64,000 nucleotides of DNA, taken from positions 682,001-746,000 of the forward strand of contig AP026131.1 in NCBI GenBank assembly GCA_030295235.1, read 5' to 3'. Shown piece after piece: positions 1-64,000 of this stretch. A model generated the notes under the pieces. That model saw only the letters and a program-made list of their open reading frames with translations, was not told the origin of the DNA and ran no database searches. The stretch's first letter is position 1. Every line of letters begins with the position of its first letter. The stretch is from Fistulifera solaris (taxonomy: Eukaryota). The position numbers were made by a program, and so were the translations under genes.

Positions 1-2022
1 ATACTTGATTGCGTCGACAAATATGCGACAGAAGAGACACCCGCGCCTCAATGTGGCTTCATTACAGACTTCACGGAACTTATTCGACGACCCGGACCGG
101 CTTGCATGATATTCAAGCCCATCTACCCTCAAAATGACCAAACGTCCGCGGTTGCATTTGCAGGAACCACCATGTACCTAGACGAAGTCTTGGTCAATGT
201 CGTTCCGGACTATGTTAGAGGCTTGTACGTTGTCTTTTCCACCGACACAGAGTCGCATACGTTTCTGATGGATGAGGGAGTCCCGATACTTTTGGGAGAG
301 GGGGACCTTCACGACCCTAGTTTTGACGAGTATGCCCGCTCGGCTGTTTTATATTCCGTGGAAACAAATGCAACAGGCAGTGCAACGTATACCATTACAT
401 TGTATCCCAGTGACACGCTATTTGCGACGTTTGAAACGAACAGTCCGATGGTAGTATCACTTGGGCTGGTTATGGTGATATGCTTCAGCATCAGCATGTT
501 CTTCCTGTACGACTACTTTATGAAATATGAGTCACACCAACGAAAGACTCTCTTGGAAATGAAACGCCGCTTCGTAAGATTTGTATCTCATGAAATCCGC
601 ACCCCACTGAACACTGTTGGAATGGGGCTTGCGTTATTACAATCTGAGATGATGTCAGGTGTACTCGAGACACTACGCAGCAACTCACTGGTAGATTCTT
701 TTGAAAGCAATGGTGAAATGAAGAGGAGTTCCAGTTCGCCTGAAATGGCGTTAGCAGCTGCAGGGAATATAACTCGAGCTTCAGAACCAGATTCGAAAGA
801 CACGACGAAGAGCAGGCCTTATTATAGCAAGGAGCAAGTTGACTTGTGTCTCAAAAATTGGCTATCATTGACTAAAGAAATTCATGAGAATTCGGAAGCT
901 GCTGTTGCTGTTCTAACTGATTTGCTGGATTTCGACAAGATTCAAACCGGGACTCTGAAGCTGGATGTCAGTAGAGTTCAAATATGGGAACTGGTCCACA
1001 GAACATCTAGTCAGTTTCAAATCCATGCAAACAACAAGCATGTTACTATGGATCTGGTGTTCCCTCAAGTATCCCTTGACACGATGGACCAAGGGCGCGT
1101 TATCAAGGAATTCGAGCATTTGCTTGTTATCGGCGATGACATGAAGCTTAGTCAGTGCCTACGAAACCTCATCTCTAACGCTTTGAAGTTCACTCCAGAA
1201 AGTGGGATAGTGACAATAGAAACGTCATATATGCCTAATGGCTTGCCAAATGTGCAGTCCACCGAGTACTGCTTCAAAGGCGATGTCTTTCCTCGTTCTG
1301 GCTCTGTTCGGATTTCCGTAAAGGATACTGGACCTGGTATGTCGTCAGAGCAACAGGAGCAGCTATTCCAGGAATTCGTGCAATTTGATCCTAACAAGCT
1401 TCAAGCAGGCGGTGGCAGTGGATTGGGTCTGTGTATTGCGAAGGAAATCATTGAGCAGCATAAAGGTTCTATTCTTGCTACATCAGAAGGATTGGGGAAG
1501 GGATCGACATTTATCATTGAGCTTCCTTTGTATAGTTTTCCGATTTATAGAGAAGATTCCTCATGTCGACAGTCAAATCAGACCTCAGTATCAGAAGAAA
1601 TTTCAGATCTGATCGCGAATTTTCACCACCACATCCTAGTTGTCGACGACGTTTTATCAAATCGAAAGTTCCTTGCCAAATTGTTGGAGCGGGCAGGGCA
1701 TACAGTGCAAGTTGCGAAGAATGGACAGGAAGCTATTGACGCAGTTAAGGACGATCTCGAAAAGTTGCAATCCGAGCGACACGTTCCCTTTGACACCATT
1801 CTCCTCGACTCCGAAATGCCAGTTCTCTGTGGACCAGAGGCAGCTAAGAGTATTCGAGAACTTCGGCACCCGGCAACAATCGTCGGATGCACGGGCAACG
1901 TTCTTCCAGAAGACGTGGCTTACTTCAAGTCATGCGGTGCAGCCACAGTGCTACCAAAACCTATCAAAATTTCAATGCTGGAGAGTTTTTGGCGAGAGCA
2001 AGGCATCGCATCAACAATATGA
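1..2022 (+). CDS. Membrane-anchored hybrid histidine kinase (extracellular region, TM, HisKA, HATPase_c, receiver); probably 5'-truncated by the window edge
   Basis: Frame is open from base 1. TM segment VVSLGLVMVICFSISMFFLY; H-box FVSHEIRTPLN; N-box NLISNALKFT; G1 VKDTGPGM; G2 GSGLGL; receiver ILVVDD...ILLDSEMP...LPKP. Confidence 0.93.
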   Translation: MLDCVDKYATEETPAPQCGFITDFTELIRRPGPACMIFKPIYPQNDQTSAVAFAGTTMYLDEVLVNVVPDYVRGLYVVFSTDTESHTFLMDEGVPILLGEGDLHDPSFDEYARSAVLYSVETNATGSATYTITLYPSDTLFATFETNSPMVVSLGLVMVICFSISMFFLYDYFMKYESHQRKTLLEMKRRFVRFVSHEIRTPLNTVGMGLALLQSEMMSGVLETLRSNSLVDSFESNGEMKRSSSSPEMALAAAGNITRASEPDSKDTTKSRPYYSKEQVDLCLKNWLSLTKEIHENSEAAVAVLTDLLDFDKIQTGTLKLDVSRVQIWELVHRTSSQFQIHANNKHVTMDLVFPQVSLDTMDQGRVIKEFEHLLVIGDDMKLSQCLRNLISNALKFTPESGIVTIETSYMPNGLPNVQSTEYCFKGDVFPRSGSVRISVKDTGPGMSSEQQEQLFQEFVQFDPNKLQAGGGSGLGLCIAKEIIEQHKGSILATSEGLGKGSTFIIELPLYSFPIYREDSSCRQSNQTSVSEEISDLIANFHHHILVVDDVLSNRKFLAKLLERAGHTVQVAKNGQEAIDAVKDDLEKLQSERHVPFDTILLDSEMPVLCGPEAAKSIRELRHPATIVGCTGNVLPEDVAYFKSCGAATVLPKPIKISMLESFWREQGIASTI

Positions 2023-2062
2023 TTTTAGAAGCAAATGTTAAAGGCTTTATAACAAATGTATT

Positions 2063-3360
2063 TCATTCAACACACTGACAAAAGGACTGCATCATAATTG
2101 GTTTCGATTCGTCATTCCAGCTTAGTTCGATTTTTGTTTCTTCCGGGATATACTCGTAGTCGAACAACGCCTGCCACTCTTCCAACGATACAATTTCGAC
2201 CGGCGGACATTGATGGAGTTGGCCTGCCGCGGCGTAAGCAGCTCGAATTTGCGGCGCATACTGGTCGTGCACCGAAGAGTCTTGTAAATATGACCAAAGT
2301 CCTGGAGGGATACGATGCGTCGAATGCCGGGCGCACCACAAGAATTGCGGATCAAAGACCGGTCGCTCCCCCGTGGACGTTTTCATGTACTTGCGCCACC
2401 TCTGACACCAAGCCTTCGGCAATATGCAGTACCTTTGACATGGTTCCATTGTGATTGAGCCATGTCGGCTGAAAAAAAGCTTGCAGCGCGTGTCGAATCG
2501 GCTCTTGTTTTTTGTGTAGGGCTTGTTGAGCTTGTCGTTGATACTCTTGTTGCTGACGTTGCTCTAACTGCTGACACTTCCAACAAGAGTCATGGGATAC
2601 AAGTGGTGTTGATTCAGGGAATAGTCTTCGCAAAGCGTTCCAATCTTGCGACTTGAGCATTCGTTTGCGAGCTCGATCACTTTTCTGATTCGAGCACAGC
2701 TTCAATTGCAAGTGTTCGCACAAAAGATCAGCATTCATGTCAGGCCATGGAGGCATGGCATCCGAAAGCCGTCGTTGTTGACGACGTGCTACCTTCTTTG
2801 CGTTTTTGGGTCGTATTTGCTTGCTTTCGATGTTCCATCGATTCGAGCCATAGTAAGGCCGTTTTGCACCACGCTTTGCTAACGACAAATTCTCCGCAAT
2901 CTTTGGCCTCCGGTTGAGACAAAACTCGCGCAACAATGAGGAACTCCATGTTGCGCAAATGTTCATAGGTCAAAGTCTCACTGTTCGTAGGGGAGTACTG
3001 CACGGGTTCAGCTTCAAACCCAGAGGTGAGGTGCTTGGGATAAACATGCTCGGCGGCGTGTCGAACGGTTTGACTCATCAGCGATGGCTGAGCGTAAAAG
3101 CGGCAGGTCTGATGCACGGCTGCTAGATCAAAGGCTCGCAAAAATGTCAACATTTGCACTTGCAACTCGGGGGGTAAAGAGAGCAGAGGACATGAAGCAG
3201 TAGCTGCAGGCTTCTTCGGGGTATCAAGAGAAGCAGTTGTTTCGGTGATTGCCAGTGTGGTATCAACCTGGTTCTCTTTCGGATGCAAGACTAGATTACA
3301 TGTTTCCTCAAGAAGATGTTCGAGCTCGTATACCCGCTTATTTTCGTGCGTTTTGACCAT
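2063..3360 (-). CDS. F-box protein with two DUSP-like (USP48-type) segments; split over three frames by two apparent frameshifts
   Basis: F-box LLSLPPELQVQMLTFL...DLAAVHQTCR in ORF 2740..3360. FVVSKAW...W continues into ORF 2352..2966 (NADLLCEH, DWNALRRLFP, CWKC), then ORF 2063..2449 (YCILPKAWCQRWRKY, LWCARH, EEWQAL). Frame switches fall near a T run (~2803) and an A7 run (~2472). Confidence 0.65.
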
Positions 3361-5594
3361 TTTTGTTAATTACTAAAAGTTGGCGTGTCTGAGCGCTGAG
3401 GCTGTTGTCAACTGTATCAATCTAAGCCCGCTACAACCAAAATCGCTGCCGCTCTCCCTGATAATCGAACTATCATACAAGTAAGAACGATGTACAACAG
3501 ATTTTTCATTTGAGTTTGAAAGAATGATAGGCTTGGCTGTTGCAACAGCCGTCACTCTCTCAATGATGGAGATTCAAAATGGAACGCCGGTTTGCATCGA
3601 CATGTTCTGCTTTTAGTTCTGAGAATCTCCTGTGTCGTACCGTTACAGCTACGTCACTTAACACCGAATGAACAGAACTGGCTGTTCGTCGGTTCGTCGT
3701 CCGACGCATTCGAAATTCTTTCGAAATACTGTATACTCCGGAGTAATGAGCAGGAAAAATATACCAGAAGCAGTGCCGGTTGGTATAGGATTTCCTACGC
3801 ATTTTCTACGCACTTTGTTGTACTGCAACCGAAACGATTTTTAACCGAAACCCTAACGATGCCTACACACTAGAAATAATAAGGATGAATGAACATTAGT
3901 CTAGGCGTCGTCTCTTAAAGGCTAGACCCTAAAAGCCGATAGCATCGTAACTCCATAAGATTAGGCAAAGCCTATGTCGACATCTAAAGTCTGAAGGCCA
4001 CCGTTCAACTCGTTTGTGCGCTTTAATTATACCTCCAATTTTTATAAAATGTCATGACGAAAAGCGACTACATCACCGAAAATTCTTGAAACAAGGCAGT
4101 CGTTAGATGCTTAAGCTAGAATAAAAATTCTAAAGAAGATCATCTAGAGCGCTGTGAGTGAATGCTAAACACGTTACCACCTCCTTATTGAAAAGATTTT
4201 ATCGAGAATACCATTTAGCTCTGTCTGGAGTAAGGAAAAGTGCCCGACTGCCACCTTCGTACGATTTCTCGAGAAGAGTTTAAATACTGGAAGGCACACA
4301 AAATTGTGGTTCTGAAGTTCCACGAGCCTGCGTAGATCTGTTTTAATTGTTTCGTTCGTTCTGATGATCGATCAAAGTACGCCTCATGTCACGTAAAAAC
4401 TGTTTTACACTGCTTAAACGCATTTTACTAACAACATTTTGCTTTGCTGCGTATTTTTAGGAAGTGATATCTCTGAAGCAAAAACTTTTTGGGGAGCCTT
4501 TTCTCATTCAATATCTTTTTCAGCAAAAGGTTCGGCGATCGGAATTCTTACGACAATCTACGAAAGCCACTTCACTGCAGATCGTATAGATGCATCACAA
4601 TCACGATAGTGCGAAGCAGTGGGATCTTTGCGACGAAGGACGACTTTATGTTAGCGTAGATGTTCTTGCCGCGACGACTTGTCGGTTTTCTCATGGTTTT
4701 CTTTCTTCGTGATGGGTGATGGCTCATTTTTGTGCTCGTCAAGGAAAATGCGGCAGACGTATTACTAGTGATTGAAGAATTCCCACGAATTTCCTACATT
4801 TCACGCCATAGTGGTACTTTTCGAAACGGCACTGGTATTTCTTCATCCGCTATACCCTGGCGGTATATTTTTCCAAAAATACTCACCGAACTATCCGGAA
4901 AGTAGTAGATTAGCGCAGAAACTACTTCGAGTATTTCTGGAAAAACATACCAAATTGGTATAGCGAGACGTAGAAAGACGTAGAAGTGGTATAAATGTAC
5001 GGGAGGCTGGTACGTAGTAAAAAGCAAACTTGTACTGTAGGCTTGTATGTAGAGAAGTGTGTGTCTCAATGTAATCCAAAATTTTTGATACTATACGGCT
5101 ATTGTCTACATGATACAGTAAGTTGAAGCTAATCTTTCCGAATGAGATGTATGAATTACAATGTACATCATTGCGGCTTCATTGAAGTTTCTTTGGTTGT
5201 AAAATATTCGACTTCTTAAGTTCAATGTGGAGAGTTTTAGACTTAATTAAAATGTAGGACCTCTTAAGGGCTTCGCTCACTAAAATGTATAGTGATCCGA
5301 TTTTTATAAGACCCATATTCAAAGTGTTTCGTTACTGTATTCTGTACTGTATGAAAGCTGTTTCTTCGCACTAAACTGAAGAGTGAAGTGCGAACAATCA
5401 ATAATACCAGTACGTACCAGTAGTACGTACAAGTAGTACCAACCAACCAACTCATTCTCTTCCGTCATCCTTCAACGTCCAAACTCCACGTTCGCGCTTG
5501 CCGCCGAACGTTCAGGAAGACGAAACCGCAAAAGCACCATTTTTATTGCAACGCGAACAAATCGTATTCTAAAGTCAAAGCGACGATTGTAAAG

Positions 5595-6259
5595 ATGGAG
5601 CTTACCACCAATGAATTTTTGGATCATCCAGATAATCGTAGACCATTCAGCGACATCAGCGGTGGTTCCGAGCACACGGCAATGACAGGGTCGCCACGGA
5701 GACGGAAAGAAGCGAAATGCATCAGTGACCCGCGAATATGTCTGCGCTCGAATCATAGTCTTCAATCCGCTGGGAAAGTTACGAAGCACTCAAAGTCGGT
5801 ACAGAGCTCTATTTCACCCTTTACAAACGGAAGTCTTACACAAAGTCTTCCCACAACGCTTCGTTTGTCGCGAACGGAGACACGACGTCAGGGATGGATT
5901 TAATTCACGCCATGAGATTGAGTAATCATCTTGGAGGACTGCGAGATCGCAAAGGTGAAAACAGCCTGAAATTAGATGCACTTTGTATACGACACCCTGA
6001 GAAAACAAAGAAAAACATTTTCTTTTTTAAGCCGGAGAACCTGTCACGTCCTACGGAAGATACCTTTCTTCCGACGAACAGTCCATCGTCCACGAATGTC
6101 AAGGTGAATCCTGCGTGGAAAGAGATCCTACATACGAAAGATATTTTCAAACTCGATTATCCTCCGTGCTCACAAGTCGAAATAGATCACGATGCAGAAT
6201 GCGTTATGAGCCGCTCGGATTCTTGTGTCACTATTGATTCGATGTTGGTCGACGAATGA
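5595..6259 (+). CDS. Hypothetical protein (two overlapping ATG ORFs, possibly one frameshifted gene)
   Basis: ORFs 5595..5903 and 5894..6259 overlap on the same strand; Ser-rich, no recognised motif. Confidence 0.3.
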
Positions 6260-7178
6260 ATCTTCAATGCTTTCTCATATTGATTGGAGTTCCCGGATCA
6301 GTGCATAACTTGTACATAACCAGATGCTATAGCGCTCTTGCAGATAACCCCGCTTGTCAGATTTTACTCAGATGCGACGCTCCAGAAACGTCTAGCAGCG
6401 CAGTAGTCACCTGCTTTGAATCCACGCTACGAAAGTTTTTGCTGTCGGTCGAGCACCTTGTTCACGTTATCGTATTCGCTAACAAAGCTGTGTCTAGTTA
6501 AATTGGATGCTTCTGTCAACGACGCCGACCACTATACCTATTCGTAGCCGTAGGCAACCGGTTGACTACAATTCAGTAATTGCTCATCGATAAACATTTT
6601 CCCACCGACTGCTTCACCTAATCTTCTATACCATCGGCAAGCTTCTTGATATTTTAGCAACAGACGACCTAAGTCGATACGATTTCACGAAATAATAGAG
6701 AATTATTCGACTTTTCAAGTCGAGGTCCCGCCTCCCTTTGATGTGCTTGCTGTAATACTAAGATTGGATAAAGAGCTATGTCTAGGGTCGGCAAATTGCA
6801 AGACAATGTTCTTCCTCGGCAGCTTTAAACCACTTCTGTTCTGACTTCGACCTAATTCTTGCGTTGTCAGTTGTACCTTCGAGCATGATAGGTTCGAGCG
6901 TTTTCTGTGTACGGGCAAGCAGAAGCGTTGACGTCGCACCGAATACCGGGTAAATACTTATATGGACTTAAAAGTAGACGAGACAGTAACATTTGACATT
7001 AGAACAGCGCATAAGGACACGGTCATTTCACCGTCACATTTCTGGTCATTTCATTTGAAAACCAAACACTTTTCTCCGTCAAGAAGAGCCAGAGCTCTCG
7101 CTGTCTCGCTGTTGCTCCACTCAAACGACCTTCGAGACCTTTAGCCACACCAAAGAATCAAAAGGCTTATTCAACGCC

Positions 7179-8528
7179 ATGGGTTTCGTTTCGATCGCTG
7201 AAGCTCCCGATCCAAGTATCTTTGAAGGAAAGTGCACAATCTCTGAAGAGGAAGCGCTCTACGCGGAAATCAGCGCCATCAAAGATGAGCATTTCGTGCT
7301 AGATGCCAAGGTTGCGCGAAAGGTCGTCAAAGAGGCCGAGAAAAGCTTGGAAGGTAGATTGCCTCCCCGCGACAAGTCGAAAGTCAAAGTTCCCTCACTG
7401 TCTCCACAAGATCTGGATGTAGGTGCAATCTTGGCGCTTGGAGGATTCGGTCTCATCAAATCCGTAAAACCGAAAAAGTCGCTTGGCACCGACAAAAACT
7501 CGTTTTGAAGACTATCAAGCCGCAACCTAAATGGGAAACACTGATTTCGGGTGCCAATCATCTCATGCGCGAGAAATACTTTCTATCGCAGTTGGATCAT
7601 GAGAACATCATCGCGCTTCGCGCCTACTCTTCGGGAGGAAGTCTGCGAGCTATCGATGATACCAAGCGACTTGATAGTTGCTTTCTTATTCTTGATTACC
7701 TCCCAGAGACGCTTTCTGACCGTATAACAGTGTGGCGCAAAGATAATAAGCCAGAAGCAAATTCTTCGGGGGTAAAAGGTTTCTTCTTCAAAACCGAAAA
7801 GTTGTCCACAAACAACAAGTTGCTAGCCACACAACTTCAAATTGCGATGGATATTGCCGCAGCTTTAACGTACTTGCACGAAAACCGAATCATCTACCGT
7901 GACTTGGAAGCCTGGTAAGTACGATCATGTTCTTGCTGTTGTCTTCCTGAATTCAAATTGTCAAGTGTTCTCAGCATTTTTCGATCGCACATACACCGTG
8001 CTGTTTCCGGTCTCTTAGCTAACGTCGGGTTTGACGAAAATGGCGTTTTGAAGTTATTCGATTTCGGTTTGGCGACACAGTTAGCCAAAGACAGCGACTT
8101 GGATTCTACACATGACCACCTTTCCGGCAAAGTAGGCACAACAAGGGTACGTAAAGCTATAACATCTCTTGTTTTCTTTCTCGTCCATTCAAAGATTACT
8201 CGTCTAACAATCATTCTGGTGTTCTTTATCCTCTTTACTGCAGTACATGGCACCCGAAGTTCTTCGCAAGGAACCATACAACGTCAAAGCGGATGTCTTT
8301 TCGTTTTCTTTGGTACTTTGGGAGCTTCTGGCATTGGAAAAGCCTCACGAGAAAATGCCTGGAGCTGCAGTTTATGGTGATAGACCCAAGCTTCCTCGAT
8401 CTTGGCCGGAAGCTTTGAAGCGGATCATTGAAAGAGGATGGACAGAAAGTCTGAAGGATCGTCCCCACATAATGGAGTTCAAATTCGTTCTGAGAGATTT
8501 GAAAAGACAAGCTGACTCGTCGAGTTAA
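7179..8528 (+). CDS. Ser/Thr (TKL-like) protein kinase, paralog 1; 2 introns, 2 apparent frameshifts
   Basis: LGGFG loop, YRDL, KLFDFGLA, GTTR|YMAPE, DVFSF. Introns 7915-8018 and 8147-8242 (GT..AG). Frameshifts at ~7495 (A run) and ~7906 (extra G in DLKP). Confidence 0.9.
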
Positions 8529-9275
8529 AAGTTGATGCATCTTAGTCTTTCAAATGGATCATGATACGGAACGGCTGCAAGAGTATTAAAAGTTGTTGTT
8601 TTATTTCATTCTCATATTTACTAGATTGGTCAAGCTCCTTTGCTTCGATAACCGATACGAATTGCAGGCAATGCTACTGGTAGGTTGAAGGAAATTGGGC
8701 TAGACTAGATCAGAGATCGAAGTTCTATGGGCAGAAAAAACAGATCAGTGCTCGTCGTTTAAGAAATATTATTCCAAGCGTATAACAGCGACATTGTCCC
8801 TCGTCTTTTAGATGAAGTAAGTTTAGGATGATGACAATCACCCTTTTTCAGTATACCAGTCCTTTTTACATTCTAGTTTAGCCTCTCTCTAGGAAGGGTA
8901 GAAGAACGCGTGACTGTTCTGGATGGCTGGATCACGCTTTATCGGGTCACGGATACCATGAGTCTTATGAGGACGAAGACGGAAGAACAAAAAATAGGCC
9001 CAACTAGATAGCACTTTCCCCGAAGCCTACTGTACTTTTCCTTCCATATACAAATGATGCCGGTGCGATCTCAAAAGCAGTGTTTTCAGATTTTCGGTGA
9101 AGGCTCACCAAAAATTGCTTCCATTCTTCGTTCTCCATTCATCTCACAAGCCGGGCCATCAGAAGAGGACCAAACCGATAATGAAGTAAAGCGAAGTACC
9201 ATTCACCAGATCGTCCGCCGAGGAGGCGCTGATTTCATTCCCACTCCCTCCGAATAGGACGCTGCAAAGAATATC

Positions 9276-10732
9276 ATGGGGTTTGTTACGGTCAAGCATA
9301 CGCCTGACCCAACCAAATTTGAAAAACCACAGCAGACTTCGTTGCACTCGACGACAAGCCGAACAGCGGATGCATCTTATCCATCGATCGGCAACAGCTC
9401 ACGAGATGTGAACAAAAGCAATCGCCTAGGATCACCACAATATCTGTTGCAGCACAGCCATAATAGCCGACAATCATCACAACAGAGTAGACACGAAGGA
9501 CAACAATCGCAAAACAGCCAATCACAAGGGACCTCAAAAGCTCTTCACGAAAGTCGATACATCGAAGAAGCAGATCTCACACTAGACGAGCATCAAATTG
9601 CTGAAATTGGTGAAATCATAGCTAAAAAGAGGCCGCGATATGAATTGATCTCTTCTTCCATAACTCGTTCCACATTACAGTTGTCACTCGACGACTTGAT
9701 AACAGGGCGTGTGATCGGATTAGGAGGTTTCGGAATGGTTCGAAAAGTCAAGTCTCCTATTCTCAAAGAAAAAACATCGCGCCCTTGTGTTATCAAAACC
9801 TGTAAGCCATCGTCGGGCCCAAGTATTGTATCGAGTGTAACACATTTGATGCGAGAGCGCTACTATCTCAGTCATCTGAAACACCCACATATTGTACGAA
9901 TGGTGGCGGCTTCCGAGCACCAAGATCCCGTAGAAGCCATTCTACAATCCAAACGTATCGATGCATGTTTTTGATACTGGAATATCTTCCCGAAACACTC
10001 CACGATCGGATACAATCATGGAAAAGAGACGACAAGAGTTAGCCAAAAGAGAGAAGGCAGTGTCATGGAACCTATTACGTGGCCAGCATAGCAATCGTAG
10101 TGACACTGCATTCTCCTTGTCTTCGCAAGCCGACAACGACTTGTTTGCTCAACAACTGATTGTGGCCTTAGAAGTAGCCAGCGCACTGGAATACTTGCAT
10201 TCGCAACGAGTCATATTTAGGGATTTGAAGCCGTCCAACGTCGGTCTGGATTTAAAAGGCAGCGTCAAGATTTATGATTTTGGATTGGCAACACAGCTGG
10301 CGAACAGGGTCGATCTTGACACCACACACTCATTACCTGGCCGAGTGGGGACGACACGGGTACGTACGACAAGAATCAAACACAACCTTTTGACTGCTTC
10401 GCCATCGCCTGAGTCTCTAACGCAAATCGTATCTCTAATACTCCTTTCTCCAGTACATGGCACCCGAAGTACTTCGGAATGAACCTTATAATGTCAAAGC
10501 GGATGTCTTTTCCTTTAGCCTTCTCCTCTGGGAAATGATGGCCTTCGAACGTCCGCACGAAAACATGCCGGGCGCGGCTGTTTACGGTGATCGACCCAGC
10601 ATTCCTAAGTCATGGCCGGAACAGATTCGCAGTATATTAGAGCGCGGCTGGTCGGAAGATCTTTCGGAACGACCGCACGTACGTGACATGACCAAAGTCT
10701 TGCTGGAACTATTGCAACAAATGCAGCCGTGA
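9276..10732 (+). CDS. Ser/Thr (TKL-like) protein kinase, paralog 2; 1 intron, apparent frameshifts
   Basis: IGLGGFG, VIKT, FRDLKPSNVG, IYDFGLA, GTTR|YMAPE. C-terminal exon near-identical to paralog 1 (EPYNVKADVFSFSL...HENMPGAAVYGDRP). Intron ~10360-10452. Confidence 0.9.
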
Positions 10733-11547
10733 AGCATAGGAGTGCTGTGCCGATGTATTTTGTCTTCGCTGTTGGTCGACGATGTCTAAGACGTCATCAC
10801 TTTCAGGTAAAAATGCCAGGTTCGGCTCAAACAGGATGACGAGACTAGGTCTAAACTACTTTCTAGTATGTTGCTAGTCGAATCCAACATGATACGTAGT
10901 AGTTAGACTAGAGTAATTCGTAATGAATGTCATCGCTAAGATGATGATGAATCACTAATGAATCAATGATGAATTTCGACTCATGACTCGATCACGATGA
11001 TACAGATGTGTCGCCCCGCAGTGTTCTGTAGACTGTCGTCCAAGAAAGTCGAGAAGTCGTTCAGCAAGTGGTATTGATTTGATAGACATCCTCAAACTAA
11101 CAATAATGTTGCGAAGTACCTACATCCTCACTTTCTGACTGTGAGTTTTCGATCATTCCACGGAAAAATCATTTCGCTACTAATTTCTTTATTGTTAGAG
11201 ATCACACTTAGAACTCAATCGGAGTACGTAGTTCAAGATCTACTACTTTCAGAATAAGAACCGACACGCGTTGTCAATTGAGTTCTATGTTCTAAAGAAT
11301 GAAGCAACACGCTTCACCGCATCTTGCCCTACAGTTTGCTTCTACACTGGTCGCAAGTCTGAGCATTTTTGAGCGCACGACTTCCACAAAAGAGAGGGAG
11401 TTTTCGAAGGCGGTCCACATTAGCGCTGAATGTAGAGCAATAAAATAGCATGGCTTCTCCTTCCCGCCTTCCTTTCCTGCCTCCAAGCAACAGCCGAAAA
11501 AGCTTCGTATTACCGAATGCCACAACATACATCATCAAGGAGAAAGG

Positions 11548-12542
11548 ATGCAAACGAATACAACAAATCATTACCATGGGTCAGGCAACTTTCCCGAACG
11601 TTTACATTACGTCCTAGAAGAGATGGCGCGCGATCATCAAGAGCACATCATGTGCTGGGACGAGACTGGTTTAGGCTTTCAAGTCCACGATCGAAACCTG
11701 CTCGAAAAGGAGATTCTACCGAAGTAAGTACAGCTTCGTCGCGATCGTCGTGCTCAACATTCCAGGGACTCATTGCTCGCTTGCTCGCTCCTCAGCTTTT
11801 TCAGACAGACAAAATACACTAGTTTCCAGGTGCGCATGAGAAGTCTGTACTTCAAGACTCGCTCGACTTTGCTGACCGCCTTTCTTTTCTCTTTATCCAG
11901 CGTCAGCTCAACATCTACGGTTTCACGAGAATCACCTCAGGTAAGTAATGGAGAGTAACACGCATTAGATGAGGTCCCTGTGTGCTAAGCGACACCATTC
12001 TATTTATACTTCAGGACCGAGGAAAGGAAGCTATTGTCACGACTTGTTTCGACGCAATATGCCGGAACTTGCTCAGCAGATTCCTCGGAAAGACATCAAG
12101 AAAGGTATTCGAAGTCAAGCCAGGGCTAGTTCTCAACATGCGGGCACGGCAATGCCCAAAGATCTCGCCTATCCTGAACTTCAACACTCAACATCTCATC
12201 GCGGGTCACTAACACTAGACCGGAGTCTTGAAGGTGTTCCGCTAGATTGGTCGACGCGCAACATCAACCGTTCACCATCACTCAATTTGGCCTACCTTTG
12301 TTCCCCAAAACGAAGGAGCCAGCCCGATGATTCCATCTGTTCCAAATTCGTCAATTTTCGGAACTTCTCTTTCATTTGGTCCTCGTCAGTTTGCCACGCA
12401 ATTCAATCAAGGCAGTGCGTTTCTAGGACCGGAAGTTCCCAATGAGCTTCTTCATATCCCACTCAGCCCTTCGGCGAACTCCCAAGAGCTCATCAATAAG
12501 GCCCTGACATTGATGCGTTCCAACAACAATCTCGGCCGTTAG
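11548..12542 (+). CDS. Heat shock transcription factor (HSF DNA-binding domain), 4 exons; 3' end either 12445 or 12542
   Basis: Spliced reading gives FPERLHYVLEE...HIMCWDETGLGFQVHD...EILP / FFRQTKYTSFQ / RQLNIYGFTRITS / GPRKGSYCHDLFRR. Introns 11724-11795, 11830-11900 and 11941-12014 are all GT..AG. Confidence 0.9.
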
Positions 12543-13704
12543 ACCGAATTTTCGAAAGTCCATGTTTTTCATGAAATCAACGTGTATCGTAGCAGCAAAA
12601 CGTAACGACGGAGAAGTCTTTATAGTAATGTATATTGTTTCACTTCATTTGCGATTCCTTAAGTAGCGCGACGACCGTTGTATCTGCATCCTCTATTACT
12701 CCGCTCCACTGTGTTCTTACGCTAGCAATGTAGATATTCCGTCATTATCACTTCTGATAGCTGGATTTTCTTAATCTTCGGGGAACATTGTCTCAAATTT
12801 TGCCTATCAACTCTTTCCAACCGAAAGATTTTCTGTAAAGTGCCCCGCATCGACCCACTAGCTTCTCATACCGAGCTTCATTCCCTCGATTCATATCATT
12901 TCCTTACACCCGACTAGCAGGACACCAGCAAAGTGTTCTAGCGTGCATCGAACGACGAATGGCCGCACTAGGTTTTCGCGTTCCATTCAATATTGGTGAA
13001 GGAATCACTCTGTTGTGTGCACTTCGCGCGCTACTTTGTGTCAAAGTCCTCCACTAAGCAGAGTTTTCAGCCGTAGAAAGTAATGTTGGTAGTTGGTCCT
13101 CTCTCTAACATGTTTCAAGAAGAACCCTCTACCAATGGAGAAATAAGGAAAGGCGTTGCATCATTCGTCTCATTTGGACGGGTATCAGTTATGACTTTAA
13201 ATGGCCATAGACGACTCGTCCAAATGTTAGTGCTTCCTTAAATTGTCATCGATTACAATAGCCTCTCATTTGCGTTTTCTCGAACGCTGCTTAATCTATA
13301 GATGCGTTCTCGCAGCAACAACATCAACGCGCATGCTAATGGTGTTGTCAAAAAAAGATTTCAAGAAGATAAGAAAAGGCAAAGCGAGGCACATGTTTGA
13401 ATAAGCCTCGTTCGGCCTTTTTCAGTCATTGCCGTACATTACATTATTTGCTAGAGTGTTCCTGTTATTGCGTAATTTGTATCACCTTTGGTGTAAGTTG
13501 GGCTTGAGGGGGAGATTTTTACATATGAAACTGGATGCCGCTGTCCGGCGTCAATGGTCATAATGTCCTTTGGCCAGATCACAAAAACAAAACCACAAAC
13601 AAAATGAACGCATGACGCATCCTAAAATTTTTTTTTATAAAAATTAGTTCATCAAAACGATATTGACAAGCGACTTGTATTTTGTAAGCAAACATCAATC
13701 CTGC

Positions 13705-14362
13705 ATGAATCGTTTCACATTCACTCTCGCCCTCTTATTATGGGCGTTTCGGCATAGATTCTGCGAAGCATCTCTCAGTGAGTTCTTTCTTTGAACTTTG
13801 AAAAAATCGATTCTTGCCGGTCATGTTCTTACAATATAAGCTCGTCTCATTAACAGTTGATCGATTAGTAAGTGCCGCATGTGAACTAGCGGAACCTCGT
13901 GTCGATGGCGATGACTTGGCCACGTGCGATTGTAACGGCAGTTTCCGCGTGTTTGGGGGACTGCGAGCCAAGCTCATGTGTACTACCAATATGCGCGTGT
14001 GCTACGAGGGCACCACCTATTGCGGATACGCGAAAGTGGATGCTTCGTTGGGTGCACGTATCTTTGGACGCTCAGGCTTTCTAGGAACGACCATTTCGGT
14101 TGATATGGATGAAGGTCTTCCGAATTCTTTGACCGAAGCTCCTCCCATGACGGTGCGACTGTTTCCAGTCGGGTTGAATTTCTTGTTCAATACGTGTGAA
14201 ATGTTTGTGGGAGACCAGAAATGTGCCTCTTGTGTGGTATGCGAGGAAGGCGTCGAGTTTACTTACGATTGCAGCAATACCGACTTGGCGCCCAGTAATA
14301 CTTTACTTTTCGTCCCCGGTCCCAAAAGTACGACGTGCACTTCTTTCATGCCCGCACCGTAG
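13705..14362 (+). CDS. Small secreted cysteine-rich protein, 1 intron
   Basis: Exon 1 MNRFTFTLALLLWAFRHRFCEASL (signal-peptide-like) is followed by a GTGAGT donor at 13779. Exon 2 lies within ORF 13814..14362 with CDC, CASCVVC and YDCSN motifs. Confidence 0.65.
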
Positions 14363-14980
14363 TTTAATTGTTTCATAAGTGTATCTTTAATCGAATAAAC
14401 TTTTACTCTCTAAGGATGTAATAATTTTAAACAACCACATAGCTTATCAGGTATAACTCATTATTACCGTTATCGAACTGCGATGACAATCACCATTTGA
14501 TACGATGTACGTTGGGGCGCGCGAGGTTACTTTCTTTCAGAAACCTTCGAAACCGTATATAGCAGCTAGGAAACGTTGCGCTGAGTGAGCCACTTGCGTG
14601 TCAGCAGCTTCGAGTCATCGGGGTGATGGTCCCTTCATGTGATATCAAAAATTACGACTAATGAGGGCTTCCAAAAAATGATGACGGATTCCAGATTTTC
14701 CAGCGGAAAGATAACTCGTTTCAGCCTGCAGCCTGCTATCTGCTATGTTCAACGCTCTAGCTCTGATGTCATAATGTCGGACTCGAGATCATGGAATGTT
14801 CTGGCTTCATATTCATACCTGGGTGCTTGTCGGAAGTCTCTCCGTAACATACTATACAGTTTACGCTTATATAGTAATTATTTCAACGGAAACATTTGTA
14901 CTCTACTCAATTGTACAACATTTCGCGACAAATTCCGATACACGTTTTATGCTATGAGCTTAAATGCCGTTTGTCTCTAA

Positions 14981-16035
14981 GTAATTTTTTGTCATTATAG
15001 AGAGAAATTTTCTCTCTATGAGAGAAATTTCTCTCTGTAGAGAGAAATAGGGAGAACATTTCTCTTTAAGGGAGAAAATTTCTCTCTAAGGGAGAAATCG
15101 AGAGAAAATCTCTCTCTAAGAGAAAAATTTTCTCACTTCAGAGAGAAATTTTCATTATGGAGTAAGACGATTTCTGTTTAGAGTTTTCCTCTGTTGAACG
15201 AATTTTATGTACTTGTACTGTACAATGTGGGCGTCGGGCGTCGTTGTCGTTGCGTCGGTGCATTACTTTTCTGCTTGACAAGTATCGAAGAGGTTTCTTT
15301 TCAAAAGAGTAATTCATATCAACTCAAAACCTATTATCTAACGCTTTTGATTAATGGCAAGAATGAGAGACCAAAGGATTAAGAGGGAAATCTCTGAATG
15401 ATCTGAGATGCGGCCGTGGCGTTCTGGAAACTCAACAAGCCCGGGAAAACGAAGCAGCCCCAGACCGCGGAAATTTGCCAGACTCTTCAGTCAGCATGGA
15501 AAAGACAAACTGTGTCCAATGAGCCGCGGATCAAATATGTTTTCACAGTAAAAACAAAAGGGAAATTGAAAATGGAACGCACCAAACAGCACGACGCCGA
15601 GCCAAAAATGGCACTCGGCCTGCACACGCGCCATTCGTCTTTCCAAAGCTAAGCCCCATTGTTCCTGTTGACGAGGTCAATTGATGACTAGCTATCGGGG
15701 ACAAATTACATTTTAGTAATTAGAAATGCTTGTCTCGCTGCACCGTCTTTTTGTTTTTGCGTTGGTTGTTTTGTGCGATAACGGTTGTTCGTTGTGTGTT
15801 GAGGTCTCTTCATCGTCGATTTTTAACCTTAATTAGACTACACAAAGAAGTGAACGAAAGCATAGAAAAAATATCTCTCTGCAGAGAGAACTTTCTCTCT
15901 AAAGAGAGAAATAGGGAGAAATATCTCTTTTAAGGGAGAAAATTTCTCTCTAAGAGAGAAATCGAGATAAAATCTCTCTCTAAAGAGAGAAATTTTCTCA
16001 CTTCAGAGAGAATTTTTCTCTCTGGCAAAAAAACA
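14981..16035. mobile_element. Putative non-autonomous element bounded by two ~150 bp blocks of palindromic AGAGAGAAATTTCTCTCT-like units
   Basis: Blocks ~14999-15152 and ~15866-16023 are direct copies of each other (GAGAAATAGGGAGAA...TTTTCTCACTTCAGAGAGAA), each made of ~20 bp self-complementary units. No coding capacity between them. Confidence 0.55.
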
Positions 16036-16890
16036 CATTACTTGTTTTGCGTTATGAGCGAACATACCGTTTCGGTTGCTAAAGATAATATTTATCGTTG
16101 AAACCAAGTTTCGTTCATAGATATTTAGGAATCGATACGACATCGAAACCATAGATAATCGGAACCGCTCGGAGTGAGTAATTTCCGTCAAGCTCCCTGG
16201 TAGTTCCATAAAGTTGAACCTTATTCGAAAGTTGATGGATTGGAAAACAGTCTGATGACGTAAGACGTAAGAACTTGGAGAATAAGGTGATTGGCTCTCG
16301 GAGCTCGGAGCTCGGAGGGTTCCACACTGCACACTTGACTGAGTCATCTTTTGCTCGATGGAACATGACACATGACACGTAAGACCTTGCGTAATTGCGC
16401 AAGACGATAAGGATAGTCAATTCGTCAATCCCGCCACACGCCACACGGACGCGGAAGCCGGAAGCCGAAAGCCGGAGAGTTTCCTTCCTCCGCTTGCATT
16501 TTTGCGGTGTACGCAAGTAGTGACACCGCAAAAACTTGATCGAGAATCATCGAGAACGAGCTGGCGGCGCGGAAGCCGGAAGCCGAAGCGTAGAACGTAA
16601 AAGGGAAAGCCCCGACATTATTATTCGTTTTATCACAGTTCTGTCCTAATGTTTGTCCGCCCCGGGTCCCGATTTCGGATTTAATACGCGTACGTGTCGA
16701 GGGTACTCTCCTTTATAGAGTAAGGTCGTAAGTAGAGCGGTAAATTTCACGACCACCTTTCTTCATTCGACCTCCTGGGCGGCAATTGTGTTCATTTTTG
16801 CTGCGATCGCATCAGCTTGTCCTCACAAATCTCTTTCTCGATCGAATCTCAAGCAATCTTACAATCCTCTTTCAAACAATATTGAACACC

Positions 16891-17451
16891 ATGAACGAAG
16901 TTGGCTTTGCTGATATGATGAAAGTGCTGGAAAGCTGGCAAGCCGTCCGACAAAGAGAAGACTTCGAGGAGCAACTGGGTATCGAAACTCTGATGCTCAT
17001 GTTCGACCTCGACCCGAAAGTTCAAGAAGTATTTGGTTTTGCTCCGAATAAGAAGATAACCGGGCTGCAACGCATGGGGCTTTTGATTCACGGAAGTCAA
17101 GTTGTACAAGTTTTCGATGCCATCTTCTCCGCCTTGGGACCGGACATCGACGAAGTACTCGTACCGATCCTTGAAGATCTCGGAGATGAGCACCTGATAT
17201 TGCGTCTATCTCCCGAACAATTCCAATCTTTGAGCAAGGCGTTGATGCAGATTCTCCCCGGAAAACTGGACGGGTGGTCACCAGCCCTGGAATCGGCTTG
17301 GACGAATGTAATGAATGCTGTGACGAGTCAGCTCGCGGAATGCGTGCGAAATCGTGCTCCATTAAAAACACCAAAGACCGTGACATCCACACATAGCAGC
17401 AATGTGGTTGTCAAAAGTCTATCGGTCGCGACGGCGGACCGGCGGTTGTAA
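16891..17451 (+). CDS. Single-domain globin (3/3 myoglobin-like fold), paralog 1
   Basis: A-helix VLESW, CD corner DPKVQEVFGF, putative distal His LIHG, putative proximal His LGDEH, H-helix ESAW..V. Confidence 0.85.
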   Translation: MNEVGFADMMKVLESWQAVRQREDFEEQLGIETLMLMFDLDPKVQEVFGFAPNKKITGLQRMGLLIHGSQVVQVFDAIFSALGPDIDEVLVPILEDLGDEHLILRLSPEQFQSLSKALMQILPGKLDGWSPALESAWTNVMNAVTSQLAECVRNRAPLKTPKTVTSTHSSNVVVKSLSVATADRRL

Positions 17452-18114
17452 AGTAGAATTGTAAATAAAGCACAGGTCAAATAGTGTCTGATCATCTAGA
17501 TGACTCTACTGATTAAGCTCCTATTTAATGTGCTGCACTACGCTTCAGTAACGGCAACAAGTAACACAACGCCTTGAGGCACTATTCTCGCTCCTTTTAA
17601 ACGATTGTTTTCAGACCCACTCGATACCACATCACATTCTCGAATTCCGATGAGAACTCTCGACGCCCAAGCTCTACTAAGCGCAACTCCTCAACTATTA
17701 AACTTAGGAATGCTTCGAGATCGAAGCGAAGTTAAACATTTTAGATGATCTAGATCTCTGGTACGGAGTAAACTGTCTCTAGGTTTGATGAACCCATAAG
17801 GTTTGAGGTACGAACTACGAACTATGCTCTCGTTCTCTAAAAATAGAGTTGAGGATAGGGAATGGATCTTGTTTTGATGCGCGCGCGATTGCAAGAACGA
17901 GAAGAAAGAACTTCCGTTTTGACCGTTCGATTGTAAACAACGATGTTGAAATGGTTTGATGGAAGGAAGACAGCATCAACAAGTAAAATGTGTAATGAAG
18001 AAATATTAATTATCTTACTGCGAGAGTCAACACAGGCGGTTCGGATTGACTTCCGTTTAATTTCGACATTATGTGCATCAAAATGTAATCAATCGAAACC
18101 AAAACAAAAATGAA

Positions 18115-18681
18115 TTATGCAGCGCGGGGCAGCGAATGCGAAGGGGTCAAGCCACTTCTCGGCAAAGCCGAAAGGCTATTGCTGGGAGCGGTCTTCTCCA
18201 TTCGCTTAAGCATGCTCTTGACAATCTCAGCATTCACACATTCAATGACCTGTGACCAGGCGGCCCGAACATCATTTGTCCATTCGTTGCCCATGATCTT
18301 TTCCAATACCTCCATCACAGCACGACACAAGAGGGTGAAATGATTGGGCGATAAGCCGTGCTTGCAATGCTGTTCTCCCATTTCGGTGACGACGTCGTAG
18401 AACAGCTCTTCGTCGGGCCCCAGGGCCGAGAGGATCACGTCGAACATCTTGACAACTTGAAGGCCATGAATGAGAACACCCATGCGCTGCATGCCTTGAG
18501 CTTTGACTTCCTTTTCGACGGCGAAGCCGTAAATCGGTTTAATCTGCGGATCCATTTTGAAGAGGACGAGGAGAGTGTCGATACCAAGCTGTTCATCGAA
18601 ACCGTTTCTTTGTCTTGCGGTTTCCCAACTGCTAATCACCTTCATGACACAGGCAGGACTTGCTACTTCGGTATATGTCAT
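18115..18681 (-). CDS. Single-domain globin, paralog 2 (convergent with paralog 1)
   Basis: VISSW, DPQIKPIYGF, LIHG, MGEQHCKHGLSPNHF, RAAW. Shares EQLGI.TL, G.QRMG.LIHG.QVV..FD.I.SALGPD with paralog 1. Confidence 0.88.
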   Translation of the reverse strand: MTYTEVASPACVMKVISSWETARQRNGFDEQLGIDTLLVLFKMDPQIKPIYGFAVEKEVKAQGMQRMGVLIHGLQVVKMFDVILSALGPDEELFYDVVTEMGEQHCKHGLSPNHFTLLCRAVMEVLEKIMGNEWTNDVRAAWSQVIECVNAEIVKSMLKRMEKTAPSNSLSALPRSGLTPSHSLPRAA

Positions 18682-19032
18682 CTTGATTTTGAAAAGAAAG
18701 GCGTAGGATGTTTTGCAACCTTTTGTTGGAAACGAATTTGTGCGAGACGAACAGAGGCTTGTGGCAAACAATCGGCCGATCAGCGATCTCGCGGATGCGA
18801 GCGGTCATCGGTCATCATCAGAATGTGTTCCCGAATGAGATTCTTCACACCTGCATCAGCGCAGATGATGTCTGATGTCTGGGCACAGGTTAAAAAAATC
18901 CAACGTGGTCATAACTAAAAAGGTACGCAGGCTATAATAAATTTAGTACTGTATAAGTTTATGTAAAAATGGACATTAAACATTAACGGTGAGTCTGTAT
19001 TCTGTATTTCGTATTTCGTTTACTCTTATGGA

Positions 19033-19196
19033 TTTCCTAAAGTCCGAATGAATTTTTGACATTCGAAGGAATTTTGGGGTACAGTGATTCAGAAATCGGA
19101 GTTTCTGAAAGAAAGCAAAAAATGATTTGTGACAAAAGAGAAAAAACCAGTGGAAAATTTACTTAAATGTCAAAAATTCATTCGGACTTTAGGAAA
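19033..19196. repeat. Perfect 31 bp inverted repeat around a ~100 bp spacer (MITE-like)
   Basis: TTTCCTAAAGTCCGAATGAATTTTTGACATT (19033-19063) and its reverse complement (19166-19196). Confidence 0.8.
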
Positions 19197-19761
19197 ATAG
19201 TACTCCGTAGTAAATATTTAAGATGTCTTTGACCTTGATTTTCTAATTAATTCCTCAAATAATGATTGCCAAGACCGAATTTCGACGTCCAATGTACCTC
19301 ATTGCTCGTTGATCATTGATATCAGATACCAGGGCACGGCGTTAAAAATTCCCCGCCTTGCTGTCGCTGCTTGTCGGGAAAGACTTTTTCGATTAGGGTT
19401 TTTAATTTCCGTCGCGCAGTCTCTCACCGTGCGGATTCTGTAGCGGCTGTGTTACTACGTAAAAAAGACCTCGTACCTGGTACTTCGTCCTTCGTCTCCA
19501 AAGGGTTCTACTTACTAAGTCGATAGAACTTGGTAAGGTGTTTCATACTACGTATTATATGAATTGTTTGTCCTATAGCTTTTACTGTAGTCTTTGGGCA
19601 CATCTTGCTCTATAGTCGATCTAGTTGGTGTTTCAACGGCTCGCCAACGGATTGCATGTGGCACTCGTTACCAAAAACGCTTTTTTGCCTGTGGCATCGC
19701 AAAAACTATGTTTACGTGAATTTACCTCGGTGTAAATTACGTTTCGCTAAACCCCAAAATT

Positions 19762-19900
19762 CCGGGGAAAGATGGGGAATGTTGGGGAAAGTTGGGGAAG
19801 GATGGGGAATCCCCGAGAATCCCGGGGAATCCCCAAGAATCCCCGAGAATCCCCGAGATTCCCCGAGAATCCCGGGGATTATAGGGGATGTCCGGGGAAG
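19762..19900 (+). repeat. ~10 bp G-rich/C-rich minisatellite inside the TIR element
   Basis: GGGGAAAGAT/GGGGAATGTT/GGGGAAAGTT units, then ATCCCCGAGA units. Confidence 0.8.
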
Positions 19901-20442
19901 TATAAAAGACATGTCAGGGCGTGTTTACCCTTGTCCTATGTGAACAAAGAGATCTCTTTCCAAGCCTCAAATTTGAACGAATCGAAAGATACAGACCACG
20001 TAGTACCGGTACTTGTACATCGCGACCATAGGGCATACCTGGTACTTTTGAATCCTTGGAGCTCCGCTATGGTGGGGACTATCCGTGGCAGACGAGCTGG
20101 GCACTTTGCTCGGAGTCTTCCGCTGCCGGAACAGCACTGGCAGAAATGTTTGGCGCAGCAGGCGGACTGGTATTGGACTCGACGACGGGCCCGCGTTAGG
20201 AGCAATCGATGGTGTAGCACGTGGCGAAGAGCTAGACATTCGAACGAGGTCGCGGAAGCAACGGAAGGCTATTGTAGAGCATCAGTTCTATTCATAAAAA
20301 TACTTACTTTAAAATTCGTTAATTGCCTTAGCTATCAATAAGTTTACTTGTCATTTTCAAGGTAAAACAGACCCCAATGCGCAATTCGTGACTGGTAATT
20401 CACGGATGTATTCCAGGAAATTTTCAGCTAATGCGAGAAATC

Positions 20443-20540
20443 TGGGAAGTACGGGGAACGGCGGGGAAAGTTGGGGAATGGCGGGGAAAGTTGGGGAACG
20501 GCGGGGAAAGTTGGGGAACGGCGGGGAAAGTTGGGGAAGT
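20443..20540 (+). repeat. 19 bp G-rich minisatellite inside the TIR element
   Basis: (GGCGGGGAAAGTTGGGGAA[C/T]) about 4 times. Confidence 0.85.
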
Positions 20541-21966
20541 CGCACATTCTTGAGTGCCAAACGTTGTCTGCATTATCGGGCCTCCAATAAACGTAGATTT
20601 GGAAAGGCCGCTAAAATGCCGGATTAGCGAGTGCCACATGCAATCCGTTGGCGAGCCGTTGAAACACCAACTAGATTGACTATAGAGCAAGATGTGCCCA
20701 AAGACTACAGTAAAAGCTATAGGACAAACAATTCATATAATACGTAGTATGAAACACCTTACCAAGTTCTATCGACTTAGTAAGTAGAACCCTTTGGAGA
20801 CGAAGGACGAAGTACCAGGTACGAGGTCTTTTTTACGTAGTAACACAGCCGCTACAGAATCCGCACGGTGAGAGACTGCGCGACGGAAATTAAAAACCCT
20901 AATCGAAAAAGTCTTTCCCGACAAGCAGCGACAGCAAGGCGGGGAATTTTTAACGCCGTGCCCAGCGATAAGCGATAAGCCTACCTGTATACAAAGTAGT
21001 GGTAGGTGGTAGGTAGTGGTAGGTGGTAGGTGGTAGTGGACCAGTCATGCAGTCCAGTAGTCAGCAGTAGTTTGTAGTGTGTAGTGTCATCGATCATCGG
21101 TCATCGGTCATCGGTCATCGTCAAGACATGCAGAAACACAGAACACGAACACGGTCCACGGTCCTCTCTCCTCTCTTGTCTCTTGTCTCTTGTCTGTCAC
21201 CTCAGGTAGGTACTACATACCGGTAGCTGGTAGCGCTTAGCGGAACTGAAACGAGAAAGGAGTACAGTAAGAGATAAAATACCTTTCTTACTATCTACAC
21301 AGCATAGGTCTAGCCTTTGCATTTTATAAATCAATTTTTATAAAACCTTTACACACGCCAATAGACTCAAGCAAATGTTTCGTTGCGATGCGGCCGCAGC
21401 AATCCATGTCGAAAAGCCTGATGAATGTTGCTCGATCCATCAAAAACTTTCTACATTAGTGGCTCGTAGAATGTTTGCGAACAAAAAGACATCGCGGGAA
21501 GTTTGGCAAGAAAAACGAGTGTAAGTATGCGGTGGTTGGTTTCCGGGCCTGATAATGATTTGAGTCGTAGACGAGATACAGTTGAGGTTGACTCATTTGA
21601 ACAACACCATCCACGAGAATAACAACGTTTTATTTTGAAAAATCATGCGAAGCAATGCTTCTTTCTAGTATTGCGTAGAAAAGAATTTCGGTCTCGGGTG
21701 TGGTAGTTCATAGCAAAAAAATAAAAAAGGCCATAAATTATCCGGGACTGGAAATGAGTTTTAGCCGGATCGTAAGGTTAGCCGTCATTACTACTTTTTG
21801 TAAGAGAGTGAGCAGTCAGTCGTCTTCACAAAACTTGTTCGTGCTTTTGCTCCTCGTCCTGCATTTCGACCATGGACATCTCATTTGCTCAAACCAAAGG
21901 CAGTTCTTTAAGCGACATTCATTTGCAATTATACACTAAGTCATCAATCAAGCGTTTCCCTACGGC

Positions 21967-22608
21967 ATGCATAATATGGATATTGAACAAGAGCGAAGGC
22001 CGTTAACCAACACGGTTGAGAATCCGTATCAAGTCAATGGCAGCAACAATACATTGGCGGCCAAAGCATTGCTAAGATTGCAACGACTGGTGTATTTGAG
22101 CTTGAGCTTGTTTGGTCTTTACAAATTACATTTTTATCGAGCTATTTTCGTTTCTGTTCGAATACGGCACGTGCCTTTTCAATGGGGCTTGGCTTTGACG
22201 ATCGGTACGTAATCAAGCAGACAGCGGTCCGTTTTTCGTGTCCTTTTTCTCTCTTGCAACCCTGCTGTGATTCATACCTTACAAATTATTGCTTCTCTAG
22301 CCATGTTCTTCATCAAGGCCTACGTGGAGCTCTATCAGGGTCGATTGCATCAGCAAAGAGTCAACTATCAAAATTTCCGACAAACGACTCATCTCTTTCT
22401 GTTGCTTTGGACTATGACGAGCGTTTGTTTCTTCGTTGCTTTATGGCCGCATTACAAATGGAATACATTCTTGGTATTGTTCTTATTGGCATTTGGCGTG
22501 GTCCTGCAATTTCTGTTGCTCGTCCCCAATCCGTGGGCGCAGAATGGTGTTGCTTTGGTGGGGTTGACATTCTTCTTACAAGATTACGCAGGCTTTGGGG
22601 CCGCCTAG
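21967..22608 (+). CDS. Multi-pass membrane protein, TMEM128-like; 1 intron (~22205-22300)
   Basis: Two hydrophobic ORFs joined by GTACGT..CTAG; several TM helices; ALWPHY.W.T motif reminiscent of TMEM128. Confidence 0.65.
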
Positions 22609-22797
22609 TTTAGTTGGAAGTTCAAGATTGATGGATATTCAAAAATATTTTGCTCTCCAATCACAGCAAGAGTTCTTAGGTCCTCTAAGCTAGTAGACAT
22701 TCTTTCATGCACACTAGGGTAAACCCGTGTAGTAAATTTCATTGAAAACTTAGCCTAGAGTGCTTGGTTGAAATTCAATTATTAAAGTACTGAGAGT

Positions 22798-23903
22798 TTA
22801 GTTTAAAGGCAACCCACTGACTCCGTCACGCTCCTCGATGGCATCCCGCAAAACGCTGGGAGTTAAGTACAAGTAATGGATGTTAAAGCCCTCGGTGACA
22901 ATTTCGACACGCACTGTCGTTAAAGTTGGTGTCAAGACTTCAATTTGCCGTGAGAAATTTGCGAACGTATCCCATTCTTCCGTGGGAGTAAATCCAACAA
23001 AGCTTTCGTAGAGCTGTGTTGTGTTCATATCGATTAAATCGAACGATCCAGCACCTTCCGGTGAAGCAATGCCAGCATGAACGTCATAAAAGCCGGCTAC
23101 TGGAATATCCCATTCGAACTCAAACCAACTGTTTAACACCAGGTTTCCAAAGTACGCTGGAACGTCGCCGTCAGCGGGATTTAGGCTAACTAAGCTCGAG
23201 TTGGTGACATCTTCGATACCCACTTTTCGATGCAAGAAAGGCTGTCGTCGATTGGTAGGAACTACCGGTGTCAAACTTCCGCTTGGCTCGCTAGGAGACA
23301 TCGTACTTGTTGTCAAAGTGGAAGTGTCGCTTTCTTCAAGGGTCCCAACGATGCTGGGCATCATGGTGAGTGTCGGTACGATTGTGCTCGGAGCTGTGCT
23401 AATTGTTGGCTTTATGCCTACTGTCGGAGTAGCGGGTGTAAGGGGATCTGGACTCGGCGGTACAACAGAGCCTGTTCCTGTCGTCGTCACCGTCGTCACA
23501 GGGGGAACGCCACTAGTCGAGTTGGTTATATTCGCATTTGATGTTGTGGTGGTCGTCGTTGCAATAAACTCAGGTGTCGCCCCAGTAGAATTAGAAATGG
23601 AACCTGTGGTATTTGTGGAAGGAGTCGCTGTTCCTGTTGCGGAGACACTGATAGATTTCGGTGGCGAGAGCCCGCTTTTGGTGCAACATTTGAAGTAGTT
23701 GTAGCTCCGAGAGGCTGCAACGCTGTTGTTGCCATCAAGGCTTCGGTGTCAGGATCGGGAGGCACTGTTGCGTTAGATGATGCGATCACGGTTTCGCCTC
23801 GCGCATCGTTCGGTAAGGAGGGTCGCAAAAAACTTTTCTGGGCGCTGCAGGAAGCCACCAAGAAGCAGAGCGCAAAAACTCTCGAAAATCTCCCCTGTTG
23901 CAT
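22798..23903 (-). CDS. Secreted CBM6-like protein A (signal peptide, long S/T/P-rich region, 1 CBM); frameshift ~23680
   Basis: MQQGRFSRVFALCFLVASCSA signal; C-terminal WFEFEWDIPVAGFYDVHAGIASPEGAGSFDL...EEWDTF...GFNIHYL. Confidence 0.8.
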
Positions 23904-24713
23904 TCCTTCACTGTTCATTGAGCTAGTAGACATATCAATTGATGCAATTTTTGCCTCCGATAGACTAGTATACGTCACTGTTCTGTGTGATTTGTTTTGC
24001 TTGTTCGATTCGATGTGCAGCGAGGCTTTCAGATGAAATGGAGTGCCGATGATGAGAACGAAAGCATAACAAAAGAAATAGGTCTTCCGACTTTTTCAAA
24101 AAATGCAAGGCTTCGGGACTTTTGTCCTTTCGGATCTTTATTGTCTTTGGCCTCCCGTCTCTGAGCTCTAAAGTATATTATAATGACTGTGACTTCTCGG
24201 TTGTGTATCTTTAGTACTACGTACTTTATACAGGAGTCATTATCACTTATCACGGACTATTTTTCCACGCGCGAAATATTCGTGACTAATGACTGCAATC
24301 CGGTCACGGCATAAATTCAAATTTCGAACTCTCTATAACCAGTTGAATTTTAGCAAACTGTAACCGGACAAATTGAATCCGAGCTTCAGTTGGAGATTTA
24401 ACTGCCAATGATCATAGCTACACCTGGGCCTCAAAGCATAGAAGCCTGGAATCTGAGGTATCTGCCTATTACGACGACAGTGTACGGGAGTAGAACGATG
24501 TCTTCGTAAATTGCTACTCCTGGTGCATCGCGACAGTGAAAGAGACGGGAAGGCTTCGGCGACCGCAGAAACGTAACTTGGACATTCTAGAGAGTCAGTG
24601 TTATAAACAAAGAATGACGAAACGGGCATTTGTAAATGGGCGTCGTGCGAGCCCAAAGCGCAGTCTTCGACAAGGAATCTGTCTTGTGCTTCTTATGATG
24701 TATTTTGTCCAAT

Positions 24714-26070
24714 TTATATGGAATATAAGTCGTTGTTGCGCTCGGCAATAGCATCTTTCAAGTCACTGGGCTCAAAGTACAACCATGCCAAATTGAACCC
24801 AGGTGCCGTAACGTTAATGGAGTAGAGATGCTCGCCTTGTTCCAGATACACTTCTTGCGTGATTCGAGTGTACTGATCCCAAGAACCGGATGCAGGAAAG
24901 TCTTCAAAAGATGCAATATATGTCAAGGACTGTTTCACGGAGGAAGTAACATTAGACAGCCCTACTGTATTTGTCGCCGTCAATGTTGATACAGGCGTTG
25001 TCGTGTTTGCCCTCGTTGGTCCTACGCCAGGCCCATTTAACGTGACCGGCGTTGCTGGTGCAGCCGTCGCTGTCATATTTGTAGGTGTCTCTTCAACAAG
25101 CATCAAATCAAAGGATCCGTCTCCATTGATACTAGCCAGACGCACGTGAACATTGTAGATTCCTGTGATGGGTACGGACAATCGAAATTGCATCCAACTC
25201 GTCCGATTCAATTGTCCGAAATTGCTGCGTCCCTCTTCGATAGACTGTTCGACTATCACGTCATCGCTGCCTGCAATGAAGTCGTCCACAGTAATGAATC
25301 TATCGAAAAGGGCAATCTGCCCGGTGCGGGAGGAGAGGGTTCAGGACGTCTGGGGTTCAAACTTGTCATCCCAGGTGCATCTCGTATGTTTCCTGCGATG
25401 AAGTAGAAAAACATCCAGTTGAAACCGCCTTCACGCACGACAGCACGCAGCTTGGCCGTATCCTGATTCAGAAAAAGTGACGGCAGAGTCATATTCGATG
25501 TGACAAGCATTGTTGCGTAGCGTTGCCACGATCCTGTTGCATTCAAATCAGTTACGTTGGCCAACAAGACGAGTTCTTCCGCTCCGGTCTCGTTTTGTGT
25601 CACATGATACAGCAAAAAAGCGCCATCACCGGAAGGACTGGAATACCGCATTTGCAATTCGTAAAAGGATCTCGTGCCTTACTGGTAGACGAGAAACCTT
25701 CTAGGTCAAATTCGAAAAAATGCGACAGTTGTAGTTCACTCAAACTTGATTGCAATTCTTTGGACTGTTCCACAGCAATCCCTGGACTTCTGTTGGTCAG
25801 CTGTTCCGTCGTAATGAAGTAAAAAGGATAATCGTGATTCTTGGGGGCCTCATTTGCTCCTGATGATGTCGTTATAGGTATTCTTGCTGTGTTTGTTGAG
25901 TTGGGAAGCAATTGGTTCGTCAAAGAAAAATTAGGACTATTTGGAGGCTTTGGAACGGAGCTGTTGGTAAAACCGGAAGAATTGCTCATCCTGAGACTCG
26001 TCGTGATCGCTGGTCTCAACGATTGAGCCAGGGTGCACCCCAGAACCATGAAGAAGTGCAATTGTTTCAT
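24714..26070 (-). CDS. Secreted CBM6-like protein B (2 CBMs); frameshifts ~25665 and ~25305
   Basis: MKQLHFFMVLGCTLAQS signal; QMRYSSPSGDGAF...ATGSWQRY...GGFNWMF; second module WMQFRLSVPITGIYNVHVRLASINGDGSF...ASGSWDQY...GFNLAWL. Confidence 0.8.
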
Positions 26071-27141
26071 GTTGCTGTGCATCTCAGGAACAAGGCGGCC
26101 CGTGACTCAGTTTCTTAGAGTTGCAGTCAGCTATGCGAAGCAACAACCACAAATTGATAAATAAGAGACCTCCTGGCTTGCTGTTGGCTTTGTGAATCGT
26201 TTATCGAATGAATGATAGCGTCCTCGGTCCTCGGTCCTCGCTCCTCGCTCTCATCTGACCGTGAAAAATCAAGGTGGGCTTAAATCGTATTTGAAATTTT
26301 GAAAAACGAATGGTACAGTACATGCTATATTCACTATTTTGCTATCTGTTGTCCTGTACCGTAGGAGAGAGGAGAGTTCAACAAAAAAGACAAAAGACAA
26401 GGCCGAGACTTTTTCTCACCTTCTAACCTTAAACCTTACTGGTATCTCCAACAACAACAAGCATTAGCTTTATACGGTACATAGAATCGCTTATCGCAAA
26501 TTAATAAATTAGCTGGCAAGTGTCAGAGATAGTCAAGAGTCGAAAATTTGGGATTTTAACACACAGCTCTCTACGGGACTAGCCTAGACGAGAGGACATA
26601 AAAGTAATCATTTCCGTTTTTGGTCATGACTGAAATCCAGTCGTGGAGAAAAGTCATATACAATTTAGGTCTATAGTCGAAGTAGGTTGAGCCTATGATT
26701 CCATGTTTGCGAGGCTTTTCGGCAATAACAAGAGGAACTTCAATCAAAAATAAATTAATCATCGTTTCTGGGTCTGAATAAGTTACAAAGCTCTTTAATG
26801 GTGGCGAATATTGAAATCGTAGGTGGGTTTATTACGCGAGAGTAACCAATCCGGGACTCATTAGCGATGCCAATGACGCGAGTCGCGAATACGTCAGTCC
26901 AGTGACGCTCCTACATACTGACAGACGATCAAGTACAGAAACCACCATACTCGACCTTCCACGTGTGGTCGAGTTGTTGACAAAGAGATGGTTGAAAGGA
27001 AAAGGATCGATCAAGGGCAAAAGAAGTTGTCATGGAATCATAGTATTTGCACACTTCCCTTGTTGATCACGACGACTTTACTTCTATCTCAATTTACCGT
27101 ATTGTTTAGGCTGATTAAGAAGCTTCCGATAGATTGTGGCA

Positions 27142-27982
27142 ATGCAGCGAAGAAGGTCTATATTTGTTTCATTTTTGCTCGTCATACTTTCGACGACGTT
27201 GGCTTTTGTTATTTCCCCTCATGCCTCTCGAAGTAACACATGCCGTCTGTATGCGACTGATCCACAAAACTTTCGAGAGGCTGAAGTATTGGGGTTGAAA
27301 TATATGCAAGACGGAGAATATGAGAAGGCACTGAACGGTGAGTGAAACGATCGTGCGTCGGATTCGTCAGAATCAAAAGAAAGGTAATTGAGACTTACAG
27401 AACCCTCCTTGAATACATCCTGACGTCTTTCGAATTCCATTTTTTAATCATTGTATTTGCATACAACCGGGCTTTCTCGTGACATTTAATCGGATTCACA
27501 AATCACCATACACGGTGAATTTTTCACCATTTTGCAGCATTTCAAAAGGATTGAAATTACCGGGAAGCCGTGTCGATGTAGTGAGAACACAGCGCGTGTC
27601 GGGTCCGTCGCCAGTCGGTGGTGCAAAGGGAGGTACCAACTCGGAAACGGTGCAATCGTTGGATGAATTTGAAATTCAAGCGGCGTATTACAATATGGCT
27701 TGTGCACAGGCTCAACTGGAACGATACGACGACGCGTTAGCGTCTCTACGGGTCGCACTGGAAAATGGTTTTGATAATTTGGCCACAGTGCGATCCGACC
27801 CAGACCTGGCGATATTACCACAAACAGATGCAGCAGCTAAATTTGACGCTTTATTGGAAGAGTTTGAATCTAAAAGCAAAAACAACGGAGAAGGCGGCGG
27901 TTTCTTTGGCCTATTTCAATCAAAAAGAAGTAAGACTCTCGCAATCTCGCAATCTCGCACCACTTCTTTTGAAATCGTATGA
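27142..27982 (+). CDS. Plastid-targeted TPR protein resembling the TPR half of plant MET1/ZKT; intron 27338-27537
   Basis: Signal ending TTLA-FV; AAYYNMACAQAQL...ALENGFDNLATVRSDPDL...FDALL. Confidence 0.75.
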
Positions 27983-28775
27983 GCGATTTCAAGATCTGTT
28001 GGCGCCATTTGATCGCTCGCGCAGAAAGTTTAGAAGCAAAATGCACGCGTGAGTGTTCTAATCTACTTGTCAGTCTTACCACAGACTATGTCTTTATAGG
28101 ACCAACTTTAGGCTTTGCCATTGTTGAATTGTGTTTGTCGTGTAAACCCTTTTTATGATGCGTTAGTACATGTTGGTTGCCCGCCTTACTGGTGGAAGAA
28201 AACAAGTAAGCCTTTATTCTCTAGAGTCAAAGTCATCTTAATAAGTTAGGAAACCGAATCAAATTCGCAGAAAATCTGGGGTGGCATTACTTCGAAATGG
28301 ACAGACACTCAATGTTCATGTTCAAGTTCAATGATTTCTTCACGTTGACAAAAAATCAGGAGATGTAGTGTTTTCAAGTATCCAGAAAATAGGGGTGTGG
28401 TGTCCTCACGCACGTGTCTAGGAATGTGGGCGCGTGATATTTACACGTTTCCAGCAAAATATGGGTATTTTGTTTTCACGTTCCCAGAAAATGTGGGCGT
28501 GACCGAGAGAACAGGAGGAGACGCCACAAACGCAACAAAAAAAAACATAAAAAGATGACTCAAGTCATTGACTTTTGCAATAACAGTAGCCTTCACAAAG
28601 TTATGAGGCCTACAAGTATAGAAATGGAAAGCCTACAGCCCCCTGTGGTCTTCTTGCACCGAATCAATTAGAAGTGATGTTCATCGCTCATCACAAACAA
28701 AAAAAAATTCGTTGACTTTACCTTTTAATGCTTTCTTAAAAACGTGCTCTTCTGAGTAAAGTAAGAGGAACCAAT

Positions 28776-30487
28776 ATGTGGGTAAAAGAAGCAATGGTTT
28801 GGACTGTTGCGTCTTTGTTAGTCGTCCAAGGTACAACGACGAACGACGAAACAACGAGGAATTTACAATGGGGACAAGGTGTAAATGGTATCTTTTACTC
28901 GACCATTGCAGCTGTCGACTATACTGCCATAAGTGGCGCTATCGCACAGTCGTCGTCTGAAGGAATTGAAAGCATCGGATTTTTGAACGTCGGCGACTCT
29001 CTCACTTACCAAGCAACATTGCCCGTCGCGGGCACGTATCAATTTCTGGCGCGCGTGTCCACGCCCGACGGCACCGGATCGTTTGCTGTGTTCAATCAGG
29101 ATACTTCTGAAAGACTTGTCAAAGTTACAGAGCTTCCTGTCACTGATAGTTGGGAAGAGTGGGCGACAAAGAGTGCCATTCTTTCATTGCCCACAGGTAC
29201 CGTCAACCTAAAGATTGAAATCATCGAGCCAAGTTTCACATTATTGTGGCTGTCTTTGCAACTAATGGAAGCAGGGTCGCCAACTCTGGCACCCACCACT
29301 CGAGCAGTGACCCCAACTCCTACATCGCTATCGCTGACCCGAGCACCAAGTCTAGCCGTCGCCGAGACTCCATCCGCACTCCCAACTACAGTCGCACCCT
29401 CGGCTCTCGTTCCCGATCAACGTCCTACCATGCTTCCTCCACCTCCAACATTACAGACTGAATTGTGTTTAACATCTACGCTGGCTATGGAATACCTTCT
29501 GATGAAGGATGTTGACAGCAATGCAGTCGATGGAACTATGACGTTGCGCGCAAACAGTTCGGTTTTGTTTTCCATGACTGTGCCCACCAGCGGCACGTAC
29601 CGTACTTGTTGCAAATGACCGTCGTACCTCCACTCACAGGGACTTTAAAACTAGTAGAGTTACAAACAGAAGAACAATATGCGATTGTTGAGCGCACGGA
29701 AGCGACTGCTAAGGACGAGCTCAAATGGGGCTTCGTCAATAGCGTCGTAGCACTGTCCAGCGGGACGCATTTGATCCACATGCGTAGTATCTTGGGCAAC
29801 TGGACTTTATCAGCATTGTGTCTACAAAACATTGATTCGAGTAACACGTGTGCGAGTGAAAATATCATCATGTCGTCAGAACCCTTTGTTCAGGAAGAAG
29901 CAGAGAGTATTTTTGGTGCACAACAAGAACCTGTGGTTGTCGAGCAGCAACCAGAAGAGGCTGCCGTTGAAGAGCAACCAGTAGGTATGGGAGAACAGCC
30001 GGGCGATGTCACGCTCGAGCCATCTGACTTTTTAAGTGCACCGAGCGAAGATGACATTCTCGGCGAACTGTCATTCGTTACCGAGGAAACAAACGAAGGA
30101 ACATCCGAGTGCACCGTCTTCATTAGTGCGAATAACTATACTGCAATGGATGGCATTTCAATGCTCGACTCTCTCACAAACACTGGTGCGATCGGTTTCC
30201 TTGACCCTGGGGACTGGTTCTCATACACTCTAAATGTCCCTCAAGCTGACACTTACGAACTGGATATGCGAGTAGCCAGCCCCTTTGGTGAAGGCGCCTT
30301 TGAAGTTATCGACATGGTGACCCAAGATGTGTACGCAACGGTGGACCGTTTGCCTATCACACAAAGTTGGGAGGCATGGGAAATTGCCTTTACGTTAGTG
30401 ACTTTGCGAAGCGGTCCCATTTCCTTGATGATTCGTGTATTGAAAGAAGGCTGGAATATGGAGTCCTTGTGCTTGAAGGCTATTTAA
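28776..30487 (+). CDS. Secreted CBM6-like protein C (3 CBMs); frameshift ~29600
   Basis: Signal, TTRNLQWG, IGFLNVGDSLTYQATLPVAGTY..RVSTPDG..VTDSWEEW; last module IGFLDPGDWFSYTLNVPQADTY..RVASPFGEG..GWNMESLCL. Confidence 0.85.
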
Positions 30488-30632
30488 TTACAATCAAGGG
30501 CTACATGCTATTGCTAACAATAAAAAAATAACGATTATTTTCGTATAAATTCACTATGTTTTAGTTCTTTTTCTTTATAAACTGCGACACGGGTTTGAAA
30601 AAAAGCCTGGAATTCTTTCATCGGCCGCTTCC

Positions 30633-31433
30633 TTATTTGCGCAAACGCAACAGCAATCCCTTGTTCGATTTGATCTTCTTTTGTAACTGGATCAATCCGT
30701 ACAAAAGAGCTTCCGCGGTCGGAGGACATCCGGGCACATAAATGTCCACAGGGACAATCCTATCACAGCCACGCACAATGGCGTAACTGTAATGATAATA
30801 GCCACCTCCATTTGCACAAGAACCCATCGAAACGACCCAACGCGGTTCCGGCATCTGATCGTACACTTTCCTGAGCGCTGGGGCCATTTTATTAGTTAAC
30901 GTGCCTTTAGAAAGAAACGTACAATGAGTGCCGAAGGAAACGATGTCTCAAAATCATCAAAACCTACCAGCGACAATCATTACATCGGATTGACGGGGAC
31001 TAGCGCGAAACACCATACCAAATCGTTCCATATCGTATCGCGATGCGGCAGCGTGCATCATTTCGACGGCACAGCAAGCCAAACCGAACGTCATGGGCCA
31101 CAAACTGCCCTTGCGGGCCCAGTTGACTAGATCATCGACTCGAGAAATAGCGTATTCGACGTTGTCTGCGACAGGAACATTGCCACCGCCCGTAAGCATT
31201 TCTTCAACATTGTCAAGTTTTCCCAGCTATTAATCAAACGTTAGAACGAACAATTTAATGAGTAAGCAGTTGGAACGAATAAAGAAAATCAGGTAGAAAC
31301 AGGCAAGAAAATCGCCGACACGTACCGCGGAAGTTTGACTTTGTGCCGTTCCCGCCATGGCACGCGACGCCAAGTAGCACGATCCTTTGCATCGCAAAGA
31401 TGAGTTTAACATTAATTTGTGTGCAGCCAACAT
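30633..31433 (-). CDS. NDUFS7: Mitochondrial complex I PSST subunit (NuoB homologue), 3 exons
   Basis: [69 protein letters not shown]-terminal transit-peptide-like exon. Confidence 0.97.
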
Positions 31434-31824
31434 GATTGATATTACAAACAATAAATATACGATTGTTATTTTTGTTATTTTGTTGCTGCATCGTTGTTGT
31501 TGTCGTGTTGTGTGTTGTTGACGCGGCTGCTTGAAGCGACGGACGAACGAATAACGTGACTCGTTGAATCACGATCTGACACGTCACACAGAAATGATGT
31601 CTTTCTTCCTCCGGTTACGAATCGGCACACTGCATTGAATAGTAGTATCCGTCGCCAATTTCGGCCAATGAACTATCATGACATTCTACTCTTTTGTATC
31701 GCAATTTTCTTATGGGTTTCTGAAGGAAGCCCAAGCCAAAAATGATAGGCTTCGGGCGACATGTGCCAATTTCTCGGTCACATTCATGTTATTTCAAACA
31801 CATCTTTTGTGAAAGAGAACCACC

Positions 31825-33156
31825 ATGGCCGGGCTACTCTCAGAAAACAAAAGACAAGCCATGCTTCAGATCCTTTCGATACTTGCTTTCTGGTGCGCGT
31901 CCTCTGCGACAGCGCACAGCGAACGCGACTTGAGTTGGGGCTCACACAATGGAATGTTTTACTCGCTCATTTCCGCCACCAATTACGTCGAGTCGACCGG
32001 AGCGGTCGAAACAATTACTACACCAGATGGTATTCGGGCGGTCGGCTTTTTGGATCCGGGTGATACAATGGGTTACGCGTTGGATGTTCCTATCGCTGGT
32101 ATGTATTCGTTACTGCTCCATGTTGCCAGTCCGGCTGGCGAAGGTTCTTTGAACGTAGAGAATGCCGAAACAACGGAAGTCTATGCTACCTTTGACGAAT
32201 TGCCATCTTCAAATGGAAACTGGTCGTATTATCAAACTACGGGCCAGAATATCACATTGCCGCAAGGTCAGCTTATCTTGCAAGTGAGTGTCCTCGAATC
32301 TGGATTCAATTTGATGTGGCTCAGCCTTGAACAGCTTGCGGAGGAACCTTTTGAGCCCTCCGAATCCGCCGCACCTGTAGCACCAGTAGCTCCGGTTCCC
32401 ACTGAACCGGTTGTCCCCGTTCCGACCGAGCCAGTTGCTCCAGTTCCGACGGAACCGGTTGTGCCAGTTCCGACGGAACCGGTTACATCTTCTCCCTCGC
32501 AAGTACAGACGACGGCTCCGACCATGGCACAAACACTAGCTCCGACTGTAAAACAAACACCAGCCGTGACCCCTGCACCTACCATGAAACAAACTCCAGC
32601 GGTAACCCCCGCCCCGACGACGAAACAGACTCAGGCGCCGACGACTGCTCCAACGATGAAGCAAACGCCAGCCTTAACGCCTGCTCCGACAGCATTGACG
32701 CTAACTGAAACAAACCCTCCCGTTGTAACGGAACTCTCCATGTACACTGAGCAATGCTTTTCGGCTGGAAACTTCTTGTCGTATCAAGGATGCGACGAAT
32801 TGCCGCGGGGTGTTGGTTTTGTGGGACCCGTTGTTACTTCAACAATGATTACCTATCCCTTTCAAGTGCCTGTCGCGGGAGTATATCTGCTGCAGATGAG
32901 TGTGCAGGGAATGGGAGGAGTGAATGTGACTTGCGAATCAACTGGAAAGCAATACGCGTACATCGAGTCTCTTCCAACGTATCGAACCACGAACACCACT
33001 GACGTCTGGTATACTGTGTCCAGCGTCATGTCATTAGACGTGGGAAGCCACAAGTTGCAAGTCGAAGCCGTAGTAGGAGGATGGAGTATCCAAACCTTGT
33101 GTTTGCTTCCCGTAGCATCGCATTTCGTGAGCTGCTCGGTCGATGCAGCACGCTAG
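31825..33156 (+). CDS. Secreted CBM6-like protein D (2 CBMs, PVVPVPTE and TPAPTMKQ repeats); intact single ORF
   Basis: Signal, SERDLSWGSHNG, VGFLDPGDTMGYALDVPIAGMY..VASPAGEG..GFNLMWL. Confidence 0.88.
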   Translation: MAGLLSENKRQAMLQILSILAFWCASSATAHSERDLSWGSHNGMFYSLISATNYVESTGAVETITTPDGIRAVGFLDPGDTMGYALDVPIAGMYSLLLHVASPAGEGSLNVENAETTEVYATFDELPSSNGNWSYYQTTGQNITLPQGQLILQVSVLESGFNLMWLSLEQLAEEPFEPSESAAPVAPVAPVPTEPVVPVPTEPVAPVPTEPVVPVPTEPVTSSPSQVQTTAPTMAQTLAPTVKQTPAVTPAPTMKQTPAVTPAPTTKQTQAPTTAPTMKQTPALTPAPTALTLTETNPPVVTELSMYTEQCFSAGNFLSYQGCDELPRGVGFVGPVVTSTMITYPFQVPVAGVYLLQMSVQGMGGVNVTCESTGKQYAYIESLPTYRTTNTTDVWYTVSSVMSLDVGSHKLQVEAVVGGWSIQTLCLLPVASHFVSCSVDAAR

Positions 33157-33516
33157 AGAGATACGTCACAAGTCACAAGGACGTCACAAGAATTTGACGC
33201 TCTCGATTCATTCTTTACTGTTTACAGTATCAAATCCTAAATACTAAATACGGAGTAACTTCTAACTTCTAACTTCTTCTCAAAAGTCATTTAGTCATTA
33301 TTTTCATAACAGTACTAAAGAGATCGAGAATGGACAAGTAAGTTGACGTAATTTTTCAGTCATCGAAGAATACGAGGTTTTATTGTTACCGCGAGTATTA
33401 TCTTCGACGATCGACAATCGGCATGCATTCGTTCAATCCACAATCCTCTTCCATTCAAGTAATTGACTGTTTTCCCACCCAATTCGAAAGCTCCACCTCC
33501 AAAATCGATCTTAACA

Positions 33517-35570
33517 ATGAGGCTTCTGGCAACGAGGATATTGTTATCGCTCTTTTGTTATTGGAAAGTGCGATGGCCGCCGAGTGGACTGCGCCTTTCA
33601 ACAAGGACGAGGACAATTGCGAGGCAGAGAAGAGCGTAAACTCAGGTGGGGACTCCATGATGGTCTCTTTTACAATGTCGTCTTAGCTGCGGATTACATT
33701 TCTGTGCAAGGAGATATCTCCATTCAAGAATCATCGTCTTTGGATGATGGACTTCCGTATGTGGCATACCTTGACGCTGGCGACATACTCACATACCAAG
33801 CTGTTTTGCAAACAACTGGAAAATATAGCCTTAAACTGAGAATCGCAAGTCCTTTTGGTGAGGGTGGCATTCAACTGCGAAATCCCCAAAACGATTCTCA
33901 AATATACGCTTCCATTGATACGTTGCCCGCCTCGGGCGATTGGAATTCGTGGCAAACAGTGGAAGCGACATTCGAATCTGCTAAGCCTCAAGTTCGATCT
34001 CAATTTGGTCGTTGTTGAGGCAGGTTACAATCTGCTTTGGTTATCCCTGGAACTGCTCGAAGAAACCGATAGTACCGCAAAGCTATCAGAGCCTCCTGTC
34101 ACTGCCCCTGATGTTGAGCCCCCTCCAACAACTTCTCACATCAATAGCACCTGCATGGTGTCTTTGGGCGCTGATGAATACACGACAGCCGATGAAGGAG
34201 CGCGACTGTCACCCGAAAACAATACGTTGGAGCTAAATACTAGCTCGTGGGCTGTTTATAGCATTCAAGTTCCAGCGGATGGAAAGTATATATGGCAAAT
34301 GAGAATGACTCTCACTACTCCCACGGGCACCTTGAATCTGACGAATGCCGAAACCGAAGACCTTTATGCATCAATCAAAGAATCAACCCTTGATTCTTGG
34401 CGCGATATCAATGTTGTCCTTCTTATGGCAGCAGGAATGCATAATGTGAAGATCCATATTGTGGAAGGAACGTGGACACTATCCTCTGTATGCCTTGACG
34501 AAATCGATTTCGAGAATGTGCACTATCTTGAGTCCATAAACATCAACACTAGAGCTCCCACTATTTTTATTGAAGCCACCCCGACAGTAGCACCGATGGT
34601 ATCACTAAACGATCCGTCGACAGCCACCATGACACCAACAAGTTCGGCGAAAGCTGCAGCGACAGCAGCACCAACGGTATTACTAAATGATCCGTCGACA
34701 GTCACCATGGCACCAACAAGTTCGGCGCAAGCTGCAGCGACATCAGCACCGACTGTAACATCTTCACAGTCAAACAATTCAAAAACCATGACACCAACAA
34801 CCCCGACAGAAGCTGCACCCACATCAACACCAGTTGTAACATATTCCGAGTCGAGTAATGCAGGTATCATGAGTTCAGCGAGCCCGACAAAAGGTGCACC
34901 AAAAGCAAATCCAACATCGACGGCGTCGAGCTATACAGGCACTATGCCCCCAACGAGCCCCATCGAAGACCTACCAACAATGGCACCGGTCGTGGTGACT
35001 ATGAAATCAAGCATTACCAGCACCATGGCCCCCACCAGTTCGTTACAACTTTTCACAACAGCGCCATCGGTCGAAGCGCCGACACAAGCCATGAACAGCT
35101 CCCAGCCAGAGGCGCCCGCCGCTTCGTCGAATGACACGACCTCCTTAGAATCCCAGGAAATCGCCTTCCAATTTTCAGCCGACGAAGCATCTTCCATGTA
35201 CGGAGCTGTTTTAGAAGAGGCCAGTAGCGAGAATGCAGCTTGCATAACACAACTCGATGCGTTTGATTGGGTCCGTTATCCCATGTCGACAATCGTCGGG
35301 GGCAACTATACTATGGAAATTCGCGTATCCAGCGCTTCGGGAAAAGGCGCCTTTGACTTAATCGACTATGGCACGGGAATTACTTACACTTCGATGGAAA
35401 CAATTCCAGCCACAGGTGAGGGCAATTGGGAAACCGTCAGTATCAATGTCACTTTGCCGGAAGGCGACGTCCATTTGATGATCCGTGTACGTGAGGGCGG
35501 TTGGATGTATACGTGGATTCGGTTTAGCGAAAATTTAGCGCCCAAATATAATATCATCATCACAGGCTAG
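33517..35570 (+). CDS. Secreted CBM6-like protein E (3 CBMs, T/A/P-rich linker); apparent frameshifts near the 5' end and ~33985
   Basis: ERKLRWGLHDG, VAYLDAGDILTY..RIASPFGEG..ASGDWNSWQTV; last module DAFDWVRY..RVSSASGKG..GGWMYTWIRF. Confidence 0.82.
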
Positions 35571-36217
35571 CCTTTGTAATCTGTAAAGAGGCGCACATGA
35601 TTCGACACTCCATTGCAGTTACTGCCTGGTTTGAATCCGTATGCCGGAATGTTCGATAAAATAAGAAGTTTATTACAGCACCTGTGTTTTTCCACATTCT
35701 TTATGAAAGTGTGTCTGCCTCAGTTCATTCTTCATTTGTTGCTATTACCATGTATGAATTATGACACAAGAGAGAAAAGCTTTCGAGTTGCGATGAAACG
35801 CGAAACGCGGTGCTAAAAATAATTCGTCGTGATTGAAAGTCAGTCGGATCTGGACGACTCTACTGGACTCGCCTTCCGCCTACACTTGGGACTATAGTAG
35901 ACGGCATGACCCGCGACAAAAAAGGCCTAAATAGCTAAATAGTACGTAGAGGTCTAATAATGACAAATCGGAGCACAGAACTACTGTATACTTAATAATG
36001 TATGTAAGGTTGATACTTGTAGGTCCTGTCTTTGGCGTAAATAAGATAAACGGTACTGCGATGATTGAGTGGACTTCTCTATTTACCATGATCTTTGGGC
36101 CTAATCTACGATTATGCGTATGCGAAACGCGAAACGCTTCCGTCCTCCATCGAGACTCGAGACAACTCGACATTTTTCTCTTCATTTTTCACCGCACGCC
36201 ACAAAGAGACAATAATC

Positions 36218-38350
36218 ATGAATAGCAAGAAAAATATGCAAGCAATCGCACGCCTTTTGCTGCTGGCTGCACTAATACCATCCTCTCAGGGCTCGACGCC
36301 ATTTCTACGGCGGCGTTTACAAGAGAGCGCTTGCCACTTTGGCTGCCTTGAACCAAGGGTCGCGTCGATCGCCGGAACGGCTTTTGTCTTGCAAAATGGA
36401 GGCATTGTGGATGAAATCGAGCATTTTATCACACTCCAAACCAGCGACTGGGTTGTGTATAGTGTGACAGTTCCCTCCGACGGTTTTTATTTGTTGCAAA
36501 CGCAGCTTTCTTTCGACAACGGGTCGTCGCTGAGCATATCCGATCCCCAATCATCCAAGCAGTACGCCACGATTAATGGGAATCCCACTCACACCAACAG
36601 TATCGTGTCCTTAAGATCAGGTACCCAGCAAGTAAGACTATATGCGGAACAGGGCCCGATACAAGTGAAATCTCTTCGTGTCGACATTATCGATTCCATG
36701 GACGAACATGGTTATCACGATCCGCCGTCCGACCAAAATTCTGAGACCGACGTTAGCAGTACCGATGGTGATTCGGAAACGGATGAAGGCACGCTTGATG
36801 AGCCACCATTACAGGCTAAGGAGGAGGTTGACGGCGACACAAGTGAGACGGAAAGTAACGATTTCGACGAAACCTCTATTGAGGTTGAGTCATCCCCAGT
36901 CACGGAAAATGAAGGCAACTCCAGCAATTCAACTAGTGCATCCAATTCCTCATCTACTGCTATTTCTTCCTTACAACTGAAACAACCTGCTATTGTTATG
37001 ATGACAGCTTCCAGCTACACATCGATGAACGGTATCGAACTTGATAACACGACCCACCATGGTCTTCCTCCTACGACGCCACTTGATGCGAATGATTCAA
37101 TTTTATATTCTGTGACAATACCGAGAGCTGGTATGTATGAAATGAAAATGAGTGTTCATAGTCTCGCTGGAGAAGGCTCGTTTGATGTTGTGGATGACGT
37201 TACGGGATTTTTGTACACCTCTGTCAGCGGTTTACCGACTGCATTAAATGCAACTAGTTGGGACACGGTATCAGCGGAGATAACTCTAGTGAGCGGGCCG
37301 CAGCAATTAAGAATCAACGTAACTGAAGGTGGATGGTCCTACACGTGGATAAGACTGACAGAAAGATTGGATCAAAATAGCTCGGGCACTACTGATCAAC
37401 CGTCAGATCAGACACAGTCCAACACCACGTCAGACCTGGCTCAACAGCCTCCAACGCCAGAGGATCCAGCACAAGCGGCGACACCAGCAGATCCAGCGCA
37501 AGTCGCAACACCAGCTGACCCTGCACAAGCTGCGACCCCAGCAAATCCAGCGCAAGCAGCAACACCAGCAGATCCAGCACAAGCGACAGCACCAGCTGAC
37601 CCGGCACAAGCTGCAACACCAGCAATTCCAGCGCAAGAGGCAACCCCGGCTGACCCAGCTCAAGCGGCAACCCCAGCAAATCCAGCGCAAGCAGCAACCC
37701 CGAGTGACCCTGCACAAGCGGCAACCCCAGAAAATCCAGCGCAAGCAGCAACCCCGGCTGACCCGGCTCAAGCGACAACACCAGCAAATCCAGCACAAGC
37801 AGCAACCCCGAGTGACCCTGCACAAGCGGCAACCCCAGCAAATCCAGCACAAGCGGCAACACCAGCGGACCCAGCGCAAGCAGCGAACCCAGCGGATCCA
37901 TCGGATCAGCCTTCGACTCCGTCGAGTTCAACAGAATTACAGTCCACGTCACTTGAACCAGATCCACTTTTAGCAAGCTGTGACGCTGTTATAGAGGCCG
38001 CAAAATATGACACGATGTCAGGTATCCAAGTACAAGGGTCAACTGAAAGCATGGACAACATTGGATGGTTGGATCCTGGAGATTGGGTGGAGTACTCTGT
38101 CTCCATTCCGTCAGCGGGCAGCTATACCATGGACTTCCGTGTCGCATCGCCCGAAGGCTGGGGAAGCTTTGATGTGCTCAATGGTGGCGCAGCACTGACA
38201 TCAATCCCAACTCTGCCAAAATCAAGCGGATGGCAAGACTGGAAGACCGTACCTCGTAAAGTTTCACTGTCATCGGGTCCTACCAATCTTCGTATCAACA
38301 TTTTGAATGGAGGTTTCAATTTAGTCTGGATATGCTTGACTCGCGCGTAA
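36218..38350 (+). CDS. Secreted CBM6-like protein F (3 CBMs, acidic stretch, 16 x 9-aa DPAQAATPA repeat); intact ORF
   Basis: Signal, FLRRRLQ; C-terminal IGWLDPGDWVEYSVSIPSAGSY..RVASPEG..SGWQDWKTV..GGFNLVWICL. Confidence 0.9.
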   Translation: MNSKKNMQAIARLLLLAALIPSSQGSTPFLRRRLQESACHFGCLEPRVASIAGTAFVLQNGGIVDEIEHFITLQTSDWVVYSVTVPSDGFYLLQTQLSFDNGSSLSISDPQSSKQYATINGNPTHTNSIVSLRSGTQQVRLYAEQGPIQVKSLRVDIIDSMDEHGYHDPPSDQNSETDVSSTDGDSETDEGTLDEPPLQAKEEVDGDTSETESNDFDETSIEVESSPVTENEGNSSNSTSASNSSSTAISSLQLKQPAIVMMTASSYTSMNGIELDNTTHHGLPPTTPLDANDSILYSVTIPRAGMYEMKMSVHSLAGEGSFDVVDDVTGFLYTSVSGLPTALNATSWDTVSAEITLVSGPQQLRINVTEGGWSYTWIRLTERLDQNSSGTTDQPSDQTQSNTTSDLAQQPPTPEDPAQAATPADPAQVATPADPAQAATPANPAQAATPADPAQATAPADPAQAATPAIPAQEATPADPAQAATPANPAQAATPSDPAQAATPENPAQAATPADPAQATTPANPAQAATPSDPAQAATPANPAQAATPADPAQAANPADPSDQPSTPSSSTELQSTSLEPDPLLASCDAVIEAAKYDTMSGIQVQGSTESMDNIGWLDPGDWVEYSVSIPSAGSYTMDFRVASPEGWGSFDVLNGGAALTSIPTLPKSSGWQDWKTVPRKVSLSSGPTNLRINILNGGFNLVWICLTRA
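37463..37894 (+). repeat. 27 bp coding tandem repeat, 16 copies
   Basis: Encodes [DN]PAQAATP[ASE] x16. Confidence 0.92.
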
Positions 38351-38480
38351 CATAAGCCAAGCTCTAAAATCACTGCGTTGAATCTTCATGTAATTATAAC
38401 TTGATGGGTGATTTGCGCTCGACTTTTTCACCGTAAAAAAGTGCATAGCGAATTCTACCACTCACACACAATAGCATGTT

Positions 38481-40919
38481 TTATCGCACTGCCGTGAAAC
38501 ACAACCAGGCTAAATTCCAGCCACCGTCGGATATACTGATGCGAAGCGTTTGTGGTCCAGCGGGAAGTATGACATCCGTTGCGTCGGTGTACCAACTTTG
38601 CCATCCACCCGACGGAGTCAGAGAATCGACTGAACCATACACTTGACTCATGTCTTGGGATGTCACTTGAAAGCTTCCGCCTCCATCGGGGGACGCGATA
38701 CGATAACTCATCCTATAGGTTCCTGCTGCCGGCAAATTGACGTCATACTCCAACCAGTCACCAGGGTCAAACCATCCCACATTCGTGAGTCCTTCTGTCG
38801 ATGCCTCCGAGTCGACGCCGGACATTGCGCGGTAATTGTTCGCGGGGATGACAACATCACATGAGCCCGCGTCGGAGGAAGGCGAAGAGGGATGGGAGGG
38901 AGCTGAAGGATCAGCAGGCGATGCTGGTAAGGCTGGGTTGGAGGGCGACGCGGGCAGAGCTGGGTTGGAGGGTGATGCTGGAAGAGCTGGGTTTGCGGGA
39001 GATGCCGGAAGAGCTGGGTCGGCAGGCTCTGCGGGCAAAGCAGGATTGGCGGGCCCTGTGGGCAAGGCCGGGTCAGAAGGCGCTGCCGGTGAACTGGGTA
39101 ATGCTGGTGCACTTGGATTTCCCGGAACACCTGAATCCGACGGCCCAGGAACGCCTGTTGTTGGCAAGCCAGGTGCACTAGGCTCTCCACTATCAGGGGG
39201 GACATTACCTCCGTTATTCGGGACGCCCGGTGCTCCAGCATTAAGCACTCCACTGTTAGGACTGCTTGGAGTTCCACTATTTGGCACTCCATTATTGGGA
39301 CCGCTAAGAGTTCCACTATTTGGCACTCCATTATCGGGGCCGCTCGGCAATCCATTATTCGGCGCACCGTTGTTTGGACCGCTCGGTAGTCCATTATTCG
39401 GTACACCCGGACCATTAGGAAATCCATTACTTGGAACACCATTGTTCGGTCCACTTGGAAATCCACTATTTGGCGTGCCGCTATTTGGAGTCGCACCAGG
39501 GTTCACATTACTTCCACTGCCTGTGCCTGCATTTGGATACGGTGCCGCGGGATAACCACCATTGCTTCCACCGCCTGTCCCAACATTTGGATACGGCATC
39601 GTGGGATAACCACCAACATTACTTCCACTACCTGCATTTTGATACGGTGCGGCGGGGTAGCCCCCGGTACTTCCACTACCATTTCCTCCATAATGATAAC
39701 CACCACCACTGTTGTAGATGTGATTGTGAACATGAATTTCGGGTTGTGTAAGTCCTCCACAACCGCAACCTCCGCCACAACCACAGCCTTCGCTAGAGCC
39801 CTGACTCGACTCCACGTCTTGTAAGCACAAAGACGCCAAGTTCCAACATCCGTTCAATACGCGCACTTGCAAGGTATGCGATCCTGCAGAAAGATCCATT
39901 ACCGTATTCACATTCGTCCACATTCGAGAGTCTCGAATTTTCTCCACTACGGCGTATTGTTGATTGGTTTCCATATCCCTTACTTCCAACGCTCCACCAC
40001 CCTGTGTATCCATAGCACTCAATTGAAGCATGTAGGGCCCATCGTACGGTGCCGTGATCGTATACGCGGCCCAGTCACTTTCATACAATTTGATAAAATC
40101 CGTGTTTTCCGTCACGTCGCTCCCATTCATCGAGATGTAATTAACCGCGGCCACCGATTCCAAGCACACGTCTTGTGGAATGGGCATTAGGGTCGAATTC
40201 TGTTCTAACAAAGTAGGCGCGGGTGTTGCCGAATTTTGTTCGGAAACAGTGGGCACGGTCGTGGATACATTATTCGGCTCCGGCAAAGTCGGCTCGGCGG
40301 TCGATGCATTTTGCAACGACGCATCGGGTAATGACGAAGTTGCGTTTTGCGATGGCGAATCCAGCGAGACGGAAGACTCTTCCAGTGATGGCGTATCGAG
40401 TTGCTGAAGTGAGAGCCATTGCAAATCCCATCCGGATTCGATCACTTCTATTTTCATCACCGATGTTCCTTCCGGTAGCGTAATATTTCTTGATACAACC
40501 GACCACTCATTCCAGTCTCCCGTCACGGGTAACTCATCAATCGTATCGTAAATTTCATCCGTCGCCATGTTCTTGACCGATAGTGACCCTTCTCCGTCAG
40601 GGCTAGCTACATACATTTGTAATTGATACACAGCAGTCGCCGGCAAATCGATGCGATACGCCACATAATCTCCAGGATCGAGTTGCCCCACAGTTCGTAA
40701 TCCTTCCAACGATGCCTCGTTGACGGTGACACCGTTCATGAGCGTGAAATCGGCCGCCGAGACGAGCGTGAAGAATTGATCATTGTGACTGCCGAGTGAT
40801 AGTCTTCGGTCACGACGATTTTTTGTCGAGAAATTCTCTCCTCGGGCTGCGGATGCCACAAGAGCGGCAGTTACTAGAGCACTGCAAAGCCATATTCGCA
40901 TTACGAAGCTTCTTGTCAT
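38481..40919 (-). CDS. Secreted CBM6-like protein G (3 CBMs; Gly/Tyr, Gly/Pro/Asn and PANPALPAS repeats); intact ORF
   Basis: Signal, RDRRLSLGSHND, VGQLDPGDYVAYRIDLP..VTGDWNEW; C-terminal VGWFDPGDWLEYDVNLPAAGTY..RIASPDGGG..SGGWQSW..GGWNLAWLCF. Confidence 0.9.
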   Translation of the reverse strand: MTRSFVMRIWLCSALVTAALVASAARGENFSTKNRRDRRLSLGSHNDQFFTLVSAADFTLMNGVTVNEASLEGLRTVGQLDPGDYVAYRIDLPATAVYQLQMYVASPDGEGSLSVKNMATDEIYDTIDELPVTGDWNEWSVVSRNITLPEGTSVMKIEVIESGWDLQWLSLQQLDTPSLEESSVSLDSPSQNATSSLPDASLQNASTAEPTLPEPNNVSTTVPTVSEQNSATPAPTLLEQNSTLMPIPQDVCLESVAAVNYISMNGSDVTENTDFIKLYESDWAAYTITAPYDGPYMLQLSAMDTQGGGALEVRDMETNQQYAVVEKIRDSRMWTNVNTVMDLSAGSHTLQVRVLNGCWNLASLCLQDVESSQGSSEGCGCGGGCGCGGLTQPEIHVHNHIYNSGGGYHYGGNGSGSTGGYPAAPYQNAGSGSNVGGYPTMPYPNVGTGGGSNGGYPAAPYPNAGTGSGSNVNPGATPNSGTPNSGFPSGPNNGVPSNGFPNGPGVPNNGLPSGPNNGAPNNGLPSGPDNGVPNSGTLSGPNNGVPNSGTPSSPNSGVLNAGAPGVPNNGGNVPPDSGEPSAPGLPTTGVPGPSDSGVPGNPSAPALPSSPAAPSDPALPTGPANPALPAEPADPALPASPANPALPASPSNPALPASPSNPALPASPADPSAPSHPSSPSSDAGSCDVVIPANNYRAMSGVDSEASTEGLTNVGWFDPGDWLEYDVNLPAAGTYRMSYRIASPDGGGSFQVTSQDMSQVYGSVDSLTPSGGWQSWYTDATDVILPAGPQTLRISISDGGWNLAWLCFTAVR

Positions 40920-41258
40920 TGTTTCGGGTCTTTAATGTGCTTCTTTTCACTTGTTTGATGCAAGCAAAAGTTTCGGACAAAAGTTGCCTCCAATAGGCTT
41001 CTTCCGTTCAAGCAGGTTCAAGAAAGAATTTGGTGATGCATGACTGCTTTTTACTGTAGAGTCCGAAGAGACATAGGGCGTGATTGACAAAAATTGTGAC
41101 CGTGTTTCCGTTGCATCTGTCACACTCCTCTGTAAGGTAGTCTCGTTTCCCAGTAAAAGTACTCTCTGAAAACCGATCGGCAAACAACAAACCATAATAA
41201 ACGGCGGCACTCACTTTTCTCGCTTTCTCGCAAAATCGTTTGCTTGTTAACCAAGAAG

Positions 41259-42181
41259 ATGATGACACGAATAATAAGATTTCTTCTATTATCCACCATT
41301 GTATCAAGAGCAGCATCCTTTCAGGTTGGAGTCGCTGTCATTCCAGGAGTTGATTCGGAGCGTCCATCCAAAGTGTATCAAGATGCGTATTTTGTGAAAG
41401 AAATCACGACGACGACGGATGAGACGCAATTACTGGTGGGCGTCTTGGATGGACACGGCAAAGATGGGCACATTGTTTCGCAGTTTTGTGCCGAGCGATT
41501 GCCTTTAATCGTAGAAACGCCAAAGGGCCGCCTCCGGTGGATTTTCTCGAACAACTTTACACACTCGGTCGAGCCACTCGCGACAACAATTCGCTTCATC
41601 CGAAACACCAAATCTTGGTCGATGCGTTTCATCGCGTCCATTACGATGCGATGCAAAGTCCAACCTGCCCGGCCGGACGTAGTGGCACTACATGTGTGGT
41701 TTGCTGGATTGATTCAGATGAAGTGCACGTGGCATACGTAGGAGACTCGCGGGCCATTCTCATCGACGGGGATACCATTACGCCGTGGGCCACGGAAACG
41801 ACTGTGCGTCAACTACCGAAAGAAAAAGAACGCATTGACGCCAGTGAAGGTCGCATCGATGGAAATGGAAATGTATGGTACGGACCGATAGCCATTGCCA
41901 TGACGCGTGCACTGGGAGACGCTGCTATGTTGCGTGCCGGCATATTACCCACCCCCATCACGAAAACGTTCGCACGCAAGAAAGGGACCGTCTTGGTTCT
42001 AGCAACCGACGGTATTTGGGACCAATTGTCGAATGATCAAGTGGCGGAATTGGTAAAAAGCAACATGCCGAATACATCCTTGGCTGCCGACGCCATAAGC
42101 AAATGCTCAAGACAAAAATGGATAGGAGACTTCATCGAAGAAAAAGCAGATGATATTACATGCTTAGTGGTGACTTTGTGA
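41259..42181 (+). CDS. PP2C/PPM protein phosphatase with signal-like N terminus; frameshift ~41515
   Basis: YQDA, GVLDGHG, SGTTC, YVGDSRA, AMTRALGD, LATDGIWD, DDIT. Confidence 0.92.
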
Positions 42182-42220
42182 GTACATACAAGTGAGCTGA
42201 ATCTAATATGCCTTTGAGTT

Positions 42221-44808
42221 CTACGAGATCACTTGGAAGCTCCCATCGGTTTTCTTCATCAGAATACCATTCCCTCGCAGTTCATCAACAACGGAAGGAA
42301 ATTCACTCAATCCACAACCAACCTTGTCTGCAATTTTCCGCTGCAAATACATGGTTTGTTTAGATGACATGGATGAAGCACAATAAAACTTACGAGCGAC
42401 ACTTACCAAATCATCCATCGTGCAATGACCTCCTGGACCGAATATCAGTTGCAACTCTTTTTTGAAAGAGGTTTTCATTTTGCGATTACTAATGCCCCCA
42501 GCACCGCCTCGGCCACGATCAAGACGCCCGTTATCATCGCTGTGAACTTGATCCACCGACGTACTTAAAAGCTCAACGACATCCAGGGCGTCTTCCTTTA
42601 AGCAGTATTCGCGCAAGCACGCCTTAGCACGAGCTTGACACAGTCGGATGAGTGCTTCGAGTTGTCGAGTCGTAATAGGAACCGAGTCGCAATTCCGACG
42701 TCCGCCTGCGGGATACCTGGCATGAAAGATTAGCGTTTTGCTGTCGGAGGAGATGCGCGATGATTGATGAGTGACTTACCGGAGCTGCATGAAATAATCC
42801 TTCAAGACTTCGGCTGCTTCTTTCGTCATTTTTGGCTTGCAGTATTCTCTGGCGTAAGCAATGTAGTCTCTGACGAGGGTTGCGGGGAGAGGCTGCTTTT
42901 GAAATTCGGAAACCCAAGCCAGCCGCTCGGACAAAGGCAGCACGCGACCATCTACAGCTTTGACAGTGTCTGGCAAATTTGTTTCCTGTGCTGACGCCGT
43001 CCAAGAAGCACTGTTACTCTGATCTTTTCGGTATAAGTTCATTATATTGGAGGAAACCAGGCGATCTTGCGATTGATCAGCACGATCTCGTAGAATGAAG
43101 ACCAGGTCGAAACGGCTTAGGATGGGTTTCGCCATGTTCAAATTTTCGCTAACGGACTTATTCATCGAGTAACTCCCATGTCGCGGATTCGCTGCGGCAA
43201 CGATGCTGCATCGAGCTGGTAGTGAAGCAACAACGCCTGCTTTTGCAATGGATACTTGTTGTTGTTCCATTGCTTCCAAAAGGCCTGGATAAGTAACAAA
43301 CATAAAATCTTAAGTTAGCAGGACAGTCCTACTAATCACATAAGAGAACACATCCGATTGACGTACCATCTTGGTGACTCTTGTTCATCTTATCGAATTC
43401 GTCGATGCAGCAAATTCCTTGATCAGCTAGTACTAAAGCTCCAGCTTCAATTCCAGTTTCTCCTCGTTCTTCTTTCGTGAGCGTCACCGTCAAACCCGTC
43501 GTTGACGATGTGTTTCCTCCGACGTACACACTACGAGCCGCCAACTGTCGAGCCGCTAAAAGCATTTGACTTTTTCCCATACCAGGGTCACCCACAATCA
43601 AGATATGAGAGTTCGATCGTATTCCGTTGGTAGGTGTGCCGCCTAAAAGACACAAGAGAATCCCTGCCTTGACATGGTGATGTCCAATGATGGCAGGACA
43701 CAATGAGCGAACCAGCAAGTCGAATGGGAAGGCCCGCCTCTCAGGTAATCCAAAGTATCGGTGATCAGCGTGACACAGCGACGTGATGGCCTGCAGTTGT
43801 TGTTGTGTGTAAACAACCGTATGCATGTTGCTGTTTTGTTGACTCTCCGACAAGGAGGAAACCGAATGTCCTCGTAGAAACAACTCATATGTACTACCGC
43901 TTTCTTTTCGACGTTTACTTGCATCACTTTTCAAAGCAGCCACAGTGCAAACCATCTGCACAACATCTCCAGCACGACATGCGTTGACCAAGTCATGTTC
44001 GACTTCCACCGCCATTTGTCGTGGGGTCCGTCCTGCTTGAATGGTGCGTTCATCTGCTGCTTCCTGTAGCTTTAATTCTTGTACATCGATATATCTTGCT
44101 GTGGCTCGTTGAAGCGAGAATGTTTTTCGACCCTTGCATTGAGGACAGCACGATGTAGGCAAGAATATTGACCCTGCGGGAGTGAATGGGTCAACGTATG
44201 CGCACATTTCGAACAAATGAAATCCGCGGTCGCCACTCTGAGTCGTTTCGAGCGAGCTTTCAATACATGGCCTTGCAATGATATGAATTTGCCGACTAGA
44301 CCCGTCCGTATATCCATCATATTCACAAGGGGCAAAACGTGCAGAAATCTGACGATTATTTGGACCGTATCCCAGTATTCTTCAGGTACATTTTTACCCA
44401 CCCCGCAAGCCAGCGCCATAGAAACGCCTAGTGCAGGAAGTGCTTCTTCGGACATGTGATAAAGAAATGCACCGAACGATTCTTTCTGTATGTATTCTTG
44501 TGTCGGCGCTTGACCCCGTAGTTCAAAATCGTGCAGTTCATCCATGAACTCTTGATGATGAAGAGATAAGACAATACGACCCGTTTTGATCCCAAGTTGA
44601 GCATATTCTTGAAAGCAGGACGGAACTACTTCTTTTGAAGAACAAAACGGAAGAAGCTGTACAGACGCGATATAAAAGCCATGGCATTGGGAGGAACGCG
44701 AGTAACCTTGGATTCTACATGCGTAGGCACTCCAACTAATTGACGGTTACAAGCCCTCCACAACCGAAGGGTGATGTCTTTAGGTATTTCATCAAAATTA
44801 GAGCTCAT
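42221..44808 (-). CDS. MCM8: MCM8-like DNA helicase; multi-exon, with apparent frameshifts
   Basis: Walker A HILIVGDPGMGKSQML, IEAGALVLADQGICCIDEFDKM, MEQQQVSIAKAG, ILSRFDL arginine finger, Zn finger CSKC...CPQC. MCM8 rather than MCM2-7 judged from overall motif pattern. Confidence 0.8.
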
Positions 44809-46194
44809 CTCTAATCAAGTCATTGAAGATGTCAAAGATTGCTGCCTGAGTTCTCATCGTCATTGTCGCAAAAAGAAAAATACCAGGTACTGGGGCAACC
44901 ATACCATGCTATGCTGGTGGACCCAATTGGATTGTCCGTCGTCGGATTTACATAGGAGAATTCCATACCACAGCGACATAAAAACCAATAGGTAAATAGC
45001 TTCGACCAATCAGAATCATAGTTCCAATTGCTCCAACCAATCAAATTGCTAGTTCCAATTGCTCTTTTACAGCGACTGTACGCCATCCGCACTGGCGGGT
45101 CTATGAAAACCAAACGGGTCACTTTTTCGATAAATATTTGCCATTGCGAGGCATCTGGATTTTCTCACTATTTTGTCGTAATTATTGCGGTTTCTCCTTG
45201 TTGATGCCTTAATCTATTGACTAGCAACTAGCAGCTTACATGAACGGAGTTCAAGATAGCTTCTATCGTGGCGTTTTCACTCGATTTTCGCTCACATTTT
45301 TCCTCGACAATATAGTTCTTGGTCGGAAGTGCCGTAATGATCGGGAACATTTCTGATAGCTCAGTACATTAAATGTAAGATGTAGTTAATGCGCTTACTC
45401 AACAAGTAGGTACTTAACAAAAGAGAAAATCACAGATTTCAAGCGTCAAATGTCGCACACTTTTTCTACTGACGACATCGCGAAAAAGAGAAAGACGTCC
45501 ATTTTAGCAATGAAATCATGCCCAAAGGCATCTATATGTCCCTAACTGTGTTAGTTGTACAGCTTTTATTGCTGATTTTGATCGCCTTGAGTTGAAACTA
45601 TGAATTGCGATACAACGAATTTTTTTTGAATAAATGCCGCCTTTCGTCCGACGTCTGCATGCACGATGCACTGACATATTAATGTCGGAAAAGCGTCTCA
45701 AGTCACTTCGCGTGATTGAAGGAAGACTCATAGCAGTCTTTAAGGTTCCGTCGACATCGTATTTCTCACCAATCGGCTATTTTTCTCCATTTTCGGAGGG
45801 CTCAAACACTACAGCAACGACTCTTTTGGTGTCAAGAATCGCTTCTTCGTTGCATATCAGCAAAGCACTATCATTAAATTAATTCGGTTCATATGGAGAA
45901 AGCAGGTTTTATGCAAATTGCATGCAGGAAGGTCTTTGTTGCCCATGCCGATGAAAGAATGAAAGATGGAAAATGCGAGATCAAAACGCGAAAACGACGT
46001 CTTTCGACGTCTGACTGTCGCTCGCTTCGCTCGCGACTTTTATAATTTCCAATTGGTCCACCAGCATGGTATTATTGCCGGTACTGGTACAAGTAATAAA
46101 AGCAAGAAGAGTATACTGGTACCTGATACAACTCCAGGTTCGATCCCCCCTCAAAAATTATTACGCGGTTATTTTTTCGTGAAGAATCATCATC

Positions 46195-47632
46195 TTTGAA
46201 ATTTCATAATGAAACGGAGTGTTGGTTTACGCCAACCAAGACTGGATTGTAAAGTAGTCATGAACCGAATAACAATGGGTTCCGTTTTGCGTCTCTCGCA
46301 TCCGTCCATTGTCATTCAACTGCGAATATAATTATATTTACGGGAAAATAAAGTCGCAACAATGATGATATTGACCTAATTGTCAAAAGCTTTTTTATTT
46401 TCACGTCGAAAATCCGACGGTGGATATCTTGAATTTTTACTATAAAACGGAGTGTTGGTTTACGCCAACCGAGACTGGATCGTAAAGTAGTCATGAACCG
46501 AATAACAATGGGTTCCGTTTTGCGTCTCTCGCATCCGTCCATTGCCATTCAACTGCGAATATAATTTTAATTACGGGAAAATAAAGTCGCAACAATGATG
46601 ATATTGAACTACTTGACAAAAGCTTCTTTATTTTCACGTCGAAAATCCGACGGTGGATATCTTGAATTTTTACTATGAAACGGAGTGTTGGTTTACGCCA
46701 ACCGAGACTGGATTGTAAAGTAGTCATGAACCGAATAACAATGGGTTCCGTTTTGCGTCTCTCGCATCCGTCCATTGTCATTCAACTGCAAATAAAATTA
46801 TATTTACGGGAAAATAAAGTCGCAACAATGATGATGTTGAACTACTTGTCAAAAGCTTCTTTATTTTCACGTCGAAAATCCGACGATGGATATCTTGAAT
46901 TTTTACTATGAAACGGAGTGTTGGTTGACGCCAGCCAAGACTGGATTGTAATGTAGTCATGAACCGAATAACAATGGGTTCTGTTTTGCGTCTCTCGCAT
47001 CCGTCCATTGCCATTCAACTGCGAATATAATTTTAATTACGGGAAAATAAAGTCGCAACAATGATGATATTGAGTCGAAAATCCGACGATGGATATCTTG
47101 AATTTTTACTATGAAACGGAGTGTTGGTTTACGCCAACCGAGACTGGATTGTAAAGTAGTCATGAACCGAATAACAATGGGTTCCGTTTTGCGTCTCTCG
47201 CATCCGTCCATTGTCATTCAACTGCAAATAAAATTATATTTACGGGAAAATAAAGTCGCAACAATGATGATGTTGAACTACTTGTCAAAAGCTTCTTTAT
47301 TTTCACGTCGAAAATCCGAGGATCGATATCTTGAATTTTTACTATGAAACGGAGTGTTGGTTTACGCCAACCGAGACTGGATTGTAAAGTAGTCATGAAC
47401 CGAATAACAATGGGTTCCGTTTTGCGTCTCTCGCATCCGTCCATTGTCATTCAACTGCAAATAAAATTATATTTACGGGAAAATAAAGTCGCAACAATGA
47501 TGATATTGAACTACTTGACAAAAGCTTCTTTATTTTCACGTCGAAAATCCGACGATGGATATCTTGAATTTTTACTATGAAACGGAGTGTTTGTTGACGC
47601 CAGCCAAGACTGGATTGTAATGTAGTCATGAA
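46195..47632. repeat. 233 bp tandem satellite, 6 full copies plus a partial copy
   Basis: AT(G/A)AAACGGAGTG recurs at 46209, 46442, 46675, 46908, 47111, 47344 and 47577 (spacing 233, one unit 203 bp). Confidence 0.95.
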
Positions 47633-48149
47633 ACACAATTGTTTCATTTGTCGCGATGCTTTTAACCCCCCAAAAGGGCCTAAATTTCGCCGGACGTGCT
47701 CTTAAAACAAACATTCCCGCCACCATTACCAACGCTCAGTGCGTTTCGTCGAAAAGCGCAAAAATAAGAGCTATTTTGAGATGGTCCACGAGAAAGTCTT
47801 CGCCTATATAGAAAGGGGTAAGTGGATTCGTGACTGATCATACAACTAAATTTAGATTCATCAACACATTGCGGGGCGTGCATTGCAAGTCTTGCTTCTA
47901 GAACTCACCACAAATGATCCTTGAATCTTGATAGCTAATCAGTGCTGTCAATTTACCTCAATGATGTTGAAATACATCGCTCCTCCCTACGTTTTGGTTT
48001 CAAACGGCTGTCCCGTTGACTAATAAGTAAACTTCTCTCGAACAACTCATAACAAAGCCAACGTATCAATTCAAAATTATGAAAACGTCACTCTAATCAT
48101 TCAGTATTTATTGTGCTCGCTTGAATGCGCCAAATTCATTCTAAAAGAA

Positions 48150-51100
48150 TTACAGATCTTGCACAAATTGCTCCTGAAATGCATTGTCATCCGTATCATG
48201 AGCCACTTCTGCTATTTCATGATAAAGCTGACTGACCAGAAACGCCAGAATGGGTATAAGAGCAAACAACAGCCATGTAAGAAGAGATTTCTTCGTCTTC
48301 TTTCCACCATTTCGTTCAATGCCAGCGAACGATTCGGGTGCCTCAGTGACCGGGATCATTCTCATGAAATAACCTACGGGAAGAGAACCGGCCCCAAGTA
48401 CTACCGTATACTTCCATTCATCTACACTCAAAGGGTATGTTTGTGTGAAGTCTCCACCATATTCGACGATCAACCATTGTGACGCTACTGTGAAGAAAAT
48501 AACCATCAGAAAGATCGGGCTTTGTGTGATTGAACGGATAGGGTCAAAACGGTCCCCAATCTCCCGTGCATTAAACTCATTGAACACTTGGCAAAAGACA
48601 AAGGCGTTAAAGATGATCGTGAAATGCTGACGCGATCCGTCTTCGCAACCAAAGAACCGGGGTCCGCGGTTCAAGAGAACGACAAGCACAATTAGCTGGT
48701 ATGTTGCCTGGCAAAGAATGTTCCTCCACATGGGGCGACTAATCAAACTTGCGTCTCGGCGGTACGGGCGACGATCAAGCAATTCAGCGCGTGGAGGTTC
48801 AGTTCCCAGCGCCAATGCACCCATTGTATCCATGATAAGATTGACCCACAACATCATTACCGCGTTTAAGGGAGGTTGATATCCCACCACAGCAGACAAG
48901 AATGTGATAGTGAGAGCCACAACATTGACAGTCAACTGAAACTGCAAAAATCGTCGGATGTTGTCAAATACAGATCGACCCCAAAGAACAGCTTTGACAA
49001 TGGACGCAAAGTTATCGTCCATAATGATAATGTCGGATGCTTTTTTAGCCACGTCAGTGCCACTTAATCCCATCGACAATCCGACATCGGCAGCCTTGAG
49101 AGCTGGTCCGTCATTGGTTCCATCGCCAGTCACGCCAACGACTTCACCTACACCGTTGCGACTAGCCGCCCACTCATCTTTGAATCCTGGAAGAATCAAA
49201 TTCTTTTCCTTGTCGAAATCTCTTCCAGGGTGTGCTTCTAACCATTCCTCTGCTGTTGCAGGTATCAACGCACCATTTAGACGCTGCACCAATTTGTGTT
49301 TGTCTTCGGGACTTGATCGAGCCAATACTTGCAACCGAGGAAGGATTTCGTCCAACTGAGCGGGTGTTAGCTTACGGAAATCTTCGCCAAGCATGGAAAG
49401 GCCACCTGTGATGGAGAAATGTCAGAACATGTATCAGCAGAATGTCAATAGATATAAAGAAGCGCACTTACCTTTTGTGAAAATACCAGCTTCTTTGGCA
49501 ATCGCCTCAGCAGTATCCAGGTTATCTCCAGTTACCATTCGAACGAATATACCAGCTTTTTGACAAGTGGCGACGGCTTCAATGACATCGGGACGTAGAG
49601 GATCCATGATCCCAGTAATTGCGTCAAGACACATATCTCTTTCTAACTTCTGAGCGCATTCTTTTTCGCTGATGTTGGACGGCTCGCACACATCCTGTAC
49701 ATTGTCACGGTGACAAAGAGCGACACATCTAAGAGCCTTCGAGGCAAAGCTTTGAATCATACGTTCAAATTCTGTTCGCTTCTCATTGGTCATGACGTGT
49801 TCTGTGCCATCAATCCCCAAATAGCGCGAACAGTCTTTCAAGCACAACTCGGCTGCACCTTTGTGATAAAGAGTCCAAGTCGGCTTGTTTCCTCTTGACC
49901 CAGTCAAATCAATGGTATTCTGTTTCGTGACTAAAACTGACATTCGTTTACGCTGACTCGAAAAGGGAAATATTCGGCTTCCTCCGGGTTGACCAAAGTT
50001 CGCAGCGGCGCGGCGCTTGTCCGTGTTATCCTTACGTGACCAAGCCGATTGAGCAAGTAACAGCAGAGCGGCTTCCGTTTTGTTTCCGATAATTAACGGT
50101 CTGTCTCCGTCCTCACTTTTAATAACTTTAGCTGTCGTGCAGCATGCAATTCCTTCCAATATGATCTGCAAGGATTTGTCACTGATCAATATGGGTACTC
50201 GATTGATTGTATCGTCGCATCGCGTATCGGCGAACATTCCCTTGACAACAGTCATGCGGTTCTCCGTCAAAGTACCCGTTTTGTCCGAGCAGATATTCGT
50301 CGCATTTCCCATTGTTTCACAGGCAGCCAAGTGGCGAATCAAGTTTTGGTCCGCCAACATCTTCTTGGTCGAAAATGCTAAACTGATGGTTACAGCCAAA
50401 GGCAGACCTTCAGGCACGGCAACAACGACGATTGTGACACCAATGATAAAGGCCTCGAGTGCGTAACTGAGAATCGTGTGTTCTTTCAAATACTCGGGCT
50501 GGACAAAGATCTTGATAGCCATCATGGCGATGAACGTTGCACCAGCTGCTGCCATACCCACGTAACCGATCATGGCGGCCATATCATCCAGCTTTTCTTG
50601 CAGTGGAGTCTGTTCCTGCTCCTTCTCCAGATGACTCTTGATGATTCCCCATTGACTCGACTTGCCCACCGCAATGGCCACCAAACGCGCCGAACCGTGC
50701 TCGACGGTACATCCCGACAAAAGAAAGGGATCATCTTCTAGTGTCTTATCGATATCGATCGGTTCCCCGGTCAGTGCCGACTCGTCGACCTGTAAGCTTC
50801 CGCCGCCGTCCAAGTGGACCAAAATGCCATCACAAGGAATCTGATCCCCCGTTTCGAGGCACACAATATCTCCTACAACAATCTGATCTACCGGAATCTG
50901 CCAGTGCATACCATCACGAACGACTACAACATCGAGGCGCTCACTCTCGGCACTGAGCTCACGAAACTGCGATTCTTTTTGGTAATCATTCCCCGCGGTC
51001 ACGACACTGACAATCAAAACCGCCGCGAGAATGGCGCAGCCTTCAACATAGCCCGTCGCCGGATCATCGTAAATACCGATAGCAAGACTGACAAGAGCCG

Positions 51101-51452
51101 CGGCAATGAGAATCTTCAACGTGGCGTCATCGAATGTGTCGACGAATAGTTCCATGAACGACTTGCGCGGCGAGGATGGAAGACAGTTCTCTCCGAACAA
51201 CTCTCGACGGGTTTCCACTGTAGCCAAACTGATTCCGCGATCGACCGTCGAGTGCAACCGACGAAGCACTTCCTTCACTCCTCCGATCGATTGGAGTTGC
51301 GCCAAGTTATTGCCGAGTGCCTGCGCTTGATTGAGGGATGTCAAAAGTTCATCGGTGCTCGTTTTTTCTTGCATCAGCGTCTCGTTGATGGGGCTGTACG
51401 GAGGACTTTTCGATCGGCTGAGCGATCGGCTGAAGGCTCTGGTGACCGGCAT
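48150..51452 (-). CDS. P-type Ca2+-ATPase, P2B (PMCA/ACA) type; intron 49406-49471
   Basis: VDESALTGE, VVVAVPEGLPLAVT, ICSDKTGTLT, KGAAE, MVTGDN, VTGDGTNDGPAL, FLQFQLTVNV, WVNLIMDT. Confidence 0.96.
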
Positions 51453-51948
51453 GATGAGACGAAAGGCTTTTGCTGATAACAAACACGCTTTTTGGGGACC
51501 AGCAATCGTCTTTGGATCTTTGTTGGATGTGAATGGAGGGAAATAATTGTCAACGCGTCTTTTTTCTTTAGTTCGTGATTATGACCGTTGGGTCTCCCTG
51601 ACTACTCTCTGTCGTACTCTCCGAGGAAAGCCATTCTTCACCCCAACGGACGGAATGCAAGACATCCGCGTGGAAGTTGAACCAGGTTGAACTACCGCGC
51701 ACCTCGAACTCGAACCCTTTTGTGGTATAGCCCACCTCACGTTTTCTTTTCCTCGTCCATCGCATTGCGCAAAAATACAAAGTACCGGTAGCGAGGCATT
51801 GCATGTCACCTTTTTTGCATTCGATTTCGAAGGGCTGTTTACCGACTCTCTTCGAAAGCTACCTTATCCTTTATTCTCAGTCTCATTCATAAAACAAAGC
51901 ACACACAATCTGATCGACTCGATAGTCTAATTGTAATTCATTCGCAAT

Positions 51949-52764
51949 ATGCTCCGACTCATTTCCTTTCTACTCTCGTGCACCGTGGCTACTTCATTAT
52001 CGAGCCCAATTGTCACCCGAAGAACGGCATTGCTGTCTTCCGCCTGGTTCCCTATTGCATCGGCATCTGCTGCTACTACCACGAGTCCCGAAACACTCAT
52101 TGATTTATTGAAAGACATTCCGACGTTTGCCATTGTGGATAAGCAAGGTGTCCCTTACATGGTCGTCGGTGAAGACGCCAAAGTGACAGGCTATTTCTTT
52201 ACATCCTACGAGGAAGCAAAACGAATTTTACAAACCGCGGATGCCAGTGCCGATAAATTGGTTCGTGAGTTGAAGCGAGAACAGCCCAATACGGACCCCA
52301 AAGATTTGATCAATCCTTGGAAACAAGCAACAATAACAACAGTTCCGTTGGATGTCGCCGTATCTTTAACGGCGAATACGGTCGCCAAGACGGCGAAAAA
52401 CTATTTTAAGATTGCTCCTTCGGCCAATGATATTGAAGATGCTTTGGATTTGTCGGGGCAAGTCGATTTGGAGGAAGGAAAAGTACCGCTATTTTACGTA
52501 GAAGAGTTCCGATCACCCAACGGGCAACAGCCGCTTTACTTTTCCAAGTCACAGTTGTTAAAGGATTACAAAGGAGACGGAAAAGTCCAAGTGACGGAGT
52601 TGTTCGCGACACTGAAAGAAATTTTAGTTGGGGAGGATCCCGACCTTCTGAAGCTTACATTGATACCTCCGCCGGATAGTATCGCGAGGTCGCGGAAAAT
52701 TACACAGCAATTCAAGCAAGAAAAGGCCCCGTTTGTGCTGGGACAGCGTATAATCATATTATAG
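51949..52764 (+). CDS. TIC22: Tic22-like plastid protein import component
   Basis: Signal peptide; LKDIPTFAIVDKQGVP, GYFFTSYEEA, VPLD, VPLFY, PLYFSKSQL pattern. Confidence 0.75.
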   Translation: MLRLISFLLSCTVATSLSSPIVTRRTALLSSAWFPIASASAATTTSPETLIDLLKDIPTFAIVDKQGVPYMVVGEDAKVTGYFFTSYEEAKRILQTADASADKLVRELKREQPNTDPKDLINPWKQATITTVPLDVAVSLTANTVAKTAKNYFKIAPSANDIEDALDLSGQVDLEEGKVPLFYVEEFRSPNGQQPLYFSKSQLLKDYKGDGKVQVTELFATLKEILVGEDPDLLKLTLIPPPDSIARSRKITQQFKQEKAPFVLGQRIIIL

Positions 52765-52959
52765 TCTTTTTCTGCCGTGAGGTATCGGTGAAACCCCGAT
52801 ATTGTTTTTGCATTGTTGGAAAGTTATTTCAATTAAATACAAGAATTGCACAAAGCTTTGAAATTGTAGCCCTGTAAATCGTTTTTATCAAGGGATAAAG
52901 GCGCCTTGCACGTGAGACTTGTAAATGCAATTTCAATGTTAGCTCTCGAGGCTCTAGTC

Positions 52960-53220
52960 GCGATGTTTGAAGTGCGGCGACAATCTATGAATGAAATCAA
53001 TGTTCGAAGATCAACTATCATCTGTGAAGAAACGAACAATGATCAATTTTGAAGTTCAAAGATCAAGCATCATTGTTTGATGTTCGAAGATCTAGATTAA
53101 TGTTGGATCTTCAATGCGTGATGTTCGAAGATCAAGTTTAATGTTTGAAGTTCGACTATCATCTATAGACTAATGAAAACGATGTTTGAAGTTCAGCAAT
53201 TATCAATGATTTCAATGATT
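52960..53220 (+). repeat. Degenerate tandem repeat of an ATGTT(C/T)GAAG(A/T)TC motif
   Basis: Motif recurs about 7 times; AATGTT.GAAG.TC.ACTATCATCT occurs at ~53000 and ~53140. Confidence 0.55.
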
Positions 53221-54469
53221 ATCTTATCGACGGTATGGTGTCCCTTTGTGCAAAGCGGGTTCGGCCATTGTCCGGAAAAAGTACCTTCGATGTATACCTA
53301 GTTCACTCCATGTACTACCCGTCAAAAAGATCTTCAATGATTTCGACGCAAGCCAGCGGTCTTACACCTCTTACATCAGCAGAGAACAATGACGGGTTAG
53401 TGACTAAGTAGGTCGTGATTTTCTCGAGTCGTCCTATTGTCCTTAATAACAAGCTTGCCGTAACGAAGATACAAGAATCGGGGACCGCTATTACTTCTGA
53501 CGAATCCTGTCGAAGAATTACAACGGTGTGTGTTCGGTTGCAAGACACGGCTTCAAGCAAAGCGGCCCCGCATCAATGACCAAGGCGTGTCAGCTAGGAC
53601 CAAAAAGATGCGGTACGAGTAGAAATAGACACACAGCACAATGGCCTACCAGATGGTAAGCGATAGCTTCGTTCCGCGGGCTAGAATGCAAGAATTTCAA
53701 TGATCACTGGACCGGTAGCTTAGACTTAAACACCAAGCCATTTTAGGAGCAGCGAATGGAGTCGTCGAAATTGCGAAGTGTACGTTGGGGTTGTCATCCA
53801 AATAAGCGGTAGCGCGATGGATTGTACTGTCTTCTTTTTCCGTTTCATTGCTGTTGCCATTTGTGTCTGTTGTATGACCAATGTTGTTCCGATTTCCGAT
53901 CTTGCCCTTTTTGCGTTGATAGTCAGTCGATAGCTCCTGAAATCAGCCAGAAATATTGGCAACATTGAACCTATATCAGTCTGTACTGGTCATATGTTTC
54001 GCGTCGAAAAAAACGGGCATGCGGGGAAGCGAAGATGATTGTCATCGACGACAGTATTTGTATAGTGCAAAGTCGTGGGCGACCAGCGACGAGTTTGTTC
54101 AACAAAACGTCATTATAAGCAAGATAAACGAGACGGTGAACGTTCCGTAGCGTCAATATTTCAACTCCACATTTGTTTTTATCCGAAAACTGATAATGGT
54201 GATACGAGGAAGGTCAAAATGGAAAGAAAACTCCCTCATTGGGGTCAGATTTGCATCAAATGGAGGTGCAATGAATTTTGCACTTTTCCGTTGGAAAAGT
54301 CACGCGCACGGAGGATTTCGAAATATTCGTATTTTATCTACGACAGGTCTTTATCGATGGTTCTTTTTCGATAAAAAGGATACCTGCTTTATTTCTAAGC
54401 ATATGGATTTTATTTCAAGTGAAACGAATGGATATTGATTGTTTTACGGCATTTACAACTTTTGGCTTC

Positions 54470-55117
54470 GGCTTGCCGCCGCCTACGACGACCCCAGTAC
54501 ACTTTCTACGCAGACGACGCTTTGGCGCTCTCATGTCTCTTTTCTTGGTTTTGACAAGCGTCAACCATCCCTCGGACACCCACCTCTCACGGAAATTATT
54601 GCAGTTTGTATATTCAAAGGTTCATTAGGCGATTAGAGAACCTAAGCATCGGAGAAGCATGTTTTTCATGCAGATACACATTTGGAGGCCGCTCGCCGCT
54701 GCCTACAACGATCCCAGTACACTTTCTACGGAGACGACGCTTCGGCGCTCTCACGTTACTCTCTTTGGTCTTGACACACGTCGACCATCCCTCGGACACC
54801 TAGCTCTTGCGGAAATTATCGCATTTTCAACTTATATCAAGGGTTCACTAATCGAATGGAGAACCTAAGCATGGAGAACAAAATCATGGAGAATCAATCA
54901 CAGCATCGGAGAATACAACACACGGGCAATTCTAAGCATCGAAGAAGCAGGCTATGTATGAATTAGCAAGTTTGACCTCGGCTCGCTGCCGCCTACAACG
55001 ATCCCAGTACACTTTCTACGCAGACGACGCTTTGGCGCTCTCACGTTACTCTCTTTGGTCTTGACACACGTCGACCATCCCTCGGACACCTAGCTCTCAG
55101 GGAAATCATCGCATTTT
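54470..55117. repeat. Three related copies of a ~130-220 bp unit
   Basis: GCCTAC.ACGA.CCCAGTACACTTTCTACG.AGACGACGCTT.GGCGCTCTCA...CCATCCCTCGGACACC at ~54480, ~54700 and ~54990. Confidence 0.88.
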
Positions 55118-55768
55118 TGACAACAAAATCGGATGTCCATTTTTGATGGGCAACCAGTCTGAATCAGTTCTAGCGGTCTACTTCGACAAGAGTAGATCCC
55201 TACAACGTGGATAGGACTTAAAATATAATCTCAAATTGTTATTGTTAATGAATTTTGCAAGGCAAACGCCTTGCATTTTTGACCAAAAACTCACCTAAAA
55301 ATACAGTAAGCCTATAAAGTAGTCCGTTTCTTAGTATAACTACCGATAGTATATGTTGTTTTGGAGCGGTACTCACTAGTCCCCGAATGTCGCAATGTGT
55401 TCGCAAAATGTCGCAGAGGACACACGGACAGACTGCACCATCTTAAGCTTTCGTGACTAAAGAAGTGAAAATGTTCCGGGACACAAAGCAACATTCAGTA
55501 TCCGTTGAAATCTGACTATATTGTAAAATGTAGCTTTGTGCTATAATAAACTGAGACCTCCGATAAGTCGAGTGTCGTTGATCTCCGTTGACGATTGTTG
55601 GGCCGAAATACTTAGACATCTTTTGGAAATGATGTATTCTACTTATGTGTGCCTATTCGTGCTGCATTTTAGCTTTGCTTATGATGTGCTTTTGTTATTG
55701 TCTCGAAGCATAGACGGCGAGCTTGATCCGATTGTTGTCATTAAAGAAAGCACTCAGTGCTCGACCTC

Positions 55769-58330
55769 ATGATGGAAGACGACATTGACTCGGGTGGCTT
55801 TCGCGCCTTACTGGAAAAAGTCCACCGCGTCGAGGAAAACGTCGATTGGAGCATTCATTCCGTTGACTATGAACAATTCAAAAACCGACTGAAGTTTTTT
55901 GCCGAGAGGCGTGTCAAGGTCTGGTCGATTGTACGTGATTCTCCCGACGGGAGAATAGCGGAAGATGAGTGGTCAGCTATTGCTGGTTGGAAGCTTCCAA
56001 TGCCTCCCTCAAGACGGGGTAATAACGACGCTGTCGAGTTGTCTGCTTTTCAAAGAGCTACAGATCGCTACGTTTCCATGGAAGACATCCCCTTTCAAGA
56101 AGACTCGAAAGAATCGGACGAGTCAGTCAGCTCACACGGGAGTTTGTCGAAGACAAGAAGGCGGACAAAGAGGCACTTTATGCGGCGCCTATCGAATACT
56201 GAGCGAAACGAACTGACATTGTTCCTTGCTTGGGAAATGGATAAGGCAATGATGTTTTACTTGACACAATGGCAGAAACTCTCACGTCGGATTGAAGATA
56301 AAGATCGCGATCGTTTTGTGGAAAGCACACCTACTTTTGATTTAGACATTGCGAACGAACTTCTCGAGCTATTCGCATTCTGCTTGATAAACATCATTGT
56401 GGCGCAACAAATCCTCATTCGATATGATGCGTTTGCACGAGCATTCGAAGGAACACCCATGAGAAACTACTACTTGAAACAAGTGAAGAAGGAACAAACT
56501 GCTTATCGCAAAATCCTTTGTCACGAAGAGCTGAAAGCGATTGCTGACAGTTTCGTAGAAATACAACAACCGTCAAATCAACTGAGTCACTTCTGCTCTC
56601 AACGAATGATGTTTGAGAGTATCCTAACGTCCCTCGAAAGTGAGTCTGTCCACGATACGGTTATCAGATTGGAAAATGTGGCTACTTCAGCGAGAAGTCT
56701 TTGGAAATGGTTCATGGTGGGCCTTCGCGAAGGTCGCCTTGGTCTGGAACCGGCATACCTAGCTGGGAGCGAAAAGAGTTTGACTGATCAAATACAACAA
56801 CTAGTCGAATGGCGAACAAAGAAGCAGGAGATTCAGCAACCTCCCAAACAAGAGAGGAAGCTCTCTGATATGCAGAAGTACCATTTGACGCTGAGTCTCA
56901 TGAGCGGGTTTTTCTACTGCATGAATTATTACATTGTGGAACCCTCAAGTACATTATACTGCAATCGATTAGGAGCACAAGACACCATGTCAGGTCTTTT
57001 GATTGGGATGACTCCTCTGGCGGCTTTTATTTCATCGATCCCTTATTCAATGTGGACAAATCATTCATTTCGACAACCGTTTATTTTGTCGTGTGTCATG
57101 CTAATGTTCGGAAACATGTTGTACTCCATCGCTGATATTTTCAGAAATTTTCCCATGGCGATGATGGGGCGTTTTATTTGCGGGATGGGGGCACCGAAAT
57201 GCATCATACGGCGATATATGGCGGACACGACTCCCATGAGTCTACGAACAGGGGTGAATGCAGGTTTTGGGATGGTCGTAGCAGCTGGATCTGCAATGGG
57301 ACCGGCGATGGCAGTTGTGCTGAGCAAGTATGAGCAGGCCATCGCCGTTCCCCACGTCGGATACGTTACTTTGAACGGTCTAACGTTGCCAGGCTACTTC
57401 ATGGCTGCGATCTGGTTCATGTTCGCGCTGCTCGTGGTTGCTACATTTGATGAGCCACAGAGGGAAGGTCTCCTCGAACAAAAACAGTTGGAAGAGAGCG
57501 AAAGAATATCCGATCCAATAACACCAGAAGTCCCGCCTCCTTCATATTTGGAAGTATCTGATAGTCAAATGAGCGAGCAAGACATAGAACTGAGGATGAT
57601 CTTTAGTGGAGAAAGCCACGATTATGCTGGACTCAAGGAAATGCAAGAAAAGCGCCCCGCCTCGCATCATTATCTGCAAGCGCTTCGAAACTTCGCAGGG
57701 CTAATTACTTTTCCTGTTCGTGTCTGTCTCGGTCTTCTTTTTGCGAAAGTATTTACTATTGAAACCTTGGTGAGCTCGACTTCGTCGCTAACCAAAAACA
57801 GGTATCGATGGGTTGTGACACAGGTTGGCGTTCTCGGTTTCACAAATGGATTGTTGGTTATACCATTTTCAATCTTTATCGGACGGCTGTCACTTTCTTT
57901 TGAAGATAGGATACTCATGAGATGGCTTGTTATGGCTGGTTGTTTCGGTTTCTTTCTCTTAATTGACTTATCCGACCTCGTAGAAGCTCCCACCGGAGAT
58001 TACAATAAGGGACATATCTTGGCAGTGACACCACAGAGGTATATTGCGGGTTACTTCATTGCCTATCTCTCCGTTCAAGCATTCGAAGGTGTCATAGGAT
58101 CTGCCCTGAGTAAGCTGATTCCGACCGCCCTTGCCTCGGGCACACTGAACTCGGGATTGCTCGCAACGCTGGTCGACACTTTCGGCCGCGCTTGCGGTGA
58201 TATTTTCATATCAGCGGTTGGTTGCATTGAGTTACGACAGCTATTGAATCTTCTATTCATACCAGCATTTGTGATAATGCTTACTTGCCTGGTGGTAATT
58301 GAAAAGTTCCATGACGTGCTCTCGGTATAG
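55769..58330 (+). CDS. SPX-MFS transporter (VPT1/PHT5-like vacuolar phosphate transporter)
   Basis: N-terminal SPX-like W..HSVDYEQFKNRL...EMDKAMMFY...ILIRYD; MFS part MNYYIVEPSS, GRFICGMG, RRYMAD, GPAMA. Confidence 0.85.
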   Translation: MMEDDIDSGGFRALLEKVHRVEENVDWSIHSVDYEQFKNRLKFFAERRVKVWSIVRDSPDGRIAEDEWSAIAGWKLPMPPSRRGNNDAVELSAFQRATDRYVSMEDIPFQEDSKESDESVSSHGSLSKTRRRTKRHFMRRLSNTERNELTLFLAWEMDKAMMFYLTQWQKLSRRIEDKDRDRFVESTPTFDLDIANELLELFAFCLINIIVAQQILIRYDAFARAFEGTPMRNYYLKQVKKEQTAYRKILCHEELKAIADSFVEIQQPSNQLSHFCSQRMMFESILTSLESESVHDTVIRLENVATSARSLWKWFMVGLREGRLGLEPAYLAGSEKSLTDQIQQLVEWRTKKQEIQQPPKQERKLSDMQKYHLTLSLMSGFFYCMNYYIVEPSSTLYCNRLGAQDTMSGLLIGMTPLAAFISSIPYSMWTNHSFRQPFILSCVMLMFGNMLYSIADIFRNFPMAMMGRFICGMGAPKCIIRRYMADTTPMSLRTGVNAGFGMVVAAGSAMGPAMAVVLSKYEQAIAVPHVGYVTLNGLTLPGYFMAAIWFMFALLVVATFDEPQREGLLEQKQLEESERISDPITPEVPPPSYLEVSDSQMSEQDIELRMIFSGESHDYAGLKEMQEKRPASHHYLQALRNFAGLITFPVRVCLGLLFAKVFTIETLVSSTSSLTKNRYRWVVTQVGVLGFTNGLLVIPFSIFIGRLSLSFEDRILMRWLVMAGCFGFFLLIDLSDLVEAPTGDYNKGHILAVTPQRYIAGYFIAYLSVQAFEGVIGSALSKLIPTALASGTLNSGLLATLVDTFGRACGDIFISAVGCIELRQLLNLLFIPAFVIMLTCLVVIEKFHDVLSV

Positions 58331-58442
58331 TCTTATCGCCTGTAACGAATAGAGCCGTGGGCAGTAATACGGGCCAAATATGCTATGCTTTACACTCTAA
58401 CAATTTTAAGAACAAGTTCGACTTCATTTCGGTTGCTGCTCT

Positions 58443-59390
58443 CTAATCTGTTTCTACTGTTACCATGTAATCAAAACCCAACTGAAGAGCACCAGTCGGG
58501 GATCGCAGCGTCGCGGCCAGGCTCTCCTTTTCTAAATCATCTAGTTGTAGGGCCATCGCTTTTGACAAAGCACTGTTGTTGAACAAAGGAAGTTTCGATC
58601 TCGCTACATTGATTTGGCGCACCATTGTCGCATGTCGATAGAGAATGGGAAACTTCTTGGACGCAACAAGTTGCAACCCCGCAATTTGGTCGCATTGTCG
58701 CTCAATCCATTCCAGAGGGTATTCTCTATAGCATCGATGTCCCGCCAGTAATATACACGCATCTCTGACCTGTCGAATTCGACACATGACATTCGCATCT
58801 CCGTCGACTCGGTCCGGCAATGGCTCCAAGCCTACTATATACATACGGCCACCCGGTTTTAACAAAGCGGTGAGCTTGGGAAGCATTTGATCTTGTTGGT
58901 AGGGCGAAAATCCGTCCATAGCACCGATCAAATAATCGACCAGTATGGTATCGTATTGTTGGTGCTCCAAGTTGAGCCTATTACTCTCGGATCCGAACCA
59001 ATTGCCGATAAGTATCTCTCCGATGGTGTCGACACCGAGCGCTTCGGCCTCTTTTTGTACATTGAGCTGCATGGTCGTATCCGCAGTAATGGCTGTGAAG
59101 GATGTCATTCCCTTTTCCGGCAATGTCGCGATCCAGCGAAGTGAATGCATTCCCGTGCCCGCATCCAAGACTTTACCGAAGGGACGATGTTCGTGTTGCG
59201 CTTCGATAGACCCGAACAATGCGTCATCTTTCCCGTACACGAGGCGTTTTTTCGCCTCAGAATCCATAGTAGTGGCTTGTCGCAACACGTTGAATAGGCG
59301 CGGACAAATGTGGGAGCGGTTGAAGAAGAATGCCGATGATTTCGGTGAAGACACGAAAATGAGGAATGGCGATAGCGTGCCCCAGTGCAT
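58443..59390 (-). CDS. Class I SAM-dependent methyltransferase-like protein, possibly plastid-targeted (alternative start 59267)
   Basis: Motif I VLDAGTG, YDTILVD, LLKPGGRMYIVG; upstream MHWGTLSPFLIFVSSPKSSA-F. Confidence 0.8.
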   Translation of the reverse strand: MHWGTLSPFLIFVSSPKSSAFFFNRSHICPRLFNVLRQATTMDSEAKKRLVYGKDDALFGSIEAQHEHRPFGKVLDAGTGMHSLRWIATLPEKGMTSFTAITADTTMQLNVQKEAEALGVDTIGEILIGNWFGSESNRLNLEHQQYDTILVDYLIGAMDGFSPYQQDQMLPKLTALLKPGGRMYIVGLEPLPDRVDGDANVMCRIRQVRDACILLAGHRCYREYPLEWIERQCDQIAGLQLVASKKFPILYRHATMVRQINVARSKLPLFNNSALSKAMALQLDDLEKESLAATLRSPTGALQLGFDYMVTVETD

Positions 59391-59831
59391 GGAAGCAGTC
59401 CGCACTTTTCTCTTGTCTTTTTCTTGCGCAATCACTTGCACGAACTAGTTAAAGGATGAAAAGAATGAGAAGCTTCTCCCTTTGCTTAAGATCCTCTGAG
59501 AAAGGCGGTATTAAAATGGATAGCCCTTTGCGTCGTTTATGTTTGCTTCATTCATTATTCATTACAGTAAGGAATTCATTATGTTTTATGTTTGGGTCGT
59601 CCTGCATGTCTGTCCGTTTGGCGGTGCTGTACGTGACACCTAACGGGATTAATCGAACTCGGGAACCAAAATTCCTTCCGACTTTTTCTTCCAAAAATTC
59701 GAATGCCGAAATTTGTTCCTTCGGAAGATGATGATGATAATTCTTCTCTTTCGAAACAGTCTTTACGAGTCAATCGAAGCGTACAAATAATAAGAATTTC
59801 CTTTTTCAGTTCTTAGTGACAGCTCTCAACT

Positions 59832-60560
59832 ATGGACCTTTTGTTTTTCGAACAGTTCCGGTATCTCCAACTGAACCAAGCTGCCGCCGACGGAGATCTG
59901 CCATTCGTCGAACAATTGGCGTCCTATGCGGATAACAGGACGCTACTCATCGCTTGTCAACGCGGACACGCCGAAATAGTCCATTTTCTCCTTATGAATT
60001 GTTCACAACTGGATGTCGAAGCCGGCGACCCAGTTCATGATCGATCCCCTTTGGGCTGGGCTTGTCAGAAGGGTCATTTAGAGGTTGCTCGTCTTCTTAT
60101 TGAGAAATACAAATGTTCCCTGGAGAGGACTGATGAAGATGGGTCGACGGCGTTGCATTTGGCGTGCAGTGGAGGACACTTGGATGTGGCACGTTTGTTG
60201 GTGCAAAACTCGGCGCACGTCGATTGTCGAGATCATGTGGGCGCGACTCCCTTGTATTTGGCGAGCGATGCGGGATACGGAGACATGGTACGCTTTTTAC
60301 TCGATGACGCATTGGCCAGTATCGATGTTAGTGACGATTTTGGTTGGACGCCTCTCTTTCTGTCGGTCATGAACGCTCAGCGTTCGGTGTGTGGCAACGG
60401 CGTGCTTCACATTCTACTCGAACGAGGCGGCGATATACACGCGGCGACATTTACGGGGGACACTCCTATGAAACGAGCAGTAGTCTCTGGTCTGTTGGAC
60501 CCTTTGTATGGAATTCTGCGGACACGACCGGAGGAGTGGGAAACATGGCACCGCGGGTAG
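59832..60560 (+). CDS. Ankyrin repeat protein
   Basis: SPLGWACQKGHLEVARLL, TALHLACSGGHLDVARLL, TPLYLASDAG, TPLFL. Confidence 0.92.
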   Translation: MDLLFFEQFRYLQLNQAAADGDLPFVEQLASYADNRTLLIACQRGHAEIVHFLLMNCSQLDVEAGDPVHDRSPLGWACQKGHLEVARLLIEKYKCSLERTDEDGSTALHLACSGGHLDVARLLVQNSAHVDCRDHVGATPLYLASDAGYGDMVRFLLDDALASIDVSDDFGWTPLFLSVMNAQRSVCGNGVLHILLERGGDIHAATFTGDTPMKRAVVSGLLDPLYGILRTRPEEWETWHRG

Positions 60561-60739
60561 AAAAGTGAAAGTAGAATTTGCTCGTACTTGGGGTATCGCA
60601 TTCGTTTTTACCTCCTTTCCATACCTAGCTACTAGATCAGAACTTGGTTAGTATCACACAATATTTTTAACTCCGAAATTACCAGCACCCCGACGAGAAG
60701 GATGGTGTGATCCTATAGTCGTCTATAGTGACAAAAGCA

Positions 60740-61475
60740 GTCAACGATCCGGAAGCTTTTTCAAAGCCTCAAATCAGAATGTTGTGTTTCAAAGAAAACA
60801 GTAATATAAAAGTCTTAAAATTGATTGTTCATTTTGTTTTATCATTATTTGTGGCCCTGTTTGTCGCTGTTCCATTCGTTTTCCGTAGTTGGAGCGTGAC
60901 TGAAATTCAGTCTCGGTCTCCGTGAACCAACACACTGACCCTATAGTGGAAATTGCATTATCCGGTCCGGAAGCTTTTCGAAGGCGTAAATCAAAACGTT
61001 GTGTTTCAAGTAAAAACCGCAAACTATCTCGACAACCGTAAGAGGCGAGTTTGATTATTCATTTTGTTTTATCATCAATTGTGGCCCAGCTTGTCGCTGT
61101 TCCATTCGTTTTCCGTAACTGGAGCGTGACTGCAATTCAGTCGCGGTCTCCTTGAACCAACACACTAACCCTATAGTGGAAATTGCATTAACCGGTCCGG
61201 AAGCTTTTCGAAGGCTCAAATCAAGATTTTGCGTTTCAAATGAAAGCCGTACTTTATCTAGACACCCAAAAGGTTAAGTTTATTATTCATATGTCCTATC
61301 ATAATGTGTGGTCCAGCTCGTCGCCGTTATATTCATTTTCCGTAATTGGAGCGTGACTGCAACTCAGTCGCGGTCTACTTGAACCAACACATTGACCCTA
61401 TAGTGGCAATTTCAGTGAACGGTCCGGAAGCTTTCGAAGGCTCAAATCAAGATGTTGCGTTTCAAATGAAAGCTG
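60740..61475. repeat. Diverged ~220-230 bp tandem repeat, 3 copies plus a partial copy
   Basis: TCCGGAAGCTTT..AAG..T.AAATCA recurs at ~60748, ~60966, ~61196 and ~61423; GGAGCGTGACTG..A.TCAGTC.CGGTCT...TGAACCAACAC...CCCTATAGTGG in three units. Confidence 0.9.
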
Positions 61476-61849
61476 TAATTCATCTTTTATCTTGACACCC
61501 GATCCATGCTGGAGAATGCGATGATGGCATTGCTGTACAATAGACACGAACACACTGATAATACTTTCCCACCATACCTGGTACAGGCATTTTTAACCTT
61601 CTATACCCCAAATATTGTATGCTCAATTTTGCGCGACTGGATTTCAGTCACGAGACAAACGCGATGGTGAAAAAGTGAAAATAATAAAGTGAAATAAAAG
61701 TCGTCGTCGTTTTATAATCGTATCATTGTGGTTTGGTTTCTTTAATTACGACTGATAAGCATTTGTTGCTATTTGATTGTAAAGCCTGCTCGTTTTACTC
61801 CGCGGCTGAAGCGGCAATTCCAAACGAATCGAACGAGCGCTTGAAAAGA

Positions 61850-62044
61850 ATGGCACCCCCACCGCCAGCACAACCACCCGACAAGCTGAGAGACGGCCCG
61901 TGTGCCGAGATTTACAACAAACTAGAAGCTTGTCGGCAGAGAGTAGCCGCGAAATCTCCTCAACAAGCGCTTACGATATGTGTCAATGAAACAGATCAAC
62001 TGATCAAGTGCGTTCATAAACATCCCGCCTATTTCCAGCAATAA
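61850..62044 (+). CDS. Small twin-CX9C (CHCH/GCK-like) protein
   Basis: GPCAEIYNKLEAC...CVNETDQLIKCVHKHPAYF contains two CX9C motifs. Confidence 0.75.
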   Translation: MAPPPPAQPPDKLRDGPCAEIYNKLEACRQRVAAKSPQQALTICVNETDQLIKCVHKHPAYFQQ

Positions 62045-62071
62045 AGGATAGCATATTATGATATTAACTTA

Positions 62072-63541
62072 CTACAATTTACTCAATGCGGCTGCCGACT
62101 CTAGCATATTCACTTCTTCTGTATCCAATGTCCAACCCAGACAGCCCAGGACTTCTTTGGCCTGCGTGGGACTGTTGACTTCGGGTAAAGGAACACCACC
62201 TTTGGCAATCACGTAATTGAGTGCTACTTGCGTCGTGGTAATGTCCGTATTGATTTGCGGCGGTGGTCCGTACTTGCTTTTGAATCGTTCTTGGGTGTCA
62301 CGCATGTTTCGAATCACTCTTGTTCGGACTCTTTCGGCCACTGTTTCCAGTACGCTATGAACTGCTTGGTACTTTTCGAGCTCTTTGAAGGTGTACTTCT
62401 TGTTGCTGCTCGACAGGGAAAGGACTCCTCTTCCGCCGCCGGTTGGATTCATGGCGGTGAAAATACCACTCGCCAAACCATTGTCGAGAGGGTTTGTGAT
62501 AAGAGGAATCACATTGAATTCTTTGCAAATGTCAATCAAGGCTTCATTCTTCCGATTTGTCAAGGAAAAATCAAAGGCATTGCTGGTGAGACTGTAGTCG
62601 GCCGCCGCCAACTGATTGCACAATTTACGGATCTTGCGACCATTCGTGACACCAACGACACCGACCGTATTTGCTTGACCGGATTCAAGCACCGCAATGA
62701 GTCCTTTGGACAATGCGCTGGTACTACTGTACCGTGAGTAAGGAACTTGCAAGAGCTCAATGGTGGATAAATCACCTAGTTTCGTCAGCGACTTTTCCAG
62801 TGAATTCACCATAGCCTTTTCTGTCGTCACGACTGTATTCATGGAAAGCGTCGCGAGTACGGTTGGTAACACATTTCCCGAGTAAGTTTCCGCAATCTGA
62901 CATTCCGGAACACCCTCGGGTCGTTCGGCCAAACATCGTTTCAAGATATCGTGCGCACTCATCGTTCCACCATACGAGGCGGAAGTCTCCACAAACGTAA
63001 TGCCCGCAGCGAGCAAATCATTGTACGCCAATTGAATATCACCCGGCACAAACAAACCCGACTTGATGGCCCGTTTGGTCAATTTTCCGCTCGCAACAAA
63101 GTTTCGTTTCGGATCACCCCACGCGATGGTCGTAATGCCCATGCGATTGGGAATATGGAAATCATTTTCGTCCTCATAATCGGCCATGTAGTCGACAATC
63201 GGGGTATCGTATTTTGGTTTTGTGTCGCTGTCTTTTTCTTTCTTCTGGTCGGTAGTTTCTTTCGGGGCTTTATTGCGAACGGGTCGTTCCGTTTTGAAGG
63301 CTGGCAAATTGCTGAGATCCAAATCGACCGTGGGTTCCTCCGGCAGCGAAGGAGTTTCTTCCTGTTTCCGCTGTCGCTTAATTTGATTGCGTTTTCCTAT
63401 GAGTTTGGAGACTTCATCGTCCTCCGGTGTACTACTGAAACGAGCTGTGGTCGGTCGTGTCGTGGGCGCCCACAGCATAAACGCCTCATGGCTCGGTGCC
63501 AGCAAAAGTAGGGAAACCCCAATGGCGATGGGTCGGAACAT
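62072..63541 (-). CDS. Plastid-targeted aldo/keto reductase-fold protein
   Basis: Signal ending HEA-FM; RMGITTIAWG, GITFVETSASYG, SLEKSLTKLG, VGV, PLDNGL, TQVALNYVIAKGGVPLP, LGWTL. Confidence 0.82.
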   Translation of the reverse strand: MFRPIAIGVSLLLLAPSHEAFMLWAPTTRPTTARFSSTPEDDEVSKLIGKRNQIKRQRKQEETPSLPEEPTVDLDLSNLPAFKTERPVRNKAPKETTDQKKEKDSDTKPKYDTPIVDYMADYEDENDFHIPNRMGITTIAWGDPKRNFVASGKLTKRAIKSGLFVPGDIQLAYNDLLAAGITFVETSASYGGTMSAHDILKRCLAERPEGVPECQIAETYSGNVLPTVLATLSMNTVVTTEKAMVNSLEKSLTKLGDLSTIELLQVPYSRYSSTSALSKGLIAVLESGQANTVGVVGVTNGRKIRKLCNQLAAADYSLTSNAFDFSLTNRKNEALIDICKEFNVIPLITNPLDNGLASGIFTAMNPTGGGRGVLSLSSSNKKYTFKELEKYQAVHSVLETVAERVRTRVIRNMRDTQERFKSKYGPPPQINTDITTTQVALNYVIAKGGVPLPEVNSPTQAKEVLGCLGWTLDTEEVNMLESAAALSKL

Positions 63542-64000
63542 TTTTCGAGTTTTTACTATTGATACTGGGGCCTGAGGCAACGGTTATATGGGAAATGAGA
63601 AAGAATGTCGACGACGACGACGATCGAGATCGCGAGTGTGTTGACGTTGAAATCAAAAAAATCGATCCGATTGATCGATGCAAGCGAGCGGCATTCATCG
63701 TCGCGTTCGCAAGTGCGTATGGAATGGCAGACGGATCAGTCCCCATAAAACTCGGGAATGAAACGAAGAACGAGAAAGAATGCAATGCCTCCGGTAAGGT
63801 TAGGCGTTAGGAAATCACAGCGTCATGGTCTTCGAGACAACGACTGGATTGGCGGCACTATGGGACAAAGAGTAAGAAGTTGACACCAACTTTCTGAGCC
63901 AGCCAGCGAACCCCAAAAGAATGCCGCGAAGATGATCTTTCGTTCGGTACTATAATCATAAAGTGTAGTCTGGACAGAAGGAAGCCTTCGTAACGGTACT

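Follow-up and report, generated by a model that had tools for sequence, protein, structure and literature searches.

One question raised by this locus is what a diatom would do with a row of apparently secreted proteins in which nothing but sugar-binding modules can be recognized. Little is understood of how polysaccharide, the bulk of diatom adhesive, capsule and wall casing, is organized, few participating proteins are known, and lineage-specific secreted proteins built of sugar-binding modules only would be concrete candidates for diatom matrix proteins. The window, i.e. the whole stretch of 64 000 nucleotides analysed here, comes from Fistulifera solaris or a near-identical strain and contains such a set: seven intronless genes, A to G, at positions 22798-40919, with 17 CBM6 modules and no other recognizable domain (table 1). 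Our best overall explanation, to which we give about an even chance when taken as a whole, is that these tandem nuclear genes of a raphid diatom would encode secreted CBM6-only proteins for multivalent, non-catalytic binding of extracellular glycans, descended from a bacterial protein that combined CBM6 with a GH5 domain.

A preliminary description had recognized seven genes with one to three copies each, about 17 in all, of a module resembling CBM6, and both the identity and the number of the modules are borne out. In a Pfam scan of 12 open reading frame (ORF) pieces, eight exceeded the gathering score of CBM_6 (PF03422; cutoff 28.9 bits) with 40-149 bits, A stayed below it at 19 bits and three had no match; the only other families matched were CBM_35 and CBM_35_2, which are relatives of CBM_6. 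A 13-module profile matched the solved module CmCBM6-2 (1uxz) with an E-value of 1.7e-22. A profile made from the window's own modules gave 20 matches, which correspond to all 17 modules (one in A, two each in B and D, three each in C, E, F and G) and lie within 22864-40757, with none elsewhere in the window among 892 six-frame ORFs of at least 40 amino acids. Structures were modelled for two of the 17 modules: the AlphaFold model of G3 (pLDDT 84) has 1uy0 and 1uxz as its top Foldseek matches (42% identity, r.m.s.d. 1.3 Å, 97 columns), the degenerate G2 (pLDDT 89) best matches 1uxz (TM 0.79), and both are predicted to be beta-jelly-rolls superposable on solved CBM6. CmCBM6-2, the top single-module match in sequence as well as fold, is appended to an active bacterial GH5 (Cellvibrio mixtus endoglucanase/lichenase 5A; 1UXZ, 1UY0), whereas the modules of the cluster are eukaryotic and enzyme-free, sit on mucin-like linkers, are often flanked by a pair of cysteines and have a changed cleft A in 12 of 17 cases.

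One-nucleotide homopolymer errors in the window, called from the reads of three runs (23675, 23947, 33552, 33595, 33978 and others), split A and E and probably also B. Once read-supported corrections are applied, the cluster genes contain no introns and A, D, E, F and G each form one uninterrupted ORF, A encoding 378 amino acids (+T at 23675 and 23947) and E 684 (+T at 33552 and 33595, -1 at 33978); P0019, an orthologue of E, runs unbroken across the break in the latter. Gene B is spread over three frames, and its two breaks, at about 25661-25664 and about 25300, are absent among the read-listed indels, but their position at TTTT runs suggests that both are probably assembly errors. Unlike the homopolymer errors in A and E, the frameshift in C is genuine: the underlying CGTAC duplication, which splits the gene into two ORFs (280 and 290 amino acids), is spanned without a gap there by record 3 of run X1 and record 24 of run X4, and the intron by which GenBank model GAX29259.1 (P0162) bypasses the break occurs in no run contig examined. 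With C frameshifted, maintenance across the cluster is not uniform.

Contigs of runs X3 and X4 are colinear with parts of A, C, D, E, F and G and also contain spliced forms of two genes neighbouring the cluster. One low-depth joint in the linker of F is the sole exception to this colinearity. The cluster is flanked by ordinary eukaryotic genes, among them a Tic22 homologue, and bacterial contamination as its source is therefore ruled out.

Table 1. Genes, CBM6 modules and other features of the cluster, in positions of the window.
Feature	Position	Strand	Description
Gene A	22798..23932	-	signal peptide, Thr/Ser/Pro-rich region of about 200 aa, single C-terminal CBM6 module
A1	22864..23214	-	cleft A Asn/Trp/Asn; below Pfam CBM_6 cutoff
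Gene B	24714..26082	-	signal peptide, Ser/Thr/Asn-rich region, B1 and B2
B1	25400..25821	-	cleft A Glu/Trp/Asn; cut by frame break near 25661
B2	24774..25283	-	cleft A Gln/Trp/Asn; Thr/Pro-rich loop insertion of about 50 aa
Unrelated ORF	27413-27979		inside cluster
Gene C	28776..30487	+	signal peptide, C1, C2, C3; frameshifted
C1	28911..29258	+	cleft A Phe/Trp/Thr
C2	29484..29824	+	Cys-flanked, cleft A lost, frameshifted
CGTAC duplication	29596..29605	+	tandem, 5 bp; frameshifts C2
C3	30128..30475	+	Cys-flanked; full cleft-A triad Phe/Trp/Asn
NDUFS7-like gene	about 30600-31450	-	inside cluster, spliced, unrelated
Gene D	31825..33156	+	443 aa: signal peptide, D1, Pro/Thr/Ala repeat linker, D2
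D1	31975..32328	+	full triad Phe/Trp/Asn
D2	32764..33105	+	Cys-flanked, cleft A lost
Gene E	33517..35570	+	signal peptide, E1, E2, long Thr/Ser/Pro/Ala linker, E3
E1	33686..34049	+	full triad Tyr/Trp/Asn
E2	34185..34496	+	Cys-flanked, cleft A lost
E3	35178..35525	+	cleft A lost
Gene F	36218..38350	+	710 aa from first ATG: signal peptide, F1, acidic Ser/Asp/Glu linker, F2, repeat, F3
F1	36395..36679	+	cleft A lost, Trp92 loop deleted
F2	37007..37357	+	cleft A lost
F3	37997..38338	+	Cys-flanked; full triad Trp/Trp/Asn
Gene G	38481..40919	-	812 aa: signal peptide, G1, linker, G2, GCGCGG motif, repeats, G3
G1	40407..40757	-	cleft A Gln/Trp/Asp
G2	39822..40148	-	Cys-flanked, cleft A lost; modelled (AlphaFold)
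G3	38496..38843	-	Cys-flanked; full triad Trp/Trp/Asn; modelled (AlphaFold)

By eye and by hydropathy, all seven proteins begin with a hydrophobic, signal-peptide-like N-terminus; beyond it no Kyte-Doolittle window reaches 1.6 in A, C, D, E, F and G, and B was judged by eye to have no transmembrane segment. The ORFs extend from signal peptide to stop, and Pfam detects neither a catalytic family in the 12 ORF pieces nor a GH5 domain in the window. Secretion without a membrane anchor, as initially proposed, thus agrees with these data, and the objection that splicing might add a catalytic domain finds no footing in the run contigs examined, in which no joint leads from cluster genes to other exons. 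The further claim of freedom from catalytic domains holds for the seven cluster proteins but not for the wider family, in which paralogues of the same species carry GH5, mostly with dead residues. In the strict CAZy sense, a CBM shares its polypeptide with a catalytic module, and the cluster proteins have no such partner. Their non-module parts contain tandem repeats and consist to 24-44% of proline, threonine and serine.

A guide to whether the modules may still hold a sugar is cleft A, the clamp of which comprises two aromatics and an asparagine in CtCBM6 (Tyr34/Trp92/Asn120, according to the available text of PMC10284105). This triad is complete in five modules, one per gene in C to G (C3, D1, E1, F3 and G3), and partial in five others (A1, B1, B2, C1 and G1); since the full triad is missing in 12 of the 17 and the Trp92 equivalent in seven, most modules may depart from the known mode of sugar binding. 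By manual count on the profile alignment, G3 and F3 possess equivalents of Tyr33, Trp92 and Asn121 of CmCBM6-2 and also of its Trp39. When homeologues and species are compared, the modules, degenerate ones included, are better conserved than the linkers, with 87, 86 and 96% versus 74% in F and 62, 62 and 71% versus 45% in E (comparisons with the homeologue or orthologues).

Clues to the origin of the family come from proteins that combine GH5 with CBM6 in F. solaris (FisN_32Hh014/32Lh014, FisN_16Lh017 and FisN_23Lh173) and Epithemia clementina (ACA910_020384). These have signal peptides, Pro/Lys/Thr-rich linkers and an N-terminal CBM6 in the same clade as most modules of the window but, in contrast to the cluster proteins, contain GH5. 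In our sample they are most closely related to bacterial GH5+CBM6 endoglucanases, a relationship suggesting that the family descends from such an enzyme. Diatom-type GH5 domains account for 15 of 87 tree tips and form one clade (support 0.961), with a pair of Fibrobacterales MAGs as its sister. At the two positions compared, which we take to be the catalytic residues, i.e. the acid/base glutamate of the NEP motif and the nucleophile glutamate, both glutamates are missing in 13 of these 15 domains, whereas all 72 other, bacterial-type domains have kept them. This contrast suggests that non-catalytic glycan binders arose in the lineage from a glycanase of bacterial type, which it probably obtained by transfer. 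For the CBM6 modules themselves, a first tree united all 62 modules of eukaryote type in a single clade (support 0.866); in a larger tree the largest pure clade held 56 of 89, with F3/G3 and A1 apart, and the module trees do not settle a single origin. F3 and G3 are the most bacterial-like modules, being 42-49% identical to modules in multi-CBM6 or GH5+CBM6 proteins of Bacteroidota with type IX secretion, whose GH5 domains share about 40% identity with those of diatoms. Like the cluster proteins, these contain several CBM6 copies and some (e.g. P0026, P0029 and P0033) have no Pfam catalytic domain, but they differ in having Por_Secre_tail, PKD or Ig domains, in keeping both catalytic glutamates (72/72) and in lacking Thr/Ser/Pro-rich mucin-like linkers of the cluster type.

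A lectin or cross-linker function of the cluster proteins is plausible. All seven would enter the secretory pathway, each with only one to three CBM6 beta-sandwich modules on Thr/Ser/Pro-rich, acidic or repetitive low-complexity linkers. Catalysis would have been abandoned in two ways, by the absence of GH5 in the cluster and by replacement of both catalytic glutamates in most GH5-bearing paralogues of what was presumably once a bacterial GH5+CBM6 endoglucanase. C3, D1, E1, F3 and G3, with their clamp of an aromatic pair and an asparagine, would grip a beta-glycan chain, the long and probably O-glycosylated linkers would hold the modules apart, and one protein could tie polysaccharide chains together or to the wall, be it in the cell's own wall, capsule or adhesive matrix. 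A more specific version seems possible, but we put it forward tentatively: a raphid lineage took up a GH5+CBM6 glucanase from bacteria, inactivated or dropped its enzyme part and multiplied the module into secreted, mucin-like multivalent lectins that build or cross-link its own capsule, adhesive or wall casing, with cleft-A-competent modules providing the glycan grip and Cys-flanked degenerate ones serving spacing or protein contacts. If so, a bacterial degradative module would now be a eukaryotic matrix-assembly protein, and the traceable path from bacterial-type glycanase to non-catalytic binders would make a clean case of an enzyme becoming a lectin after probable gene transfer.

The same ancestry could be read as a sign of feeding, with the proteins binding foreign beta-glucan or xylan, from plants, algae or bacteria, in a benthic or wetland habitat and concentrating or loosening it for the active GH5+CBM6 enzyme and other secreted hydrolases. 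The relatives of the family are, after all, bacterial endoglucanases, the nearest solved module belongs to a degradative enzyme, and a preprint, in the part available, describes transfer of bacterial xylanases, glucanases and glucosidases to diatoms; moreover, a degradative role may persist in the wider family because the catalytic residues are still present in FisN_23Lh173 and in the Epithemia protein. Yet the 13 dead domains among the 15 of diatom type point away from degradation, the cluster includes no hydrolase gene, and long mucin-like linkers and Cys-flanked modules look structural more than enzyme-accessory, which makes helpers in feeding an unlikely reading.

Less probable still is a place in the frustule, where the proteins, delivered with wall material, would tie the polysaccharide of the organic casing to silica or other wall proteins and acidic or Gly/Tyr/Asn-rich linkers would offer a second binding surface. 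Five of the seven proteins (C to G) do have R-x-L behind the signal peptide, immediately ahead of module 1, and RXL is the canonical protease site in diatom wall-protein precursors (PMC5501833, as far as its accessible text goes); the linkers of F and C are, in addition, strongly acidic and Ser-rich. However, RXL is just three residues and here lies within a conserved R-x-L-x-W-G lead-in to the module, and lysine makes up only 0.2-2.4% of linker residues, so there are no Lys clusters of the silaffin or cingulin type. Recognition or defence, i.e. binding of bacterial, oomycete or chytrid surface glycans for agglutination or sensing, would suit stand-alone multivalent sugar-binding modules in a tandemly duplicated, fast-evolving family with variable binding-site residues, but in view of the absence of any signalling or membrane-anchoring part we consider it very improbable. 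That the genes are functionless, decaying relics of a transferred enzyme gene, as the frameshift in C and the cleft-A losses in most modules might suggest, is hardly credible given five or six intact long ORFs, RNA-like contigs over six genes and modules that, even when degenerate, have diverged less than the linkers across homeologues and species.

Two systems known from other diatoms can be compared with the cluster. Trail proteins of Craspedostauros australis (Trailins, Ca5609 and CaFAP1) are, in the available text of a preprint (10.1101/2023.03.06.531300), likewise modular and secreted, with Pro/Thr/Ser-rich domains expected to be O-glycosylated and a domain acquired from bacteria; this domain, however, is choice-of-anchor A or GDPH instead of CBM6, and the trail proteins have been demonstrated to be localized in trails. 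The cluster proteins share the PTS-rich linkers but have no Trailin domain, all their Pfam matches at E 0.01 or better being to CBM families and none to choice-of-anchor A or GDPH, and the same preprint text nowhere uses the term 'CBM'. In Nitzschia sing1, an alginate lyase/CBM32 system of bacterial origin was acquired, duplicated, rearranged in tandem modules and neofunctionalized, but there a catalytic PL7 is central and serves feeding (PMC11960938, available part), whereas in the cluster catalysis has been lost.

The impression that such a family had not been described in diatoms stands in so far as literature searches found no published account of the cluster proteins, but database entries do exist, as hypothetical proteins in GenBank and under the automatic name 'CBM6 domain-containing protein' in UniProt. 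A published dbCAN-based CAZyme survey found CBM6 in none of seven diatom genomes and a single gene in an eighth; by that survey the family is rare in diatoms and may therefore mark a particular benthic lifestyle.

Among smaller features, the product of D is 100% identical to database protein P0175, and A1 is followed by a tail motif, PSxLxDAIxER, common to B2 and P0143. Between F2 and F3, a 9-aa unit is repeated 16.6 times (37452-37900), and the repeats between the GCGCGG motif and G3 are first Gly/Tyr/Pro/Asn-rich and then Pro/Ala/Ser-rich.

The cluster of seven CBM6 genes (A–G) is real, and the preliminary description of it was correct. Long open reading frames (ORFs) lie here on both strands, with a G+C content of 0.455–0.523, in keeping with the 0.39–0.52 spanned by the whole window. 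When 12 ORF pieces of the cluster were scanned with Pfam, nine matched CBM_6, eight of them above the curated cutoff and gene A falling short with 19 bits. Beyond CBM_6, only its clan relatives CBM_35 and CBM_35_2 were matched, and no catalytic family was found in these 12 pieces, in agreement with the earlier view that a hydrolase or lyase domain is lacking. A profile built iteratively from the window's own modules and run against its 892 six-frame ORFs of at least 40 aa gave 20 matches, representing 17 modules (one in A, two each in B and D, three each in C, E, F and G), all within 22864–40757, which bears out the previous estimate of their number and location. Thirteen intact modules share 20–48% identity with G3, the third module of G, in the alignment.

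That the modules are CBM6-like, as had been proposed, is confirmed by these Pfam matches and at the structural level. Eleven solved sequences are hit by a 13-module profile, with Cellvibrio mixtus CmCBM6-2 (1uxz, E 1.7e-22) ranking first among single modules. G3 as modelled by AlphaFold (pLDDT 84) superposes on this same module (1uy0/1uxz) at 1.3 Å with 42% identity, its next structure matches being other CBM6 and CBM35 modules, and a model of G2, which has a degenerate binding site (pLDDT 89), likewise finds 1uxz as its best match (TM 0.79). The nearest solved modules bind β-1,3/1,4-glucans, xylan, laminarin or agarose.

In CBM6 modules, cleft A occupies the inter-sheet loops (Tyr34, Trp92 and Asn120 in CtCBM6) and cleft B is a second site on the sheet face, according to PMC10284105. 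Counted on an alignment to 1uxz and on the 17-module alignment, the full cleft-A triad, i.e. the aromatic pair plus Asn of the canonical sugar site, is present in five of the 17 modules (C3, D1, E1, F3 and G3), one in each of the proteins C–G. A1, B1 and B2 have only its Trp and Asn, C1 carries Phe/Trp/Thr and G1 Gln/Trp/Asp at these positions, and the Trp is missing in seven modules (C2, D2, E2, E3, F1, F2 and G2). At the position of Trp39 of 1uxz, which we take to be a cleft-B residue, nine of the 17 modules have Trp and two have Tyr or Phe. Seven modules (C2, C3, D2, E2, F3, G2 and G3) feature a pair of Cys, one directly preceding the first strand and its partner lying within the last; as these two strands adjoin in the CBM6 fold, a disulfide is likely.

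Contigs of four public sequencing runs were aligned to 22000–41500, i.e. X1 and X2, which are DNA-like, and X3 and X4, which carry no recorded RNA label and were treated as RNA-like. At no fewer than 11 homopolymer sites the window is one base off from the contigs of every covering run (two to four runs per site), with three or four runs covering the sites that break A and E. Thus, the assembly contains homopolymer errors that interrupt the real ORFs A and E, and when the 11 differences were applied by script before re-translation, each gene was restored to a single ORF. In P0019, the E orthologue of another organism, the sequence is unbroken at the site of E's frame break. D, which is 100% identical to a database protein, F and G are intact without correction; FisN_16Lh306 (76% identical to F) and FisN_16Lh309 (87% identical to D) are evidently the copies of these two genes on the other homeologue. 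Gene B spans three frames, with both breaks at TTTT runs where one extra T each restores module-like sequence; these sites are not among the listed indels, beyond which there are five more, and we think that they are homopolymer errors of the kind seen in A and E. In gene C, a tandem CGTAC duplication shifts the frame within module C2. It is covered gap-free by an X1 contig (27715–30804) and an X4 contig (29491–29763), and the GenBank model of C, GAX29259.1 (P0162), bridges the break by an intron that is absent from all aligned contigs, so that C is a truncated gene or a young pseudogene. Its second ORF is 99.7% identical to P0140, which clusters with GAX29259.1 of F. solaris.

Features of the CBM6 cluster and of its surroundings (window positions)
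Feature	Position	Strand	Details
Hybrid histidine kinase	1–2019	+	HisKA, HATPase_c and receiver domain; extends past window start
Globin-domain ORF	16744–17448	+	Pfam Globin, E 5e-12; divergent from the next
Globin-domain ORF	18118–18804	-	Pfam Globin, E 2.7e-14
CBM6 cluster, genes A–G	22798–40919	both	long ORFs
Gene A			single 378-aa ORF once corrected; putative signal peptide, ~200 aa rich in Thr/Ser/Pro, one module
Gene D			443 aa, intact uncorrected
Gene E			single 684-aa ORF once corrected; three modules
Gene F			710 aa from first ATG, intact uncorrected
Gene G			812 aa, intact uncorrected
Break sites in A and E	23675, 23947, 33552, 33595, 33978		+T, +T, +T, +T, -1; homopolymer differences
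Other homopolymer differences	27543, 27921, 28699, 33300, 40943, 40965		window versus run contigs
CGTAC duplication in C	29596–29605		tandem; frameshift
NDUFS7/PSST-like complex I subunit gene	~30600–31450	-	spliced, well covered, between C and D; intron 31227–31325, at least one more ORF break

X3 and X4 contain RNA-derived sequence, since some of their contigs jump across the GT..AG introns of two nearby genes (22203–22300 and 31226–31326). Within the cluster, A and C–G are each partly covered by them; gene B and the stretch 24604–28509 are without such cover, which is uninformative on their expression. No introns were seen in any of the seven genes and the contigs are colinear, with a joint in the linker of F as the sole exception. 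In this acidic linker, X3 has a loose end at 36708 and X4 a low-depth joint from 36708 to 36827, which may reflect a shorter linker in the homeologue rather than an intron. Close to its end, one X3 contig lacks 2 nt at 23180, for which a homeologue may likewise account. Among the DNA-like contigs, X1 and X2 show loose ends and joints at 26624–26654 and 28370–28501 (e.g. 26651 to 28484), which suggests that ~1.8 kb between B and C, including an ORF at 27413–27979, is missing or different in another copy, be it a homeologue or a haplotype.

All seven proteins open with a brief hydrophobic segment and then small residues, i.e. putative signal peptides, as had been noticed previously. In A and in C–G, no Kyte–Doolittle window reaches 1.6 anywhere but at the N-terminus, if at all; with hydropathy peaks thus confined to the N-terminus, these proteins have no membrane anchor, in line with the initial reading, and B looks the same by eye. 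The low-complexity nature of the linkers is equally apparent: residues outside of the modules comprise 24–44% Pro, Thr and Ser and just 0.2–2.4% Lys, the linker of F contains a 9-aa unit repeated 16.6 times in tandem, further tandem arrays occur in D, E and G (including a GCGCGG motif in G), and C and F have strongly acidic stretches. An R-x-L-x-W/L-G lead-in is common to the first module of C, D, E and G. The R-x-L that follows the putative signal peptide in C–G is reminiscent of the site at which precursors of diatom wall proteins are cleaved by a protease (PMC5501833), but weighs little because the motif is so short.

Wherever F, D and E were compared with relatives, modules turned out to be conserved more strongly than the non-module sequence, with many linker residues being unalignable. 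For F and its homeologue P0013, identities are 87, 86 and 96% in the modules versus 74% elsewhere; for D and its homeologue P0056, 93 and 95% versus 91%. Across species, the corresponding values are 78 and 81% versus 64% (D and P0176) and 62, 62 and 71% versus 45% (E and P0019). Degenerate modules are as conserved as the others.

A search of 1.84 billion proteins with the module profile yielded 8,837 at E ≤0.001. The best 30 of these are mostly bacterial and combine CBM6 with Por_Secre_tail, PKD, Ig or catalytic domains, with a few having CBM6 only; F3 and G3 are 42–49% identical to such bacterial-type modules. A smaller, eukaryotic-looking group (P0008, P0009, P0010, P0019, P0143, P0176 and others) has signal peptides and Thr/Pro linkers. 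Support for a single origin of the eukaryote-type modules differs between trees: all 62 form one clade (support 0.866) in a tree of 338 tips, but in a tree of 435 tips only 56 of 89 stay together, with F3/G3, A1 and some others apart. The CBM6 domain is too short for one acquisition to be separated from several. An ESM Atlas search returned only bacterial CBM6 clusters, all with scores below 0.9, and is uninformative on eukaryotic relatives; a whole-protein search with G (7,999 candidates scored) gave seven bacterial-type matches only and has no bearing on relatives either, as we suspect that its low-complexity linker took up most search words.

Copy number in the genome is based on protein-database matches, which add the CBM6-only F. 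solaris proteins FisN_5H/Lh050, 8H/Lh004 and 8H/Lh123. These are ‘hypothetical’ in GenBank and automatically named CBM6 domain-containing protein in UniProt. By dbCAN, as listed in supplementary file 9 of PMC11960938, no CBM6 is counted for T. pseudonana, F. cylindrus, P. tricornutum, S. robusta, N. inconspicua, Nitzschia Nitz4 and N. putrida, and one gene's worth is counted for N. sing1; F. solaris is absent from this table. The claim that such a family has not been described in diatoms agrees with our literature searches, but UniProt already applies the CBM6 label automatically. These searches turned up no publication on CBM6 proteins encoded by diatoms, the listed papers joining CBM6 and diatoms dealing, as judged from titles and abstracts, with bacterial enzymes or unrelated topics; none joining carbohydrate binding module, diatom and adhesive trail; and none on a CBM6 family in the F. 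solaris literature on carbohydrate-binding. Apparent mentions of CBM6 in PMC4316629 are CBM63.

Two eukaryote-type relatives, P0001 and P0040, have a GH5 domain between CBM6 modules. Searching with this type of GH5 domain gave 87 proteins, which include the GH5+CBM6 proteins FisN_32Lh014 and FisN_32Hh014 (74% and 73% identical to the query), FisN_23Lh173 and FisN_16Lh017 of F. solaris as well as ACA910_020384 of Epithemia clementina. A tree of these 87 GH5 proteins unites the 15 diatom-type tips in one clade (support 0.961), whose sister is a protein from a Fibrobacterales metagenome-assembled genome together with one more (parent node support 1.0), with Bacteroidota-type endoglucanases with type IX tails further out. 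Two conserved Glu, which we take to be the GH5 acid/base (NEP motif) and nucleophile (G-E-S-G motif), are present in all 72 other proteins and both absent in 13 of the 15 diatom-type ones (P0180, P0182, P0195, P0183–P0186, P0189, P0191, P0197, P0181, P0001 and P0040), where e.g. SAV or NSV replaces NEP and THV or KPG replaces GES. FisN_23Lh173 and the Epithemia protein, both basal branches of the diatom-type clade, are the sole two that retain both. By these motifs, the other 13 look like a conserved subfamily of pseudo-enzymes. The simplest reading is that a bacterial GH5+CBM6 glucanase entered an ancestral raphid diatom and lost catalysis once, whereupon the dead GH5+CBM6 form would have diversified and the CBM6 module would also have spread without GH5, as in the A–G cluster. 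The 1264-aa GenBank model of P0180 (FisN_32Lh014) has a piece of a DEAD-box helicase N-terminal to CBM6–GH5 and probably represents two genes fused by annotation.

Overall, the most likely role predicted for A–G is extracellular, multivalent and non-catalytic glycan binding, because these proteins appear to be built for secretion, retain one canonical binding module each in C–G and have modules under constraint, and because catalysis has repeatedly been given up in the wider family with the fold retained. Candidate ligands are β-1,3-glucan/callose, xylose-containing wall polymers or extracellular polymeric substances (EPS); PMC4584364 describes the walls of diatoms as sulfated glucuronomannan whose xylose and fucose vary, and their EPS as heteropolysaccharides. 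Functionally, the closest parallel among diatoms is offered by adhesive trail proteins, which, in the Trailin preprint, are modular and Pro/Thr/Ser-rich with a bacterial-derived domain. In this cluster, a diatom has CBM6 in the form of stand-alone, putatively secreted modules, and the family that they belong to leads from glycanases to predicted binders.

The flanking genes are ordinary eukaryotic ones: besides the hybrid histidine kinase and the two globins, they encode a PP2C, an MCM8-like protein, a P-type ATPase, Tic22, an MFS transporter, an ankyrin protein and an aldo-keto reductase. X2 is a wetland metagenome run, in which 0.81 of the region's sampled words are present; its contigs are mostly at least 99% identical (22000–41500), i.e. 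this diatom, or one very close to it, is present in a wetland-type habitat.
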